A stretch of DNA of 64,000 bases from an uncultured Spirochaetota bacterium (GTDB lineage: Bacteria > Spirochaetota > Spirochaetia > SZUA-6 > Fen-1364). The notes beneath the pieces were generated by a model. That model searched no databases. It was not told the origin of the DNA and was given only the letters and a program-made list of their open reading frames with translations. This document shows, piece after piece, positions 1 through 64,000 of the stretch (the first letter of the stretch is position 1; every line of letters begins with the position of its first letter). The DNA is taken from contig CAWGAA010000002.1 in NCBI GenBank assembly GCA_963820525.1, forward strand, positions 320,001-384,000. Reading direction: 5' to 3'. The translations under genes and the position numbers were made by a program.

Positions 1-1
1 C

Positions 2-133
2 GAGGCCCCGTTCAAGAAAAAAGTGGCATACCGGGCGGACGAGGGAAAGCCGCCGGATCGGACGCGGGCCGAGCATGCGACGGACTTCATCGCCCTCCTG
101 AACGCGGCGGAAAAAAGGGAAATGCGGAAGTAG
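2..133 (+). CDS. 3' end of a CDS truncated by the window edge (EAPFKKKVAY...EKREMRK*), product unknown
   Basis: Open frame from base 2 to TAG at 131-133 with GC3-rich codon usage; converges on the FGGY gene. Confidence 0.5.
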   Translation, partial: EAPFKKKVAYRADEGKPPDRTRAEHATDFIALLNAAEKREMRK

Positions 134-177
134 GATGCGGACGGCGGGTGCGGCGGCGCCCTGACGGCGTCGAGCGC

Positions 178-1611
178 TCAGGTCCCCGCCAGCTTTCCGA
201 AGGTTGCGTCGAGGTCCTGGCATGCCGTCTTGAACGCGGCGAAGAGGTCCACGTAAATCACCTGGTTTCGCGTTTCAGGCAGGAAAGTCTTCTGGAACCG
301 GACCAGGCGCTCTGAAGCTTCCTGCAGGCTCTCGAACTCGCCAAGGCCGTAGAACCCGACGCACGCGTTTCCCACCAGCTCCGAGTCCTCGGCCTCGGGC
401 AGGAGAACCCGCTTGCCCGTTATATCCGCCCGGAGCTGGCACCAGAAGGGGATCCGTGACTGGCCGCCGGTGACGCGCAGGTCCGCCACCTGGCATCCGT
501 TGGATTCCATGATCTCCACGATCAGGCGCACGGCGAAGGACATGGATTCCACAACGGCACGCATCATCTCGCCGCGGCCGTGGCGCATCGTGAGGCCGAG
601 AAACCCCCCGCGCAGCAGGGGGGACCAGAGGGAGAATCTTTCGGAACCCAGGAAAGGGAGGAAAAGGAGACGCCCGGCGCCCGCCGGCACCTCCTGGACT
701 TCCTTCAACAGGGATTCCATCTCACCTTTCCTTCGGGCAAAGCTGTCGGCGGCCCACTGGAGGGCGCTTCCCGACGTGGAGAGCATCCCGGCGATGTTGA
801 ACATCCCCCGCGCGATGTGGGAATAGCACAACAGGCGCGGGTCCTTCACGGGCAGGCCCCAGCAGAGGTTCACGCCCTCCGAGGTTCCGGCGCGATCGCA
901 CGCCCTTCCCTGCTGCATTGCGGCGGTGCCGAGGATGGACATGATGAAGTCGGGCCCCCCGCAGAAAACGGGCAGGCCCGCGGGGATGCCGAGGGTCTCT
1001 TCCGCCGCCGGAGTCACGGTTCCCGCGGATTCTCCCGGCTCAAGGAACGGCGGAAACTTCTCCTGGTCCAGCCCGACGTGAGGGATGGCGCTCTCGTTCC
1101 AGAAGAACTCCTTGAGCAGCGCGTTGGGAATCACGCGGAACGCATTGCCGGTGAGAAAGAACGTGACGAACTCGGCGCAGGGAAGGAACCAGCGCGTCTT
1201 GGAGTACAACTCCGGCTTGTTGCCGCGGATCCACAGCGCCTTGGGAAGGTAGAACGATGCGTCGACGTGCGAATCCGAATACTCCCCGACGAGCTCCGCC
1301 TCCTCCGCGCCGCGCCTGTCCATCCAGGTCATGGCGAAGTCCAGCGGCTCGCCGTCCGCGTCCACGGGCACCAGGGTTGGGCCGTTCGAGCTGACAACCA
1401 CGGCGCGCGGGCGGGAGCGCTCCCGCAGCCCGAGCTGCGCGGTCACCAGCGCCATGCCGGACAGCCACGTGTTGGCGTCGCACTCGTGCCTGTCAAGCTC
1501 GCCGATGCAGGCGGGCCGCACCGGCACCTGCGCCCGCGCGAGGACCTTCCCGTCGATATCGACGACGGCGCCCTTGAGAAAGCTCGTCCCGATGTCGTAG
1601 GCGAGGATCAT
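178..1611 (-). CDS. FGGY-family carbohydrate kinase (xylulokinase-like)
   Basis: N-terminal DIGTS motif, WMDRR, GGPD, AGTS, LPFLGSER and TGG motifs; 477 aa. Confidence 0.9.
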   Translation of the reverse strand: MILAYDIGTSFLKGAVVDIDGKVLARAQVPVRPACIGELDRHECDANTWLSGMALVTAQLGLRERSRPRAVVVSSNGPTLVPVDADGEPLDFAMTWMDRRGAEEAELVGEYSDSHVDASFYLPKALWIRGNKPELYSKTRWFLPCAEFVTFFLTGNAFRVIPNALLKEFFWNESAIPHVGLDQEKFPPFLEPGESAGTVTPAAEETLGIPAGLPVFCGGPDFIMSILGTAAMQQGRACDRAGTSEGVNLCWGLPVKDPRLLCYSHIARGMFNIAGMLSTSGSALQWAADSFARRKGEMESLLKEVQEVPAGAGRLLFLPFLGSERFSLWSPLLRGGFLGLTMRHGRGEMMRAVVESMSFAVRLIVEIMESNGCQVADLRVTGGQSRIPFWCQLRADITGKRVLLPEAEDSELVGNACVGFYGLGEFESLQEASERLVRFQKTFLPETRNQVIYVDLFAAFKTACQDLDATFGKLAGT

Positions 1612-1719
1612 GGCCGCTACTATATCCGACTCCGGCTCCGCTGGCTACGTTCCACCGCCTCACGTCGTGCGTCGCCGACGGCCCCGGAGCCTTTTTGAAT
1701 CGTACTTCGAAAAGCGATA

Positions 1720-1750
1720 TTGACATTTTCCCCGGACAATACGATATTCT
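1720..1750 (+). promoter_or_regulatory. Candidate sigma70 promoter upstream of the FMN riboswitch
   Basis: TTGACA at 1720-1725; -10 is imperfect (GATATT or TATTCT, 17-19 nt spacer); lies just 5' of the aptamer. Confidence 0.5.
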
Positions 1751-1756
1751 ATTCGC

Positions 1757-1896
1757 CTTTTCTTCGAGGCAGGGAGTATTTCCCGACCGGCGGTAAGAGC
1801 CCGCAACCTCCCGCGTTTCGCGCTTTGCGTGAAACGCTCGAGTGGAGACGGTGAGATTCCGTCGCCGACAGTACAGTCTGGATGGGAGAAGGAAGG
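1757..1896 (+). ncRNA. FMN riboswitch (RFN element)
   Basis: Conserved blocks CTTCGAGGCAGGG..TTCCCGACCGGCGGT..AGCCCGC..GGTGAGATTCC..GCCGACAGT..AGTCTGGATGGGAGAAG; P1 is CTTTTCTTC (1757-1765) pairing with GAAGGAAGG (1888-1896). Confidence 0.95.
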
Positions 1897-3477
1897 TGGC
1901 AGAGGATTTAGTAATAGAGGCCAAGGGCCTCAGCTTCGCTTTTCAAAAAACTCTGATCATCGACGCTCTTTCCTTCACCGTGGAGAAGGGTCAGTTCGTC
2001 TCCTTCATCGGACCCTCCGGGTGCGGCAAGACGACGCTCCTGCACGTCATCGCCGGCATCTACAAGGGTTTTGGCGGGGGAGCTCGCCGTGCGCACGGAC
2101 AAGATCTCGTTCGTGTTCCAGCAGGATTCCCTTCTTTCCTGGCGGACCGCGCTGGGAAACGTGCTCCTCCCCTTCGAGCTTCAAGGCCTCCCCGTAACCG
2201 AGGAGCTGCGCGAAAAGGGGCGGAAGCTCCTGGCGGCGCTGGGTCTGGCCGATTATGAGGAGTACCCTCCTTCCCAGCTCTCCGGCGGGATGAAAAAAAG
2301 GGTTGAGCTCGCCCGGGCGCTCGTGACGGATCCCGAGCTGCTCATTCTGGACGAGCCCTTCTCGTCGCTGGACATCATCACGCGGGAAAAGCTCAACATC
2401 CTCATCCGCGGGATCCGCTCGATCAGCACCTGCACCGTGGTTCTCGTGACGCATTCGGTCGAGGAGGCCTGCTACCTCTCGGAGAAGATTTACGTCCTTT
2501 CCAATCTTCCCGCCCAGATCATCAACCTCAAGAGCTTGCGCAAGAACGGCGCGAAGCCCGATTTCTACCTCCTCACCCCCGAGGAGCTTGCGGCGGACAA
2601 CGAGATCAGGAAGGACGCCAAGGTGCTCTGGGCCGCCTTGAAGGAGACCAACGGCTCATCCCCGCATGAAGAGCAGCTTCCGGCGCCGCGCGCGGAGGGT
2701 CCGCTGGGCAGGCTCACCGGGTTCGTGAAGCGCCGCTACGCCGGCATTCTCGTTCCCTTCGAGCTTACGGCGATCATCGTCCTTGCGGCATTGCTCAAGA
2801 CGCATGCACACATTCCCGACTATATCTTCCCCTCGCCGTACGGGGTCTTTCTGCGCTTCCTGGATACCCTCGTTCACGGCACCATCCTGCCCGATCTCGG
2901 CATTACCGTCTACGAATCCCTGGCCGGCTTTGCCATCGCGTTCGTGCTCACGCTCCTGTTGGGCTACGGGATCGCCAAGTCGCGCCTTGCCTCCAGCCTC
3001 CTCATGCCGTACCTGATCGCGGCAAATACCATCCCGTCGGTGGCTCTCGCCCCGTTCCTCGTTCTCTGGTTCGGGTTCGGAATCACCCCGCGGATCGTCA
3101 CATCGGTCATCGTCATTTTCTTTCCCATGCTCATCAACAACGTCTCCGCAATTGGAATGGCCGGCAGGAGCATGAGAAACCTCATCGCCTTCTTCCGGCC
3201 GTCGCGCCTGCGGCGGTTTCTGTACTTCGAGCTTCCCGCCTCCCTTCCCCTCATCGCGAGCGGGGTCAAGGTCTCCATCACCCTCTCGGTGATCGGCGCC
3301 GTGGTCGGGGAGTTCGTTTCCGGCAACCGGGGCCTGGGCGCCCTGGTGGGCATCGCCAAGGCGAACTTCGACGTCGAGCTGATGTTCGTCGGGCTGTTCT
3401 GGCTCATGACCCTCGGGATCGCGTACTACATCCTGGCGGATCTCCTCTACAGGCTCGTCGCCTGGAGGATTCGATAG
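1896..3477 (+). CDS. ABC ATPase (NitT/TauT type) fused to a permease (RibX-like); frame broken by one extra base near 2066-2080
   Basis: GTG at 1896 opens a frame with Walker A GPSGCGKT. The LSGG, DEPF and THS motifs and the TM permease domain (GAVVGEF) lie in the +1 frame (ORF 2071..3477). Removing one G from the G5 run at 2076-2080 gives a continuous YKGFGGELAVRTDK and a 526-aa protein. Confidence 0.85.
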
Positions 3478-3499
3478 ACAATCAATAAGGAGGAATCAC

Positions 3500-4453
3500 A
3501 TGGAGAAACGGCTCTTCGCCGTTGCGGCGGTGCTCGCTCTCATCGCGGGGGCGCTTTTCGCGCAAGGCAGGGATAAGATCAGCCTCGCCATCGGCTACAT
3601 TCCCCACGTCCAGTTCACCCCGCTGTACGTGGGCATCGAGAAGGGGTATTACCGCGACGAGGGGGTGGACCTCGAGATCAGCTACGGCTTCGGGATCGAC
3701 ATCTTCTCCCTCCTTCAGGCGGGAAAGATCGATCTGGGGCTGTCCGACTCGGACCAGCTCATCATTTCCGGCGCGAAAGACCTGGGGCTTCAGGCCGTCT
3801 TCCAGTACTACCAGAAGTATCCCGTCTCGATCGTGGCCGCGGCCGGCGCGATAAAGTCTCCCGAGGAGCTGGCGGGAAAGATGATCGGGACTCCCGAGCT
3901 CTACGGAACTTCCTACATCGGCCTCCAGCTCTTTCTCAGGAAATACGGCCTCGCCGGCAGGGTTGATGTCGAGCGGATTGGCTATACTCAGGCGGCGACC
4001 CTTCGAAGCGGCAAGGTGGCCGCCGTAGTGTGCTTCTCCAACAACGAGCCCATCCTCCTGCGCCTGGATGGGGTGGCGATAACGCAGTGGGACGTGCGGG
4101 ATTTCTCCGACATGGTCGGGGCATCGTTCATCAGCTCGCGGGACATCATTTCGCGAAAGGGCGACGCCCTGCGCAGATTCGCGCGGGCCACCGGCAGGGC
4201 GATGGCCTTCACGGAGGCGAACACGGACGAGGCGTTCGCCATCGCGCTGAAGCAGATCGGCAACCTGAAAAAGGACGATGAGCCGTTCTTCAGAAAGGTC
4301 CTGGATGCGACCTGTCAGCTCTTCCCCAGCCCGAAAGGCTACGGGTACATAGATGCGGATACCTATCAGCGCTCCATCGAGGAACTCGTCTCCCTCGGCC
4401 TGATCAAGGAGCGGTATGGCGCGCAGAAGATCATCCACCCGCTGGGAGGGTAG
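3500..4453 (+). CDS. NMT1/THI5-like ABC substrate-binding protein, probable riboflavin-binding RibY-type
   Basis: Signal peptide, GYIPHVQFTPLYVGIEKGYY motif typical of the SsuA/THI5 family, strong SD (AAGGAGG), position under an FMN riboswitch. Confidence 0.85.
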   Translation: MEKRLFAVAAVLALIAGALFAQGRDKISLAIGYIPHVQFTPLYVGIEKGYYRDEGVDLEISYGFGIDIFSLLQAGKIDLGLSDSDQLIISGAKDLGLQAVFQYYQKYPVSIVAAAGAIKSPEELAGKMIGTPELYGTSYIGLQLFLRKYGLAGRVDVERIGYTQAATLRSGKVAAVVCFSNNEPILLRLDGVAITQWDVRDFSDMVGASFISSRDIISRKGDALRRFARATGRAMAFTEANTDEAFAIALKQIGNLKKDDEPFFRKVLDATCQLFPSPKGYGYIDADTYQRSIEELVSLGLIKERYGAQKIIHPLGG

Positions 4454-5657
4454 GGCGCTTCCCCCCGTCATCACGACCGGCGATCTGGGCTCCTACGCGA
4501 TGCGCACGATCGTGGAGCGAAAGCCCAGGATCATCGATGAGGTCATCGAGGCGAACGCGCTCGCCGGTCCACGGAGGGAGAAGCTCGAGGCTCTGCGCGA
4601 TGAGCTTCGAAACGGATCGATCGCGAACCCCCTGAACGGCGCCGGCTTTCCGCCCGGCGCGTTCGAGGAGGAGGAGCTTTCCGTCTGGGAAAGCGAAATC
4701 GCCCGCCACCAAGGGCGGTCATGGCTCCAGGTCCCCTGGTACTTCGCCGAGTCGTTCTTCTACCTCAAGCTTCTCCTGTGCACCGGCTACTATGACGGCA
4801 GGCCGGCGGCGGATCCCTTTCAGCCGCTGAAGGAGAGGGAGCTTTTCGGCCCCTCCGGCGGGATCTCCCTGGGGCGACGGCTGGCCGGGAGCCTCGCCGG
4901 ACAAACCGCGCGGGAAGACGCCTTGGAAAGGCTCCTGCATTCATCGCTTTGGGGAAACCGTGTTGACCTGAGCACATTCGACGTGGCGACGAGGGAGAGG
5001 CTGAGCCTTGAACGAGGGGGTGAGGCCGACCTTCTCATCGACGACACGTCACGTGTGGCGAAAGCGCTTCTCGGCGCTCGCCGCGTCGACATGATCCTCG
5101 ACAATGCGGGGCCGGAGCTGGTTTCGGACCTGCTCCTGGCGGACTTCCTGCTCTTCACGGTCGATGGGGCTCGCGTCGTTTTCCACTTGAAGAGAGCCCC
5201 CTACTTCGTCTCTGACGCCATGACAAAGGATGTCCAGGCAACGATCGGCGCCTTCATTTCGGATGCCGACTCGCTCTTGCGCGCGGCGGGGCTCAGGCTG
5301 AAGGAGGCGATGGATCGCGGCAGCCTCACCCTGTCCGATCATTTCTTCTGGAACGGCCCCCTTCATTTCACCGGGATGCCGGGCGGGATTCGCCGCTCGC
5401 TCGCGGAAAGCGACATTGTCCTGGTCAAGGGCGATGCAAATTACCGCAGGCTTCTGCACGACAGGATGTGGAAGACCGATGAGGTGATGGAGGAGGCGGC
5501 TTCCTCCTTCCCCGCGCCTTTCGCCGTGCTTCGGACCATGAAAAGCGAGATCGTGGTGGATCTCCCGCCGGGCAGGGCGCAAGAGCTCTCCCGCGCGGAT
5601 CCGGATTGGATGACCAACGGAAAGCGCGGAATCATCAGATACTGCAAGCCTCGCTAG
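4416..5657 (+). CDS. Damage-control phosphatase, DUF89/ARMT1 family
   Basis: WGNRVDLS, DNAG, KGDANYRR and RTMK motifs; AAGGAG SD before ATG 4416; overlaps the upstream gene by 38 nt. Confidence 0.85.
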   Translation: MARRRSSTRWEGRALPPVITTGDLGSYAMRTIVERKPRIIDEVIEANALAGPRREKLEALRDELRNGSIANPLNGAGFPPGAFEEEELSVWESEIARHQGRSWLQVPWYFAESFFYLKLLLCTGYYDGRPAADPFQPLKERELFGPSGGISLGRRLAGSLAGQTAREDALERLLHSSLWGNRVDLSTFDVATRERLSLERGGEADLLIDDTSRVAKALLGARRVDMILDNAGPELVSDLLLADFLLFTVDGARVVFHLKRAPYFVSDAMTKDVQATIGAFISDADSLLRAAGLRLKEAMDRGSLTLSDHFFWNGPLHFTGMPGGIRRSLAESDIVLVKGDANYRRLLHDRMWKTDEVMEEAASSFPAPFAVLRTMKSEIVVDLPPGRAQELSRADPDWMTNGKRGIIRYCKPR

Positions 5658-5661
5658 GGGG

Positions 5662-6237
5662 CTACTTCCTCGCCAGCATCTTCCAGCCCAGGGGCAGCGC
5701 CGCCGCCGAGAGCGCGCATTTCACCACGTCTGCGGCGACGAAGGGCAGGGCCCCCAGCACGATGGCGCTCGAAAAACCGGTGTACGCCCCGAGCCAGATC
5801 ACGCCCGGCACAAACAGGACGATGTCGGAGATGAGAAGCCCCGCGAACGCGGTCCAGCCCTTCCGATCCCAGCCCTTCTCCGAGAGAAGCCCGCAGAGGA
5901 ATGCGGCGAGGATGAATCCAATAAGGTATCCTCCCGTCGGCCCCAGCATGTGCGCGATCCCGGCGCGCCCCATGGAGAACACGGGAAGGCCGGCGGCCCC
6001 TTCCGCAAGGTAGGCGAGGACGGCTGCGGCTCCGCGCTTGCTGCCCAGAAGGGCGCCCGTGGCGAGCACCACCATGGTCTGCAGGGTCAGAGGCACCGGC
6101 GTGAAGGGCAGGGGGATCGCCACCTGCGCCGAAAGGGCTATAAGGAGAGAGAAGCCCGCGACAAGGGCCGCATCCACGAGCCGTGCGGCGGCTTTCGACG
6201 CGGGATGGACGATTTCGGCGTAGACGGGATAAGCCAT
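5662..6237 (-). CDS. bioY: Biotin transporter BioY
   Basis: PFTPVPLTLQT, GLPVF and GPTGGYLIGF signatures. Confidence 0.95.
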   Translation of the reverse strand: MAYPVYAEIVHPASKAAARLVDAALVAGFSLLIALSAQVAIPLPFTPVPLTLQTMVVLATGALLGSKRGAAAVLAYLAEGAAGLPVFSMGRAGIAHMLGPTGGYLIGFILAAFLCGLLSEKGWDRKGWTAFAGLLISDIVLFVPGVIWLGAYTGFSSAIVLGALPFVAADVVKCALSAAALPLGWKMLARK

Positions 6238-6267
6238 GCTCCACCTCCAAGGTTTTAGAATCGGGGT

Positions 6268-6296
6268 AGAGTAGCCAAGATTAGGCGGAGGATCAA
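6268..6296 (-). promoter_or_regulatory. sigma70 promoter for bioY
   Basis: TTGATC-17 nt-TACTCT on the minus strand, followed by GGAGG SD. Confidence 0.6.
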
Positions 6297-6399
6297 GGGG
6301 ATGCGTCTCAGGGCAACGCGGGGTGCGGGACCTCCGTCGTCATGACGCGGCGCGCAGTATTGACATTCGCGCCCGGCCGATCAATCCTCGATTCCCAAC

Positions 6400-7779
6400 G
6401 TGAAGGGCTATTTTACTCAACGCTTCATCCCGGTTTCGGAGCTTCCGTCGATCATGCGCAAGCACATCGCAACGGGCGCCATGGGCTCCCTCTGGGGAAA
6501 CCTCATCACCGGAATCGTGTATGTCTATTTCGGAAACGCGATCGGGATGAACAGGTTCCAGTGGGGAGTCCTTGGCGCCATCAGCGCCTGGGTGATCATG
6601 GCACAACCCATCGGAGCGATCCTCGGCGAGAGGTCGGGGTCGCGGAAGAGGGCATGGTATTGGTTCGCGGTAACGGACCGGACCCTGAGATTCCTGGGAA
6701 TTCTGGGAGCATTCCTCTTGTGGCGCGCGGGAAACCATTCCGCCCACCTCGCGTTCATGGTGGCCATCTGCGTGGGCTCGCTTCTGGGAAATATCGCGAC
6801 GCCGCCCTGGTACGGCTGGCTTGCCACCATCATTCCTCAAGAGGTTCAAGGCTCGTTCTGGGGCAGGCGGGACGCCTGGATATCGCTTGCCGTGATCGTC
6901 GTCATCCTGCCCTGCGGCTACATCATGGACCTCATCCCGGAGGGCGGGAAACTGGGGATGGCGGTGGCCATCCTCTCGGCAGCGGGGTTCATCGGCCTGG
7001 CCGATCTCGCCATCCATGGAACCATCCCGGAGCCGCCCATGGCGGCCAATCCCGCTGCGAACTCGTTCGCCAACATTCTTGGGCCCCTTCGCGACAGGGG
7101 ATTCAGGCCATGGCTCGTGTTCAACCTGTGCTGGAACTTCAGCCAGTCTCTGGGAGGAGCTCTCTGCACCCTGTATTTCATGGAGAATCTCGGGTTCAAG
7201 GACAACCTCCTCGGCGGGATGATCGCGGTCACCGCCACGGCCCTCGCCGCCGGCATGCTGACCGCCCGCCGGGGAGGCAGGCTGGTGGACAAGTGGGGCT
7301 TCCGGAGGGTCTTTTTCCTCAGCTACAGCCTCTGGACGCTCCTGCCCTTCATCTGGCTTCTTGCCACGCCGAAGACCGGAGTGTTCTGGATCGGACTGGC
7401 CAACGTGCTCTTCGGGGCTTCATCGCTTGCGGCCAACAACGCCGGGATCAAGCTCGTCACGCGGTATCCCCAACCCGGTGAGAGCGCGATGTACATGGCT
7501 GTGACCAGCAGCGTCGCCAACCTCGCGGCCGGCCTCGGCTCGCTGGCGGCAGGCGGGTTCCTGTGGATTGTGGGCGGGTGGAGCTTCGCGCTGGGCGGCC
7601 TCGTGGTGAGCGCTTTCCCCCTCTTGTTCATCATCTCCGGAGTCTTACGGGTGATAACGATCGTTACGCTCATCCCCGGCATCCCCGAGAAGGGCGCCGT
7701 GCTTATGGAACGGCGGAGGCTTCTTCTGCCGATTTTCTTCCCGCTTCTGCGCGGCGGTAAAAAGCCGCCCGAGAACTAG
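6400..7779 (+). CDS. MFS transporter
   Basis: About 12 hydrophobic segments; MFS motif A-like GERSGSRKR and GRLVDKWGFRR; GTG start. Confidence 0.85.
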   Translation: MKGYFTQRFIPVSELPSIMRKHIATGAMGSLWGNLITGIVYVYFGNAIGMNRFQWGVLGAISAWVIMAQPIGAILGERSGSRKRAWYWFAVTDRTLRFLGILGAFLLWRAGNHSAHLAFMVAICVGSLLGNIATPPWYGWLATIIPQEVQGSFWGRRDAWISLAVIVVILPCGYIMDLIPEGGKLGMAVAILSAAGFIGLADLAIHGTIPEPPMAANPAANSFANILGPLRDRGFRPWLVFNLCWNFSQSLGGALCTLYFMENLGFKDNLLGGMIAVTATALAAGMLTARRGGRLVDKWGFRRVFFLSYSLWTLLPFIWLLATPKTGVFWIGLANVLFGASSLAANNAGIKLVTRYPQPGESAMYMAVTSSVANLAAGLGSLAAGGFLWIVGGWSFALGGLVVSAFPLLFIISGVLRVITIVTLIPGIPEKGAVLMERRRLLLPIFFPLLRGGKKPPEN

Positions 7780-8651
7780 TCCTCCCCCTTTTCGTAGTTC
7801 TTGCCGTCCCAGGCGGGCGCGCGCGCGCGGCCTGCAAGGCCCGCCAGCACGACAATGGCAAGCACGTAGGGAAACATCAGCACGAACTGGTCGGGGATGG
7901 GGATCTGGGTGGCGAACACGATGCGGAACGTGTCCGCGTAGCCGAACAAAAGCGATGCCAGGACGGCTCCGATGGGGTCCCACCTGCCGAAGATCACCGC
8001 GGCAAGGGCGATGAACCCGCGCCCCGCCACCATCCCCGTGATCCACTTGGTGGGAAAGAGCGTGGCGGTGGCCAGACCGCAGAGGGCGCCGCTGATGATC
8101 ACCCCGAGGTAGCGCATGAGAAAGACATTGACGCCCAGGGTGTCGGCGGCCTCGGGGTTCTCTCCCACGCTCCGCAGGCGAAGCCCGAATCGCGTCCTGT
8201 TCAGGACGAACCACGCCAGAGGGGTGATGGGGATGAGCAGGAACGCCATGGAGCTGACGCCCAGGATCTGGGGGAAGAGGTGCGGATTGATGGCGGTCTG
8301 GGTCTCCTGCCCGAAGAAGGCCTGGCAGAGGAAGCGGGACAGCCCGATGGCGAGCACGTTGATGGCAACGCCTGAAACGATGTGATCCACCTTGAAGGTG
8401 ACCGTCGCCGCCGCGTGGATGAGCGCCATGAGGACGCCGGTGACGACGGAGATGAAGAGCCCCATCCAGATGCTCTGGAACGCGACGGCACCCCACACGA
8501 GTGTGAGGGCCGTGACCGTCATGATCCCTTCCAGGGCGATGTTCACCACGCCCCCGCGCTCCGAGAACACGGCCCCGAGCGCCGAATAGGCGATCGGGGA
8601 GGAGATCTCCAGGCCTTTCGCTATGAAGAAGACCAGGAATGAGAGGTTCAT
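7776..8651 (-). CDS. Nucleoside/simple-sugar ABC permease (BMP-associated)
   Basis: SERGGVVNIALEG, RSVGENPEAADTLG and GRGFIALAA motifs. Confidence 0.9.
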   Translation of the reverse strand: MNLSFLVFFIAKGLEISSPIAYSALGAVFSERGGVVNIALEGIMTVTALTLVWGAVAFQSIWMGLFISVVTGVLMALIHAAATVTFKVDHIVSGVAINVLAIGLSRFLCQAFFGQETQTAINPHLFPQILGVSSMAFLLIPITPLAWFVLNRTRFGLRLRSVGENPEAADTLGVNVFLMRYLGVIISGALCGLATATLFPTKWITGMVAGRGFIALAAVIFGRWDPIGAVLASLLFGYADTFRIVFATQIPIPDQFVLMFPYVLAIVVLAGLAGRARAPAWDGKNYEKGED

Positions 8652-9757
8652 TGGCGCATCTCCCTCTTTCGAAGGGCCCGCACGGCGCGGACCATGACCT
8701 CATTGATCACGACGATGAACATGATCATGAGCCCCTGGATCGCGTACGTCACCGAGTTGGGCACCTTGGTGGAAAGCTGCAGTCCGTAGCCCGCCTGCTT
8801 GAGGAAGGCGAAGAGCAGGGACGAGAAGGCAACGCCGATGGGCGAGTTCTTGGCGATGAGCGAGATGGCGATTCCATCGAACCCGAGACCCGAAGCCAGG
8901 TTGTAGGTGTAGAACCCGCGGATGGCGAAGATCTCCTGGAGGCCGATCAGCCCCGCGATTGCTCCGGAGATGACGAACGCCGCGATCTGAACCCTGCCCA
9001 CCCGGATCCCCGCGTAGTGGGAGACATCGACGGAGGTCCCCACGGCCCGAATCTCGAAGCCCTGGCGCGTGCGGAACAGCAGGAACCAGATGGCCAGGCC
9101 CATGATCAGGGCGACAATGAGACTGTAGTCGAGGTACACGTACTCCGGAACCTTCCAGCCGATGGCCCGGAACAGGCCGTTGAGCTTTCCGAAGAGCGCG
9201 GTGGGCTGGAGCTTCGGCGTCTGCGGCTCGAGGCTCGCTCCCTTTTGCAGGCCGGACAGGGGGCCGTTGATCAGGAAGTTCACCAGCGCAAGCGCCACGT
9301 TGTTGAGCATGATCGTGGTGATGACCTCGTGGATCCCGCGCACGCTCTTCAGGATGGCGGGAACCAGGGCCCAAAGCGCGCCCCCGAGCATTGCGCAGAG
9401 CACCACAACGGGGATGTGGATGGGGGCCGGAAGATGGAGGTAGATCCCCGCCAGCGCCCCCGTCATGCCGCCAATGAAGTACTGGCCTTCCACCCCGATG
9501 TTGAAGACTCCCCCGCGGAAGGCGATGGCCACGGCGAGGCCGGCCAGGTAGTAGGGAATGGAAATGGAGAGCACGGAGGCCAGCTTGGCCGCGCTGGCCA
9601 GGCTGAACTTGTAGATGGCAACGAAGGCTTTCAGGGGGCTCTCCTGCAGGACGATGACGATGAGAACAAGCACGGCCACGGATGCGAAAAACCCGATGAA
9701 AGGCGCCGTCTGCTCCAGAAAAACGTACCGGTTGAGCCTGTCCCTACGCTGTCGCAT
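8648..9757 (-). CDS. Nucleoside/simple-sugar ABC permease (BMP-associated)
   Basis: FNIGVEGQ, HEVITTIMLN and GFDGIAI motifs. Confidence 0.9.
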   Translation of the reverse strand: MRQRRDRLNRYVFLEQTAPFIGFFASVAVLVLIVIVLQESPLKAFVAIYKFSLASAAKLASVLSISIPYYLAGLAVAIAFRGGVFNIGVEGQYFIGGMTGALAGIYLHLPAPIHIPVVVLCAMLGGALWALVPAILKSVRGIHEVITTIMLNNVALALVNFLINGPLSGLQKGASLEPQTPKLQPTALFGKLNGLFRAIGWKVPEYVYLDYSLIVALIMGLAIWFLLFRTRQGFEIRAVGTSVDVSHYAGIRVGRVQIAAFVISGAIAGLIGLQEIFAIRGFYTYNLASGLGFDGIAISLIAKNSPIGVAFSSLLFAFLKQAGYGLQLSTKVPNSVTYAIQGLMIMFIVVINEVMVRAVRALRKREMRQ

Positions 9758-11270
9758 TTTCCCTCTCCCCTGTCATAAAGAGACCGACCTCTTCTTTCAC
9801 GGCGTCGTCGTGGGCGAACTCCTTGATGATCCTGCCCTTGAAAATCACGCCGATCCTGTCGGAGAGCGAGAGAAGCTCATCGAGGTCCGCGGAAACAAGG
9901 AGCACCGCCTTGCCTTCGGCGCGGGCCTGGAGGAGCTGCCGGTGGATGAACTCGGTTGCCCCGATGTCCACGCCGCGGGTGGGCTGGGAGGCCACCAGGA
10001 GCCGGGGGCCGGCGCTGATCTCGCGGGCCACGACCGCTTTCTGCTGGTTTCCCCCCGAGAGGGCATTGGCCGGGGTTTCTTCGCTGGGAGTCCTGATGTC
10101 GAACCTCTCGATGATCCGGCGGCCGGCCTCGCGGATTGCGCGCATGTTGACGGTCTTGAATCGCGTGATGAACTGGGCGCGATGCATCTGCCCCAAAACC
10201 AGGTTCAAGGCCACTGAGAAGGGGAGAAGAAGTCCGTACTTCTGCCTGTCCTCCGGGATATGGGTGATGCCGCGGTCCCTCCGCTTCCTCACGCTCCATC
10301 GACGGATGCTCTCGCCGTCCAGGAGGATGTCCCCCGATTCGACCTCCAGGCCTTCTGCCACCGCCCGCACGAGCTCGCTCTGGCCGTTCCCCTCCACTCC
10401 GGCGATCCCGTAGATTTCTCCGGCGCAAACGCGAAAAGAAGCCCCATTGAGCGCGTTGTAGCCGCGGGGGCTCCTGATGACCAGGTCCTTGACCTCGAGG
10501 ACCGTCTTTCCCGGCGCCTGGGGGGCGCGATCCACCTCCAGGAGCACGGGCTTTCCAACCATCAGCTCAGCCAGGCGGGGCTTGGTGGCCTCCACCCGCG
10601 CCATGCTCTGGACGATGGCGCCGTGACGGATCACCGTGATCCTGTCCGCGATCTCCAGCACCTCGTCCAGCTTGTGGCTGATGAAGATGATCCCCTTTCC
10701 CTGCCTCTTCATCTCGCGGAAGGTCTTGAAAAGCTCCGATACCTCCTGGGGGGTGAGCACGGCGGTCGGCTCGTCGAACACGAGGATGGTGGCCCCGCGG
10801 AAAAGGATCTTGACGATCTCCACCCTCTGCTGGATCCCGACGGAGAGCTCCTCGACCTTTGTATCGAGATCTATGGAGATCCTGTTCTCCTCCATGATGG
10901 CCGAGATTTTTCTCCGCTGGCTCTGCGTGGACAGGATCCCGCCCCGATGCTCCTCTTCTCCGAGGATGATGTTTTCCAATACACTGAAGGGGGGAAAAAG
11001 CATGAAGTGCTGATGAACCATGCCGATCCCGTGATGGATGGCGTCCCGGGGGCCGCGGATGGAGATCCGCCCGCCCCGCACCGAGATGATCCCCGCGTCC
11101 GGCTTGTACAGGCCGTAGAGGATCTTCATCAGGGTGGTCTTTCCGGCCCCGTTCTCCCCGACCAGGGCATGAACCTCACCGGAGCTGAGGGTGAGGGAGA
11201 CGTGGTCGTTGGCCACCACCCCGGGGAAATGCTTGGTGATATCCTTCATTTCCAGGAGGAGCTCGGACAT
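9744..11270 (-). CDS. ABC ATP-binding protein with two NBDs (nucleoside/sugar type)
   Basis: [20 protein letters not shown] and QPTRGVD; start moved to ATG 11270 (MSELLLEM) after AAGGAG SD. Confidence 0.92.
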   Translation of the reverse strand: MSELLLEMKDITKHFPGVVANDHVSLTLSSGEVHALVGENGAGKTTLMKILYGLYKPDAGIISVRGGRISIRGPRDAIHHGIGMVHQHFMLFPPFSVLENIILGEEEHRGGILSTQSQRRKISAIMEENRISIDLDTKVEELSVGIQQRVEIVKILFRGATILVFDEPTAVLTPQEVSELFKTFREMKRQGKGIIFISHKLDEVLEIADRITVIRHGAIVQSMARVEATKPRLAELMVGKPVLLEVDRAPQAPGKTVLEVKDLVIRSPRGYNALNGASFRVCAGEIYGIAGVEGNGQSELVRAVAEGLEVESGDILLDGESIRRWSVRKRRDRGITHIPEDRQKYGLLLPFSVALNLVLGQMHRAQFITRFKTVNMRAIREAGRRIIERFDIRTPSEETPANALSGGNQQKAVVAREISAGPRLLVASQPTRGVDIGATEFIHRQLLQARAEGKAVLLVSADLDELLSLSDRIGVIFKGRIIKEFAHDDAVKEEVGLFMTGERENATA

Positions 11271-11286
11271 TATGGGCTCCTTTATG

Positions 11287-11316
11287 AAAAAAGGGCGGGA
11301 GCTGAGGCTCCCGCCC
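11287..11316 (-). terminator. Intra-operon hairpin with U-tract after the binding-protein gene
   Basis: Minus strand GGGCGGGAGC-CTCA-GCTCCCGCCC-TTTTTT. Confidence 0.8.
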
Positions 11317-11332
11317 TCGGTCTGCAAAGGCT

Positions 11333-12445
11333 CTATTTCAGTGTCTTCACCCACGCGGCCATGTCAGTGTTCTCATCGGGGACCGTGATCTTTCCCGCGA
11401 TGATCTGGGCCTTCAGGGCGTCCACCCGGGCCTTCACGTCGGCAAGAGCCGCCTTGTTGAACGAGTTCTCCGCGTAGCCTACCCCGTCCTCCTTGAGCCC
11501 GAAGACGCGGTAGCCGCCGGCGGTGCTCCCGTTGTCGATGAAGTCCTTGCCGCTGAGGAATACCGAGGTATCGACCCTCTTGATCATCGAGGTGAGGATC
11601 CACTTGGCGGCCGCCTTGGTTGCGGCGTCCTTCGAGGTGGCGTAGATGACGCCCTGGTCGGAGTCGACGCCGATGGAAAGCTTCTTGGCTTCCGATGCGG
11701 CCTTGAACAGCCCGTCTCCCGAGCCGCCCGCCGCGTGGAACACGACGGATGCGCCCTGCCTGTAGAAGTTGGAGGCGATGTCGTATCCGCCCTTCGGGTC
11801 GTTGAACGCGGTGGGATCCTTGCCGATGTACTGGGACAGGATCATGCCCGCCTTGCGGTAGGCGGGAGCAACGTACATGGCGCCGGCCTGATAGCCGTTG
11901 TCGAAGCGGTGGATCAGGGGGATATCCATTCCGCCGAGGAACCCGATCTTGACGTTCTTTGCCTTGTAGGCGGCGATGGCCCCGACGAGGAAGGAACCCT
12001 CGTTCTCCTTGAAGCTGAGGCAGGTGATGTTGCTCGAATCCGTGAGGTCGGGGATGTACCCGTCAATCAGGGCGAAGTGCGTATCGGGGAACTCCTTGGC
12101 CACCTTGGTCAGGGCATCCGTGAAAAGGAAGCCGACGCCGTAGATGAGCTGATACCCGTCCTCGGCCAGGGCTCTCATGAGGATCTCCCTGTCCTGGCCG
12201 CCCGCCTTGGGCTCCATGTACTTGATCTGGGTGTCCGTGCCGAAGCTCACCTTGTCGGGATCTCCATCGATCCAGCCGTTGTACGCTTTGGCCAGCTGGA
12301 CAAGGCCGCGGTAAGCGGAATCGTTGAAGGAGTTATCGCCCCTTCCTGCGAGGTCGAACACAAGGCCGATCTTCACCTTGGGATCCGCGCCGACCACGAG
12401 CACGGCGATGAGAAGCAATACCATCAGAATTACCAGTCTCTTCAT
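11333..12445 (-). CDS. BMP-family ABC substrate-binding protein (PnrA/TmpC-like)
   Basis: GRGDNSFN, FKENEGSFLVG, AAGGSG and IGVDSDQ motifs; signal peptide. Confidence 0.9.
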   Translation of the reverse strand: MKRLVILMVLLLIAVLVVGADPKVKIGLVFDLAGRGDNSFNDSAYRGLVQLAKAYNGWIDGDPDKVSFGTDTQIKYMEPKAGGQDREILMRALAEDGYQLIYGVGFLFTDALTKVAKEFPDTHFALIDGYIPDLTDSSNITCLSFKENEGSFLVGAIAAYKAKNVKIGFLGGMDIPLIHRFDNGYQAGAMYVAPAYRKAGMILSQYIGKDPTAFNDPKGGYDIASNFYRQGASVVFHAAGGSGDGLFKAASEAKKLSIGVDSDQGVIYATSKDAATKAAAKWILTSMIKRVDTSVFLSGKDFIDNGSTAGGYRVFGLKEDGVGYAENSFNKAALADVKARVDALKAQIIAGKITVPDENTDMAAWVKTLK

Positions 12446-12480
12446 GGGTTCCTCCTCTTCTTTCAGATTTTTTCTCGTTT

Positions 12481-12509
12481 ACTCTAAAGCCTGGGAAATG
12501 AGAAGTCAA
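12481..12509 (-). promoter_or_regulatory. sigma70 promoter for the BMP ABC operon
   Basis: TTGACT-17 nt-TAGAGT on the minus strand. Confidence 0.65.
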
Positions 12510-12582
12510 GCTTAAATGCCGCAAACCGTCGATTTGCGCCTCTTCATTAACATTCAGGCGCTACATGAATATGCAAATCCGA

Positions 12583-14625
12583 TCAGCCGCGGAGCAGAGC
12601 GAGGAACTCCTTTTCAGAGACGATCCGAACGCCGAGGGACCGCGCTTTCTCCAGCTTGCTTCCTGGGTTTTCCCCGGCAAGCAGGTGGGTGGTCTTGGAG
12701 GTGACGCTCGAGCCCGCCCGCCCGCCGCGCTTCTCCACCTCTTCCATGGCGAGCTCGCGGGGCTTGAACGTCTCGAAGCTGCCCGTCACGCACCAGGTCT
12801 GGCCCTCGAAGGTCCTGGGCAGCCCGCTCCGCAGGCGATCCCCCTCGCGGAAGTTGAGACCGGCCTTGCGAAGCCTTTCGATACGCCTGCGGATCTTCCG
12901 GCGGCGGAGCTCCGTGATGAGGATCTCCGCGGTCCGTTCTCCTATCCCGTGGATCTCCAGAAGCGGGGCCGGATCACCCGATTCGGCCAGGGAGAGGATC
13001 GAGTCGATGTCCCGGAAGCCCGCGCCGATCAGAAGCTCGGTCACCTTCTGTCCCACCTCGGGTATTCCCAGTGAGGGGAAGACGACCCGGAAGGGTTTCG
13101 CCTTGCTCTTCTCTATTCCCGCGCGGATCAGGGCGACCTTCTTTTCTCCGAAGCCGGGGACATCGAGGAGCCTGGCCGGATCGAAGGAGTAGATGTCATC
13201 GATGTCGCGCACGAGTCCCCTCTGGATGAGGACCTCAATGGTCTCGGGGCCGAGCCCTTCGATGTCCATCTGGCCCCTGTTCACGAAGAAGGCGAGCCTT
13301 CCCCGCACCTGGTCGGGGCAGGATGGATTTGGGCAGAAGTGGTGGGCGCCGAGCTTTTCAAGCGGCGTGGAGCAGGTCGGGCAGCGGGGCGGAAGCCTCC
13401 ACGTCGTGTTTCCTTCCTCGTTTTTCTCGATCACCCGCTCCACCGCCGGAATGACGTCGCCCCTCTTGGATACGGCGACGCGGTCCCCGACAGCGAGCTC
13501 CAGCATGTCGATGTACTCCTGGTTGTGGAGCGTGACGTTCTGGATGGTGGAGCCGGAAATGCGCACCGGCTCCACGCGCGCAACCGGGGTGATCCTTCCC
13601 GTGCGCCCGACCTGGGCCCCGATCGCCTTCACCGTGGTGACGCCTTCGGGGGACTCGAACTTGAAGGCGACGGCCCATCGGGGGTGATGACCGGTATACC
13701 CGAGCTTCTCGCGGACGGGTATCTCGTTCACCTTGATGACCAGGCCGTCGATATCGTAGTCCAGGCCCAGCCGCCGCTTTCGCTCCTCCTCGATGAAGCC
13801 GCCGATCTCCTCGATGCCCCCCACTCTCCAGCGGGGATGCTTCTCCCTCACTTCATCCCTCTGCCTGCCGTCCGAGAAGAAGCCGATGGTCGGATTGAGG
13901 CGGAAGCCGAGGCCCTCCAGCGCCTCGAGAATCTCGACGTGCGTGGCGAACGGCTCGGCAAAGAACCCTTCGTAGACGAAGATATCAAGCGGAACCCCGG
14001 CAACTTCCTTGCTCTTAACGCGCCTCAGGGTGCCCGAGGCGAGGTTCCGCGGGTTGGCATAGGGTTCTTCCATGCGTGCGTTGATCGAGGCGAAGAGGCT
14101 CCTGGCCAGGAAGATCTCGCCGCGGGCGGCGACGGTCCGCGGCGCCGACAGGCGGAGCGGAACGGCGCCGATCGTCTTGACGTTGCCCGTGACGTCGTTT
14201 CCCACAACGCCGTTTCCGCGCGTGACGGCGCGCGCAAGGAGCCCGTTTTGATAGTAGAGAACGATGGACGACCCGTCGATCTTCTCTTCGCAGACGAAAG
14301 ACAGCTCCCGGCCCGCATTGCGCCGGGTCTTCTCGATCCATGAGGAGAGGTCCTCGGCCGTGTAGGACTTGTCGAGGCTCAGCACCGGGATCGTGTGCTC
14401 GACCTCGGGCAGCTCCTGCGTGAGATCGGACCCGACGCGCTGCGTGGGGGAGTCGGGCGCTGCAAGCTCGGGGAAGCGCTTCTCGATGTCGATGAGCTCG
14501 TCGAACAGCCCGTCGTATTCCTGGTCCGATACCAGGGGTTTCGATTCGATGAAGTAGGCGTGCTGCAGCTCCCGGAGCTTCCGGGACAGCTCGCTGGTCC
14601 TCGTCTCCGCCTCTTTTTTCGTCAT
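12583..14625 (-). CDS. ligA: NAD-dependent DNA ligase
   Basis: EEKIDG adenylation motif, TRGNG, NPRN, QVGRTG, Zn finger CPTC..CPNPSC, HhH repeats, C-terminal BRCT. Confidence 0.97.
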   Translation of the reverse strand: MTKKEAETRTSELSRKLRELQHAYFIESKPLVSDQEYDGLFDELIDIEKRFPELAAPDSPTQRVGSDLTQELPEVEHTIPVLSLDKSYTAEDLSSWIEKTRRNAGRELSFVCEEKIDGSSIVLYYQNGLLARAVTRGNGVVGNDVTGNVKTIGAVPLRLSAPRTVAARGEIFLARSLFASINARMEEPYANPRNLASGTLRRVKSKEVAGVPLDIFVYEGFFAEPFATHVEILEALEGLGFRLNPTIGFFSDGRQRDEVREKHPRWRVGGIEEIGGFIEEERKRRLGLDYDIDGLVIKVNEIPVREKLGYTGHHPRWAVAFKFESPEGVTTVKAIGAQVGRTGRITPVARVEPVRISGSTIQNVTLHNQEYIDMLELAVGDRVAVSKRGDVIPAVERVIEKNEEGNTTWRLPPRCPTCSTPLEKLGAHHFCPNPSCPDQVRGRLAFFVNRGQMDIEGLGPETIEVLIQRGLVRDIDDIYSFDPARLLDVPGFGEKKVALIRAGIEKSKAKPFRVVFPSLGIPEVGQKVTELLIGAGFRDIDSILSLAESGDPAPLLEIHGIGERTAEILITELRRRKIRRRIERLRKAGLNFREGDRLRSGLPRTFEGQTWCVTGSFETFKPRELAMEEVEKRGGRAGSSVTSKTTHLLAGENPGSKLEKARSLGVRIVSEKEFLALLRG

Positions 14626-14685
14626 ACCGTCCAGCTCAATGTGCAGTGAAAACTCTCGAGATGCAAGGACGGGGAGGCCGCGGGC

Positions 14686-16113
14686 CTATTCTGTTCTTAT
14701 GAAAGCGTCCGGAAACCCGCGGTCCTTGAACCAGTAGAGGAGGGTGCCGCTCTCCGCCCTGTTCAGGGGGCCGAGCATGATGCGGAAGATCTGTCTCCCT
14801 GTCGGCCCGGGCCCGAGCACGCTCACGGGGTAGGACGGCGGGAGGGTGGAGGCGAGATCCCGCGCCTGCTTCTCGTTTACGTACGCGCCGAGCTGGAGGA
14901 AGTAGATCGTCTTGGACGCGCCGGGGGGCGCGGCCGGCTTTGCCTGAGCGGGGGGCTTGGCCTGCGGTCTCTCTTCGGGAGGTTTCTGGGCCACCTGCGC
15001 CCCGGCCTCGGGTGGCTTGGGAGACGTCGGCTCGAGGGTGATGACGGTCTCGGTGCCGGATGCCGGCGGGGTGGGCGCAGGATTGCTGATCTCCGGCGGG
15101 ATCGCCGCCTCTTCGGCACCGGTTTCGGGGGCAGGCTGCTCCGGCTCGGGGGGAGCGCCCAGCGGGGCCTCTTGCGGGGGAACGGCGTTCGCGGCGAAGC
15201 GCTCATCCACCTGCGGGTTCAACTCTATGGGCGGGCCGGCTTCGGCGAGCTCCACCGGCGGGTTCTGCCCTGCGGGAGGGACATGCTGCCCGTTCACGGT
15301 GGCGATCTCGGGGACGGCCGGGGGCTGTTGCGCCTGGGGCTGTTGGGCTACGGTGGCTCCCGTCGGCGGCACCGCCGGCGCCTGATAGACGAACTTCTCG
15401 TCTTCACGCGGAGGGAGGAAAAGCTGTTTCTGAGGCGTTCGGGAGGCAAGCTTCTTTAAAAGCTCCTCGTCGGCTTGCGGCTGTTTCTCCTGAGCCGCCT
15501 GGGCCTGCGCCGTTGCGCTTCCGGCTGGAGGAGGGGTCGCTTCCGGCTCCCGGATGACTGGTTCCTGCGCCGGGGGAGGCAGCTCCGCCGTTCGCGTGCC
15601 TCTCTTTTCCTTTGCCGCCTGGAGGCTCTCCAGGACTCCCTTGGGAGTTTCGGGCCTGCTCAACGCTTCGGACGGCTCCATCGCCTCCCTCGGCGGGGGT
15701 GGAGCATTGGAAAGAGCGGCTGCGGGGTTGCGATCTGAATCCGTGCTCAATGGGCGCTCGTTCGGCCGGGCTTCGGCTACCGCGGGCGGGGGGGTCTTGA
15801 TTGTGACGCGTACGGGGGCCACATCCCCCTGGGAGATCCCCAGCGCGGCCGCCGCCTTGGGAGAGAGAAGAACCAGGAGATCCGATTGGCCGTTGACCCG
15901 CTGGCTGACGACGACCTTCGTCGTTCTTCCCGTTTCCAGGTTTTCCACGACGATCTCGGTGCCGGCGGGAAATGAATTTGACGCCGCGAAAAAACCGCTC
16001 TCGAAGGAGGCATCCCCCCTTTGCAGCGCGGCACCTCCATCCCAGAAGCTTTCCGCGGATGCGAAAAAGGCTGTCAGGAGCAACGCGACGACGGCAGCGA
16101 TCTTCGTAGCCAT
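14686..16113 (-). CDS. Secreted SPOR-domain protein with an RlpA-like N-domain and a long Pro/Ala/Glu/Gln linker
   Basis: Signal peptide; AASNSFPAGTEIVVENLETGRT resembles the RlpA DPBB; C-terminal YFLQLGAY..FRIMLGP..FPDAFI is a SPOR domain. Confidence 0.8.
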   Translation of the reverse strand: MATKIAAVVALLLTAFFASAESFWDGGAALQRGDASFESGFFAASNSFPAGTEIVVENLETGRTTKVVVSQRVNGQSDLLVLLSPKAAAALGISQGDVAPVRVTIKTPPPAVAEARPNERPLSTDSDRNPAAALSNAPPPPREAMEPSEALSRPETPKGVLESLQAAKEKRGTRTAELPPPAQEPVIREPEATPPPAGSATAQAQAAQEKQPQADEELLKKLASRTPQKQLFLPPREDEKFVYQAPAVPPTGATVAQQPQAQQPPAVPEIATVNGQHVPPAGQNPPVELAEAGPPIELNPQVDERFAANAVPPQEAPLGAPPEPEQPAPETGAEEAAIPPEISNPAPTPPASGTETVITLEPTSPKPPEAGAQVAQKPPEERPQAKPPAQAKPAAPPGASKTIYFLQLGAYVNEKQARDLASTLPPSYPVSVLGPGPTGRQIFRIMLGPLNRAESGTLLYWFKDRGFPDAFIRTE

Positions 16114-16171
16114 TCGATGAGTCTCCTTATACTACTATCGGATGGAAACGTGCCATCTCGCAGCACATTTT

Positions 16172-16681
16172 TCAGCCCGTGGAGGGGCGGGAAACCATCA
16201 ACTTCACGGTCTCTTTCGCGATCTTTTCTCCCAACTCGAAGCCGAGTTTCGCCAGATCCATGTCCTTTTCCCTGCCCCGGTTGTCGTCGGTGAGGGTCCC
16301 GGCGCCGAGGGTCGCGCCCCTTTCCACTGCGATGAGAGAGAAGCGCGCCGAGGCCGTGATCCCCGTCAACCCGCCGGCCAGGGGCGTGCGCTGGAAGGTA
16401 ACGGCGGCCACCAGAACGTACTTCGCTCCGCCGGAGCCCGCGATCCTGACCAGCTCCTTGGAGGAGAGGGGAGCTGACCCGTCCTCCGTGTTGAACACGA
16501 TGTTGCCCGATTCGAACAAACCGTCGAAGATGCCTTCCGTGGCCGGCGGGGGAAGGGGGCTCGGCTGTCCATCCACGGTCTCCGTGACGGCGATGAGCAG
16601 GGTTTCCGAATGAAGCTGCGCGCCCGAAAGGAGGAGCGCGATGGCGAGGGCAGGCAGGAGCAGTGTGTGCGATTTGTTCAC
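16172..16681 (-). CDS. Secreted hypothetical protein
   Basis: GTG at 16681 gives a clean signal peptide (MNKSHTLLLPALAIALLLSGAQLHS); the longer ORF-track start overlaps loaP and is unlikely. Confidence 0.7.
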   Translation of the reverse strand: MNKSHTLLLPALAIALLLSGAQLHSETLLIAVTETVDGQPSPLPPPATEGIFDGLFESGNIVFNTEDGSAPLSSKELVRIAGSGGAKYVLVAAVTFQRTPLAGGLTGITASARFSLIAVERGATLGAGTLTDDNRGREKDMDLAKLGFELGEKIAKETVKLMVSRPSTG

Positions 16682-16738
16682 ACTACCAATATCGGCCGAA
16701 GTCGCTCCGCGGAGAAGCCGGCGAAACCCGCTCGGGAC

Positions 16739-16767
16739 TTGATGAAGGTCCGAGGGGATGGTACCCT
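16739..16767 (+). promoter_or_regulatory. sigma70 promoter for loaP
   Basis: TTGATG-17 nt-TACCCT with TG upstream of the -10. Confidence 0.55.
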
Positions 16768-16826
16768 TCCACGGCAAAGCTATGAGAGACCTCGAAGAAT
16801 CCCGCTCGAAGGACGCCGGTCGATAG

Positions 16827-17369
16827 ATGTCCTTTTTCGCCGCGCAGATCTGGACCGGAAGCGAAGAGAAGTTCCTCACCATCGCGCGAAAGGCGGGGCT
16901 TCCCGCGGAGATCCACCTGATCTGGCCTCGGCGGAACCTTCGAATCCGCCGCGGGGGCATCTGGAAGGACTCGCTGGCCCCCATTTTTCCCAGCTACGTC
17001 TTCATCAGGGCGGACGCCGTCGAGCCGGCTCTCTTCACGACGCTGCGAAGGGTCCCCGGGTTCATCCGCTTCCTCCTCTCCAACGAGAACATCGTGCCCA
17101 TGGAAAAGAAAGACCAGGAGCTGCTCACCCATTTCCTTTCCTTCGGCGAGGTGGTGGATAAATCCATGGTCGTCTTCGACGAGGAAAGCAGGATCCGGGT
17201 GCTTGCCGGCCCGCTCAAGGGCCTCGAGGGAAGGATAGTCAAGGTGGATCGGCGCAAGGGCAGGGCGAAGGTGAAGCTGGAGATGTACGAGAACTCTTTC
17301 AACGTGGACTTCGGCTTCGAAGTACTAGAGAAGATGCCGAACAAGCCCCGCTCCTCGGAAAAAGCTTAA
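16827..17369 (+). CDS. loaP: NusG-paralog transcription antiterminator, LoaP type
   Basis: NGN domain (PIFPSYVFI) and KOW domain (GPLKGLEG) with basic KVDRRKGRAKV loop; housekeeping nusG is a separate gene at 53078. Confidence 0.8.
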   Translation: MSFFAAQIWTGSEEKFLTIARKAGLPAEIHLIWPRRNLRIRRGGIWKDSLAPIFPSYVFIRADAVEPALFTTLRRVPGFIRFLLSNENIVPMEKKDQELLTHFLSFGEVVDKSMVVFDEESRIRVLAGPLKGLEGRIVKVDRRKGRAKVKLEMYENSFNVDFGFEVLEKMPNKPRSSEKA

Positions 17370-17434
17370 GGCCTTACCCCGCGCCGCGGGCGGGCTGCTT
17401 TAAGTCCCTCGCGGAGCTTCCGACACTGTAGAAG

Positions 17435-18913
17435 ATGGCGAGCGCGACGCGAAAGAGCATCTATATCATCGGGGCGGGTTTCACGGGCGTGACCCTCGCG
17501 GCGGAGATACGATCGAAGAAGATCTTCGGCCGCGTGGTGGCTTTTCTGGACGACGACCCGGGGAAGATCGGCACGCGCATCGACGCGGTCCCCGTGCTGG
17601 GCCCCATAGATGCCGTCATCGAGATACTCAAGACGACGCCCGCCGACGAGGCGATCGTGGCGATCCCCAGCGCCACGCGGACGCAGATCTCCAGGATCTA
17701 TGCCGTCCTCAGGCGCGCCAAATTCGCCAGGATCCGCATCGTCCCCCAGGTGTCCCAGATCGTCGACGGCGAAGTCCACCTCATCCAGGCCCGCGAGATC
17801 CATCCCGAGGACCTGCTCTCGCGGGACCCCGTCACGGTGAACCTCAGGAAGAGCCTGGCCTACCTGCGGGGCAAGAGGGTGATGGTAACGGGGGCGGGGG
17901 GGAGCATCGGCTCGGAGCTCTGCCGCCAGCTCCTCGAAGGCGGCGTGGAGAGGATGTACCTCTTCGGCCATGGGGAGAACAGCATCTACGAGATCGACCG
18001 TGAGCTGCGCCTCCTTCAGGAGGAGGGTGTGGGGGAGAAGACCACCATCGTACCCATCCTGGGAGAGGTCCAGGACCGCGACTACATGCTCTCCATCCTG
18101 GCGCGGGCCAAGGTGTTCGCTCTCTTTCACACGGCGGCGCACAAGCATGTTCCCCTGCTGGAGGAAAACCCCATCGAGGCCGTGAAGAACAATGTATTCG
18201 GCACCCTCAACGCGGTCGAAGCCGCCCGGGAGAGCGGGGTGGGGCGCTTCGTGCTCGTCTCCACGGACAAGGCGGTCGAGCCGCACAGCGTGTACGGGGC
18301 ATCGAAGCTCCTCGCGGAAGAGATCGTGCTTCGCGAGGGCAAGAGCGGCCGTCACTTCCTCGTTGTCCGCTTCGGGAATGTCCTGGGCTCGCGGGGGAGC
18401 ATCCTTCCGCTGTTCCGCCGCCAGATCCTCAAGGGCGGTCCCGTGACGGTGACGCATCCCGAGGTGCGCCGATTTTTCATGACCATCCCCGAAGCCACTA
18501 CCCTCATCCTCCAGGCCGGCGGCGCCGGCTCGGGCGGAGAGGTGTATTCCCTGGACATGGGAGAGAGCGTCTCGATCCGGGAGCTCGCCGAGCAGATGAT
18601 CCGCTTCTACGGCTACGAGCCCGACGAGGACATCAAGATCGTCTATACGGGCCTGCGGCGGGGAGAAAAGCTGGTGGAGAAGCTGCACGCAGACTGCGAG
18701 GTGCCCGAGCCCACCGCCCATCCCAAGATCATCAAGCTCAAAAGGAAGACCCTCATCAACGGCAGGATCACGGCGGTGCTGGAGAGCCTGCGGCCGATCT
18801 GCTTCTTCGACCGGGAGAACAGCGCGGCCTTCAGGAACAAGCGGGAGCTTCGAAGCGTGCTCGAAAAGGTGATCCCCGGCATCGGGCCATCCATTGACGA
18901 GACCGAGTACTAG
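17435..18913 (+). CDS. CapD/PglF-like nucleoside-diphosphate sugar 4,6-dehydratase, lacking the N-terminal TM region
   Basis: TGAGGSIGSELCRQ, AAHKHVP, STDKAV, YGASK, VRFGNVLGSRGS and GEKL motifs. Confidence 0.92.
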   Translation: MASATRKSIYIIGAGFTGVTLAAEIRSKKIFGRVVAFLDDDPGKIGTRIDAVPVLGPIDAVIEILKTTPADEAIVAIPSATRTQISRIYAVLRRAKFARIRIVPQVSQIVDGEVHLIQAREIHPEDLLSRDPVTVNLRKSLAYLRGKRVMVTGAGGSIGSELCRQLLEGGVERMYLFGHGENSIYEIDRELRLLQEEGVGEKTTIVPILGEVQDRDYMLSILARAKVFALFHTAAHKHVPLLEENPIEAVKNNVFGTLNAVEAARESGVGRFVLVSTDKAVEPHSVYGASKLLAEEIVLREGKSGRHFLVVRFGNVLGSRGSILPLFRRQILKGGPVTVTHPEVRRFFMTIPEATTLILQAGGAGSGGEVYSLDMGESVSIRELAEQMIRFYGYEPDEDIKIVYTGLRRGEKLVEKLHADCEVPEPTAHPKIIKLKRKTLINGRITAVLESLRPICFFDRENSAAFRNKRELRSVLEKVIPGIGPSIDETEY

Positions 18914-18916
18914 GCC

Positions 18917-20110
18917 ATGGCATCCCCGGCTCGTGGAAACAAGCCCTTCATCCCGTTCTTCCGCCCCAGCCTCGGGCGTGAGGAAGAACGGGCGGTGATC
19001 TCCGTATTGAGGTCGGGTTGGCTCACCACGGGCGAGGTCACGGCGCGCTTCGAGCGGGAGTTCGCCCGCTTTGTCGGCTCTCCCCACGCCCTGGCGCTCT
19101 CATCGGCCACCGCCGGGCTTCACCTCAGCCTGGAAGCCCTCGGCGCCGGCCCGGGAAGCATGGTTGTCACGACGCCTTATACCTTCACGGCATCCGCCGA
19201 GGTGGCGCGATACCTTGGCGCCGAGCTTGCGTTTGTCGACGTCGAGGATGATACGGGCAACATCGATCCACGGCTCCTGGAAAAAAAGCTTGACGAGCTT
19301 CGCGCGCAGGGGAAGAAGGTGTCCGCGATCCTTCCCGTTCACGTGGCGGGGCACCCCTGCGACATGGCGGCAATCGGCTCCGCCGCCGCCCGGCACCAGG
19401 CGCCGATCGTGGAGGACGCGGCCCATTCGTTTCCCGCGAAAATCGGGGGCAGGTTCGTGGGAACCTCGGGGGCCGCGGGGGTGTATTCGTTCTACGCCAC
19501 CAAGTCGATCACCACCGGTGAGGGCGGCATGGTCGTGACGGCGAGCAACGATGTGGCGCACAGGATCAAGGTGATGCGGCTGCACGGCATCGACAGGGAC
19601 GTGTGGAACAGGTACACCGCTGTCGGGGCATCGTGGCGGTACGACGTGGTGGAGGCCGGATACAAATACAACCTCACGGACCTGGCGTCGGCCATCGGCC
19701 TGGCGCAGCTCGCCAAGGCGGAAGCGTTTTTCAACAGGCGGCGCCGGATCGCGAAGCGCTACCGCGAGCGCCTGGCCGGCTGTGAGTTTCTCATCCTGCC
19801 GCAGGAGCAGGAAGGCCATGCCTGGCATCTTTTCATGATCCGCATCCGCCCGGAGGCGCTCAGGATAGACCGCGACGCCTTCATCATGGAGCTCCTGGCA
19901 AGGGGAATCGGGGCTTCAGTGCACTTCATCCCGCTGCACCTCATGTCGTACTATAAAAACAGATACGGTTTGAAGCCCGAGGATTTCCCCGTGGCGCTCG
20001 CGCGATTCAAGACCTGCATCAGCCTTCCGCTCTTCCCCGCGATGTCGGATGAGGAAGCGGACCGCGTTGTGGATGCTGTCCGGGATACGGGCGCGGCCAA
20101 CAAGGCGTGA
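18917..20110 (+). CDS. DegT/DnrJ/EryC1/StrS PLP sugar aminotransferase
   Basis: EDAAH, SFYATKSITTGEGG and GYKYN motifs. Confidence 0.95.
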   Translation: MASPARGNKPFIPFFRPSLGREEERAVISVLRSGWLTTGEVTARFEREFARFVGSPHALALSSATAGLHLSLEALGAGPGSMVVTTPYTFTASAEVARYLGAELAFVDVEDDTGNIDPRLLEKKLDELRAQGKKVSAILPVHVAGHPCDMAAIGSAAARHQAPIVEDAAHSFPAKIGGRFVGTSGAAGVYSFYATKSITTGEGGMVVTASNDVAHRIKVMRLHGIDRDVWNRYTAVGASWRYDVVEAGYKYNLTDLASAIGLAQLAKAEAFFNRRRRIAKRYRERLAGCEFLILPQEQEGHAWHLFMIRIRPEALRIDRDAFIMELLARGIGASVHFIPLHLMSYYKNRYGLKPEDFPVALARFKTCISLPLFPAMSDEEADRVVDAVRDTGAANKA

Positions 20111-20164
20111 ACCCGTCCGGCGAAGGGCGCGCCCGAACGAAGCGCCGAGACTCCTCGACCGGCG

Positions 20165-21253
20165 CTATTTCGTCCGCGCCTCCTTTTCCAGCGCGCTCAA
20201 CTCCGCGTGAGTCTCCAACACCTCGAAATCGATCGAGATGGTGCGGCTCTCCTGTCCGTCGATCAGGGGAAGCGTGCCCTGGTCACGCAGGGCCCCGCGG
20301 CCGATCGGCATGATGGTCCCGGGCTCCAGGCCGAGGACGTAGAAGCCCCGCGCCGGCATCTTCCACTCCGTGAAGAAGGGAAGCTCCTTCTGATTCCACC
20401 TCAACACGATGCCCAGGGGCGCGCCATCCCCTGCATCCGGGTTGGCCAGCCCGATGAAGGTCCGCCCCTGTCGGTCGGCGGCGAGGGTGTGGAAGAAGAC
20501 CTTCTCCTTGTAAGCCTGGACCGGCTCGCACCAGGAGAGGCATTCCTCGACCCCCTTGTCCTTCGCGGCCTCCGGGTCTCGGGGAATGCTCGATGTGACG
20601 GGACCGACTATCTTCGTTCGGGCGGACAGGAGGGGAAAGCCGAAGTTGAAGTGGTAGAGCATCATGAGGGGCTGAGGCTCGAAGCCCTTGTTGACGATCG
20701 TATCTTGGAGATGGAACCCGCGGGCCCCGAGCCGCGTCTCGATGCGCCTGGTGAGCCCCATGTTCTCTCCCATCGCGCTCGCCTCGCGGACTGCGCCCTT
20801 GAGGCGGATCACGAAATCGTCCCCGTCCCACTCCTGGTCTATGGCGAGGTCTTCGGCGGCCGCGTTGGAGAGCCTGCCGTGTAGGCCGAATGCCTTTCCC
20901 TGGTCCACGCTGGGCGCGCCGGCGTTGGTGATCCCGCAGGTGGTGAGGAGGCCCACGAAGAAACTGCGCAGCCACCCGAGGCCCGGCTCCTCGAAGTAGC
21001 CCGGCGCCGTGATGCCCGTGGCGGAAAAGAAGGTGAGGGACTTCCCCTTGTAAAGGGCGAACGGTATATCCATCCCGCGGCCGGGAAGCACGGTGAAGGA
21101 GAACCCGCTTCCCGTTTCAACCTCGATTGCGCGCACACCCTCCGCCTTTCCGTGGGAGAGAACCGAGGGGCGGGCACCCGCGATCTGCGCCGGGTCTCCG
21201 ATGCGGGAGAGAAGCTCCGTCCTGGTCCAATTCCTTCCTGCGTAGAGAGCCAT
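20165..21253 (-). CDS. Aldose 1-epimerase-family protein (DUF4432)
   Basis: RGMDI, LLTTCG, GLHGR, YHFNFGFP and LGLEP motifs. Confidence 0.85.
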   Translation of the reverse strand: MALYAGRNWTRTELLSRIGDPAQIAGARPSVLSHGKAEGVRAIEVETGSGFSFTVLPGRGMDIPFALYKGKSLTFFSATGITAPGYFEEPGLGWLRSFFVGLLTTCGITNAGAPSVDQGKAFGLHGRLSNAAAEDLAIDQEWDGDDFVIRLKGAVREASAMGENMGLTRRIETRLGARGFHLQDTIVNKGFEPQPLMMLYHFNFGFPLLSARTKIVGPVTSSIPRDPEAAKDKGVEECLSWCEPVQAYKEKVFFHTLAADRQGRTFIGLANPDAGDGAPLGIVLRWNQKELPFFTEWKMPARGFYVLGLEPGTIMPIGRGALRDQGTLPLIDGQESRTISIDFEVLETHAELSALEKEARTK

Positions 21254-21275
21254 GACGTCCTCCTTGCCTGCCTCC

Positions 21276-21303
21276 AGTGTAGATCACCGGCGGCCGGCGT
21301 CAA
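21276..21303 (-). promoter_or_regulatory. Promoter for the DUF4432 gene
   Basis: TTGACG-16 nt-TACACT on the minus strand. Confidence 0.55.
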
Positions 21304-21373
21304 GACTGCGACAACGGACAGGCCGCCGCTGGCACGCGTCGAGGCGGCGACGGGGTGCGGAATTCTCCTCGTA

Positions 21374-21402
21374 TTTACATCAGATGATTTCTCGGTTATC
21401 AT
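21374..21402 (+). promoter_or_regulatory. sigma70 promoter for the dnaE operon
   Basis: TTTACA-17 nt-TATCAT, then GGAGG SD; supports the ATG 21437 start. Confidence 0.7.
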
Positions 21403-21436
21403 GGCCTCGTTCTTCCCTGGGGAGGGGTATTCCGAG

Positions 21437-24400
21437 ATGTCTTTCGTTCATCTCCATTGCCATTCTGATTTTTCTTTATTGGACGGCGCCTCATCCGTCG
21501 AAGCCCTCGTCTCCAAGGCGAAAAGCCTCGGGATGCCCAAGCTCGCCCTCACGGACCACGGCAACATGTTCGGGGCGCTGAAGTTCACCAAGGAGTGCCG
21601 TAAGCAGGGCATTTCCCCGATAATCGGCTCCGAGTTCTACGTGGCCCCCGGCTCGCGGCACGAGAAGTCGGGCTCGGAGAAGGGAACCCGCTACCACCAC
21701 CTCGTTCTCCTCGCGCGCGACCTCCAGGGATACAAGAACCTGCTCACCCTCTCCTCACTGTCCTACACCGAAGGTTTCTATTATAAGCCGCGCATCGACG
21801 ACGAGCTTCTGGAGCGTTTCCACGGCGGGCTCATTGCCTTGAGCGCCTGCCTGGCCGGGGAGATCCCGTCCGCCATCGTGGACGGCAGGCTCGAGGAGGC
21901 GCGGGCAAAGGCCGGCAAATACAGCGAGCTCTTCGGAGCCGACTCCTTCTTCCTGGAGCTCCAGGACCACGGGATACCCGAGCAGAAGATCGTGAACCGC
22001 GAGCTCATCCGCTTCTCCCGGCAGACGGGCATTCCCCTTGTGGCCACGAACGATATCCACTACACGGAGCGGGACGACGCCCGCGCCCAGGACATCCTGA
22101 TCTGCATCGGCACGAACAAGAAGGTGAGCGAGGGAAAGCGGCTGAAGTTCGAGCACCCCGAGTTCTACTTCAAGTCCCCTGACGAGATGGCGCTGTTATT
22201 TCCCGAGGTTCCCGAAGCGCTCTCAAACACGATGCGGATCGCGGAGGCCTGCAGCCTTGAGCTTCCCTCGCTGAAACCGCAATTCCCCGTGTACGAGGTT
22301 CCCGCGGGCTCGACGCCGGAAGGGTACCTGGGGGAGCTTGCGCGCGCGGGGCTGAAAGAGCGCTTCAACCCCGTGGCGCCCGAGGAGGAGAAGCGCCTGG
22401 AGTACGAGCTTTCGATCATCACCTCCATGGGATTCACCGGATACTTCCTCATCGTGTGGGACTTCATCCGTTTCGCCAAGGAGAACGGGATCGCGGTGGG
22501 GCCGGGCAGGGGCTCCGGGGCGGGCTCCCTCGTGGCCTACTGCCTGAAGATCACGGACATCGACCCGCTTCGCTACGGCCTGCTCTTCGAGCGCTTCCTC
22601 AACCCCGAGCGGGTCTCGATGCCCGATTTCGACATCGACTTCTGCCACCGCCGCCGCGACGAGGTGATCTCCTATGTGACGAAAAAGTACGGCGAGGACA
22701 AGGTGGGGCAGGTCATCACCTTCGGCACGCTGAAGGCCCGCGCCGTGATCCGCGACGTTGCCCGCGTCCTGGACTTCCCCTACGAGGAGGCGGATGCCAT
22801 CGCCAAGCTCATCCCGGAAGGGATAAAGATGGACCTCGCGCAGGCCCTGAAGGAGAGCCCGAAGCTGGAGGAGATCGCCGGCAAGGGAGAGAGAAACCGC
22901 GAGCTCATCGAGACGAGCCTGAAGCTCGAGGGACTGCACAGGCACGCTTCCACCCATGCCGCGGGGATCGTGATCGGCAGGCAGGCACTCTCCGAGTACG
23001 TGCCCCTCTACCGCGACCCCCGGACCGGGGCCGTTTCCACGCAGTACACGATGGACTACCTGGAGGAATGCGGCCTGATCAAGATGGACTTCCTCGGCCT
23101 GAAGACCCTCACGGTGATCGAGGACACCATCGCCCTGGTGAGGAAGAAGGGGGTGCCCATAGAGCTGAAGAGGATCCCGGAGAACGACCCCGCCACCTTC
23201 CGGATGTTCTGCGAGGGAAAGTCCACCGGCGCGTTCCAGTTCGAAAGCTCCGGGATGCAGGGCGTGCTGAAACGGGCAAAGCCGGGCAAGATCGAGGACC
23301 TCATCGCGCTGAACGCCCTCTACAGGCCCGGCGCCATGGAGCACATCGACTCCTTCGTGGACTCCAAGCTGGGCCGGAAGAAGATCGAGTATCCCCTGCC
23401 GGCGCTCGAGCCTGTTCTCAAGGAGACCTACGGCGTTCCCGTCTACCAGGAGCAGGTCATGCAGATCGCGCAGGTTGTGGCAGGCTTCACCCTGGGACAG
23501 GCCGACATCCTGCGGCGCGCCATGGGCAAGAAGAAGCCGGAAGAGATGCTCAAGATGAAGGAGAAGTTCTTCGCCGGGGCGAAGAACAAGGGCTACGACT
23601 CCAAGACGGCGGACAGGATCTTCGAGCTACTCTTTTCTTTCACCGGCTACGGGTTCAACAAGAGCCACTCCGCCGCCTATGCCATTCCCGCCTACCACAC
23701 GATCTACCTGAAGGCGAACCATCCCGCCGAGTTCCTCGCCGCCAACCTCACCAACGACATCACGGACACGGACCGGATCGCCGAGCTCATCCGGGAGGCG
23801 CGGGGCATGGGCATCGAGGTGCTGCCTCCCGACGTGAACCTCTCCCGCAAGGAGTTCACCGTAGAGGGCGGGAAGATCGTCTACGGCCTGATGGGGATCA
23901 AGAACGTGGGCAGCGCAGCGGTGGACAGCGTCATCGAGGAGCGGGACAAGGGCGGAAGGTTCACCGGGTTTCTCGATTTCTTCGAGCGCATAGATCTTCG
24001 GGTGGTGAACAAGAAGGTTGCGGAGAGCCTCATCATCACGGGAGCCTTCGACTCCTTCGGGGAGACGCGGGCCACCCTCATGGCCAACCTGGCGCGCGTC
24101 CTGGAGACGGCCTCCCGGAGCCGGGAAGAGAAGCGCGTCGGCCAGGCTTCGCTCTTCGGCCCGTCCGCCGCAGCGGCGGCCGCGGCGGTGGAGCTGGAGA
24201 GGGTCCCCGAATGGGCGCCGGCCGAGAAGCTCGTCCATGAGAAGGAGAACCTCGGCTTCTTCTTCTCGGGGCACCCGCTGGATCCGTTCGCAACGCTTAT
24301 GGCGCAGCACGTGAACGCGGACCTCTCCCGCAAGGATGCCCTGTCGGCGGACCGCCCCTGCACCCTCATCGGGATGCTTCATGAGGTGAGGGAGATCAGA

Positions 24401-24853
24401 ACGCGCGTGGGCCGTCCCATGGCCTTCGCCCGCCTGGAGGATCTTCGGGGATCTATAGAGGTCATCTTTTTTTCCGATGTATACGAAAAGAGGCAGCCGC
24501 TGATCCAAAGCGAGAAGATCGTGGCGGTTACCGGCAAGATCGATACGAGCAAGGGGGAAGCGAAAGTGAAGGCAGACGACGTCATGGAGCCGGGGGCCCT
24601 GGGAGAAAAGCAGGCCCGCGCCATCCATATCAAGCTGAGGGATGACGTGGGAAGCGAGGCGAGCCTCCACGAGATGCGGGAGTATTTCCTGGACAACACG
24701 GGCGGGTGCAAGCTGTATTTCCATCTCGACGGCACCCAGGGCGGGACGGAAACGGTTGTCGCCGCCTCCGCCCACATCCAGGTCTCGGATTCCGAGGCGG
24801 TGATCGCCCGGATCCGCGAATTTCAACAAGTTGCCGAAGTCTGGAAAGAGTGA
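21437..24853 (+). CDS. dnaE: DNA polymerase III alpha subunit
   Basis: MSFVHLHCHS PHP domain, GRGSGAGS, PDFDID, KMDFLGL, YQEQ, FNKSH, C-terminal OB fold. Confidence 0.98.
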   Translation: MSFVHLHCHSDFSLLDGASSVEALVSKAKSLGMPKLALTDHGNMFGALKFTKECRKQGISPIIGSEFYVAPGSRHEKSGSEKGTRYHHLVLLARDLQGYKNLLTLSSLSYTEGFYYKPRIDDELLERFHGGLIALSACLAGEIPSAIVDGRLEEARAKAGKYSELFGADSFFLELQDHGIPEQKIVNRELIRFSRQTGIPLVATNDIHYTERDDARAQDILICIGTNKKVSEGKRLKFEHPEFYFKSPDEMALLFPEVPEALSNTMRIAEACSLELPSLKPQFPVYEVPAGSTPEGYLGELARAGLKERFNPVAPEEEKRLEYELSIITSMGFTGYFLIVWDFIRFAKENGIAVGPGRGSGAGSLVAYCLKITDIDPLRYGLLFERFLNPERVSMPDFDIDFCHRRRDEVISYVTKKYGEDKVGQVITFGTLKARAVIRDVARVLDFPYEEADAIAKLIPEGIKMDLAQALKESPKLEEIAGKGERNRELIETSLKLEGLHRHASTHAAGIVIGRQALSEYVPLYRDPRTGAVSTQYTMDYLEECGLIKMDFLGLKTLTVIEDTIALVRKKGVPIELKRIPENDPATFRMFCEGKSTGAFQFESSGMQGVLKRAKPGKIEDLIALNALYRPGAMEHIDSFVDSKLGRKKIEYPLPALEPVLKETYGVPVYQEQVMQIAQVVAGFTLGQADILRRAMGKKKPEEMLKMKEKFFAGAKNKGYDSKTADRIFELLFSFTGYGFNKSHSAAYAIPAYHTIYLKANHPAEFLAANLTNDITDTDRIAELIREARGMGIEVLPPDVNLSRKEFTVEGGKIVYGLMGIKNVGSAAVDSVIEERDKGGRFTGFLDFFERIDLRVVNKKVAESLIITGAFDSFGETRATLMANLARVLETASRSREEKRVGQASLFGPSAAAAAAAVELERVPEWAPAEKLVHEKENLGFFFSGHPLDPFATLMAQHVNADLSRKDALSADRPCTLIGMLHEVREIRTRVGRPMAFARLEDLRGSIEVIFFSDVYEKRQPLIQSEKIVAVTGKIDTSKGEAKVKADDVMEPGALGEKQARAIHIKLRDDVGSEASLHEMREYFLDNTGGCKLYFHLDGTQGGTETVVAASAHIQVSDSEAVIARIREFQQVAEVWKE

Positions 24854-24862
24854 GGAAGCCGC

Positions 24863-25528
24863 ATGATCGACCTGCACACCCATACATTCCTGAGCGACGG
24901 CGAGCTGGCCCCCGCCGAGCTCGTGCGCCGGGCCGAGCATGCCGGCTACAGGGTAATCGGCATCGCGGACCATGCCGATGCCTCCAACCTCGATGACCTG
25001 GTCTCCGCGCTTGTGCGGTTCGTGCGCGAGACCCAGCCCTACCTTAAGGTCCGCATCATCCCCGGCGTGGAGCTGACCCATATCCCCCCCGGACAGATCG
25101 GCGGGCTGGTCAAGCGGGCCCGCCAGCTCGGGGCGCGCCTGGTGATCCTCCATGGGGAGACCGTGTGCGAGCCGGTGCAGCTCGGCACCAACCGCGCGGG
25201 CATCGAGGCCGGCGTCGACATCATCGCCCATCCCGGCATCATCTCCGAGGAGGAGGTGCGCATGGCGGCGGAGAAGGGCGTGCATCTTGAAATCTCGGCG
25301 CGCTTCTCCCATGGGCTGGGAAACGGGCGCGTGGTCTCCCTGGCCCGCGAAACGGGCGCCTCCCTGGTCATCGACTCGGACGCGCACGGGATAGGAGACC
25401 TCCTCACGCCGGAGTGGCGGGAGCGAGTGGCCTTCGGCGCGGGTCTCACTCCCGAGGAGCTCGAGAGGATCAACAAGACAATGATGTCCTTGGTCGAGAG
25501 GCTGGTCCCTTCAACATTCCTGACATAG
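24863..25528 (+). CDS. Standalone PHP-family phosphoesterase (histidinol-phosphatase-like)
   Basis: DLHTHT, SDG, ADH, AHPG and DSDAH metal-binding motifs. Confidence 0.88.
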   Translation: MIDLHTHTFLSDGELAPAELVRRAEHAGYRVIGIADHADASNLDDLVSALVRFVRETQPYLKVRIIPGVELTHIPPGQIGGLVKRARQLGARLVILHGETVCEPVQLGTNRAGIEAGVDIIAHPGIISEEEVRMAAEKGVHLEISARFSHGLGNGRVVSLARETGASLVIDSDAHGIGDLLTPEWRERVAFGAGLTPEELERINKTMMSLVERLVPSTFLT

Positions 25529-25537
25529 GAGGCCGTC

Positions 25538-26128
25538 GTGCTTTTAGTCGTCTTGAGCATCGTCAACTCCATCCTCCTCGTCTACCTCTTCCTCCTTTCC
25601 ATCCGCATCGTGCTGGGATGGTTTGCCCGTCAAGGGCTGGGCAGGCCCTGGGAGCTTCTCTGCAGGGCAACCGATCCCTACCTTGACTTCTTCGCCAGGC
25701 TCAGGTTCCTCAGGAAGGGGTTCTTCGACTTCACCCCCATCGCCGCGATTCTCGTGCTCGTCGTGGCCCTGGACCTCATCAATGTGCTCCTCTCCTACGG
25801 CCGCATCACCCTGGGGCTCTTCCTCGCCGCGGTCCTCGGGGCCGCATGGTCCGGCGCGAGGTTCCTCCTTTTGCTTTTCCTGGTGGTGGGCCTCATCCGC
25901 ACCATCCCCATCATCTTTCACGCCACGTCGGGTGCCATGATCTGGCGGGTGGTGGACCTCATCGTCCAGCCCGTGGTTGCCGTTGTGATGAAGGCCTTCC
26001 GGCTGGGACGGCGAGCGGGCTTCACCCAGTACCTGCTCCTCACCCTGGGCCTCCTCTTCGTTACATGGCTCCTCGGGGAGCTTGCCGTGCGGCAGCTGGT
26101 GCAGGTGTTCCAGTTCCTGCCCATCTGA
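25538..26128 (+). CDS. YggT-family membrane protein
   Basis: RIVLGW..TDPYL..DFTPI signature. Confidence 0.85.
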   Translation: MLLVVLSIVNSILLVYLFLLSIRIVLGWFARQGLGRPWELLCRATDPYLDFFARLRFLRKGFFDFTPIAAILVLVVALDLINVLLSYGRITLGLFLAAVLGAAWSGARFLLLLFLVVGLIRTIPIIFHATSGAMIWRVVDLIVQPVVAVVMKAFRLGRRAGFTQYLLLTLGLLFVTWLLGELAVRQLVQVFQFLPI

Positions 26129-26144
26129 CACGCCTTCACTTCTC

Positions 26145-28211
26145 ATGTTCCTCGGCGAGTCGAGCCAGGATATAACGACTCTCAAAGGTGTCGGGCCGGC
26201 CACGGCGGAGCGCCTGGCACGGCTCGGCGTGCGCACGACGCGCGACCTTCTCCTGCACCTGCCGCGGGGATACGAGGACAGAACGGAGATCACGCCCCTC
26301 TCCCGCGCGCTGGAGAAGGAGAAGGCCTTCGTGGAGGCCGCCGTCGTTTCCCAATCCGAGCTGGGCCGGGGGCGGATGAAGACGGTGAAGGCCGTGGTTA
26401 CCGATGGAACGGCCACGGCGAGCCTGGTCTGTTTCGGCAGGCCGTTTCTCAAGAATCTCCTCAAACCGGGGAGGAAGTTCTTCGTCTGGGGGAGCTTCAA
26501 ATACCGTTTCGGAGAACTGCAGTCCACCGATTTCGAGGTGGAAGAGTGGAACGACAAGCCCGCTGCGTTCGGAAGAATCCTTCCCCTGTATCCGCTTACC
26601 GAGGGGCTGACGCAGGGGGTGGTGCGCCGGGCGGTGCGCCAGGCGCTGCGCGAGGTGGAGGTCAGTCTCAATGACGATCTTCCCGCCTCTGTTCTGAAGA
26701 AGCGCGGCCTGCCCGGCACCTGGACCGCGCTCAAGGCCGTCCATTCCCCCGAGAGTCTCGATGAAGCGGCGCGCGGCCTTCGGGCCCTCGCGTACGGGGA
26801 GCTGTTCTGGTTCCAGCTCCTGGTGATGCGAAAGCGCCGCCTGCGGTCGGTGTCGCGCGCCTGCCTCCGGGAGCCTTCCGGCGAGCTTCGCGACAGGCTG
26901 CTCGCACGGCTCCCCTTCACGCTCACGGAAGATCAGCGAAAGGCCGTTTCCCAGATCGAAGCGGACCTTGCGTCTCCCGCCCCCATGGCGCGGCTCCTCC
27001 AGGGAGACGTCGGTTGCGGGAAAACGCTCGTGGCCCTTCTTTCGGCGCTCATGATCGTTCCCTGCGGCGAGCAGGCGGCTTTCGTCGCCCCTACGGAGCT
27101 TCTGGCGCGGCAGCACGCGGAAAACGCGGCGCGCCTCCTGGAGCCGATCGGCGTCAGGGTGGCATTCCTCTCGGGAAGCGTGACGGGGGAGCCGCGCCGG
27201 CTCCTGCTCGCCGCTCTGGCGGCGGGGGAAGTCGACATCCTCTTCGGGACCCACGCCTTGTTCTCCGGAGATGTGGTCTTTCACGGGCTCGGGCTGGTCA
27301 TCGTGGACGAGCAGCACAAGTTCGGCGTGCTTCAACGCGGCGCAATTCTTTCCAAGGGACGGGACCCGGACCTGCTCCTCATGACGGCCACCCCCATACC
27401 CCGGACCCTCGCCCTCACGGCATTCGGAGATCTCGATACTTCGGTCATCACAATGATGCCCGCGGGGAGGAAGCGGATCATCACGCACCTGGCGCGCGAG
27501 GGAAACGAGGAGAAGGTCTACCGCCGCGTCAGGGAAGAGATCGAGGGGGGAAGGCAGGCATACTTCGTCTATCCCCTGATAGAAGAGTCCGAAGTATTGG
27601 CCATCAAGGACGCAGAGTCGTCGTACAGGACGCTGAAGGAGAAGGTCTATCCGGACCTGCGCCTGGCCCTCATCCACTCCAGGGTTTCCGAGGATGAGAA
27701 ACTGCGCGCCATGGCCGAGTTCGTGGCGGGACGGGTCGATATCCTGGTGGCCACCAGCGTCGTGGAAGTCGGCGTGGATGTCGCCAATGCAACCTGCATC
27801 GTGGTCGAGCACGCCGAGCGCTTCGGCCTGTCCACCCTCCACCAGCTGCGGGGGCGGGTGGGCCGCGCCGGACATCAATCCTACGCGTTTCTCGTGTACG
27901 GCCGCGCCCTGACGCCGGACGGCATCCAAAGGCTGAAGATCATGATGGAGACCACCGACGGTTTTGTAATCGCGGAGCGGGACCTCCAGCTCCGCGGGCC
28001 GGGGGAGCTTCTGGGCGTTCGGCAGAGCGGGTTCCTCGGCTTCAAGGTGGCGGACCTGCTCGCCCACGGCCCGCTTGTATCCGAATCCAGGGAGGATGCC
28101 GCGAAAATCCTGAAAGAGGACCCGGGATTCATCGCGCCCGAGAATTCTGTGCTCGCGCGGGTGCTCGCCGTCTCTCCACCATTCTCCGACGCTGCCTTGG
28201 AAGGGGGCTAG
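26145..28211 (+). CDS. recG: ATP-dependent DNA helicase RecG
   Basis: LKGVGP, QGDVGCGKT, DEQH, TATPIPRTL, QLRGRVGR and RGPGELLG; start at ATG 26145. Confidence 0.97.
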   Translation: MFLGESSQDITTLKGVGPATAERLARLGVRTTRDLLLHLPRGYEDRTEITPLSRALEKEKAFVEAAVVSQSELGRGRMKTVKAVVTDGTATASLVCFGRPFLKNLLKPGRKFFVWGSFKYRFGELQSTDFEVEEWNDKPAAFGRILPLYPLTEGLTQGVVRRAVRQALREVEVSLNDDLPASVLKKRGLPGTWTALKAVHSPESLDEAARGLRALAYGELFWFQLLVMRKRRLRSVSRACLREPSGELRDRLLARLPFTLTEDQRKAVSQIEADLASPAPMARLLQGDVGCGKTLVALLSALMIVPCGEQAAFVAPTELLARQHAENAARLLEPIGVRVAFLSGSVTGEPRRLLLAALAAGEVDILFGTHALFSGDVVFHGLGLVIVDEQHKFGVLQRGAILSKGRDPDLLLMTATPIPRTLALTAFGDLDTSVITMMPAGRKRIITHLAREGNEEKVYRRVREEIEGGRQAYFVYPLIEESEVLAIKDAESSYRTLKEKVYPDLRLALIHSRVSEDEKLRAMAEFVAGRVDILVATSVVEVGVDVANATCIVVEHAERFGLSTLHQLRGRVGRAGHQSYAFLVYGRALTPDGIQRLKIMMETTDGFVIAERDLQLRGPGELLGVRQSGFLGFKVADLLAHGPLVSESREDAAKILKEDPGFIAPENSVLARVLAVSPPFSDAALEGG

Positions 28212-28213
28212 AG

Positions 28214-28750
28214 GTGCGCGTCACGGGAGGGTTTTACAGAGGCAGGCGGATCGACTGCCCGCCCGGAGTAATCCGGCCGTCCATGGACAGGATGCGGGTT
28301 TCGCTTTTTTCGATTCTTGGCGACCTCTCGGGTCTTTCGTTTCTGGACCTTTTCAGCGGTACCGGCGTCATCGGTGTGGAGGCGGCATCCCGGGGAGCCG
28401 AGCCCGTGGTGCTTGTCGAGATGGATGCTAGAAAAAGAAAGACGATTCAGAAGAACATCTCCTTTGTAGAGTCCAGAATCGAGCTTCTCACCATGCCGGT
28501 GGAGCGGTTTCTTCGTTCCAACTCGTGCACGTTCGACATCATCTTTCTCGATCCTCCGTTTGATTCTCCCGGAAAGGCGCAGGTGCTGGACCAGGTGGGG
28601 GAGGGCAGCCACCTCGCCGTCGGGGGGCTTGCCATCATCCACCTGCATCGCGCGGAGAAGCTCGGTCTCGAGCGGCCCGCCTTCACCCTTAACGACAGGC
28701 GGGAGTACGGGCAGTCTCTGGTGCTGTTTTTCAGGAAGAGGAGAGTGTAG
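28214..28750 (+). CDS. rsmD: 16S rRNA (guanine966-N2) methyltransferase
   Basis: MRVTGG, RPS.DR.R, DLFSGTG, SRGA, DPPF and YG motifs. Confidence 0.93.
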   Translation: MRVTGGFYRGRRIDCPPGVIRPSMDRMRVSLFSILGDLSGLSFLDLFSGTGVIGVEAASRGAEPVVLVEMDARKRKTIQKNISFVESRIELLTMPVERFLRSNSCTFDIIFLDPPFDSPGKAQVLDQVGEGSHLAVGGLAIIHLHRAEKLGLERPAFTLNDRREYGQSLVLFFRKRRV

Positions 28751-28754
28751 AATG

Positions 28755-28780
28755 GAAGGGCCGCCGTTCAGCGGCCCTTC
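28755..28780. terminator. GC hairpin between convergent rsmD and the sugar ABC operon
   Basis: GAAGGGCCGC-CGTTCA-GCGGCCCTTC; a second hairpin lies at ~28811-28845. Confidence 0.6.
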
Positions 28781-28887
28781 GGCATGAAATACTGTGTCAG
28801 CACCCTGCTAGGCAAACGGGCCCGTCGTTTCGGCGGGCCCCTGCCTTGACATTGTCCAAGCGTTGTTAAGCCTAGCCGCCTTTGCGC

Positions 28888-29970
28888 TCAATCGTAGAGC
28901 AGCCGCGCGATGTCGGGCTGATCCATGTTGGTGGAGTCGTAGAACTTGGCACCGGTGTCCACGTCCGCCACAGGCTGCTTCTTGATGGCCTTGACGGCAA
29001 GTTCGACCGCCTGGAAACCGATATTGTATGGATCCTGCGTGATCGCGCCGAAGAAGTACTTGTTCCGGACGGCCGCCTTCTGGGCCTTGCCGGCATCGAA
29101 TCCGATGACCACCATGCCGGGATACTGGGTGGGCAGTGCGCTGCCGTCGTTGGTGGCGGAAAGAACCGCTCTTGCCGTCCCCTCGTTCGAGCAGAAAATG
29201 CCGAGGGTGTTGTTCGACTTGACGCGGTTCAGGATCGCGGCGGCCGTGTTCGTGGCGTCGGTGTCTTTTGGCGACGCCGGGACCTGAACGTCGATGATGA
29301 TGGTTTTTCCACCGGTCGGGCTGTCAGGGGCGATGTAGGCCGGGTTGCCCTGAACCCTGATGTCGGCCTTGGTGTGGCTCGTCTCGGTGGTGATGAGCTT
29401 GATCATCTCGTCACGGAACCCTTTTCCGCGATCCGTCACTGATTGGCTGGTTGCGTCCTGATTGAAGTCGACGATCGTGACCGGGTGCGCGTTGGTGGCG
29501 GCGGCAATCTTGTCCTTGATCGCGGCGAACATGTGGTCCGCTGCAATTCCCGCCGCGGCATAGCTGTTGGTGGCCGCGGTCGCATAGATTGCGCCTTTTG
29601 GCGCATTTGGAACTCCGGAGTCGAACCCTATAATGGGTATTTTTCTCTGAATGGCCTGGTTGAGCTGATCCATGACGGAGTTCGTGTCGAGCGCTGCAAG
29701 GGCGATGGCAGCGGGATTCTTCGCCATGTCGTTGACCAGCATCTGCACCTGGGGCTGGATGTCGGCTTCCGTGGGGGGCCCTTCAAAGGTGATGTCGACG
29801 CCGTACTGCTTTGCCGCAGCTTCTGCGCCCGCCTTGACCGTCTGCCAGAACTGGTGCTGGAAGCCCTTCGAGATGACGGGAATGTAGGTCTTCGCCGGTT
29901 TGCATCCCACCAGGGCGACGAGGATCACTGCCGCTACCAGCAGTACCCCGTTTCGTCTGAAAAATCTCAT
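28888..29970 (-). CDS. Monosaccharide ABC substrate-binding lipoprotein (RbsB-like)
   Basis: SKGFQHQFW, IGFDSG, IGFDAG and ITQDP; lipobox-like LVGC; ATG 29970 with GGAGG SD. Confidence 0.9.
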   Translation of the reverse strand: MRFFRRNGVLLVAAVILVALVGCKPAKTYIPVISKGFQHQFWQTVKAGAEAAAKQYGVDITFEGPPTEADIQPQVQMLVNDMAKNPAAIALAALDTNSVMDQLNQAIQRKIPIIGFDSGVPNAPKGAIYATAATNSYAAAGIAADHMFAAIKDKIAAATNAHPVTIVDFNQDATSQSVTDRGKGFRDEMIKLITTETSHTKADIRVQGNPAYIAPDSPTGGKTIIIDVQVPASPKDTDATNTAAAILNRVKSNNTLGIFCSNEGTARAVLSATNDGSALPTQYPGMVVIGFDAGKAQKAAVRNKYFFGAITQDPYNIGFQAVELAVKAIKKQPVADVDTGAKFYDSTNMDQPDIARLLYD

Positions 29971-30061
29971 AGGCACCTCCTCTAGTTTTTTTGCCCGGAA
30001 CATTCGCTCCGGGCAGATTGCCACGACCAGGAGCCCAGCAGTTGTAGCACCACACGCCGCG

Positions 30062-31357
30062 CTACGGCTGCCGCTCCATTTCTTTTCGTTGTGAAAGCTC
30101 CTTGTGCTTGAATATCTCCGCAAACTCGTGATCGGCCGCCCTCTCTTCAGCTCGGATTCGGGCCTGCTCCGCCTTCTCTTCCGCTTTCATCTTCTTGAAG
30201 GTAGTTTTCAGCTCGCTTCGAGCTGCGCTGATCTGCCCCCTGATCGCCGCGGCCTGCTGGCCATTGCTGGCCGCCCTGCTCGAGGCCAATTCCCGCCTCA
30301 TGGCTGCGATCTTTTCCATCACCGATGCCTTGTAAAGGTCTGCAGGTGTTTCAATCCGTACTTCCGCCGCCTTTCTGGTGCGGTACATGTCCAGAAGCAC
30401 CGCCCCAATGACGATGACGCCGGTAAAGAATGTCTGCCAATGGGCCTCGAGGTTCAGGGACGGCAGGCCGGTGGCCAGCACCGACATGATGAACACGCCG
30501 ATGATGGTTCCCCAGATCGTGCCGACGCCTCCCGAAAGCGACGTACCGCCGATGACTGCTGCAGCGATCGCGCCCAGCTCGAACCCCTGCCCCTGGGCGG
30601 GGAGTACGGTGGTGTAGATCGCAGCGTAGGAGATTCCCCCGATGCCCGCGGTGGCTCCTGCGATGACGTAGACCAGCATCTGCCACTTCTTCACATCGAC
30701 GCCCGAGAGACGGGCGGCCTCCAAGTTGCTGCCTATAGCATAGGTGTATCGGCCCAGCTTCGTGTTGGACAGCATGAGGTGGCAGATCACGGCCACGGCG
30801 GCGAGCAGGAATGCACCGGTGGGTATCGCTACGCCGTTGGCGCCGAGGTAGAGGAAGATGCTTTTGAACCATCCCCCCGGCGTGCCGCGGATGGGGAAGG
30901 TGGCGCTCTGCACGTTGGAAACAATGGAGCCGACGCCCATGGAGATCATCATTGTGCCCAGCGTCACGATGAACGGCGGCATCTTCAGCCTGGAGACCAG
31001 GAGGCCGTTGAAGTACCCAAAGGCGAGGCCCACGACGATGATCAGGAGAAGGCTGGGAACCATCGGAAATCCATTCTTGAGCGCGGTGCCGCCGATGATG
31101 GCCGCTGCCATCATGACCGTCCCGACGGAAAGGTCGATTCCGCCGCTGATGATGACAAAGGTGACGCCCATCGAGATGAACCCGATGTAGAAGGCGGCGT
31201 CGATGATGTTCACCAGGGTTGGGTAGGAGAAGTAGTTGCGCCCGAATATCCCGAAAAAAACGTAGAGAATGACCAGGGCCCCAGGGGCAAGAAGCCACTT
31301 GAGCCCTCGCTCCCTGAACCGCTGCATTCGATTGATCTCAAGTGTCCTATCCCCCAT
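30062..31357 (-). CDS. Monosaccharide ABC permease (RbsC-like) with a long charged C-terminal tail
   Basis: GGIDLSVG, PPFIVTLG, AIGSNLEAARLSG and IGGTSLSGG. Confidence 0.9.
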   Translation of the reverse strand: MGDRTLEINRMQRFRERGLKWLLAPGALVILYVFFGIFGRNYFSYPTLVNIIDAAFYIGFISMGVTFVIISGGIDLSVGTVMMAAAIIGGTALKNGFPMVPSLLLIIVVGLAFGYFNGLLVSRLKMPPFIVTLGTMMISMGVGSIVSNVQSATFPIRGTPGGWFKSIFLYLGANGVAIPTGAFLLAAVAVICHLMLSNTKLGRYTYAIGSNLEAARLSGVDVKKWQMLVYVIAGATAGIGGISYAAIYTTVLPAQGQGFELGAIAAAVIGGTSLSGGVGTIWGTIIGVFIMSVLATGLPSLNLEAHWQTFFTGVIVIGAVLLDMYRTRKAAEVRIETPADLYKASVMEKIAAMRRELASSRAASNGQQAAAIRGQISAARSELKTTFKKMKAEEKAEQARIRAEERAADHEFAEIFKHKELSQRKEMERQP

Positions 31358-31360
31358 ACT

Positions 31361-32881
31361 TCAGCTCCTACTCAGCACTTCCTGGCGCCCCATGGTTGCG
31401 TACTCCATGATGGCTTCCTGGCTGGCCTCTTCGATGTTGAGCTCCCCCGTGATCCTTCCCTCGGACATCACGAGGATACGATCGCTCATGCGAAGGATCT
31501 CGGGAAGTTCCGATGAAATCATGATGATGGACTTCCCCTCTCGAGTCAGCGCGTTCATCAGCGTATAGATTTCGCTTTTTGCGCCCACGTCGATTCCGCG
31601 GGTTGGCTCATCAAAAATCAGGATATCGCAGTTGCGGATCAGCCACTTCGCGATCACGACCTTCTGCTGGTTGCCTCCGGAAAGGTTTCGCAGCAGCTGT
31701 TCCAGCGAGGGCGTCTTGATGTTCAGCCTGCGAACGTATTCTGACGTAACGTTTTCCACCTTTTTTGCGTGAATGAAGAGGCCGCGCTGGAAGCGGTCGT
31801 AGGTGGCCATTGCCAGATTGTCTTTCACGCTGAGATCGACCGCCAGCCCGAAGCGCTTGCGGTCTTCCGACAGGTACCCGATGCCATGCGCGACGGAATC
31901 TTGCGGTAAATGAATAAAAACACGACGTCCGCGGATCTCTATCGTACCGCTTTGAACCTCATCCGCGCCAAATATCGCCCGCGCCGTCTCCGTTCTGCCG
32001 GATCCCATGAGTCCGGAAATCCCGAGGATTTCTCCCTCGCGGAGATCGAAGCTGACGTCCCTCACCAGCTTCCCGGCGTTCAGCCTATGTACTCGAAGGA
32101 CGACCGGCGCATCGGGGGCAACGCTGCTTTTCGTCTTCGACTGCTCGTAGATGACGCGGCCGACCATCATGTTGATGATCTGTTGCTTCGTTACCCCTGA
32201 GGACGGTTTCGTATCGACACACTCACCGTCACGCAGCACGGTAACTCGATCCGCGATGCGATGGATTTCGTCAAGACGATGAGAGATGTGAATCATTCCA
32301 ACGCCTCTACCCGCCAGATCGCGCATGATGGCGAAAAGGTCGGCGATTTCGGCGTCCGACAACGCGGCCGTCGGCTCGTCCAAGATCAGGATTCGCAGGC
32401 TGTGCGACACGGCCTTGGCGATTTCCACCATCTGCCGCTTGCCGAAGGTCAGCCGACTCAGGGGCTCGCTGGGATCGATGTTCATCTTGAGCCGCTTGAA
32501 CAGCTCCCCTGCGCGGCGATTCTGCTCGTGCTCATCGAGAAGTATGCCGTTGAACCGAGTTGATTCTCTGCCAATGAAGATGTTCTGCGCCACCGTAAGG
32601 TGATCCATCATGCTCAATTCCTGATGGATGATCCCGATACCCATCTCGAGTGCATGCTTGGGGTTCCGCGGGTTGAACGGATGGCCGAGATAGTGGATTT
32701 CACCGGAGTCTTTTGGATTGATACCTACGAGAACCTTCATGAGCGTCGACTTGCCGGCGCCGTTCTCCCCGACTAGAGAGTGAATCTCCCCCTCTTCGAG
32801 GTCGAAATCCACCTGTTTCAGGGCATGCACGCCTGTGAAGCGTTTATCGATTCTCTGCATTGAGAGGATTTGGCGGCTCAC
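31361..32881 (-). CDS. Monosaccharide ABC ATP-binding protein (RbsA-like)
   Basis: [20 protein letters not shown] and [12 protein letters not shown]. Confidence 0.93.
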
Positions 32882-33087
32882 GACAAAAACCTCACGCCAC
32901 GCCTCGGCTCCCTGCCGATGAAGATGTTCTGCGCCGCCGAGAGGTGGGGCATCAGGTTGAGCTCTTGATGGATGATGCTTATGCCGAGAACGCCGCCGGG
33001 CTTACGATCATGGCTGCACGTGATAAGCGCATGAACGCCCGGGAAGTACTTGTCTGTGTCCTGCATTACGACGATCGGCTCAGCCAT
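32878..33087 (-). pseudogene. Internally deleted remnant of a second RbsA-like ATPase
   Basis: [10 protein letters not shown] is joined almost directly to [26 protein letters not shown]; Walker A segment and the whole C-terminus are missing; 69 aa. Confidence 0.8.
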
Positions 33088-33111
33088 TCGAACCCGCCAA
33101 TGCAGTCAGGA

Positions 33112-33125
33112 TGAAATCGTTTACA
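33112..33125. promoter_or_regulatory. LacI-family operator O1
   Basis: TGAAATCGTTTACA, just downstream of the operon promoter. Confidence 0.75.
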
Positions 33126-33140
33126 TTCTTCGAACATACT

Positions 33141-33169
33141 AACTTAATATGGTCGGTATGGATTGTCAA
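33141..33169 (-). promoter_or_regulatory. sigma70 promoter of the sugar ABC operon
   Basis: TTGACA-17 nt-TAAGTT on the minus strand, overlapping the LacI stop codon. Confidence 0.7.
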
Positions 33170-34218
33170 GCTTTTGCCGCCTTTAATGCCTTCAATTCAT
33201 CGCCCCCGGGCACAGCCTCGCTTGAGTGCCGTATGAGCTTGGTCGCAAAGCACAGGATCTCCGGGCTGCCGCGCCTGGTCCCGGTGAGCCGCTCGAAGAT
33301 CATGCGCGCCGCCGCGGCCCCCATCTCCGCGATGGGTTGGGAAACCGAGTAGCGGCAGAACTGAAGAAGCGGCGAGTAGGGCATCTCGTCGAAGGCGGCG
33401 AACACGATGCCTCCGGAGGCCTCCCGCCCGCGCGATAGGAGGTAGTCTGTCGCGCCGATATGAGTGTAGAGATTGACCGCGAAGAAGGCGTCGGGCCGGT
33501 TCGGCAGCGCCGACATCTCCTCCATGGCGTGGTAGCCCCATTCCATATGCGGCGGCCCGAAGCGTACGAAATCCGGTTCCAGGGCAAGCCCCGCCTCCTG
33601 CATTGCCTTCTTGTAGCCCTCGTAGCGCTCGCGTCCCGTCGATATATGAAGATCTCCTCCGATGAAGCCCACGCGCCGATAGCCATCCGCGATGAGGGCT
33701 GCGGTCGCCTCGTAAGCTCCTCCGCGGTTGTCGACCAGTACGGCGTCGGCCCTGCAATCGGAGACGACGCGGTCGATGAACACCAGGGGCGTGCCTCGCC
33801 TCTGGGCCGCGCGGATATGTCGCCCCTGGTCGGTGGCGGGGATCATCACGATGGCATCGGCAAGCCTTTCGGTGAGCAGCTTTATCCTCCGCTTCTCCTC
33901 CTCCACGTTCTCATAGGAGGAGCAGACCAGGAGGCTGTAGCCGTGCACGGCGAGCTTGCGTTCCATGCTTTCCACCAGGAGCATAAAGAAATCGCTTGAC
34001 AGCTCCGGCGCGATGACACCGACCATGCGGCTGGCCCTGGTCTTAAGGCTCCGCGCCACTTGGTTGATGTTGTAGGAAAGTCTTTCAATGGCCGAGCGGA
34101 CCTTCCTTTTGGTCCCCTCGGAGACCCGGGGATGATCGTTGAGCACGCGGGAGACGGTGGCGGTGGAAACCCCCGCCTCCCTGGCGACGTCCCGGATGGT
34201 CACAACGGCCTGCTTCAT
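33166..34218 (-). CDS. LacI-family transcriptional regulator
   Basis: TIRDVAREAGVSTATVSRVLN HTH, ARSL hinge, sugar-binding domain; start ATG 34218. Confidence 0.95.
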   Translation of the reverse strand: MKQAVVTIRDVAREAGVSTATVSRVLNDHPRVSEGTKRKVRSAIERLSYNINQVARSLKTRASRMVGVIAPELSSDFFMLLVESMERKLAVHGYSLLVCSSYENVEEEKRRIKLLTERLADAIVMIPATDQGRHIRAAQRRGTPLVFIDRVVSDCRADAVLVDNRGGAYEATAALIADGYRRVGFIGGDLHISTGRERYEGYKKAMQEAGLALEPDFVRFGPPHMEWGYHAMEEMSALPNRPDAFFAVNLYTHIGATDYLLSRGREASGGIVFAAFDEMPYSPLLQFCRYSVSQPIAEMGAAAARMIFERLTGTRRGSPEILCFATKLIRHSSEAVPGGDELKALKAAKA

Positions 34219-34240
34219 CCGATCCCTTAACCCGGCCCTC

Positions 34241-34269
34241 ATGATACGCGGATTGGCCGGAGAAGTCAA
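34241..34269 (-). promoter_or_regulatory. sigma70 promoter of the LacI gene
   Basis: TTGACT-17 nt-TATCAT on the minus strand. Confidence 0.75.
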
Positions 34270-34271
34270 GG

Positions 34272-34340
34272 TGTAATCGATTACATGGATCTTCACAGGG
34301 TTTTTAAGTGCTATTGCCCTTTCGAATGAAATCGTTACCA
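34272..34340. promoter_or_regulatory. Two further LacI-family operators (O2, O3)
   Basis: Perfect palindrome TGTAATCGATTACA (34272-34285) and TGAAATCGTTACCA (34327-34340), both matching O1. Confidence 0.75.
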
Positions 34341-34374
34341 CTGCTACATGAAGATGGGTCTGGGCCGGGGCAGT

Positions 34375-34896
34375 CTATAAAAGCCTTGAGAGAATATCGG
34401 CGGGAACGCTTTCACGGAGCCGGGGATAGGCTTCAATAATGCGGGCTATATCCGCCAGGTCTTTCTGCCGTTTGCTGCCCCGTCTTTCGGGATCCGAAGC
34501 CGCCCAGACTTTGCCCCGTAATACGTCCTCTATATCAGCGACGCTCATAACGCGTCCAAGCACTTCCTGTTTTCGCGCGTTCCCGATGAAGCCGGCGTAT
34601 TTGCGGTCCGTTTGTATCTGCACTCGGAGCTCCGATCCCGGAAGAGAGATGTTCAGGCTATGGGGGAAGGAAACGACCTTGAACAAGCTTCCCAATGATC
34701 GGGACAAATCTTCCATATTCTCGACCGCCACTACCACGTCGAGATCCAGGCTCACCAGGGGCTCGACGTATGCATTTACCGCCTGACCTCCGATGACGCA
34801 ATAGGGAATCTTTTTCTCTTCGAGGAAGCTGAGAAAGATGTCAAGAAAATCGCTCGTGTCCATTGTCACGATTCGCCTAAAGGTGGAAGCGAGCAT
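34375..34896 (-). CDS. Solo Pol-beta-superfamily nucleotidyltransferase (AbiEii/DUF6036-like)
   Basis: YCVIGGQAVNAY, SLDLDVV and K..A....R...K..KDLADI motifs; start uncertain (ATG 34896 or 34863); promoter TTGATC-17-TATGAT at 34952-34924. Confidence 0.75.
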   Translation of the reverse strand: MLASTFRRIVTMDTSDFLDIFLSFLEEKKIPYCVIGGQAVNAYVEPLVSLDLDVVVAVENMEDLSRSLGSLFKVVSFPHSLNISLPGSELRVQIQTDRKYAGFIGNARKQEVLGRVMSVADIEDVLRGKVWAASDPERRGSKRQKDLADIARIIEAYPRLRESVPADILSRLL

Positions 34897-35103
34897 GCCG
34901 GTTTCATTTGACCTCCGTGCAGTATCATAAGACGAGGCAGAGGAAGGATCAAGCGTGATATAGCTGCTCTGCGGCTGCCGCCGTTTTGAGAAGCGTCGGT
35001 GCAATGGAATAGGGGCGTCCGACCGCGTCGCGGTGCCTGGCCGCGCGTGCAGGTGCTCCCAATAGGTTTGACCACGGTGAGATCTCCGTATAGCCTACGC
35101 AAC

Positions 35104-36855
35104 ATGAACGCCGCCAGTAGCTTCCCTCCTCTTCGGATCATTGAAACTCTCAACGCATGCGCCTCCACGTCACGGATTCTCGCTTCCTTCGACGAGACGC
35201 TCTTGAAGTGGGCGGACAACGAAGAAAGCATGTATGAGCCGTTCCTCTGGCAGCTCGAGGAGCATGCGGATCTAGTGGGCTCGCTCACCGAAGAATGGGT
35301 TCACGCCACGGCCAATCAGTACGTAGCCGGAAAGTTATGCTCGGGCGGGCCCCTTCTTCTGCGCTGCATCCAGAGTCTTGGAAGCTCCCTCAAACCTGAT
35401 GCCTCCCGCCTGCTCGCTTCGTTCCTTGATACACCATGGAGGTACGCGCTTTTGAGCGTGAAGGGCGTGATCGCGGATACGCTTTTCTCCGTGCACGATT
35501 ATTTTTCAGGAGAAGAGCTTCTCCTCCAATCCGACAGTCTGGCGCACCTGAATAAGAGGGGAGTGCCGCTCGTTCTCACCCTGCTTTTCAACAACGGCCA
35601 TTGTTTTCAGACCTATGGGCCGCTGCACGCGCATATCGGTTTCGAGCCGTTCGATTTTCTCTTTTTCGCCCGGATGCTCGACTCCCGTCTGGCCGAGAGG
35701 AAAGGGCTTGGCGCTTGCATGGCACAGAACCCCATCCCTTTCTTTTTGCTTGATTGCGCTTCCCAGGTTCCTCCAATGGCCCACAATGGGAAGAGGGTTG
35801 TCTATTGCTTTCACTCGCTCAAGGCTCCCGGCTTCGATCTCGGAACTCTGCGCTCGCGCGGTCATTTCACCACAGAGAGCCGGGAATCAATGACGCGCCT
35901 CTGCCTGGACGGAAAGGACTCCCCATTCGATCTCGCACACGTCTATTACGACGGGAAGAACAGAGTTCTCGCCGTTCATACTTCGGGGATGGAAAACTAT
36001 GGCAGGCTCCGGGACCTTATTCTATCCGATATCGAGCTCCCCGAGCAGCCGTTCTGGATGTCCAGCGCGAATATGACCGCCACGGCCGGCCACGTTCTGA
36101 AAATGAAAGAACCCGAGGATGGCTTTTCGAGCGCGTTCGAAGAAGAGCCGACTCCGAAGGAAACGAAAGACCTTGAAACCATGAACGCCTTCATGCGGGA
36201 AGCGGCCGACCGTTCCAACTACGGTTTACCGATTTCCTACGAAGAGCTCGCTAGAAAACATGGTATCCCGCTTGAGACGGCCCGACAGGTACAAAAAATG
36301 ATGGATCGACAAGGGAAACGATTCTTCATTTCTCTCAAAGGGGGAATCCCGGGCTTCTCTCCGCCTCCTCCCGCCGTCAGAATGAAGATGAAGGGTCCGC
36401 TCGCTGAATCCGAGCTGTTTGTTTTCTCCTCCAGCGATCGCTCGCGGGAGCTGTTTCATGAGCACGATGCCGGTTTTACGGCCCTCGCCCGCACCGTGGG
36501 TAGAGAAGCTCCCGACTTTCAAGAAATGCCGGCCATCGTAGACGATCTCAGCCTGAAGCATTGGGTCGCGACCGACTCGACCATAGTCGCCTACTCGTTC
36601 ATTCTCTTCCTGGCGGCAGGAGAGGATTTCAAGCCGGCTGATGACTACGCTACCGAGATCCTGCGTCTTTTCTGGCAGGTCCTCATTCCGAACAAAGGGA
36701 AAAAGAGCATCCAGCGTTTTCTGGACAAGTACACGTCTTATTGCCAAAAGATCCTTGCCCCTGCCGGGCTTGTCGAGACCAAAGTGGGATCGGAGGGCAT
36801 GTGCCTCGCAAGGCGTACGCGGTTCTTCGAGGAGTGGGTGCAAATTGCCAAGTAG
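35104..36855 (+). CDS. Large hypothetical protein (~583 aa)
   Basis: Long ORF in lower-GC DNA; promoter TTGACC-17-TAGCCT (35068-35096) points to ATG 35104; HTH-like YEELARKHGIPLETARQ. Confidence 0.75.
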   Translation: MNAASSFPPLRIIETLNACASTSRILASFDETLLKWADNEESMYEPFLWQLEEHADLVGSLTEEWVHATANQYVAGKLCSGGPLLLRCIQSLGSSLKPDASRLLASFLDTPWRYALLSVKGVIADTLFSVHDYFSGEELLLQSDSLAHLNKRGVPLVLTLLFNNGHCFQTYGPLHAHIGFEPFDFLFFARMLDSRLAERKGLGACMAQNPIPFFLLDCASQVPPMAHNGKRVVYCFHSLKAPGFDLGTLRSRGHFTTESRESMTRLCLDGKDSPFDLAHVYYDGKNRVLAVHTSGMENYGRLRDLILSDIELPEQPFWMSSANMTATAGHVLKMKEPEDGFSSAFEEEPTPKETKDLETMNAFMREAADRSNYGLPISYEELARKHGIPLETARQVQKMMDRQGKRFFISLKGGIPGFSPPPPAVRMKMKGPLAESELFVFSSSDRSRELFHEHDAGFTALARTVGREAPDFQEMPAIVDDLSLKHWVATDSTIVAYSFILFLAAGEDFKPADDYATEILRLFWQVLIPNKGKKSIQRFLDKYTSYCQKILAPAGLVETKVGSEGMCLARRTRFFEEWVQIAK

Positions 36856-36953
36856 CCCCGCGGCGCATTATTCGGTTTTTCCGTCCCCTGGTGACATGAC
36901 GTGAGATACTATATGCTTAAAGGAACCTTTCATCACCGTCGGAGAGGACTTTC

Positions 36954-39900
36954 ATGGATCGGATTCAAAAAGGCAGCATCATCAGGGGCCCCGCAACCCC
37001 CGAGCCAGTTGAGGTCAAGCTTGTCGAAAAGGTGGGCGGCTATCTTCACATAGTCGGTGTGGGTACTCTTTCGGGGAACCATTCCGATTTCCTCATCGCG
37101 GCGGAAGATATGGACTCATACTCTTCTGATAACGCAGAGAAAGCTTTCTCTGAGGAAGCGTGGAAGGTGTTCCTGGGATTGGAGACGATCCGGTACCGCT
37201 TCGCATCTCTCTACGATCCACTGCTCGCGGTCAACACATCGAAGATCGATCCCCTGCCTCATCAAATCGAGGCCGTCTACGGCTACATTCTCAAGCTTCC
37301 CCGGATCCGTTTCCTGATCGCGGACGATCCCGGCGCCGGAAAGACGATCATGGCCGGGCTTGTCATCAAGGAGCTCAAGCTGCGGCGGGTGATCGACCGC
37401 GTTCTCATTGTCTGTCCCGGGCACCTGAAGGACCAGTGGAGAAGGGAATTATCCGAACGGTTCGAAGAGAAGTTCATCGTGATCGACAGGGGCATAATGG
37501 ATTCGCTCTACGGTGAGAACGCATGGAACAGGGAGAAGCAAATCATCACCTCCATCGACTTCGCCAAACGCGACGAGATATTGCCGTCTATCGCCGCGGC
37601 GCACTTCGACTTGGTCATCGTGGATGAAGCGCACAAGATGAGCGCGTACCAATACGGCGACAAGACCGAAAAGACCGGCCGCTACCGTCTGGGGGAAACG
37701 CTCTCCAGGATCTCGGATCACTATCTCTTCCTCACGGCGACCCCGCACCGTGGGGATCCGGAAAGCTTCCGGATGTTCCTGGACCTGCTGGAGCAGGGGT
37801 TCTTCGCCACGAGCGAGATGGTGCACGAATCCGTCCGCAACCGCGACAACCCTCTCTTCATACGAAGGATCAAGGAAGACCTGAAGGATTTCGAGGGCAA
37901 GCCCCTGTTCCTTCCGCGCTACGTGAAAACGATCGCATACGACCTGGGCACGAGATCGCCGGCGGAAAAGGACCTTTACAATGCCCTGTCCGAATACGTC
38001 GTGACGCAATACAACCTCGCTCTCTCGCGCGACAAGAAAAGAAACATCGCATTCGCCCTTGTCATCCTCCAGCGCAGGCTCGCCTCCAGCAGCTACGCCC
38101 TCCTGAAATCCCTGGAACGCAGGAAAGGACGCCTGGAGGAGCTTCTTAAAGGTGCGCAGGAAAGGTTGAGCTTCTCGGGGGAAATGCTCGATTTGGATTC
38201 CGCGGAAGATCTGAGCGAGGAGGAGAGGTGGCGGGAGGAGGAGATCTGGGAGTCCCTCAGCGTGGCGGAGAACAGGCAAGAGCTGGAGGATGAAATCTCC
38301 ACGCTGGAAAACCTCATTTCTCAGGCAAGGGCGATCATCCATGGGGAGAAAGAGATCAAGCTCATGGAGCTGAAAAAAACCGTCCACCGTCTGGAGACGG
38401 AAAATCCGAAGAAGGAGGAGCGAAAGATCCTGATTTTCACGGAATCGAGGGACACCCTGGATTACCTGGAAAGAAAGATGAAGGAATGGGGGTTCACGAC
38501 CAACGTCATCCACGGCGGCATGAAACTGGAGGAAAGGGTCCGGGCGGAAAGCGTGTTCAAGAACGAGACGGACATCCTGGTGGCCACCGAAGCGGCGGGG
38601 GAAGGCATCAACCTCCAGTTCTGCAACCTCATGATCAACTACGATCTTCCATGGAACCCCAACCGCCTGGAACAGAGGATGGGCCGCATCCACAGGTACG
38701 GCCAGACGCGGGAAGTGTGGGTATTCAATCTCGTGGCCGAGGATACCCGCGAGGGCAGGGTGCTGAAGAAGCTTTTCGAAAAGCTTGACGAGATCAGGAA
38801 GGCGATGGGAAGCGACAAGGTCTTCGACGTGATCAGCGACGTTCTCCCCAACGTCAACCTCTCCCAGCTCATGATGGACGCCGCGGCCAGGACCCGCAGC
38901 GTCGACGACATAATCGGGGAGATGGACGTGACCGTGGACGAGGAGTACATCCGCCGGGTCAAGGAGGAGCTGGGGGAGAGCCTCGCCACGCACTTCATCG
39001 ACTACACCCGGATAAAGGAGATGGCGAGAAAGGCCGAGGAATATCGCCTGATTCCTGAGTACACGGAAAACTACTTCCGCAAGGCTTTCCAGAGGGCTGG
39101 CGGGAGCGTCAGGGAGACGCGGGAAGGTTTTCTCGCGGTGGATTCCGTGCCGCACGCCATCCGCAAGGCGAGCGAGCGGGACGAAATCCTTAAGTCTTTC
39201 GGCGCCGTGCTCAAGCGGTACCCCAAAATGACGTTCGACAAGAAGGTGGCCTTCCACCATGCCGACGCTGAGTTTGTTTCCTTCGGTCACCCTCTTTTCG
39301 AGTCCGTCATGGCCTGGGTGGAGGCCGAGCTTATGGACTCGGTGCAGAACGGCGCGGTTTTCCTGGATCCGGACAGGCTCATGGACGGGCACAACCTTTT
39401 CTATGAGGGAGAGATCAGAGACGGCAATGGTGAGACCGCGGGCAAGAGGCTTTTCGCCTTGTATGCGAGGGACGATGACATGAAAGAAGTCCCTCCCTCC
39501 TTGCTTTGGGACCTCGCGGAAGGCACGGCGGCCGACCGCAATGAAACGCTGGACAGGGAAGGCCTGAAGTCGAGGGCTTCCGAAGCGGTGATAGCCTCTC
39601 TGGAAAAATACAGAACGGAGATCTCGAACGAACGTACGCGCCAGGCCGCGATCAAGAAGAAGTACGGCGTCAAATCTCTGGAGACCCTCATCCTGAAGCT
39701 CGACGGCGAGCTGATCCCGCTGAAAGACAGGCAGATGCGGGGTGAGAACGTGGACCTCGCGATACGGAACAAGGAGGAGAGAAAGGCGGAATACGAGCGC
39801 GCGTTGGCGGATCTCGAGCGCTTCATCGTGCGGGAGCAGAACCTCGTGATGTCAATGCCCCGGTTTCGCGGGATCGTGAGGGTGAAGCCCGGGACAAAGC

Positions 39901-40298
39901 CCGTTACCGACGCCGCCGCGGATCCCGAGGTGGAAAAGGCGGGCATGGACGCCGCGATGAGCTACGAGCGCAAAGAGGGAAGGGAGCCGGAGGACGTGTC
40001 GAGCGAGAACCTCGGGTTCGACATCCGGTCCAGGGAAAAGACCGGCGGATGCCGCTATATCGAAGTGAAGGCGAGGTCTGATGTGGGAGCGGTGGCCCTC
40101 ACCCAGAACGAATGGTTCAAGGCAAAGCGCTTCGGTGACGACTACTATCTCTACGCCGTCATGAACGCAAAGAAATTGCCGCAGCTGTTCCCGATCCGAA
40201 ACCCCGCATCCACGCTCCGCGCCGATGAAAGAGTAGAGGTGGTGCGCTACGTGATCGGGGCGGACCAGATTACGGAGAAAGCGGGGAAAAGGGATTGA
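36954..40298 (+). CDS. SNF2-family helicase with C-terminal DUF3883 PD-(D/E)xK nuclease-like domain
   Basis: [33 protein letters not shown] and [12 protein letters not shown]-terminal DVS..GFDI..YIEVK..TQNE. Confidence 0.92.
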
Positions 40299-43009
40299 CC
40301 GAAGCGCCGCGAGGCCCCCGTTTCATCGAAGAATCCTTTCCCGTCAAGGAAGTGGGCGCGGAGTCCGCGCGGGAGAAGAACATCCGGCACGGCCACATCT
40401 CCACGCTTCACATCTGGTGGGCGCGCCGCCCTCTGGCCTCTTCCAGGGCGACGGTGTATGGGGCCCTGGTGCCGACGCCGGAGACGCCCGATGACGTACG
40501 GAACACCAGGCAATTCATCATCGATTTCTCCAAGTGGGAGAACTCCCTCAATCCAACCATGATTCAAAGGGCCCGCCGGGACATCCTTGCGGCCGGCGGC
40601 GGAAGGTCTCCCCGGGTGCTCGATCCGTTCGGCGGCGGGGGAGCCATTCCCCTTGAAGCGCTCAGGCTGGGATGCGAGACGTACTCGGGAGACCTCAATC
40701 CCGTGGCGGTGCTGATCCAGAAATGCACCCTGGAGTACCCGCAAAAGTTCGGAAAGCAGGGCCCGGTCGTGCAGGAAGGCGAGGTGATCGGAAGCGCGCA
40801 CAAGCATGCTGTCAACGCGGAGAACAGGCTCCTGGAGGACGTGAAGAGATGGTCCGGCAGGGTCCTGAAGGAAGCGAAAGCCGGGCTTTCCCGATTCTAC
40901 CCCTCCGATCCCGACGGCTCAACTCCTGTTGGCTATATCTGGGCGCGGACCATCCCCTGCCAGAATCCCGCCTGCGGGGCGGAGATTCCCCTCATGCGCC
41001 AGTTCTGGCTGGCAAAGACGTCAAGTAAAAAGGTGAGCCTGTTCCCCTTCGTCAAGGCCGGCAGCGTCCTTTTCCGCATCGTGGGGGACGCATACAAGGA
41101 GATGCCTGCAGGCTTCGACCCGGAGGAGGGAACGGTTTCCCGGGCCGTGGCGAGGTGCCCGGTCTGCGGGTCCATGTCGGACGACACGACAACACGAAAG
41201 CTATTCCAGGAAGGGAAAGCCGGGCAGAGGATGATCGCCGTTGTCCTACTTAAGGAAGGACGGACGGGAAAAAGGTACAGGATATCGACTGAAGAGGATG
41301 AGGCCGTGTTCCTGGGTGCGGAAAAGGCGCTGGAGGGGAAGAGCGCCCTGCTCCGGGAAGAGTGGGGCATGGAGCCTGTACCGGATGAGCCGCTTCCGCC
41401 CGCGCGCACGCTCGGATTTAGAATACAGAACTACGCCATGAACACCTGGGGCGACCTGTTCAACTCACGGCAGAAGCTGGCGCTCATCATCTTTGCGGAC
41501 GCGGTGCGCCGCGCGTACAATGGGATGATCGCCGAGGGGTATGAGGCGGAGTACGCCAGAGCGGTAGTGGGGTATTTAGGAATATTGGTGGATAGGCTGG
41601 CAGATAAATCCGGCGTTCTTGTAAGGTATAACTCAGCTGCAGAGAAAATTGAAGGTGTCTTTGGTCGTCAGGCACTCCCAATGTTATGGGATTATGTTGA
41701 GACCAATCCCTTCACGGATGTCGGCTGGCACAACATGCAGGAGTGGATCGAACAGATCATCCAGCACTGCTCCCAAATCGAGCAGCCGGCGCACGTAACT
41801 CAATCTTCCGCAATCGCCCTGCCGTACGCCGACTCGTTCTTTGACGCCGTGTTCACCGATCCTCCCTACTACGATAATGTTCCCTATTCCTATCTCTCCG
41901 ATTTCTTCTACGTCTGGCTCAAGCGGACGATCGGAGACGCCTTTCCGGAGCTTTTTTCCACGCCCCTCACGCCCAAGAAAAGCGAGATCGTCGCGTACTC
42001 GGAAGGCGTCGGAGGATTCGAGGAGGGCAAGCGCCGGTTCGAGGAGATGCTGAAAAAATCGTTTCAGGAAATCCACAGGGTATTGAAACCCGACGGCGTT
42101 TCCCTGATCGTGTATGCCCACAAGTCCACGGCCGGATGGGAGACCCTCATCAACTCGCTCCTCGATTCGGGCCTCATCATGACGGGCGCCTGGCCGATCA
42201 ACACGGAGAAAGTAGGAAGGATGCGCTCTCAAGAATCCGCGGCCCTCGCATCCTCCATATACATCGTATGCCGCAAGATGACCCGCAAGCCCACGGGGAT
42301 TTACAGCGAAGTGAAGGAGGCGCTCGTCAATCACCTCGATCTAAAATTGGAGAAGCTCTGGGGAGAGGGAATCGGCGGGGCGGATTTCTTCATCGCGGCA
42401 ATCGGCTCGGCCATAGAAGTGTTCGGGAAGTTCGAGAAGGTCATCGACTTCGAGGGCACCACTGTGCGCGCGGACAGGCTGCTGGAGGACATTCGCCTGA
42501 TCGTCACCGATTTCGCGGTCCGCCGAATATTGAAAAACGGCTTTGCGGGGGAAATAACCGACCTGACGCGGTTCTACGTCCTCTTCCGCTGGGAGTTCGG
42601 AGAGTCGAGGGTCGGGTTCGACGAGGCGCGGAAGCTCGCCCAGAGCTGCGGAATCGATCTGGCCCTGGAATGGAACCGGGGCGGATTCATAATGAAGGAG
42701 AAAGAGCTCATACGCGTCATCGGCCCCCAGGAAAGGAAAGCGGAGAAGCTGAAGGACTCCACGGAGCTCATCGACGTGCTCCACCGCTGCCTGCTCCTGT
42801 GGGAGAAGAGCCGGAGGGACGAGATGATCCAGGCCCTCACGGAGTCCGGTTTCGGCAAGAGCGAGGCTTTCTTCCGCGTGGCCCAGGCGGTCTCTGAGAC
42901 GCTGCCGACGGAGAGCAGGGAGAAGAAGCTCCTGGACGGGTTCCTCTCGGGAAGGGAGAGGCTTCAGGAAACCGCGCGGCGAAGCTCTCGGCAGGGGGAG
43001 CTTTTCTAG
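40295..43009 (+). CDS. DUF1156 adenine-specific DNA methyltransferase
   Basis: [10 protein letters not shown], motif I DPFGGGG, motif IV DPPY, Cys pairs CQNPAC and CPVC; TTG start overlapping the helicase stop. Confidence 0.92.
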
Positions 43010-43039
43010 GGTAGTATGACGGCAGTCGAGGTATAAGGG

Positions 43040-44254
43040 ATGAATGTTATCGCCAAACCGGCGCGGACCGTACCGAGGATCGAATACCTTCGTGTGCAGA
43101 ACTACCGTGCCTTGTGCGACATCGAACTCAAGGGATTGAAGCCTCTCACTGTTTTTCTCGGGCCTAATGGCAGTGGGAAATCCACGGTCTTCGATGTGTT
43201 CGCTTTCCTGGCTGAGTGTTTCACGATCGGGCTTCGTCGGGCATGGGACAAGCGGGGGCGCTTCAAGGAGCTTCGCACCAGAGGCCAGGAAGGACCCATC
43301 GTCATTGAGCTGAAATACAAGGAGAGCCCGAGCATTCCGACAATCACCTACCACATGGCGATAGACGAAGGCGACGGCGGGCCGTATATGGCCGAGGAAT
43401 GGCTCAAATGGAAAAGACAGAGCTATGGTAAGCCTTTCAATTTCCTCGATTTCCGGGGAGGTGCGGGAGAAGTCATTTCCGGGGAACTGCCCGACGAGAC
43501 GGACAATCGGGTATCCGAAAAACTCGAATCTCCCGAGCTTCTCGCCGTGAGCACACTCGGACAGCTTGCGAAGCATCCCCGCGTGAGCGCTCTGAGAAGG
43601 TTCATTACGGGATGGCATCTGTCGTATCTGAGCGCGGACGCCACACGCGGCCATCCCGAAGCCGGTCCTCAGGAGCGGCTTTCAACGACGGGGGACAACC
43701 TGCCAAACGTTATTCAGTATCTCAAGGAACAGCATCCTGAACGTCTTGAGCGGATATTAAAGACCCTTTCCTCAAGGATTCCCCGTTTGGAGAAAGTCAG
43801 CGCGGAAACCATGCAGGACGGAACCCTTCTCCTCCAGATCAAGGACGCTCCCTTCGAACGGCCGGTGCTTGCCCGTTTCGCTTCGGACGGCACGTTGAAA
43901 ATGCTCTCATACCTGACGCTCCTCTACGATCCAACTCCGCCGGAGCTTATCGGCATCGAGGAGCCCGAGAACCATCTCCATCCCAGACTTCTTCCGGAGC
44001 TTGCCGAGGAATGTAGAATCGCATCGAGCGGGACACAGCTTCTGATTACCACCCATTCTCCGTTTTTCGTGAACGGCCTGCAACCCGAAGAGTTGTGGGT
44101 CTTATTCCGTGACGAAAAAGGCTTTACGGGAGCGCGCTGCGCCGCGGACATGAAGGGGGTCAAGGAGTTTATGGAGGAAGGCGCCCAGCTTGGCTATTTG
44201 TGGATGGAAAGCCATTTCGAAGTCGGGGATCCGCTCGCTAAACCGAAGGACTGA
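43040..44254 (+). CDS. Soluble ABC/AAA_21-type ATPase
   Basis: [19 protein letters not shown] signature, [10 protein letters not shown] and TTHS; no TM partner. Confidence 0.9.
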
Positions 44255-44262
44255 CCGGGCGC

Positions 44263-44892
44263 ATGAGAATCGAAGTGATAGTCGAAGAACCTTCCGCCGA
44301 AGCCGCCTTGCAGAATATCTTGCCGAAAATGATTCCGGTTGGATCAAGCTTCAAGATTCATGTGCATCAGGGCAAGCAGGACCTGCTCTCAAAGCTTGTG
44401 AGCCGCCTACGCGCGTACCGCAAGCACATTGCCAAAGATGACAGGCTTATGGTTCTCGTGGACAGAGACAGGGAGAATTGCCACAGCTTGAAGAAAAAAA
44501 TGGAAAACGCAGCAGAAAAGGCGGGGCTTGTATCGAAATCGAAAGCGAAAGGGAAGACCTTTCACGTCATGAACAGGCTCGCAATTGAGGAGTTGGAGGC
44601 CTGGTTTTTCGGGGATCCGCAGGCTATTTCGGAAGCATTCCCGAAAATACCGGTATCCGTCTTCAATAGAGAGCCATATCGGATTCCCGATTCTATCAAA
44701 GGAGGAACGGCGGAAGCCCTCGAGAGGGTGCTCAAGCAGTACCGATACTATCCCAGCGGCATGCCCAAGATCGAGGTTGCTCGCGCGATCTCCTCACGCA
44801 TGGATCCTTCGCGTAACATTTCGAAAAGCTTCAAAGTATTCAAGAAAGGGATCGAAGTCCTCACGGGCTGTAAGGAAGCAATCCATGATTGA
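44263..44892 (+). CDS. DUF4276-family protein (TOPRIM-like, putative nuclease)
   Basis: N-terminal VIVEEPS, HQGKQDL, LVDRD, EELEAWF and N.SKSF. Confidence 0.8.
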   Translation: MRIEVIVEEPSAEAALQNILPKMIPVGSSFKIHVHQGKQDLLSKLVSRLRAYRKHIAKDDRLMVLVDRDRENCHSLKKKMENAAEKAGLVSKSKAKGKTFHVMNRLAIEELEAWFFGDPQAISEAFPKIPVSVFNREPYRIPDSIKGGTAEALERVLKQYRYYPSGMPKIEVARAISSRMDPSRNISKSFKVFKKGIEVLTGCKEAIHD

Positions 44893-45205
44893 CCGCCAGG
44901 AAATGCTGGATAAAGCCATACGCATTATCGTTTCAGCGTCGGATCCCGATAGAATCATCCTGTTCGGATCTCGCGCGCGGGGCGAGGTTTTCGCCGGCGG
45001 CGATTACGATCTTTTCGTTCTGAAGAAGGGCATGCGGGATCCACGGAGGGTCGCGCAGAAAATCTACATGGGTCTCGCCGGCTTCGGCGCTCCGGTCGAC
45101 GTCATTGTGGAAGACGAGGAGAAATACGAGCGGCTGAAAGACGATCCGTACCTCATCTACCACGCGATCGCGGCGGAAGGCAAAGTCATATATGAAAAAT
45201 CGTGA
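44885..45205 (+). CDS. Minimal nucleotidyltransferase (MNT)
   Basis: ILFGSRARG, DYDL, VDVIV and EGKVIYE; start ATG 44885 (MIDRQEML), 106 aa. Confidence 0.9.
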   Translation: MIDRQEMLDKAIRIIVSASDPDRIILFGSRARGEVFAGGDYDLFVLKKGMRDPRRVAQKIYMGLAGFGAPVDVIVEDEEKYERLKDDPYLIYHAIAAEGKVIYEKS

Positions 45206-45587
45206 ACACGCGGTTGAATGGCTGCACAGGGCGAGAAGCAGCCTTCTTCAGGCCAGGCTTGGCAGATCGGAGCCTGGGATACTCATTGAAGATCTCTGTT
45301 ATCACGCGCAGCAGGCGGTCGAAAAGGCCCTGAAAGCGGTCTGTATTCATATAGGAATAGATGTGCCCAAGGTTCACGACATTGGGTTTTTAATCGATCT
45401 GCTCGCCGCCAATTCCATGCATCTTCCCGAAGAGCTCAACATCGCGCGAACGCTGACGGTCTATGCCGTCACCACCCGCTATCCCGGCGATTACCCTCCC
45501 GTGTCCGAGGCGGATTACGCTTCAGCGATTGAGACGGCGGAGAATGTAGTCCGCTGGGCTTCCCGGGAAATCGAGGGAGCTTTATGA
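45192..45587 (+). CDS. HEPN-domain protein (MNT partner)
   Basis: W..RA, CYHAQQAVEKALKA, KVHDI and TRYPG. Confidence 0.9.
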   Translation: MKNREHAVEWLHRARSSLLQARLGRSEPGILIEDLCYHAQQAVEKALKAVCIHIGIDVPKVHDIGFLIDLLAANSMHLPEELNIARTLTVYAVTTRYPGDYPPVSEADYASAIETAENVVRWASREIEGAL

Positions 45588-48100
45588 AGCCTTTCCACAC
45601 TGTTGCCGTTCCTCACCGGGATATCCTCGAAGGCCGTCTCACGATGGACGTTTTCGCGGCGGACCTCTGGCAGGTGTGCCGTCGCCAGGGTCCCGACGAG
45701 TACCGCGACGCGGATACCTTCTTTCGAAAGACGTTCGTCACGCAAGGGTTGCAGAACCTTCTTGATATCGTGGAGAAGAGGCTTGCGGGCCGGGGCGGGG
45801 ATCCCGTCATACAGATCCAGACGCCTTTCGGCGGGGGGAAGACCCATTCGCTCATCGCGATGTACCACAAGGCCGTTGAATGGCGCGCGAAGCAGGTCGT
45901 GATGGTCGGAACGGCCCCCGGCGGACAAAAAACCCTTTGGGGGTGGCTCGAAGAGCAGCTTACGGGGAAGATCGACGCGCTTTCCGGTCCCGTATCACCC
46001 GGGAAAATCGCCCTTCTCAAGCTCCTCGAACAGCACCAGCCCGTGCTCATTCTGATGGACGAAATCCTCGAGTACGCGGTGAAGGCGGCAGGCACGAAAG
46101 TCGGAGAGAGCACTCTCGCCGCCCAGACTCTCGCCTTCATACAAGAGCTGGGAGAAACGGTGAGCGGCCTTGACAAAGCGTGTCTTGTCGTCACGATCCC
46201 TTCCAGCGTCGCTCCCCTGTACGACCAGAACGCCGAAAGGCTATTCCTGGGATTGCAGATGGTGGCGGGGCGGATCGAGAAGATCTACACCCCCATCGCC
46301 GACAGCGAAATCGCGAGCATCATCCGGAGCCGGCTTTTCAGCTCGTTCGATCAGCCGAAGGCGAAGGAGGTCGTGGACTCTTTCATCGAATACGCGGAAA
46401 GAGAAGGCATTCTTCCGTTCGGCTCGAGCGCGGGCGAATATCGCGACCGGTTTCTCGCGTCGTATCCGTTCATGCCCGAAGTGGTCGATGTTCTCTATCA
46501 GAGGTGGGGCAGCTTCGGTACTTTCCAGAGAACCCGGGGAGTGCTGAGGCTTCTCTCATTGGTCGTGCATACACTCAGGAATAGCGCCAAGACGTATATC
46601 GGTCTTTCGGACTTCGATCTGGGCAACCAGGAAATACGGCAGGAGCTGCTGAAGCATATAGGATCGGAGTTCAACAGCGTGATCGCCTCGGATATCACGG
46701 AGCCCTCCAGCGGCGCCCAAAAAGTCAACGGTTCCCTTGGAAACGCGTATCGAGGGCTGTCCCTGGGCACGAGCGCCGCGACATCGATTTTCCTCTATTC
46801 CTTTTCCGGCGGGCACGAACGGGGGGCCACGCTGGCCGAAGTTAAAAGAGCCGCGACCACCACGGAGAATCCCGCGAGCGTGGTCGCCGAGGCCGTGGAG
46901 CAGCTCAAGGCACGGCTTTTCTTCATGCAGAGCGTCGGAGAAAGACTCTTTTTTTCAAACAAGCCCAATCTCAATAAGACGCTTTTAAACCGGATCGAGA
47001 ACCTTGACGACAGCGAGGTGATCGAAGCCGAACGGGAGCTGCTCATATCGTGCCTTTCGCGCCAGAAGCTCAAGGTAACCGTCTGGCAGGATGATCCCGC
47101 TCAAATCCAGGACACCGATTCGCTTCAGCTCCTGATATTGAGAGACCGCCAGGAGGAGGTGATGAAGGACATTATTCGGAACAAGGGCCAGACTCCCCGG
47201 GTGTACGGCAACGCCCTTTTTTTCCTCTATCCCCACGACAATGAGAAAACCGCATTATCCGCAGCGCTCAAAAAAAGAATGGCGTACGAATCGATAGAGG
47301 AAGATCAGGATTTCCCGCTGACCGAGGAACAGCGACGGGAGCTCGCGAAAGTGCTGAAGAAGTGCAGGATAAGCGCGAACGAAGCGCTTCGCAGAGCGTA
47401 TCGAATGGCGGCAGTCCCGTCGAAAGACGGCTTGCGTGAAATAGACCTCGGAGTACCGACCTACGGCGAGAATAAAAACATTGACGACGGGGTATACGAC
47501 AAGCTGCGGTCGGAAGGGCTTCTGTTGGAGAACCTGGCTCCTCTGGTGATCCGTGAGAAATATCTGGCCGGAAAAGAGTATGTGAGCACCGAGGCCATTT
47601 TCCAATCCGCTCTGAAGACCCCGGGAGAACCCAGGCCAATCTCGAAATCGGCAATCGAAAAAGGAATCCGTGAAGGCGTGAAAAGCGGCCTCTTCGGCTT
47701 GGGAGAGTTGGAAGGGGTTGATGCGAAGTGTCTGTTCTTTCAGACGGAACCTTCAGTAGCGTTCGGCGGCAAGGAAGTGCTTATCTGCGACGCGAAATGC
47801 GTGGAACAGAAGAAAAGCGAGCCGATTCAAGCGCCCTTGTCTCCATCCGGAGCACCGACCGCCAAGGTGTCTTCCCACCCGCAGCCGGGTCGAAGCGGCA
47901 AAACCTCGATCGTGATATCGTTTCGAGTGCCCAAGGGCAAAGTCAGCTCCATTATGGGCGTCATGAACTACCTCCAAAGCAGGTTCGAAGGTCTGGATAT
48001 TACGTTAACAGCAAGCGGCGGCGAGATCACGCTTCAAGAATACGACGACAAAGTCATGGAAGCGTTCCGACAGGCGGGAATAGAGGTGAGAGAGGGGTGA
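45584..48100 (+). CDS. DUF499-family AAA+ ATPase
   Basis: PHRDI, FAADL, QTPFGGGKTH, LMDE, YPFMPE and FQRTRGVLRLL; ATGA overlap with the HEPN stop. Confidence 0.9.
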   Translation: MKPFHTVAVPHRDILEGRLTMDVFAADLWQVCRRQGPDEYRDADTFFRKTFVTQGLQNLLDIVEKRLAGRGGDPVIQIQTPFGGGKTHSLIAMYHKAVEWRAKQVVMVGTAPGGQKTLWGWLEEQLTGKIDALSGPVSPGKIALLKLLEQHQPVLILMDEILEYAVKAAGTKVGESTLAAQTLAFIQELGETVSGLDKACLVVTIPSSVAPLYDQNAERLFLGLQMVAGRIEKIYTPIADSEIASIIRSRLFSSFDQPKAKEVVDSFIEYAEREGILPFGSSAGEYRDRFLASYPFMPEVVDVLYQRWGSFGTFQRTRGVLRLLSLVVHTLRNSAKTYIGLSDFDLGNQEIRQELLKHIGSEFNSVIASDITEPSSGAQKVNGSLGNAYRGLSLGTSAATSIFLYSFSGGHERGATLAEVKRAATTTENPASVVAEAVEQLKARLFFMQSVGERLFFSNKPNLNKTLLNRIENLDDSEVIEAERELLISCLSRQKLKVTVWQDDPAQIQDTDSLQLLILRDRQEEVMKDIIRNKGQTPRVYGNALFFLYPHDNEKTALSAALKKRMAYESIEEDQDFPLTEEQRRELAKVLKKCRISANEALRRAYRMAAVPSKDGLREIDLGVPTYGENKNIDDGVYDKLRSEGLLLENLAPLVIREKYLAGKEYVSTEAIFQSALKTPGEPRPISKSAIEKGIREGVKSGLFGLGELEGVDAKCLFFQTEPSVAFGGKEVLICDAKCVEQKKSEPIQAPLSPSGAPTAKVSSHPQPGRSGKTSIVISFRVPKGKVSSIMGVMNYLQSRFEGLDITLTASGGEITLQEYDDKVMEAFRQAGIEVREG

Positions 48101-48141
48101 GATCCCCCGATACACGGTATCGAGAGCATGTATATCGAAGG

Positions 48142-50700
48142 CTACTCGTACCTCAGCGCCTCTACGATCTGCAGGCGCGCGGCCTGCCTGGCCGGCACGA
48201 TGGCCGCCAGGGCGCCGAAGAACAATCCGAAAAACACGGCGGTGAGCATTCCGGCGATCGGGAAGGCGAAGCCGAGAGGGAAGATGTCCTTTATCGCGGA
48301 CACGAAGGCGTCGCCGAGATAGAGGCCGCCCAGAAGCCCGAAGGCCGTTCCGATGGCGGCAAGAAGAAGGGCTTCGGCCAGCACCATCCCCCGGATCTGG
48401 CCCCGTGTCGCTCCCACCGCTCGGATCATGCCGATCTCCCGGGTGCGTTCGATGACGCTGATGGCGAGGGTATTGATCATCGCGATGAGCGACGGCAAGG
48501 CAAGAAAGGCGAAGAGCAGATATATTCCCGAGAGGGCGGCGTTCATCTGGTCCTTGATCGAATTGTAGAAGGTCCGTCCCCGGATCATCTGGAACTGGGG
48601 GTAATCATGGCTAACCGCCTTGATCCCGCGCTCGGCAGCCTCCGCGTCGGCGCCCGGTTTCAGGTTCAGCTGGAGGAAAACATCCTCCTCCTTGCCGAAA
48701 TCGGAAAACAGATTCGCCTGAGAAATGAACGCGGAGGGTGCCTTAGCGTTCAGAAGGTCCGCGGCCAGTGCGGCCACGCGATACTCCACGGAACCGCCCG
48801 GACCGAGGAGCGTCACCATCTGGCCGACCTTTGCGCCGCTGGCCTTCAGGAAAACGCCGTTTGCGATGAGCGCCCTCCCCTTGGAGATTTCCCCGTACGC
48901 CGAATCGTTTCCCTGCAGGAAATACAATCCTCCTACCTTCGGAAATGCCACGGGGTCCACGCCCAGAAGCGAGACCGCTTGTCCCTTCACGCTTGAGCCT
49001 GCGTAGCGCATTGTGGCCACCTCGCTCACTCCGTCTATGCCCCGAAGCCTGCGGGCGAACTCCGGGCCCGCCCCGATATCGCTGCTCCAAACGCTGATGG
49101 CCGGCGGGACGAACAGGTAATCGCTTCCCATATTTTTCTGCATCAGCTCGTTGAGTGGGACGGTAAGGCTGGAGAGCAGGCCGCCGGCGGCCACGATCAC
49201 CGCCAGCCCCAGCATGGTGGATGATGCCGTGACCGCCGTCCGCATCGACTGGCGCTTGATGTTGCCGCACGCGATCTCGCCGATTCCCTGCCGTGCGTAG
49301 ATGGCCGCGATGAGCCTTCCGAATATGCCGGCGAGGGGAGTCACCAACGTCGGCGCCACAAGCACCAGACCGACAAGGAAGAGAAGCCCGCCGGGAACGA
49401 TCACTGCAGGCTTCCCTGAAAAGAGCGCAATCGTGGAGAGCGCTATGACGAGCGCTCCGGCGACGAATCCCGGGCTTATCCGCCGCAGCAGGCCCGATTG
49501 CGCGGCCATCGGTCTCATGGCCTCCAGGGGAGTCACTCTGCCGGCGTTTCGCGCGGGAAGAAGCGCGGCAAGGACCGTTATCCCCACGCCGAGCAGAACG
49601 CAGCCGACCACCAGAAGGGGAGAGACAACCGGGGCGCTGATTTTCAGGTTGATGTACCGGCTGAGATAGGGAGAGGCCAGCTTGACGCCCCCAACCACGA
49701 GCGCGTATCCGAGAGCCAGCCCCACTGCGCTTCCCAGGAGCCCTTGCAAGGTCCCTTCGGCGATGATCATCCCGATTATCGTCCGGCGGTTTGCTCCAAT
49801 GGCGCGCAGCATTCCGATGTCGCGCCTGCGCTCGGCCACCACGGTGCGGAAGGTGTTGAAGATGATGAAGCCGCCCATGAAAAGGGCCAGGACTCCGAAG
49901 AGATTGAAGGCAGCCTGCGCCGTTTTTATGTTTTCGTCGAACGCCTCGGTCCCGGAGATGAGAGTGCCCACGCGGAACTCGACGCCCAGGACGTCCTGGA
50001 CTGCTTTCTGGATTCTCGCGCGCTGGGCCTCGGAAGTGAAGGGGTTTACGATATCGATCTCAATCCTATTGACCCTTCCGTCCTCCCCCGTCATGAGCCC
50101 GGCCTGCTTCAGCGTGACGAGCACTTCCTCGGCGCCGGGTTTGAGGCGGGGAGGCAGGATCCCGACCACCTTCAAGTCGGTCACACCGTTGACCGAGGGG
50201 ATGGGGAGCACCTCTCCCACCTTGAGGTCGAGCGTGTCCGCGAGAGTCTGGGAAATGACCGCCGAAGCGCCGTCCGATGGCTCCAGGAATCTGCCCGAAA
50301 CCACGGGAAACGGGAGCAGCGCCCGCTCGGCCTCTGGATCTATGCCGGTGAGCGAGAGCGCCGAAATCCTGTCCGGCTTCTTCGGGTCTTTGTCGTAAAA
50401 GTCCGCGGGGAGATTCACCGTGCGATTGAGGGAAGCGGAAACGGCACGGATCCCTTCCATCCGCGCCACCGCGGGCAGGATGTCCGCTGAGAAGGAGCCG
50501 CTCGTGATGCGGGTGGCCGTGAAATCGACCGCGCCGTGAGCCGCCAGCATGTTCGCCCCGAGCGCTTTGGTCATGGTGGGCAGGATGGTGTTCATCGCGA
50601 ATATGACGAGCACCCCGAAAACGACGGCGAGAGTTGTGAGCACGGTGCGCAGCCTGCGCCCGTTCAGATAGCGCCAGGCAAGACTGAACTGAAGCCTCAT
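48142..50700 (-). CDS. Duplicated FtsX/MacB-type ABC permease
   Basis: Two repeats of TM, large periplasmic domain and ERRRDIGMLRAIGA / ERTREIGMIRAVGA; ends EALRYE. Confidence 0.92.
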   Translation of the reverse strand: MRLQFSLAWRYLNGRRLRTVLTTLAVVFGVLVIFAMNTILPTMTKALGANMLAAHGAVDFTATRITSGSFSADILPAVARMEGIRAVSASLNRTVNLPADFYDKDPKKPDRISALSLTGIDPEAERALLPFPVVSGRFLEPSDGASAVISQTLADTLDLKVGEVLPIPSVNGVTDLKVVGILPPRLKPGAEEVLVTLKQAGLMTGEDGRVNRIEIDIVNPFTSEAQRARIQKAVQDVLGVEFRVGTLISGTEAFDENIKTAQAAFNLFGVLALFMGGFIIFNTFRTVVAERRRDIGMLRAIGANRRTIIGMIIAEGTLQGLLGSAVGLALGYALVVGGVKLASPYLSRYINLKISAPVVSPLLVVGCVLLGVGITVLAALLPARNAGRVTPLEAMRPMAAQSGLLRRISPGFVAGALVIALSTIALFSGKPAVIVPGGLLFLVGLVLVAPTLVTPLAGIFGRLIAAIYARQGIGEIACGNIKRQSMRTAVTASSTMLGLAVIVAAGGLLSSLTVPLNELMQKNMGSDYLFVPPAISVWSSDIGAGPEFARRLRGIDGVSEVATMRYAGSSVKGQAVSLLGVDPVAFPKVGGLYFLQGNDSAYGEISKGRALIANGVFLKASGAKVGQMVTLLGPGGSVEYRVAALAADLLNAKAPSAFISQANLFSDFGKEEDVFLQLNLKPGADAEAAERGIKAVSHDYPQFQMIRGRTFYNSIKDQMNAALSGIYLLFAFLALPSLIAMINTLAISVIERTREIGMIRAVGATRGQIRGMVLAEALLLAAIGTAFGLLGGLYLGDAFVSAIKDIFPLGFAFPIAGMLTAVFFGLFFGALAAIVPARQAARLQIVEALRYE

Positions 50701-51419
50701 TGGGGTCTCCTCTCGGATCGATTCCCGCTTTCACGCTCGAGGGCAGTTTCATCAACTATGGCGCCGTCCTTGAGAAAGACGATGCGGTCGGAATACGCGG
50801 CGATTCGCGGATCGTGAGTCACCATGACCACGGCTCTGCCGTACTCCTTGGTGACCTGGCGGAGGAGGGAAGCGATGCCGTCGGCGCTTCGCGTGTCCAG
50901 GTTTCCCGTCGGCTCGTCGGCGAGGACCAGCGCCGGTTCCGCCACCAGCGCGCGGGCGATGGCCACGCGCTGCTGCTGCCCGCCGGAGAGCTGATCGGGG
51001 CGGCTTTCAAGCCGATCCTCCAGCCCGAAGCGCTTCAGCCATTCAACGGCGAGCTTTTTCGCCTCCGCGGGCTTCATCCCGTCCAGGGTCATGGGCAGGG
51101 CGGCGTTCTCCGCGATGCTCAACACGGGGATAAGGTTGTAGAACTGGAATACCAGGCCGATCCGCCTTCTGCGAAGCCTGGCAAGCTCGTTGTCCTTCAT
51201 CTCCGAAAGACAGGCGCCGTCGATCGAGATTTTTCCTTCCGTGGGTCGGTCCAGGCCGCCCAGCAGGTGCAGGAGGGTGGATTTCCCGCATCCGCTGGGG
51301 CCCATTACCGCCACGAACTGTCCCGCGTCGATTTCCATGGACACGTGGGAAAGCGCCGTCACGGAAGCCTCCCCGGAGCCGTAGATCTTGGTGAGGTTTT
51401 CAGTGCGGATCAGTGCCAT
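50697..51419 (-). CDS. MacB/LolD-type ABC ATP-binding protein
   Basis: [22 protein letters not shown] and ADEPTGNLD. Confidence 0.95.
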
Positions 51420-52005
51420 TGCGTTCTCCTTTTCTTGGTCGTCCCCGGGGACGAATCTCAGGTTCAGGCAGCGGCTGCCGTTTCACTTCCTCCAGCCGCT
51501 GCTCGGTGATATCGAGCCAACGAAGGTCCGCCTCCAGATGCATCAAGGCCTTGTCCAGGAGGAGGATCTGCGCCATTTTCACGCGCGGGTCGTAGGCGTC
51601 ACGAAGCGCCGTCGTATCGTGGAGCTGCTGGAACAGGCACGCCCGCTGAGCCTGGATCAGCGCGGCGGGATCCGATTCTCCGCTCATCAGGCAGGTCATG
51701 AGCTTGACGAAGAACTCGTCCTGACGGTGCTTGGACTCGACACCCTGGGCAAGCCACTCCCGCAGCGACCTTTTGCCCTTGGCGGTTATCGAGTAGATCC
51801 GCTTCTCCGCCCCCCCGTCCCGGGCGAGGGACTGCCTGCCCACCAGCCCCGCGTGCTCCAGCCGCTCGAGGGTCGTGTAGACCTGGGCAGGCTTCAGGTC
51901 CCAGTTCGCGTCGCCTCCCATGAGAGCCTCGAAGGCGGAACGAAGCTCATACCCGTTGCGGGGTCGTTGAGCAAGAAGTCCAAGCAGCGCATACCGTACC
52001 GACAT
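51400..52005 (-). CDS. PadR-family transcriptional regulator
   Basis: LLGLL..P..GYEL, QVYTTLERL, YSITAKG and C-terminal DEFFVKL. Confidence 0.92.
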   Translation of the reverse strand: MSVRYALLGLLAQRPRNGYELRSAFEALMGGDANWDLKPAQVYTTLERLEHAGLVGRQSLARDGGAEKRIYSITAKGKRSLREWLAQGVESKHRQDEFFVKLMTCLMSGESDPAALIQAQRACLFQQLHDTTALRDAYDPRVKMAQILLLDKALMHLEADLRWLDITEQRLEEVKRQPLPEPEIRPRGRPRKGERNGTDPH

Positions 52006-52070
52006 AAATACTCTACAAGTGAGTAGATTACGGATTAATTAATAAACGAGTTAGTAGATTATGTCAAGTA
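52006..52070 (-). promoter_or_regulatory. PadR operon promoter with candidate operator repeats
   Basis: TTGACA (52067-52062)-17-TATTAA; AGTAGATTA repeated at 52022 and 52053; inverted TCTAC-N6-GTAGA at 52012-52027. Confidence 0.6.
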
Positions 52071-52249
52071 CTTTTTTTGGGGCATGGGGCGGGCGAGCCG
52101 CAGGCGCGAATCGGGGGGAAACGGCGCGCTGCAACCATGGGGCAAGTGCGCCGTGAGCCGCGCGCCTGCATCGCCGCTCGGCTTGACGCCTTCGGACAAT
52201 GTGTAGTAATGTCCGTCCGTTCAGATTCGTCCTCGCCTTGAAAGGCTGC

Positions 52250-52322
<73 letters not shown>

Positions 52323-52439
52323 CGAGCGGCGCGCTTGGGACATCCCTGTCGTCGCCCGCCCTGATGGCCGTCCATGGATGAAGCGGGCGCTTGGGGAGTC
52401 CTTTAGGCTCGACGTGGGAAAGTATTTCTCAGTCGGCTA

Positions 52440-52469
52440 TTGACATTTTGTCGATAGTGTATGTAAATT
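52440..52469 (+). promoter_or_regulatory. Promoter for the rpmG-secE-nusG cluster
   Basis: TTGACA-18 nt-TAAATT in an AT-rich patch. Confidence 0.6.
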
Positions 52470-52607
52470 TGTCACCCAATCCAGAGCTTGGTCGGCTGCG
52501 CGGCGCCGTTGCCTCCACCGACCTCCGACATTCGAAGGGCATGTGCCGGAAGGCAGCCGGCATCGCGGGGAGGCGACCGCGATCGTCCATCGCAACGGGA
52601 GATCCGA

Positions 52608-52784
52608 ATGGCAAAAGGCAAGGCAAAGAACCTCGAGCTCGTAGCGCTGCAGTGCAGCGTGTGCGATCGGAGGAACTATACCACCGCAAAGAACCGCAAG
52701 AACACCCAGGGCAAGCTCGAGTTCATGAAGTACTGCCGGTGGGATAGGAAGCATACTCTTCATAAGGAAGCGAAGATAAAGTAG
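52608..52784 (+). CDS. rpmG: 50S ribosomal protein L33
   Basis: LQCSVCDRRNYTTAKN..KLEFMKYC..HTLHKE; ATG 52608. Confidence 0.95.
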   Translation: MAKGKAKNLELVALQCSVCDRRNYTTAKNRKNTQGKLEFMKYCRWDRKHTLHKEAKIK

Positions 52785-52795
52785 CAACTTGCCAT

Positions 52796-52869
52796 AGGCC
52801 AGTAGCTCCAACTGGTAGAGCGCCGGTCTCCAAAACCGGATGTTGCGGGTTCAAGTCCTGCCTGGCCTG
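52796..52869 (+). tRNA. tRNA-Trp (CCA)
   Basis: AGGCCAG/CTGGCCT acceptor, CCGGT-CTCCAAA-ACCGG anticodon arm, GGTTCAAGTCC T-arm; canonical position. Confidence 0.97.
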
Positions 52870-52885
52870 AAAGCGGGAGAGGGGT

Positions 52886-53065
52886 ATGAGGAAGATCATC
52901 CTTTTTTTTCAAGAGAGTTTCGCGGAGCTGAAGAAGGTCACGTGGCCGAGCAGGGAAGAGGTCGTGTCCTCCACCAAGGTGGTGCTGGTATCTACTATTC
53001 TCATCGCGGCCATGCTGGGTATCGTCGATTTCGTCCTCTTCAAGCTCATAGACTTGATCTTCTGA
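52886..53065 (+). CDS. secE: Preprotein translocase subunit SecE (59 aa; absent from the ORF track)
   Basis: Manual translation MRKIILFFQESFAELKKVTWPSREEV..GIVDF..; ELKKVTWP signature. Confidence 0.95.
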   Translation: MRKIILFFQESFAELKKVTWPSREEVVSSTKVVLVSTILIAAMLGIVDFVLFKLIDLIF

Positions 53066-53077
53066 GCAAGGGACGGC

Positions 53078-53632
53078 ATGGCAAAGGGATGGTATGTGGT
53101 GCATACCTACTCCGGGTATGAGAACAAGGTGCAGAAGCACGTTCGAATGCTCGTCGAGAAGGGAACCCTGAAGGAGTTCGTCTTCGACGTGAAGGTGCCC
53201 TCGGAAGAAGTCGTGGAGATCAAGGACGGCAAGAAGAAGGTCTCCACGAAGAAATTCCTTCCCGGCTACATCATGGTTGAAATGGACCTTCCCGATCTGG
53301 GTTGGAAGGAAGTCTGCATGGAGATCCGAAAGATCCCCGGAGTGACGGGGTTCGTCGGGTCCCACAGAAACCAGAAGCCACAGCCCATCTCCCAGGAGGA
53401 GGCGCGGGGCATCCTCCAGAAGTCCGGCGAGATCAAGGCGGACAGGGCCCTCAAGCCCAAGCAGAGTTTTTCCGTGGGAGAGATGGTGCGCATCATCGAC
53501 GGCCCATTCGACTCGTTCACCGGAAGCATAGAAGAGGCGAACGCGGAAAAGGGCAAGCTCCGCGTCATGGTGGGTATTTTCGGGCGGTCGACGCCAGTGG
53601 AGGTTGATTTCCTCCAGGTCGAGAAGATTTGA
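53078..53632 (+). CDS. nusG: Transcription termination/antitermination factor NusG
   Basis: WYVVHTYSGYE, PGY, GVTGFVG and IFGRSTPVE. Confidence 0.98.
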   Translation: MAKGWYVVHTYSGYENKVQKHVRMLVEKGTLKEFVFDVKVPSEEVVEIKDGKKKVSTKKFLPGYIMVEMDLPDLGWKEVCMEIRKIPGVTGFVGSHRNQKPQPISQEEARGILQKSGEIKADRALKPKQSFSVGEMVRIIDGPFDSFTGSIEEANAEKGKLRVMVGIFGRSTPVEVDFLQVEKI

Positions 53633-53715
53633 CGGGATCTTTCACGCAAACCAGGAACCCTCTCGGGACGGCGGGCAATCCGCCGCCCTGTGGCCGCGCG
53701 CATGCGCGGCCGATA

Positions 53716-53768
53716 TGGGAGCTCCCCGCGGCGTTGCGCGTTGCGCGACGGGGGAGCGATAGCACCAC
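53716..53768 (+). promoter_or_regulatory. Candidate L1-binding autoregulatory leader of rplK-rplA
   Basis: TGGGA-GCTCCCC..GGGGAGC-GATAGCACCAC, matching the GGGAG/stem/ACCAC pattern, directly before the rplK SD. Confidence 0.65.
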
Positions 53769-53783
53769 GGAGGAGGCTTAAGA

Positions 53784-54218
53784 ATGGCCAAGAAGACTGT
53801 CAAGGCTATCGTCAAGCTCCAGGTACAGGCGGGCAAAGCCACGCCGGCGCCCCCGGTCGGTCCGGCTCTCGGACCGCACGGAGTGCAGGCGGCGCAGTTC
53901 TGCCAGCAGTTCAACGAGCGGACGAAGAAGCAGGAAGAGGGCGTGCTCATTCCGGTGGTCATCACGATCTACACGGACAAGAGCTTCACCTTCATCACCA
54001 AGACCCCGCCGGCCGCGGTCCTCATCAGGAAGGCCCTCGGGCTGGAGAAGGGAAGCGGTGAGCCCAACAAGACCAAGGTCGGTGTGCTCAGCCGGGAGCA
54101 GCTTCGCGCCATCGCGCAGCAGAAGATGCCCGATCTGACGGCCAAGGACATCGAGGCGGCCATGAAGATCATCGCCGGAACCGCCCGCAGCATGGGCGTC
54201 ACGGTGGAGGGGGCCTGA
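53784..54218 (+). CDS. rplK: 50S ribosomal protein L11
   Basis: [19 protein letters not shown] and GTARSMG. Confidence 0.98.
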
Positions 54219-54219
54219 C

Positions 54220-54909
54220 ATGGCGCACGGAAAGAAATACAGGGCGTCCCTGGCCAAGTACGACAAGGCGACGGTCTACCCCATTGAGAAGGCCGTGGAC
54301 CTGGTGAAGGAGCTTGCATTCGCCAAGTTCGACGAGACCGTCGAGGTCTCCATGAAGCTCAACATCAAGAGCAAGCACACCATCCGCGACGTGATGGCGC
54401 TGCCTCACCTCTTCGGCAGGGAGAAGAAGGTCCTCGTGTTCGCCAAGGGAGACAAGGCGGAGGAGGCGCGGAAGGCCGGAGCCGCCTTTGTCGGAGACGC
54501 CGACCTGATCGAGAAGATCAAGGGCGGCTGGCTGGATTTCGACGTCGCCGTTGCCACTCCCGACATGATGAAGGACGTCGGCAAGCTCGGCCAGATCCTG
54601 GGCCGGCGCGGGCTGATGCCCAACCCCAAGACCCAGACGGTGACCTTCAACATCAAGGAAGCCCTCGATGAGCTGAAGAAGGGCCGCGTGGAGTACCGCG
54701 CCGACAAGGGCGGGGTGGTGCACCTGGCGGTGGGAAAGATCTCCATGGAAAAGGACCAGATCAAGGAGAACGCGGTGGCGTTCATCTCCGAGGTCATCCG
54801 CCGCAGGCCTTCGGACCTCAAGGGGGACTACATCAATTCGATCGTGCTCTCCTCGACAATGAGTCCCGGCGTACGGGTATCTCCGAAGGACAAGACCTTC
54901 GTCGCGTAA
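54220..54909 (+). CDS. rplA: 50S ribosomal protein L1
   Basis: KFDETVE, ATPDMM, GLMPNPK and SSTMSPG. Confidence 0.98.
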
Positions 54910-54920
54910 GGAGCTGATAC

Positions 54921-55463
54921 ATGGCGCAAGAGACAAAGAAGATACAACCGGCAAAGCTGGAGGCGGCGGCAAAGCTGAAGGAGTTCGTCAGCGCGGCTCC
55001 CGACCTCATTTTCTCGGATTTCCGCGGGCTCAGCTTCCCCCAGATGACGGAGCTGCGGACAAAGCTGGGGGAGAAGGACGCTTCCTACCGCGTCGTGCGC
55101 AATTCGGCGGCGCGCATCGCCATAAAGGATGCGGGACTGCCCGATGCTTCGGACCTGCTGGTGGGGCCCACGGCGCTCGCCTTCCTGGGGAAGGACCCGG
55201 GGGCGGCGGCCAAGGTGCTGCTGGATTTCGCCAGGGGGGCTCCCCTGAAGGTCAAGGGAGGGGTCATCGGGGGTAAGCGCTTCAGCTCCGCCGAGATCGA
55301 GGTCCTTTCGCGGCTGCCCAGCAGGCAGCAGCTCATTGCCATGCTGATGGGCGCCATGAATGCGCCCCTCATGAACATGATGTACGTGATGAACGGGGTC
55401 ACCTCGAAGCTCGTTCGCACCCTGGCGGCCGTGGCCGACCAGAAGAAGGCACAAGGCAACTAA
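54921..55463 (+). CDS. rplJ: 50S ribosomal protein L10
   Basis: DFRGL, LR, VVRN, GPTALAF and LPSR; operon position. Confidence 0.96.
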   Translation: MAQETKKIQPAKLEAAAKLKEFVSAAPDLIFSDFRGLSFPQMTELRTKLGEKDASYRVVRNSAARIAIKDAGLPDASDLLVGPTALAFLGKDPGAAAKVLLDFARGAPLKVKGGVIGGKRFSSAEIEVLSRLPSRQQLIAMLMGAMNAPLMNMMYVMNGVTSKLVRTLAAVADQKKAQGN

Positions 55464-55534
55464 GGCAACTAGCGGGAACCAGTCTTCGCATACCCTGCCA
55501 GCTGGTACCGCATAAACAAGGAAGGAGAAGATAA

Positions 55535-55924
55535 ATGGCGGCACTTACAAAGGACCAGATCCTCGATGCAATCGCCGGAATGACGGTGCTCGAGGTCTCC
55601 GAGCTCGTGAAAGCGATGGAGGAGAAATTCGGGGTTACCGCGGCGGCGCCGGTGGCGGTCGCGGCGGCAGGCCCCGCCCAGGCAGCGGGCCCCGCGGCCG
55701 CTGAGGAGAAGACGGAGTTCACCGTCGTCCTCAAGAGCTTCGACGATACGAAGAAGATCCCCGTCATCAAAGAGGTGAGGGGGATCACGGGGCTCGGGCT
55801 GAAGGAAGCGAAGGATCTCGTGGAGGCGGGCAACAAGATGTTGAAAGAGAATGTCTCCAAAGAGGAAGCCGCGAAGATCAAGCAGCAGCTCGAGGCAGCC
55901 GGCGCGGTCGTTGAGATTCAGTAA
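55535..55924 (+). CDS. rplL: 50S ribosomal protein L7/L12
   Basis: [17 protein letters not shown] and GLGLKEAK. Confidence 0.98.
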
Positions 55925-56017
55925 TTCCGCGCGGCCGCGCACGTATTCTGTAGACTCAAGTAAAAACCACCGGAGAGGCGGCCTTCAGGTGGTCTATTCT
56001 TGGCCGGGGGGGCGCGA

Positions 56018-59000
56018 ATGATTCTCGACAAGAGCAAAAAGATAAGTCGTATCGTTTTCGGCAGGGGCTACGAGGATGTCATGGAGATTCCCAACCTCAT
56101 CGACATCCAGCTCTTCTCCTACGAGAGGTTTCTCCAGAGGAAAACCCTGCAGAAGGCGGAACCCCCGTTGAAGCAGGGGCTGGAGGAGGTGTTTCTCTCC
56201 ACCTTCCCCATCGAGAGCCCCAACGGCGACATGATGCTGGAGTACCAGGGCTATTCGCTGGACGAACATAACATCAAGTTTTCCGAGCTCGCCTGCAAGC
56301 AGAAGGGGCTCACCTTCGCCATCCCGTTGAAGGCGAAGATCAACCTCATCTTCCTCAATACGGGAGAGATCAGGCAGAAAGAGATCTACATGGGGGACAT
56401 CCCCATCATGACGGACAAGGGCACCTTCGTCATCAACGGCGCCGAGCGCGTCGTGGTGAGCCAGATCCACAGGTCCCCCGGCGTCATCTTCTCTCACGAG
56501 AAGGGGGTGTACTCGTCCCGGATCATCCCCTACCGCGGCTCCTGGCTCGAGTTCGAGATCGACCAGAAAAAAGAGCTGATCTACGCCAAGATCGACCGGA
56601 AGAAGAGGATCCTGGCAACGATATTCCTTCGCGCCCTCGGGCATGAGAGCCGCGAATCGATCATCGAGCTTTTCTACAAGACGGAGAAGGCCAAGGTGAG
56701 CGACTCGCGGGAGGCGCGCGACAAGGTTGTGGGACGCAACTTCGCCCGCGACGTCGTGGTCCAGGAAGGAGAGGTCTCCAAGAAGCTCTACCGCGCCGGG
56801 GACAAGATACACCCTCACGACGTGGACGAGCTCACCCATGTCGGGGTGAAGGAGATCGAGCTCATCGATTTCGATCACGATGAGTCCCTCCATTCCGCCA
56901 TCATCCTGAACTGCTTCGAGCGCGAAGAGATGAAGTTCTCCAAGGAGGACCCCGAGCACGACGAGATCTCCAAGGACGAGGCGATCCTCCGGGTCTACTC
57001 CATCATCAAGCCGGGAGAGCCCATCACGATAGAGAACGCGGAGAAGGACCTCCACTCCATGTTCTTCTCCTCGCGCCGCTATGACCTCGGGCGCGTCGGC
57101 CGCTACAAGCTGAACAAGAAGTTCGACTACAAGGAGATCGTGAAGACCCATACCTTGATACAGGAGGACATCATCAACACGATGACCTGGCTCATCCAGG
57201 TGTACATCGGAGAGATGAACGTCGACGACATCGACCACCTGGGAAACAGGAGGGTCCGCTCCGTGGGCGAGCTTCTCACCAACCAGCTCAAGGTGGCCTT
57301 CACCCGCATGGAGAGGATCGCCAAGGAGAGGATGTCGCTGAAGGAAGCCGACACGATCAAGCCGCAGGACCTCATCTCCATAAAGCCCATCGTGGCCACG
57401 ATCAAGGAGTTCTTCGGCTCCTCCCAGCTCTCCCAGTTCATGGACCAGGTGAATCCGCTGGCCGAGCTCACCCACAAGCGCAGGCTCAACGCCCTGGGGC
57501 CGGGCGGCCTTTCGCGCGACCGCGCCGGGTTCGAGGTGCGCGATGTTCACTACACGCACTACGGCAGGATGTGCCCCATCGAGACGCCGGAAGGACCGAA
57601 CATCGGGCTGATCGTTTCGCTTGCAAACTACACCCGGGTCAACGAGTACGGCTTTCTCGAGACGCCCTACAGAAAAGTCGTGAAGGGCAAGGTCACCGAC
57701 CAGATCGAGTATCTCTCCGCAATGGACGAGGAGCGCTACTTCATCGCCCAGGCAAACGCGGCCCTTTCTCCCAAGGGAGAGTTCCTGGAAAAGCAGATTC
57801 CGGTGCGAAAGGGCGGAGACTACATCACCCGCCCCCCCGAGGACATCCAGTATATGGACGTCTCGCCCAAGCAGGTCATCTCCGTATCGGCCTCCCTCAT
57901 CCCCTTCCTGGAGCACGACGACGCAAACCGCGCCCTCATGGGCTCCAACATGCAGCGCCAGGCCGTGCCCCTGATCCAGCCCGAGCCGCCCCGCGTGGGA
58001 ACGGGCATGGAGGCGAGAACCGCCTACGACTCGGGGGTCATGGTGCTGGCCAAGCGGGCCGGGACGGTTACGTACGTCACGTCTCTTGAAGTTCACGTCA
58101 AGCCGGACGAGGCCCGGCGCGACAACGACCTCTACGTATTACAAAAATACCAGCGCACCAACCAGGATACCTGCTACAACCAGAAACCCATCGTCTCCGT
58201 GGGCCAGCACCTGGACTCCGGAGCGGTGATCGCGGACGGCCCGGCAACCTACCAGGGGGAGCTCGCCCTCGGCCGGAACCTCCTGTGCGCGTTCATGCCG
58301 TGGAACGGCTACAACTACGAGGACGCCATCCTCATCTCGGAAAAGGTCGTTCAGGACGACCTTTTCAGCTCCATCCACATAAAGGAGTTCTCCGTCGAGG
58401 TGAGGGAGACCAAGCTGGGGCCCGAGAAGATCACCCGCGACATCCCCAACACCAACGAGCACGCCTTCGAGCAGCTGGACGATGAAGGGATCATCCGGGT
58501 GGGCGCCATGGTCAAGGCAGGCTCCATCCTTGTGGGAAAGGTCACCCCCAAGAGCGAGACCGACTCCACGCCGGAGTTCAAGCTCCTGAACTCGATCTTC
58601 GGAGAGAAGGCCAAGGAGGTGCGCGACACCTCCCTGCGCGTGCCCCATGGAGTGGAGGGCACCATCATCGACGTGCAGCGTCTCAGGCGCGCAAACGGCG
58701 ATGAGCTGGATCCCGGCGTCGAGGAGGTGGTGAAAGTCCTCATCGCGGCCAAGCGGAAGCTCCAGGAGGGAGACAAGCTGGCGGGGCGGCACGGGAACAA
58801 GGGCGTCGTGGCCCGCGTGCTCCCCATAGAAGAGATGCCGTACATGGAAGACGGCACCCCCATCGACATCGTGTTGAATCCCCTGGGCGTTCCCTCGCGT
58901 ATGAACCTGGGGCAGATCATGGAGACGGAGCTGGGATGGGCGGGCTCGGCCCTCGACGAATGGTATTCCACGCCTGTCTTCCAGTCCGCATCCAACGAGA

Positions 59001-59515
59001 TGATCGAGGCCAAGCTGAAGGCCGCCAAGCTTCCGGAGAACTCGAAGGTGACCCTCTTTGACGGGCTCAACGGCGAGGCCTTCGAAAACCAGATCACGGT
59101 GGGGACCATCTACATTCTCAAGCTCCATCACCTGGTGGACGACAAGATGCACGCCCGCTCGACGGGGCCCTACTCCCTGGTGACCCAGCAGCCGTTGGGC
59201 GGCAAGGCCCAGTTCGGCGGCCAGAGGCTGGGAGAGATGGAAGTGTGGGCGCTGGAAGCCTACGGCGCTGCCAACACGCTCCAGGAGCTCCTCACGGTGA
59301 AGTCCGACGACATGATGGGCCGCGCGAAGATCTACGAGAGCATCGTGAAGGGGGAGATATCGACCAGCCCCGATATCCCGGAAAGCTTCAATGTGCTCGT
59401 CCAGGAGCTCCGGGGTCTGGCCTTGGATATCAGCATCTTTGACCTTAAGAACAAGCAGATCGCGCTCACGGAGCGCGATGAGGAGCTCATCGACCGGCAG
59501 ATGAGCAGGTTTTAG
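56018..59515 (+). CDS. rpoB: RNA polymerase beta subunit
   Basis: [37 protein letters not shown] and [11 protein letters not shown] 56018 preferred over TTG 56000. Confidence 0.99.
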
Positions 59516-59710
59516 CCCGCGGGCGTCGACCGAGCCCGAATGGGCGAGGTGACACCCGCACCGCGTCGCCGCGAAAGCGGGACACGGGCAACGCCGGCGT
59601 CGGCCGAGTTCCGCGTTTCGCTATGCGAAACGCTAGACGAGGCGACACCGGCAGCGCGGAAGCGCGCGCCGGCGCGCATTCGCGGCGGCGAATGCGCATG
59701 GGGAGGATAC

Positions 59711-62700
59711 ATGCGAAACCTTCAGGATTTCGATCACATACTCATCAAGCTCGCTTCTCCCGACCAGATCCGGGCGTGGTCGTACGGCGAGGTGAAGAAG
59801 CCGGAGACCATCAACTACCGGACCCTCAGGCCGGAGAAGGACGGGCTGTTCTGCGAGCGGATCTTCGGCACCACCAAGGAATGGGAGTGCTACTGCGGGA
59901 AGTTCAAGTCGATCCGCTACAAGGGAGTCATCTGCGACCGCTGCGGCGTGGAAGTGACGCACTTCAAGGTCCGCCGCGAGCGCATGGGGCACATCGAGCT
60001 TGCGGCTCCCGTGGCCCACATCTGGTACTACAGATCGGTGCCCTCCCGCATCGGGCTCTTCCTGGACCTTCCCATCGTGGCGCTGCGCTCAATTCTCTTC
60101 TATGAGAAATACATCGTCATAGATCCGGGCGACACGGAGCTGAAGAAGATGCAGATCCTCACGGAGGAGGAGTACCTGGAGGCGCGCGAGCGCTACGGCA
60201 TGTCCTTCACCGCCGGGATGGGAGCCGAGGCCGTGCGCACCCTGCTGGAGGCCGTCGACATCGACAGCCTGGCGGAGGAGCTTCGCCGCAAGATGATCGA
60301 CAAGGGAGCCAAGGCGGACAAGAGGCTCTTGAAGAGAATCGAGCTTGTGGAGAAGTTCCGGGCTTCCACCAACAAGCCGGAGTGGATGATCCTGGAGGTC
60401 ATCCCCGTGATCCCGCCCGAGCTTCGCCCCATGGTCCAGCTCGACGGCGGACGTTTCGCCACGTCGGACCTCAACGACCTGTACCGCCGGGTGATCAACA
60501 GGAACAACCGCTTGAAGAGGCTCCTCGCGCTTTCCGCCCCGGACATCATCATCAGGAACGAGAAGAGGATGCTCCAGGAGGCGGTGGACGCGCTGTTCGA
60601 CAACTCGAAGAAGAAGAGGGTTGTGAAGGGCGCGGCCAACAGGCCGCTGAAGTCCCTCTCCGACATGCTGAAGGGCAAGCAGGGACGCTTCCGCCAGAAC
60701 CTCCTGGGAAAGCGCGTCGACTATTCGGGACGCTCCGTCATCGTCGTTGGACCCGAGCTCAAGCTGCACCAGTGCGGCCTGCCCTCCAAGATGGCCCTGG
60801 AGCTCTTCAAGCCCTTCATCATGAGGAAGCTCGTCCAGAAGGACGTGGTCTACAACATCAAGAAGGCCAAGACCCTCGTGGAGCAGGAGAGCGCAGAGGT
60901 CTGGGCGGTGCTCGAGGAGGTGGTTCAGGAGCACCCCGTCATGCTGAACAGGGCTCCCACCCTCCACCGCCTCGGCATCCAGGCATTCGAGCCCATTTTG
61001 GTTGAAGGAAAGGCGATCAAGCTCCATCCCCTGGTCTGCCACGCCTTCAATGCGGATTTCGACGGAGACCAGATGGCGGTGCACGTGCCGCTGACACCCG
61101 AGGCACAGACCGAGTGCTGGACGCTTCTGCTTTCCGCCAAAAACCTCTTGAACCCCGCCAACGGGCACCCCATCGCGGTTCCCACCCAGGACATGGTGCT
61201 GGGGATCAACTACCTCACCCGCGAGAGGAAGGGAGCCAAGGGCGAGGGCAAGCATTTCTCGTCCCCCGAGGAGGTCATCCTGGCCGTGGATGCAAAGGGC
61301 GTCGACTACCAGGCGGCGGTCAAGGTGAAACGGGAAGGCACGTGGATCGACACAACCCCCGGCCGGATCATCCTCAATGACAACATTCCCCAGAATATGG
61401 GGTTCCTCAACTACTCCATGGGAGAGAAGGAGCTGTTGAACCTCATCGCCGTCTGCTACAAGGAGCAGGGCCCGGCCGTGACCGTCAAGATGCTGGACGC
61501 GGTGAAGGATCTCGGCTTCAAGTACGCCACCCGCTTCGGCGCCACGATCGGAATGGACGACATCGTCATCCCCGAGGCCAAGCGTGAGCTCATCAAGGAC
61601 GCCAACCAGAAGGTGGACGAGATCCAGCGCCAGTACCTCCAGGGCCACATCACCAATGAGGAGCGCTACAACCGGGTCATCGAGGTGTGGAGCACCACCA
61701 ACGAGCTCATCACCAACGAGCTCATGGACGAGCTTCGAAAGGACAAGGAAGGCTTCAACCCCGTGTTCATGATGGCCAACTCGGGGGCCCGCGGAAGCAG
61801 GAGCCAGATCCGCCAGCTCGCCGGGATGCGCGGCCTCATGGCCAAGCCGTCGGGCGACATCATCGAGCTTCCCATCCGCTCCAATTTCAAGGAGGGGCTC
61901 TCCGTCATCGAGTTCTTCATCTCCACCAACGGCGCGCGGAAAGGCTTGGCGGACACCGCCTTGAAGACCGCTGATGCCGGCTACCTCACGCGGCGCCTCG
62001 TGGATATCGCCCAGGACGTGGTGGTGAGCGAGGAGGACTGCGGCACCATCAACGGAATCGACCGCCGCGCCATCAAGGACGGGGAGGACATCGTCGAGCG
62101 CCTCAAGGACCGCGTCCAGGGAAGGTTCGTGCTGGAGAGGATCAAGCACCCCATCACGGGAGAGATCATCGTCGACGTCAACCAGGAAATCACCGACGAA
62201 ATCGGGGATGCCATCGAGGAGGCGGGAATCGAGAGCGTGCGGATCCGCTCGGTCCTGACCTGCGACTCGAAGTACGGGGTGTGCGCCAAGTGCTACGGGC
62301 GAAACCTCGCCACCTACAAGCCCGTGGAGATCGGGGAGGCGGTGGGCATCATCGCGGCCCAGTCCATCGGCCAGCCCGGCACCCAGCTCACGATGAGGAC
62401 GTTCCACATCGGAGGGGCGGCCACCAAGATCTCCGAGGAGAACAGGATCTACCTCAAGTACCCGGTCTGGGTGGAATCCATCCAGGGCACCACGGTGAAG
62501 CTGGACAACGGCAACATGCTCTTTACCCGCAAGGGAAGCCTCTCCGTGCACAAGATCCTCGCCAGCTACGATCTGCAGAAGGGCGACAAGGTCCTGGTCA
62601 AGGACGGCCAGAGGCTGACGAAGCACGGCCCCGAGCCGATCATCCAGAGAAAGGGCGAGACGATCGAGAGCAAGGAGATCTGCTACGTGAAGCTCCTGCC

Positions 62701-63973
62701 CAGCAAGCTGCTCCTCATCGCCCAGGCCCAGCGCATCGACATCAGAAACGGCGCCGAGCTCTCCGTGAAGGAGAAGGACGGCGTGCCCGCCGAGGAGACG
62801 ATCGCCTTCTTCGACCCGTTCAGCGAGCCCATCATCTCCGAGGCGAGCGGAACCATCCGCTTCCACGACATCGTGCTGGGCACCACCCTGAAGGAAGAGG
62901 TGAACGAGGACACGGGCAAGATCGAAAAAAAGATCGCCGACTATTCCCTGGAGAGCCTCCAGCCCCGCATCACCATCGAGAACGACCAGGGAGAGGAGCT
63001 CGCCGGCTACTTCATCCCCGGAAACGCCTACCTCAACATCGAGGACGGGGAAAAGGTGAAGGCGGGCCGCATCATCGCCAAGCTGCTTCGGGAAAGCGTC
63101 AAGACCAGCGACATCACGGGAGGGCTTCCCCGCGTCGGCGAGCTGTTCGAGGCCCGCCGGCCCAAGAACCCCGCGGTGCTGGCAAAGGTGAGCGGGATCG
63201 TCTCGTTCAAGGGAATCGTGAAGGGCAAGCGCGTGATCGTGGTCACCGACCCCTTCGATCGCGAGTTCAAGCACCTCGTTCCCATGGGCAAGCACCTTCT
63301 GGTGCGCGAGGCCGACGAGGTGGGGGCCGGAGACCCGTTGTGCGACGGCGCCGTGGACCCCCACGACATCCTGCAGATCCTCGGAGAGAACGACCTGCAC
63401 GGCTACCTCCTGAACGAGATCCAGGAGGTCTACCGGCTGCAGGGCGTGCGGATCAACGACAAGCACATCGGCGTCATCGTCCGCCAGATGATGAAGAAGG
63501 TGGAGATCGTCGACGTGGGCGATACCAATTTCATCTACGGCCAGCAGGTGGACCGCTACAAGTTCCACGAAGAGAACAAGAAGGTCATCCGCGAGGGAGG
63601 CCAGCCCGCCGTGGCGCGGCCAATCCTGCTGGGGATCACGCGCGTTTCGCTGAACATCGACTCTTGGCTGTCGGCCGCCTCCTTCCAGGAGACCACCCGC
63701 GTGCTCACCAACGCCTCCATCTCGGGTTCCGTGGATCACCTGCGCGGCCTGAAGGAGAATGTGATCATCGGGCACCTCATTCCCGCGGGGACCGGCATGA
63801 AGAAATATCGCGAGATCAAGCTGTTCGACGAGAACATGGAAGACCTCGATATCTCGATCAACAAGATCATCGAGGAGAAGAAGAAGGAGCGCGAACTGAA
63901 GGCGATGATCGAGGCTGAAAAGGTGGTGACGGCTCCCACGCCGGAGAGCCTCCTTTCCACGGGAGTGGAATGA
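59711..63973 (+). CDS. rpoC: RNA polymerase beta' subunit
   Basis: PETINYRT, Zn finger, NADFDGD, GEAVG and ASFQET; ATG 59711 after GGAGG SD. Confidence 0.99.
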
Positions 63974-64000
63974 TTCGCCGGCCCGATTGCTTCGCTTTTT

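What the first reader, a model, noticed from the sequence alone, without database searches (positions are those of the whole stretch)
36954..48100. Seven-gene layered defence operon: restriction-like core with two nested toxin-like modules
Seen: seven co-oriented genes, with 4-14 nt start/stop overlaps at four junctions and gaps of only 30 and 8 nt at the other two. The order is SNF2-DUF3883, DUF1156 MTase, AAA_21 ATPase, DUF4276, MNT, HEPN, DUF499 ATPase. Known (from memory): a DUF499 ATPase, DUF3780, DUF1156 methylase and nuclease-SNF2 helicase make up the anti-phage 'restriction-like' system of Gao et al. 2020. This locus has no DUF3780, carries its predicted nuclease as a C-terminal DUF3883, and has four cargo genes between the MTase and DUF499. 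Inference: a methylation-based self/non-self system backed by co-expressed abortive-infection or dormancy effectors, analogous to PrrC or Rlo genes inside type I R-M loci. I do not know a described system with this seven-gene architecture.
Basis: partly seen in the sequence, partly recalled or inferred. Interest (0 to 1): 0.9.

Follow-up and report, generated by a model that had tools for sequence, protein, structure and literature searches.

The report
Hma defence operon with embedded cargo
This is an intact copy of the already described Hma anti-phage operon carrying two already catalogued add-on gene pairs in its known insertion hotspot; it likely marks the cell's own DNA by methylation and nicks unmarked phage DNA, with the add-ons likely acting as independent back-ups, so it is mostly ordinary.

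Summary
The seven genes and their overlaps are exactly as described. The core is not an odd Gao restriction-like system: its best PADLOC matches are HmaA, HmaB and HmaC, i.e. Hma/Type-1 BREX-related, which normally lacks DUF3780 and has a C-terminal DUF3883 nuclease. Genes 3-4 are HEC-01 (Hma-embedded candidate 01); genes 5-6 are a class II MNT/HEPN pair without the RX4H RNase motif. Embedding is published: 62.7% of 1,485 Hma systems carry cargo. In 90 close loci, 44 of 76 resolvable hmaB-hmaC slots are empty and 32 hold at least ten cargo types. The closest relative has Hma+HEC-01 without MNT/HEPN; the next has MNT/HEPN without HEC-01. None has both, so the seven-gene order is one draw from a swappable slot, not a new system. 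One side result: the HEPN gene is repeatedly broken while its MNT stays intact (4 of 10 loci, about 3 events, plus a near-identical strain; p about 0.09). That is a weak hint that this uncharacterised HEPN class is a real toxin.

The parts
36954..40298 (+). hmaA: SNF2 helicase with C-terminal NOV_C/DUF3883 PD-(D/E)xK nuclease (Walker A GAGKT 127, DEAH 224, motif VI 574; predicted nuclease D1023, E1037, K1039, E1053)
   Evidence: PADLOC HmaA 1.3e-205 over 2-1075; Pfam NOV_C 993-1080; motif positions; role of the nuclease residues inferred from the similar pattern reported in PMC11232893, not aligned to that protein
40295..43009 (+). hmaB: DUF1156 amino-methyltransferase (motif I at 110, DPPY at 522), predicted N6-adenine
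   Evidence: PADLOC HmaB 4.3e-131; motifs
43040..44254 (+). HEC-01A ABC ATPase (Walker A 41-48, Walker B 304-311, H-loop at 339)
   Evidence: PADLOC HEC-01A 6.1e-168 over 12-397; motifs
44263..44892 (+). HEC-01B DUF4276, TOPRIM/OLD-like nuclease fold; E8, E9, D67, D69 invariant in 26 aligned sequences
   Evidence: PADLOC HEC-01B 1.9e-82; alignment; model pLDDT 91; top four Foldseek hits are OLD C-terminal regions, E 7e-4 to 2e-3
44885..45205 (+). MNT minimal nucleotidyltransferase with exact GSX10DXD motif (G28, S29, D40, D42)
   Evidence: Pfam Polbeta/NTP_transf_2; PDB 7ae2 MNT antitoxin E 2e-4; motif
45192..45587 (+). HEPN-T / class II HEPN (PF05168); no R-x4-6-H; H62 and R96-Y97-P98-G99 invariant in 7 slot homologues
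   Evidence: fold matches ST0689, TT1696, AF0298, TM0613
45584..48100 (+). hmaC: DUF499 AAA+ ATPase (Walker A K86, Walker B D159-E160), without the N-terminal Swt1-HEPN fusion
   Evidence: PADLOC HmaC 1.9e-111; Pfam shows DUF499 only; K86, D159, E160 invariant in 9 aligned sequences

Best explanation
The locus is an Hma (Type-1 BREX-related) operon whose hmaB-hmaC insertion hotspot holds two separable cassettes, HEC-01 and a class II MNT/HEPN pair; HmaB, likely loaded by the HmaC ATPase, is predicted to methylate adenine in a short host sequence, HmaA is predicted to nick unmethylated incoming DNA, and the cassettes likely act as independent back-ups. Shown here: gene identities, intact catalytic motifs, and that the slot is empty or differently filled in relatives. 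Inferred from homologues: HmaA nickase defence (shown for Halomonas HmaA against T4); ATPase-loaded hemimethylation (shown only for the Type-2 relative MANTIS/Gao_RL); ATPase-gated TOPRIM nuclease action for HEC-01 (by analogy to OLD/PARIS); MNT-dependent neutralisation of a toxic HEPN (shown only for class I pairs). The simplest history is that HEC-01 was inserted between hmaB and an existing MNT/HEPN cassette.
For: Best PADLOC hits are HmaA/B/C and HEC-01A/B, nearly full length. Hma is defined as helicase-methylase-ATPase (PMC8565338); 931 of 1,485 Hma systems have embedded genes and HEC-01 was defined from them (bioRxiv 2024.01.29.577857). Of 90 close loci, 76 show the end of hmaB: 44 slots empty, 32 filled with class II MNT/HEPN, class I MNT/HepT, ABC-ATPase pairs, Schlafen, PDDEXK_3, PIN, Y1 transposase-like genes and others. 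L022 aligns with the window over 37119-44851 (76%) and 45574-48101 (73%); the gap is the MNT/HEPN pair. HmaC tree: (L065 with MNT/HEPN only,(window, L022 with HEC-01 only)), support 0.997; the window HEPN groups with L065's, 0.934. HEC-01 homologues also occur with no Hma gene in the 1.5 kb flanks (L159-L161). In Liu 2024 Table S7, 18 DUF4276 rows and 19 PF05168 rows lie near hmaA and share no genome.
Against: No function was tested. MANTIS methylation needs DUF3780/MtsB, which this locus lacks, so the loading model may not transfer. In Halomonas, HmaA alone protected with a dormancy-like phenotype, and passage through HmaB-overexpressing cells did not change T4 infectivity, which argues against simple methylation-based self/non-self. 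The original Hma paper predicted HmaB as an m5C enzyme. [quoted passage not shown] The trees are midpoint-rooted FastTree runs, so the order of events is parsimony only. Base composition is not clearly foreign (GC 0.574, 14th percentile of 451 genome windows).
Confidence: 0.8

Rival explanations
1. The seven genes are one integrated, layered system in which HEC-01 and/or HEPN are triggered by the state of the Hma core, for example when a phage anti-restriction protein blocks it (PrrC- or PARIS-like guard).
For: Overlapping start/stop codons across the cargo. PARIS-like OLD-ABC+TOPRIM modules are proposed as back-ups in BREX/BR loci. The HEPN gene sits directly before hmaC, where many Type-1 BR systems have a fused Swt1-HEPN (1370 of 2446 taxa).
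Against: 0 of 90 close loci carry both cassettes; 44 of 76 resolvable slots are empty; at least ten cargo types use the slot. The closest relative lacks MNT/HEPN. HEPN-T is a different family from Swt1-HEPN.
Confidence: 0.12
2. The MNT/HEPN pair (and perhaps HEC-01) is a passenger: a small selfish or stress TA-like cassette that lands in a permissive operon junction and adds nothing to phage defence.
For: The genome has 2 more PF05168 genes outside any Hma locus (3 in all). The HEPN lacks R-x4-6-H, and class II pairs had no biochemical study (PMC7641770). HEPN is broken in 4 of 10 loci where both genes can be seen. PDC-S09, the MNT's weak best PADLOC match (4.6e-7), was tested and was not among the four protective candidates.
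Against: 14 of 32 filled slots carry an MNT/HEPN-type cassette, and seven of nine Hma-embedded candidates tested were protective. This rival is compatible with the best explanation for the core.
Confidence: 0.3
3. It is a derivative of the Gao restriction-like (MANTIS, Type-2 BR) system that lost DUF3780 and replaced its nuclease.
For: Shares DUF499, DUF1156 and an SNF2 helicase.
Against: No DUF3780 (present in 98% of Type-2), no PLD/HKD domain on the helicase (Pfam), scores far below the NCBIfam cut-offs, much better Hma scores.
Confidence: 0.03

Closest known systems
Hma system (PMC8565338; PMC11232893) = Type-1 BREX-related system (bioRxiv 2025.10.09.681413 / PMC12839542)
   Same: hmaA-hmaB-hmaC order; SNF2 with C-terminal NOV_C nuclease; DUF1156 MTase; DUF499 ATPase; cargo between hmaB and hmaC (an AAA_21 pair sits there in all Halomonas loci).
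   Different: HmaC lacks the N-terminal Swt1-HEPN; belongs to a subgroup whose 49-76% identical relatives are in uncultured lineages; this particular four-gene cargo.
HEC-01 (bioRxiv 2024.01.29.577857)
   Same: Adjacent ABC ATPase + DUF4276/TOPRIM genes, embedded in Hma.
   Different: Nothing found; here it is followed by a second cassette.
[quoted passage not shown]
   Same: GSX10DXD in MNT; HEPN without RX4HXY, with D in place of H, an alternative upstream His and a conserved Tyr; clustering with R-M operons noted in 2013.
   Different: Nothing at family level; toxicity and target of class II were not reported in the papers I read.
MANTIS / Gao_RL (bioRxiv 2026.09.23.753747)
   Same: Homologous DUF499 ATPase, DPPY methyltransferase and SF2 helicase-nuclease; best mechanistic model available.
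   Different: Needs MtsB (DUF3780-type) and uses a PLD nuclease; both absent here.

Membership tests
Hma / Type-1 BR | Co-located HmaA, HmaB, HmaC genes | tested here: met
   Best PADLOC hits 1e-205, 4e-131, 2e-111
Hma / Type-1 BR | Helicase with C-terminal PD-(D/E)xK (NOV_C) nuclease | tested here: met
   PF13020 at 993-1080; D/E-x-K/E residues present
Hma / Type-1 BR | PADLOC system rule (gene separation limit) calls the locus as Hma | not testable with these tools
   Only HMMs were available. The embedding paper allowed up to three genes between hma genes (legend); this locus has four between hmaB and hmaC, so that pipeline might not have counted it
Hma / Type-1 BR | DUF499 in the Type-1 clade | not tested
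   No reference Type-1/2/3 sequences were put in my trees
Hma / Type-1 BR | Anti-phage activity and DNA methylation | not testable with these tools
   Needs bench work
Gao restriction-like / MANTIS / Type-2 BR | DUF3780 gene | tested here: not met
   No such Pfam hit among the 11 proteins scanned; no room in the operon
Gao restriction-like / MANTIS / Type-2 BR | N-terminal PLD/HKD nuclease on the helicase | tested here: not met
   No PLD Pfam hit; NF042964 138 bits vs cut-off 1100, best stretch in the helicase region only
HEC-01 | Adjacent HEC-01A ABC ATPase and HEC-01B TOPRIM genes | tested here: met
   OLD-like fold; acidic residues invariant
Class I HepT/MntA (type VII TA) | RX4HXY motif in HEPN | tested here: not met
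   No R-x4-6-H in the protein
Class II HEPN/MNT | PF05168 next to PF01909 with GSX10DXD | tested here: met
   definition
Class II HEPN/MNT | HEPN toxic and neutralised by MNT | tested here: inconclusive
   Only indirect: HEPN broken with MNT intact in 4 of 10 loci, the reverse in 0 of 10; p 0.09-0.17 after merging related events

The most novel reading that the evidence does not exclude
The class II HEPN here is a true toxin with a non-canonical active site (H62 plus R96), held in check by MNT adenylylation of a conserved tyrosine, and serves as an RNase back-up for an Hma core whose ATPase lacks the usual fused HEPN. This locus would be a snapshot of cassette turnover, holding both the older MNT/HEPN and the newer HEC-01 layer, and a ready test case for the uncharacterised class II HEPN/MNT family.
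Probability: 0.25. Interest if true: 0.55.

Novelty: new member of a known kind. Interest (0 to 1): 0.25.

Why it matters
As a system it adds little: core, hotspot and both cassettes are catalogued. Its use is as test material. Hma methylation has not been shown in the papers I read, HEC-01 has conflicting phage results, and class II HEPN/MNT had no biochemistry. This locus, with natural relatives lacking one cassette or the other, lets all three be tested side by side.

Tried and rejected
Gao restriction-like membership: rejected. Fixed seven-gene architecture: not found in 90 close loci, in 46 distant viral-contig loci (no HEC-01B, MNT or HEPN hit), or as co-occurring Pfams in Liu 2024 Table S7 (about 0.3 co-occurrences expected by chance, so absence says little). 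Mobile-element signs: no convincing att-like repeat in 33000-53000; composition not an outlier; no integrase among the neighbours scanned. Promoter/terminator scan at chance level. HEPN-HmaC(1-480) complex prediction: no verdict, score 0.00, not evidence either way. Expression: no RNA holder listed among 18 runs. The first HmaC tree did not finish and FastTree was used instead. Upstream 618-aa ORF as an eighth member: no homologue in the 90 loci. HEC-01B had no PDB sequence match. Searches for class II HEPN/MNT biochemistry (passages) and for newer Hma mechanism papers found none beyond those cited. The supplements of the BR paper could not be read and those of the bioRxiv embedding paper are closed; either may list this exact cassette combination. 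Gao 2020 was not read.

Full report
Observation. Pfam confirms each domain call. Each gene is single-copy by tblastn in the 5.05 Mb genome, although two more distant PF05168 genes exist elsewhere. The host is probably a spirochaete: this is inferred from the Atlas neighbours of the upstream gene and from recall; no call names it.

Identity of the core. PADLOC's best models are HmaA (1.3e-205, residues 2-1075), HmaB (4.3e-131) and HmaC (1.9e-111); its DUF1156_MTase and DUF499 models score only 2e-37 and 1e-35. NCBIfam equivalogs for the anti-phage DUF1156, DUF499 and PLD proteins score 169, 155 and 138 bits against cut-offs of 1000, 1200 and 1100. Hma was defined as a three-gene helicase-methylase-ATPase operon (PMC8565338, passages). 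A later survey calls it Type-1 BREX-related: tripartite, C-terminal PD-(D/E)xK nuclease on the helicase in 79% of taxa, while DUF3780 and the HKD nuclease mark Type-2 (bioRxiv 2025.10.09.681413, passages and part of one section). The architecture DUF499 + SNF2-DUF3883 + methylase was already tabulated in 2013 (PMC3710099, passages).

Identity of the cargo. Genes 3-4 match HEC-01A (6e-168) and HEC-01B (2e-82). HEC stands for Hma-embedded candidate: 931 of 1,485 Hma systems (62.7%) had embedded genes in 376 cassette types, and HEC-01 is an ABC ATPase plus TOPRIM protein that gave no protection in that study (bioRxiv 2024.01.29.577857, parts 1-3 of 5 read). A cold-seep HEC-01 did protect against at least one phage (bioRxiv 2024.09.26.614923, passages). 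My model of gene 4 (pLDDT 91) has OLD nuclease C-terminal regions as its top four Foldseek hits (weak E-values, 7e-4 to 2e-3), and E8, E9, D67 and D69 are invariant in 26 aligned sequences (25 of the 120 listed homologues plus the query). Genes 5-6 are an MNT with exact GSX10DXD and a PF05168 HEPN with no R-x4-6-H, folding like ST0689, TT1696 and AF0298. This is class II HEPN/MNT, described as lacking the RNase motif and biochemically unstudied (PMC7641770, passages; PMC11586414, passage).

The slot. I took 10 of 11 genome loci (L021, a 61-residue match, was dropped) and the best 80 of 548 metagenome loci. These 90 loci form 82 clusters at 95% identity. In 76 the end of hmaB is visible: 44 have an empty slot (<150 nt) and 32 have cargo. 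I scanned 69 ORFs chosen by eye (67 of the 129 listed, plus two more from L022) against Pfam. Tally of the 32 (categories overlap): class II MNT/HEPN intact 5, broken 4; class I MNT/HepT 7; other ABC-ATPase pairs 5; HEC-01 orthologue 1; Schlafen 3; PDDEXK_3 4; PIN 3; Y1-like 2; DUF4258 pairs 2; TPR-bearing NTPase-like 1; unassigned 1. Four loci stack two or more cassettes. None carries both HEC-01 and class II MNT/HEPN. The closest locus, L022, aligns continuously over window 37119-44851 and again over 45574-48101, lacking just MNT/HEPN, and homology ends at the hmaC stop. L065, sister to window+L022 in the HmaC tree (0.997), has MNT/HEPN only, and its HEPN groups with the window's (0.934) (79 rows with at least 500 aligned residues; midpoint root). 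Parsimony suggests MNT/HEPN came first, HEC-01 was added, and L022 then lost MNT/HEPN; this was not formally tested. In Liu 2024 Table S7 (supplement searched), 18 DUF4276 rows and 19 PF05168 rows lie within ten genes of hmaA, in no shared genome.

Distribution. A close HmaC (E <= 1e-120) was found in 0 of 24 other family genomes, 2 of 91 other order genomes and 2 of 400 phylum genomes; many are incomplete. The closest named records are an archaeon and KSB1, Omnitrophota, Bacteroidota, Anaerolineae, Scalinduaceae, Firmicutes and Poribacteria genomes at 51-62%. This patchiness fits horizontal transfer, but composition does not flag the region and no att site was seen.

Mechanism. Shown for homologues: Halomonas HmaA alone restricts T4, needs helicase motif VI and the NOV_C residues, and its C-terminal domain nicks supercoiled DNA (PMC11232893, abstract and whole Results). 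For the Type-2 relative MANTIS (formerly Gao_RL), the DUF499 ATPase loads the DPPY methyltransferase, which hemimethylates asymmetric 6-bp sites, and the helicase-nuclease restricts best at inverted unmodified pairs (bioRxiv 2026.09.23.753747: abstract, introduction, first results section, discussion, passages). All corresponding motifs are intact in the window. I infer the same logic here, with HmaA nicking in place of PLD cleavage. Against this: MANTIS needs MtsB, absent here, and HmaB overexpression did not alter T4 infectivity in the Halomonas work.

Side result on the HEPN. Among 10 loci where both class II genes can be assessed, all MNT frames are open; HEPN is intact in 6 and cut short or internally deleted in 4 (L017, L026, L039, L098). 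L039 differs from the 99% identical L045 by a deletion of about 240 bases inside HEPN. L026 and L098 are 92-94% identical, so this is about three events. A contig in run X2, 98% like hmaC, joins 45218 to 45584 with 23 other letters, removing most of HEPN (about 34 letters on the short side, likeness threshold 90). Class I pairs, where HEPN is a proven toxin, show the same pattern in L031 and L011. With length weighting, p is 0.17 for three events and 0.09 for four: suggestive only. Run X1 holds an intact-HEPN piece across the hmaC junction; X3 matches at 99+% and may be the source sample.

Verdict. A real, intact, correctly described operon, but a new member of a known kind: Hma with two known cassettes in a published hotspot. 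The exact seven-gene string was not found in my samples, and supplements I could not read may list it. Interest 0.25.

Noticed in passing
L098:1334-8545 (between hmaB and hmaC): A 7.2 kb type III CRISPR effector module (Cmr1, Cmr6-like, Csx11, Cmr4 and two unassigned ORFs) sits inside the Hma slot where the HEPN gene is cut; L026 is the same locus at 92-94% without it.
   Followed up: partly
L024:8567-10004; L026:4344-5807; L064:8389-10004; L092:1113-2656; L098:8496-10004: A recurrent ABC ATPase plus ~155-aa partner directly before hmaC. The partners tested (L024, L064, L092) had no Pfam or PADLOC hit; possibly an uncatalogued embedded pair.
   Followed up: partly
window 40206; 40856-42708; 45218-45584 (run X2 contigs): A near-identical strain or strain mix shows a 1-base deletion near the end of hmaA, a joint skipping most of hmaB and a joint skipping most of HEPN, while a contig over 43128-44619 (HEC-01) has no gaps. 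Contigs are unphased and another contig covers part of the skipped hmaB region.
   Followed up: partly
window 34999-36855 (+): 618-aa ORF 98 nt upstream of hmaA with no Pfam, PADLOC or NCBIfam hit; nearest Atlas cluster (0.89, lead only) is a 619-aa hypothetical protein mostly from Spirochaetota. Not found in the 90 Hma loci.
   Followed up: partly
window 34375-35004 (-): Small nucleotidyltransferase-like ORF (weak PADLOC AbiEii hit, 3e-4); a 51% homologue lies downstream of hmaC in L034.
   Followed up: partly
L022:14861-17767 (-): A second, divergent DUF499 gene about 4.4 kb downstream of the Hma locus on the opposite strand.
   Followed up: no
L100:1167-9958: Two large TPR-bearing NTPase-like proteins (1287 and 1464 aa; AfsR-like NCBIfam hits below cut-off) fill a 9.3 kb hmaB-hmaC slot.
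   Followed up: partly
G037 C1: One complete genome of the same order has distant DUF499 matches at five separate chromosomal places.
   Followed up: no
window 52250-59515: tRNA-Thr(GGT), tRNA-Trp, nusG, ribosomal protein genes and rpoB lie about 4 kb downstream, beyond a PadR-like/ABC/FtsX cluster (ribosomal, nusG, rpoB and PadR names recalled from the translations).
   Followed up: no

Follow-up and report, generated by a model that had tools for sequence, protein, structure and literature searches.

The locus described here raises the question what a pair of adjacent genes for a soluble ABC ATPase and a small TOPRIM-like protein is doing directly behind a DNA methyltransferase gene, and whether its action depends on the restriction-like core in which it is embedded. 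It lies on contig CAWGAA010000002.1 (positions 320,001 to 384,000) of assembly GCA_963820525.1 from an uncultured Spirochaetota bacterium, and this whole stretch of 64,000 nucleotides is called the window in the following. An initial annotation of this DNA had taken PARIS as the nearest model and had inferred, from the position of the pair, that it could be a distinct sensor-effector that fires once the core is inhibited.

The two genes are part of a block of seven co-directional genes with gaps or overlaps of no more than 30 bp (Table 1). By best PADLOC matches, hmaA, hmaB and hmaC of this operon constitute a complete Hma within the window, namely the combination of an SNF2-NOV_C helicase, a DUF1156 methyltransferase and a DUF499 ATPase, with the definition of Hma being that of PMC8565338. 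The hmaA product matches Helicase_C, SNF2-related and NOV_C in Pfam, and a DPPY motif is visible in the hmaB translation. The interval between hmaB and hmaC is occupied by the ATPase-DUF4276 pair together with an MNT-HEPN pair, of which the MNT start overlaps the stop of the DUF4276 gene and the HEPN gene stop overlaps the start of hmaC; the MNT protein reaches 29 bits with the NCBIfam model MntA, under its cut-off of 60. The GC content of the Hma block is lower (0.53-0.62 per kb) than the value of about 0.63 for the window's first 28 kb. The wording of the initial annotation ("restriction-like core") suggests the restriction-like system of Gao; we rejected this assignment, as the respective NCBIfam models stay far under cut-off and neither a PLD domain nor a DUF3780 gene was found in the operon with Pfam.

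Table 1. Genes of the Hma block and of the two cassettes embedded in it (window coordinates).
Feature	Coordinates	Strand	Basis
hmaA, SNF2 helicase + C-terminal NOV_C (DUF3883-type) nuclease	36954..40298	+	PADLOC HmaA 683.6 bits
hmaB, DUF1156 DNA methyltransferase	40295..43009	+	PADLOC HmaB 436.6 bits, Pfam DUF1156
HEC-01A, soluble ABC ATPase (AAA_21), 404 aa	43040..44254	+	PADLOC HEC-01A, Pfam AAA_21
HEC-01B, putative nuclease (DUF4276, predicted TOPRIM fold), 209 aa	44263..44892	+	PADLOC HEC-01B
MNT, minimal nucleotidyltransferase, second embedded cassette	44885..45205	+	Pfam Polbeta, NTP_transf_2
HEPN protein, MNT partner	45192..45587	+	Pfam HEPN 84.1 bits
hmaC, DUF499 AAA+ ATPase	45584..48100	+	PADLOC HmaC 371.9 bits, Pfam DUF499

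It is close to certain that the pair is a copy of the catalogued HEC-01 ("Hma-embedded candidate 01"), which was defined as an Hma-embedded ABC ATPase plus TOPRIM protein (Payne 2024, bioRxiv 10.1101/2024.01.29.577857; PADLOC-DB v2). The ATPase matches the PADLOC model HEC-01A with 557 bits (residues 12-397 on profile positions 2-404 of 406) and the DUF4276 protein matches HEC-01B with 274 bits; both are full-length model matches, both genes are intact and follow each other in the same order, ATPase then DUF4276, at a spacing of 8 bp, and both are embedded in Hma. All PADLOC families matched by the DUF4276 protein are HEC-01 models (14/14), and the HEC-01B model is matched by 118 of its 118 homologues. 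There is no difference in kind to HEC-01; the slot is here shared with an MNT-HEPN pair. What had been proposed as a distinct new sensor-effector is hence a known candidate, first defined inside Hma operons. The molecular description given initially stands: the Walker A, SDGT, EEPE and THS motifs of the soluble ABC ATPase are all conserved in an intact gene, as are the IVEEPS, DRD and ELEAW motifs of the 209-aa partner, for which structure modelling predicts a TOPRIM fold. The separation from PARIS proper by DUF4276 instead of DUF4435 was likewise correct, and so was the assumed defence context. An OLD-type TOPRIM metal site is present in HEC-01B, the acidic residues of which are E8/E9, D67-x-D69 and E110-x-E112. 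The OLD-like metal site of HEC-01 has been remarked on before (10.1101/2024.01.29.577857), and DUF4276 is described as a TOPRIM with a glutamate and DxD, with Mad4 as a named homologue (PMC12065111).

Hma itself is reported as an insertion hotspot, with embedded genes in 931 of 1,485 systems (10.1101/2024.01.29.577857). Two-gene AAA_21 inserts between hmaB and hmaC are known from Halomonas, and HmaA's own nuclease is reported to give defence (PMC11232893). Hma has further been classed as Type-1 BREX-related (DUF499-centred), and ATPase-TOPRIM pairs were proposed as backup effectors in the same article (PMC12839542). A backup role of embedded ABC ATPase-TOPRIM pairs, with PrrC as precedent, is also put forward in the Discussion of Payne 2024 (10.1101/2024.01.29.577857), and as a general hypothesis the backup idea is thus already in print. 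The published phage tests, which concern other HEC-01 members, disagree: Payne et al. report that no defence was seen for the member tested by them (10.1101/2024.01.29.577857), whereas in a cold-seep study one HEC-01 on its own was reported to be protective against one or more of the phages T7, T5 and T4 (10.1101/2024.09.26.614923; PMC12881386). No mechanistic study, trigger or substrate of HEC-01 was found in the searched literature, which was mostly that available without subscription. The locus itself is ordinary, because the pair as well as its setting and the hypothesis of a backup role are already published. What we add is the measured closeness of HEC-01 to MAD3-MAD4 over PARIS, plus context counts for the HEC-01 clade.

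For this comparison, MAD4-like and DUF4435 loci were drawn from the same phylum as the window. The MAD3/4 references are six Spirochaete-phylum pairs that pass the NCBIfam cut-offs for MAD3 (6/6) and MAD4 (6/6). In hhalign, the DUF4276 profile aligned end to end with the MAD4 family over 183 columns (prob 83%, E 8.5e-6) but over only 50 columns (prob 4%, E 0.011) with the five DUF4435 proteins, and the ATPase profile aligned over 374 columns (E 4.6e-37) with the MAD3 family but over 69 columns (E 1.6e-8) with the four DUF4435-linked ATPases, the DUF4435 references being a small and divergent set. With an HMM of HEC-01A homologues, the six MAD3 proteins reach 80-118 bits, whereas the four DUF4435-linked ATPases stay at 12-25 bits. 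Judged by these profile alignments, both proteins are much nearer to MAD3-MAD4 than to AriA/AriB-type proteins, and PARIS is not the nearest model for the pair. The two arrangements share a separate ABC ATPase gene, a TOPRIM-like gene of roughly 210 aa and matching acidic motifs: in hhalign, E9 and E110-L-E112-x-W of HEC-01B fall on the A-D and E-L-E-x-W columns of the MAD4 family, which correspond to the published MAD4 pocket residues D12, E119 and E121 (PMC13662399), and D67-R-D69 lies at the strand end of the MAD4 D-x-E, with the hhalign alignment offset by two. A counterpart of K164, however, is not evident.

Despite full-length homology of both subunits, membership of MADS is not what the family models return. 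HEC-01A scores 115.3 bits against NCBIfam MAD3, which has a cut-off of 420, although this is still its top NCBIfam match; HEC-01B, tested for the MAD4 model, gave no NCBIfam match at all at E<=0.01, and PADLOC mad4 had no match at E<=0.1 among the 118 HEC-01B homologues and was not found in the own genome. Instead of the eight-gene mad operon, the neighbours of the pair are hmaA, hmaB, MNT, HEPN and hmaC, with no mad1/2/5-8 among them. Because the MAD3 and MAD4 cut-offs are failed, we use MAD3-MAD4 as a model of working and not as a filing. According to the study that describes it, MAD3-MAD4 is an essential module of MADS and a 2:2 complex, MAD4 alone is insoluble, ATPase activity as well as Mg/Mn-dependent plasmid nicking and linearisation arise on assembly, and toxicity is seen only upon co-expression; the effects of MAD4 pocket mutants were modest, and the authors did not settle how ATP is linked to cleavage (PMC13662399). 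Apart from this, MAD3-MAD4 may also exist as a system of its own, as two pairs from our reference set (L219:10237-12134 and L220:9164-11079) lie over both NCBIfam cut-offs with the rest of the MADS operon absent from the 20-kb windows of the two genomes in which their context was judged. A third pair (L221) is found near an IIG-like methyltransferase and a helicase.

The comparison with PARIS, which acts through Ocr binding, release of AriB and tRNA cleavage, yields common folds and the two-gene design of an ABC ATPase plus TOPRIM protein. PARIS has a DUF4435 effector (AriB), and helical inserts of AriA (IS1 helices and an IS2 helical bundle) are reported to build a hexamer and to bind Ocr in pores that are poorly conserved (PMC11464382). 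The HEC-01 effector, in contrast, is DUF4276; DUF4435 is absent from the 17 Pfam families matched by the 118 HEC-01B homologues (E<=0.1; 0/118) and was not found in the own genome. In HEC-01A, only the C-terminal motifs (residues 281-348, E 0.0018) resemble solved AriA, and this likeness is weaker than that to PtuA or OLD. OLD nucleases and Gabija GajA differ from the two-protein HEC-01 in that a single chain carries both ATPase and TOPRIM. The structure model of HEC-01A (pLDDT 84.3, with low confidence at residues 198-218) predicts a compact ATPase with an insert 1 made mostly of strands (87-146) and an insert 2 of two short helices (221-231, 233-246) plus a hairpin; no long coiled coil and no AriA-type helical inserts or hexamer-building helical bundle are seen in this model. 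HEC-01A is 62-79% identical among relatives from many bacterial phyla and from archaea, and a hypervariable block is absent, in a set that was chosen by score, which inflates conservation.

The genomic contexts of the relatives speak to the question of dependence. The set comprised 160 loci, namely the best 80 of 396 genome loci found with the DUF4276 query and the best 80 of 498 metagenome loci found with the ATPase query, and ATPase and DUF4276 genes are adjacent in 152 of them. None of these best-scoring loci (0/160) has an HmaB or HmaC match, with queries that are sensitive enough to detect Hma proteins at 28-34% identity; unlike in the family-defining Hma setting, the closest relatives of the window pair are mostly standalone or in type I RM operons. 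Sequence of 4 kb on both sides was present in only 65 of the 160 loci, which form the well-flanked set. An RM-type core gene (type I RM, BREX, type III or IIG) lies within 4 kb in 17 of these 65 loci and in none of the other 48 (over all 160 loci the count is 35), where the RM seeds were derived from these same loci so that other RM families may escape. Applied to the own genome, this rule places 0.9% of the sequence that near to a core, a rough background from one genome. In a PADLOC scan of the same-strand neighbours of the best 80 of 396 genome loci (88 + 92 proteins), 11 HsdR were confirmed, together with an additional HsdS, a complete BREX, a type III methyltransferase and, at a distance of about 6 kb, an IIG gene; other RM cores were not found. 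Because 17 of 65 loci are near a core against a background of 0.9% while 48 of 65 have none, RM operons are favoured landing sites of the pair which it does not require.

One pair sits inside a complete type I BREX (brxC-pglX-pair-pglZ-brxL; L030:3-13278), and six lie between hsdS and hsdR (L001, L012, L027, L031, L067 and L078), as does the best plasmid match, where DUF4433 and macro-domain genes accompany it (L102, NZ_CP021131.1, Meiothermus plasmid); the latter type I RM operon (1022-12879) carries three cargos, namely a DUF262 gene, the DUF4433 + macro-domain pair and HEC-01. At another locus (L005:10627-13683), HEC-01 is followed by an 85-aa N-terminal remnant of HsdR and a Ppl gene, which suggests that the cassette took a piece of hsdR along out of a type I RM operon. 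On a quickly computed ATPase tree (the window beside 34 RM-linked and 47 standalone rows, including some near-copies and omitting loci with short flanks or incomplete ATPases), the label RM-linked or standalone switches 20 times, at least six of these on strongly supported branches. Conversely, the hmaB-hmaC junction is empty in the nearer of the two closest Hma operons from 400 sampled genomes of the phylum, and in the next-closest (L198) it holds only an MNT-HEPN pair, i.e. an MNT-like and a likely HEPN gene (L198:8054-8819) without HEC-01. A search at E<=1e-40 gave no HEC-01A match in 24 of 24 genomes of the same family, which are 60-99% complete. The HEC-01 cassette and the Hma core hence move independently. 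In another family of the same order (f2), 14 of 24 genomes carry one to three ATPases of the HEC-01A kind, which fall into two groups of about 63-67% and 40-45% identity.

From our point of view, these data are best accommodated, with somewhat better than even confidence, by a MAD3/4-like complex that acts autonomously, would bind and nick DNA upon infection and uses Hma as a hotspot. HEC-01A is predicted to dimerise and would form a compact complex with two TOPRIM subunits; by analogy to MAD3-MAD4, we infer a 2:2 assembly with Mg-dependent DNA cleavage and an activity that depends on assembly. During infection the complex would bind and nick double-stranded DNA, likely without need for the Hma core. 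Autonomy is proposed because none of the 160 loci lies beside HmaB/HmaC, 48 of 65 are without an RM core, the hmaB-hmaC junction is empty in the nearest Hma operon found and holds only MNT-HEPN in the next, and two MAD3/4-family pairs (L219, L220) themselves stand alone; the reported protection by one HEC-01 on its own is in line with it. Least certain are the gating of the nuclease, possibly through ATP binding or through HEC-01A reading a cue from the infection, and the outcome, which might be either damage to phage DNA or cell death. The position within Hma would then be that of a known insertion hotspot, giving shared expression and transfer.

Several other readings have to be weighed against such an autonomous complex. 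The pair could be a PARIS-like sensor, the ATPase of which directly binds anti-restriction proteins of phages, among them DNA mimics such as Ocr, and thereby releases the TOPRIM protein, which would then cleave RNA or DNA of the host and stop the cell; it would need no contact with the core and could back up any RM-like system in the cell. The enrichment in or beside RM-like cores on scattered branches favours this reading, and repeated landing in RM/BREX operons keeps direct sensing alive, but with DUF4435 missing from all 118 homologues, an AriA likeness below that to PtuA or OLD, a model that lacks the helical bundle behind the AriA hexamer and its Ocr pores, and a conserved ATPase where the sensing pores of AriA are poorly conserved, we regard it as unlikely. 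One could speculate, as a slightly longer shot still, that the HEC-01 clade is a roaming universal guard, in which a highly conserved MAD3/4-like ATPase detects some conserved trait of anti-restriction DNA mimics and has repeatedly been recruited to unrelated methylation-based systems, namely type I RM (hsdS-hsdR), BREX (pglX-pglZ), type III, IIG and Hma, in bacteria and archaea. If true, this would constitute a second, non-PARIS route of anti-anti-restriction with a DNA-cutting output, and would account for the job of MAD3-MAD4 inside MADS.

The remaining readings tie the pair more closely to its neighbours or take it out of defence altogether. As an accessory nuclease, it would join any methylation-based core and co-nick unmethylated invading DNA, as MAD3-MAD4 in MADS. 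The essential role of this closest characterised relative (PMC13662399), the tight seven-gene operon and the relatives at hsdS-hsdR, at pglX-pglZ (L030) and in the plasmid-borne type I RM operon are in line with this; however, the cores are mutually unrelated, most copies (48/65) have none, Hma operons without the pair exist and HmaA's own nuclease reportedly gives defence (PMC11232893), which leaves the reading improbable. Still less probable, from our point of view, is a guard in the manner of PrrC, the precedent named by Payne et al. (10.1101/2024.01.29.577857), where the Hma complex silences the pair until a phage protein disables Hma. The place directly behind hmaB within the operon would fit, but dependence on a cognate core should mean co-travel, and none of the 160 best-scoring loci is beside HmaB/HmaC despite about 62-83% ATPase identity, while 48 of 65 loci have no seed RM core within 4 kb. 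With these counts and the empty hmaB-hmaC junction of a relative, the initially proposed firing upon core inhibition, which was argued from position, draws no support from that position. Finally, the pair could be a selfish or DNA-maintenance ATPase-nuclease pair without any anti-phage role that rides mobile regions; its patchy spread, with the ATPase missing at E<=1e-40 from all 24 same-family genomes, its enrichment in defence operons and one positive plaque test in the cold-seep study (10.1101/2024.09.26.614923) argue against this, and we give it hardly any credence.

For work on the widespread HEC-01, the recent MAD3-MAD4 structure is preferable to PARIS as a template; it predicts a compact complex of 2:2 stoichiometry that nicks DNA. 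The native, intact operon of Hma and HEC-01 makes the guard idea testable by adding or removing the core. In this context, the own genome carries a separate type I RM locus (G000:C2:481305-488299), about 115 kb from the Hma block, which is something that a guard acting in trans could back up.

Two further open reading frames lie upstream of the block. The one just upstream of hmaA (34999-36855, +) codes for 618 aa and had no match in Pfam, PADLOC or NCBIfam; the ESM Atlas cluster nearest to it (score 0.90) comprises 205 members and is a 619-aa family without a name. The other (34375-35004, -; 209 aa) lies at the left edge of the defence block and shows a weak AbiEii match (E 3.4e-4) as well as a GG...DLD pattern, which we take to be nucleotidyltransferase-like.
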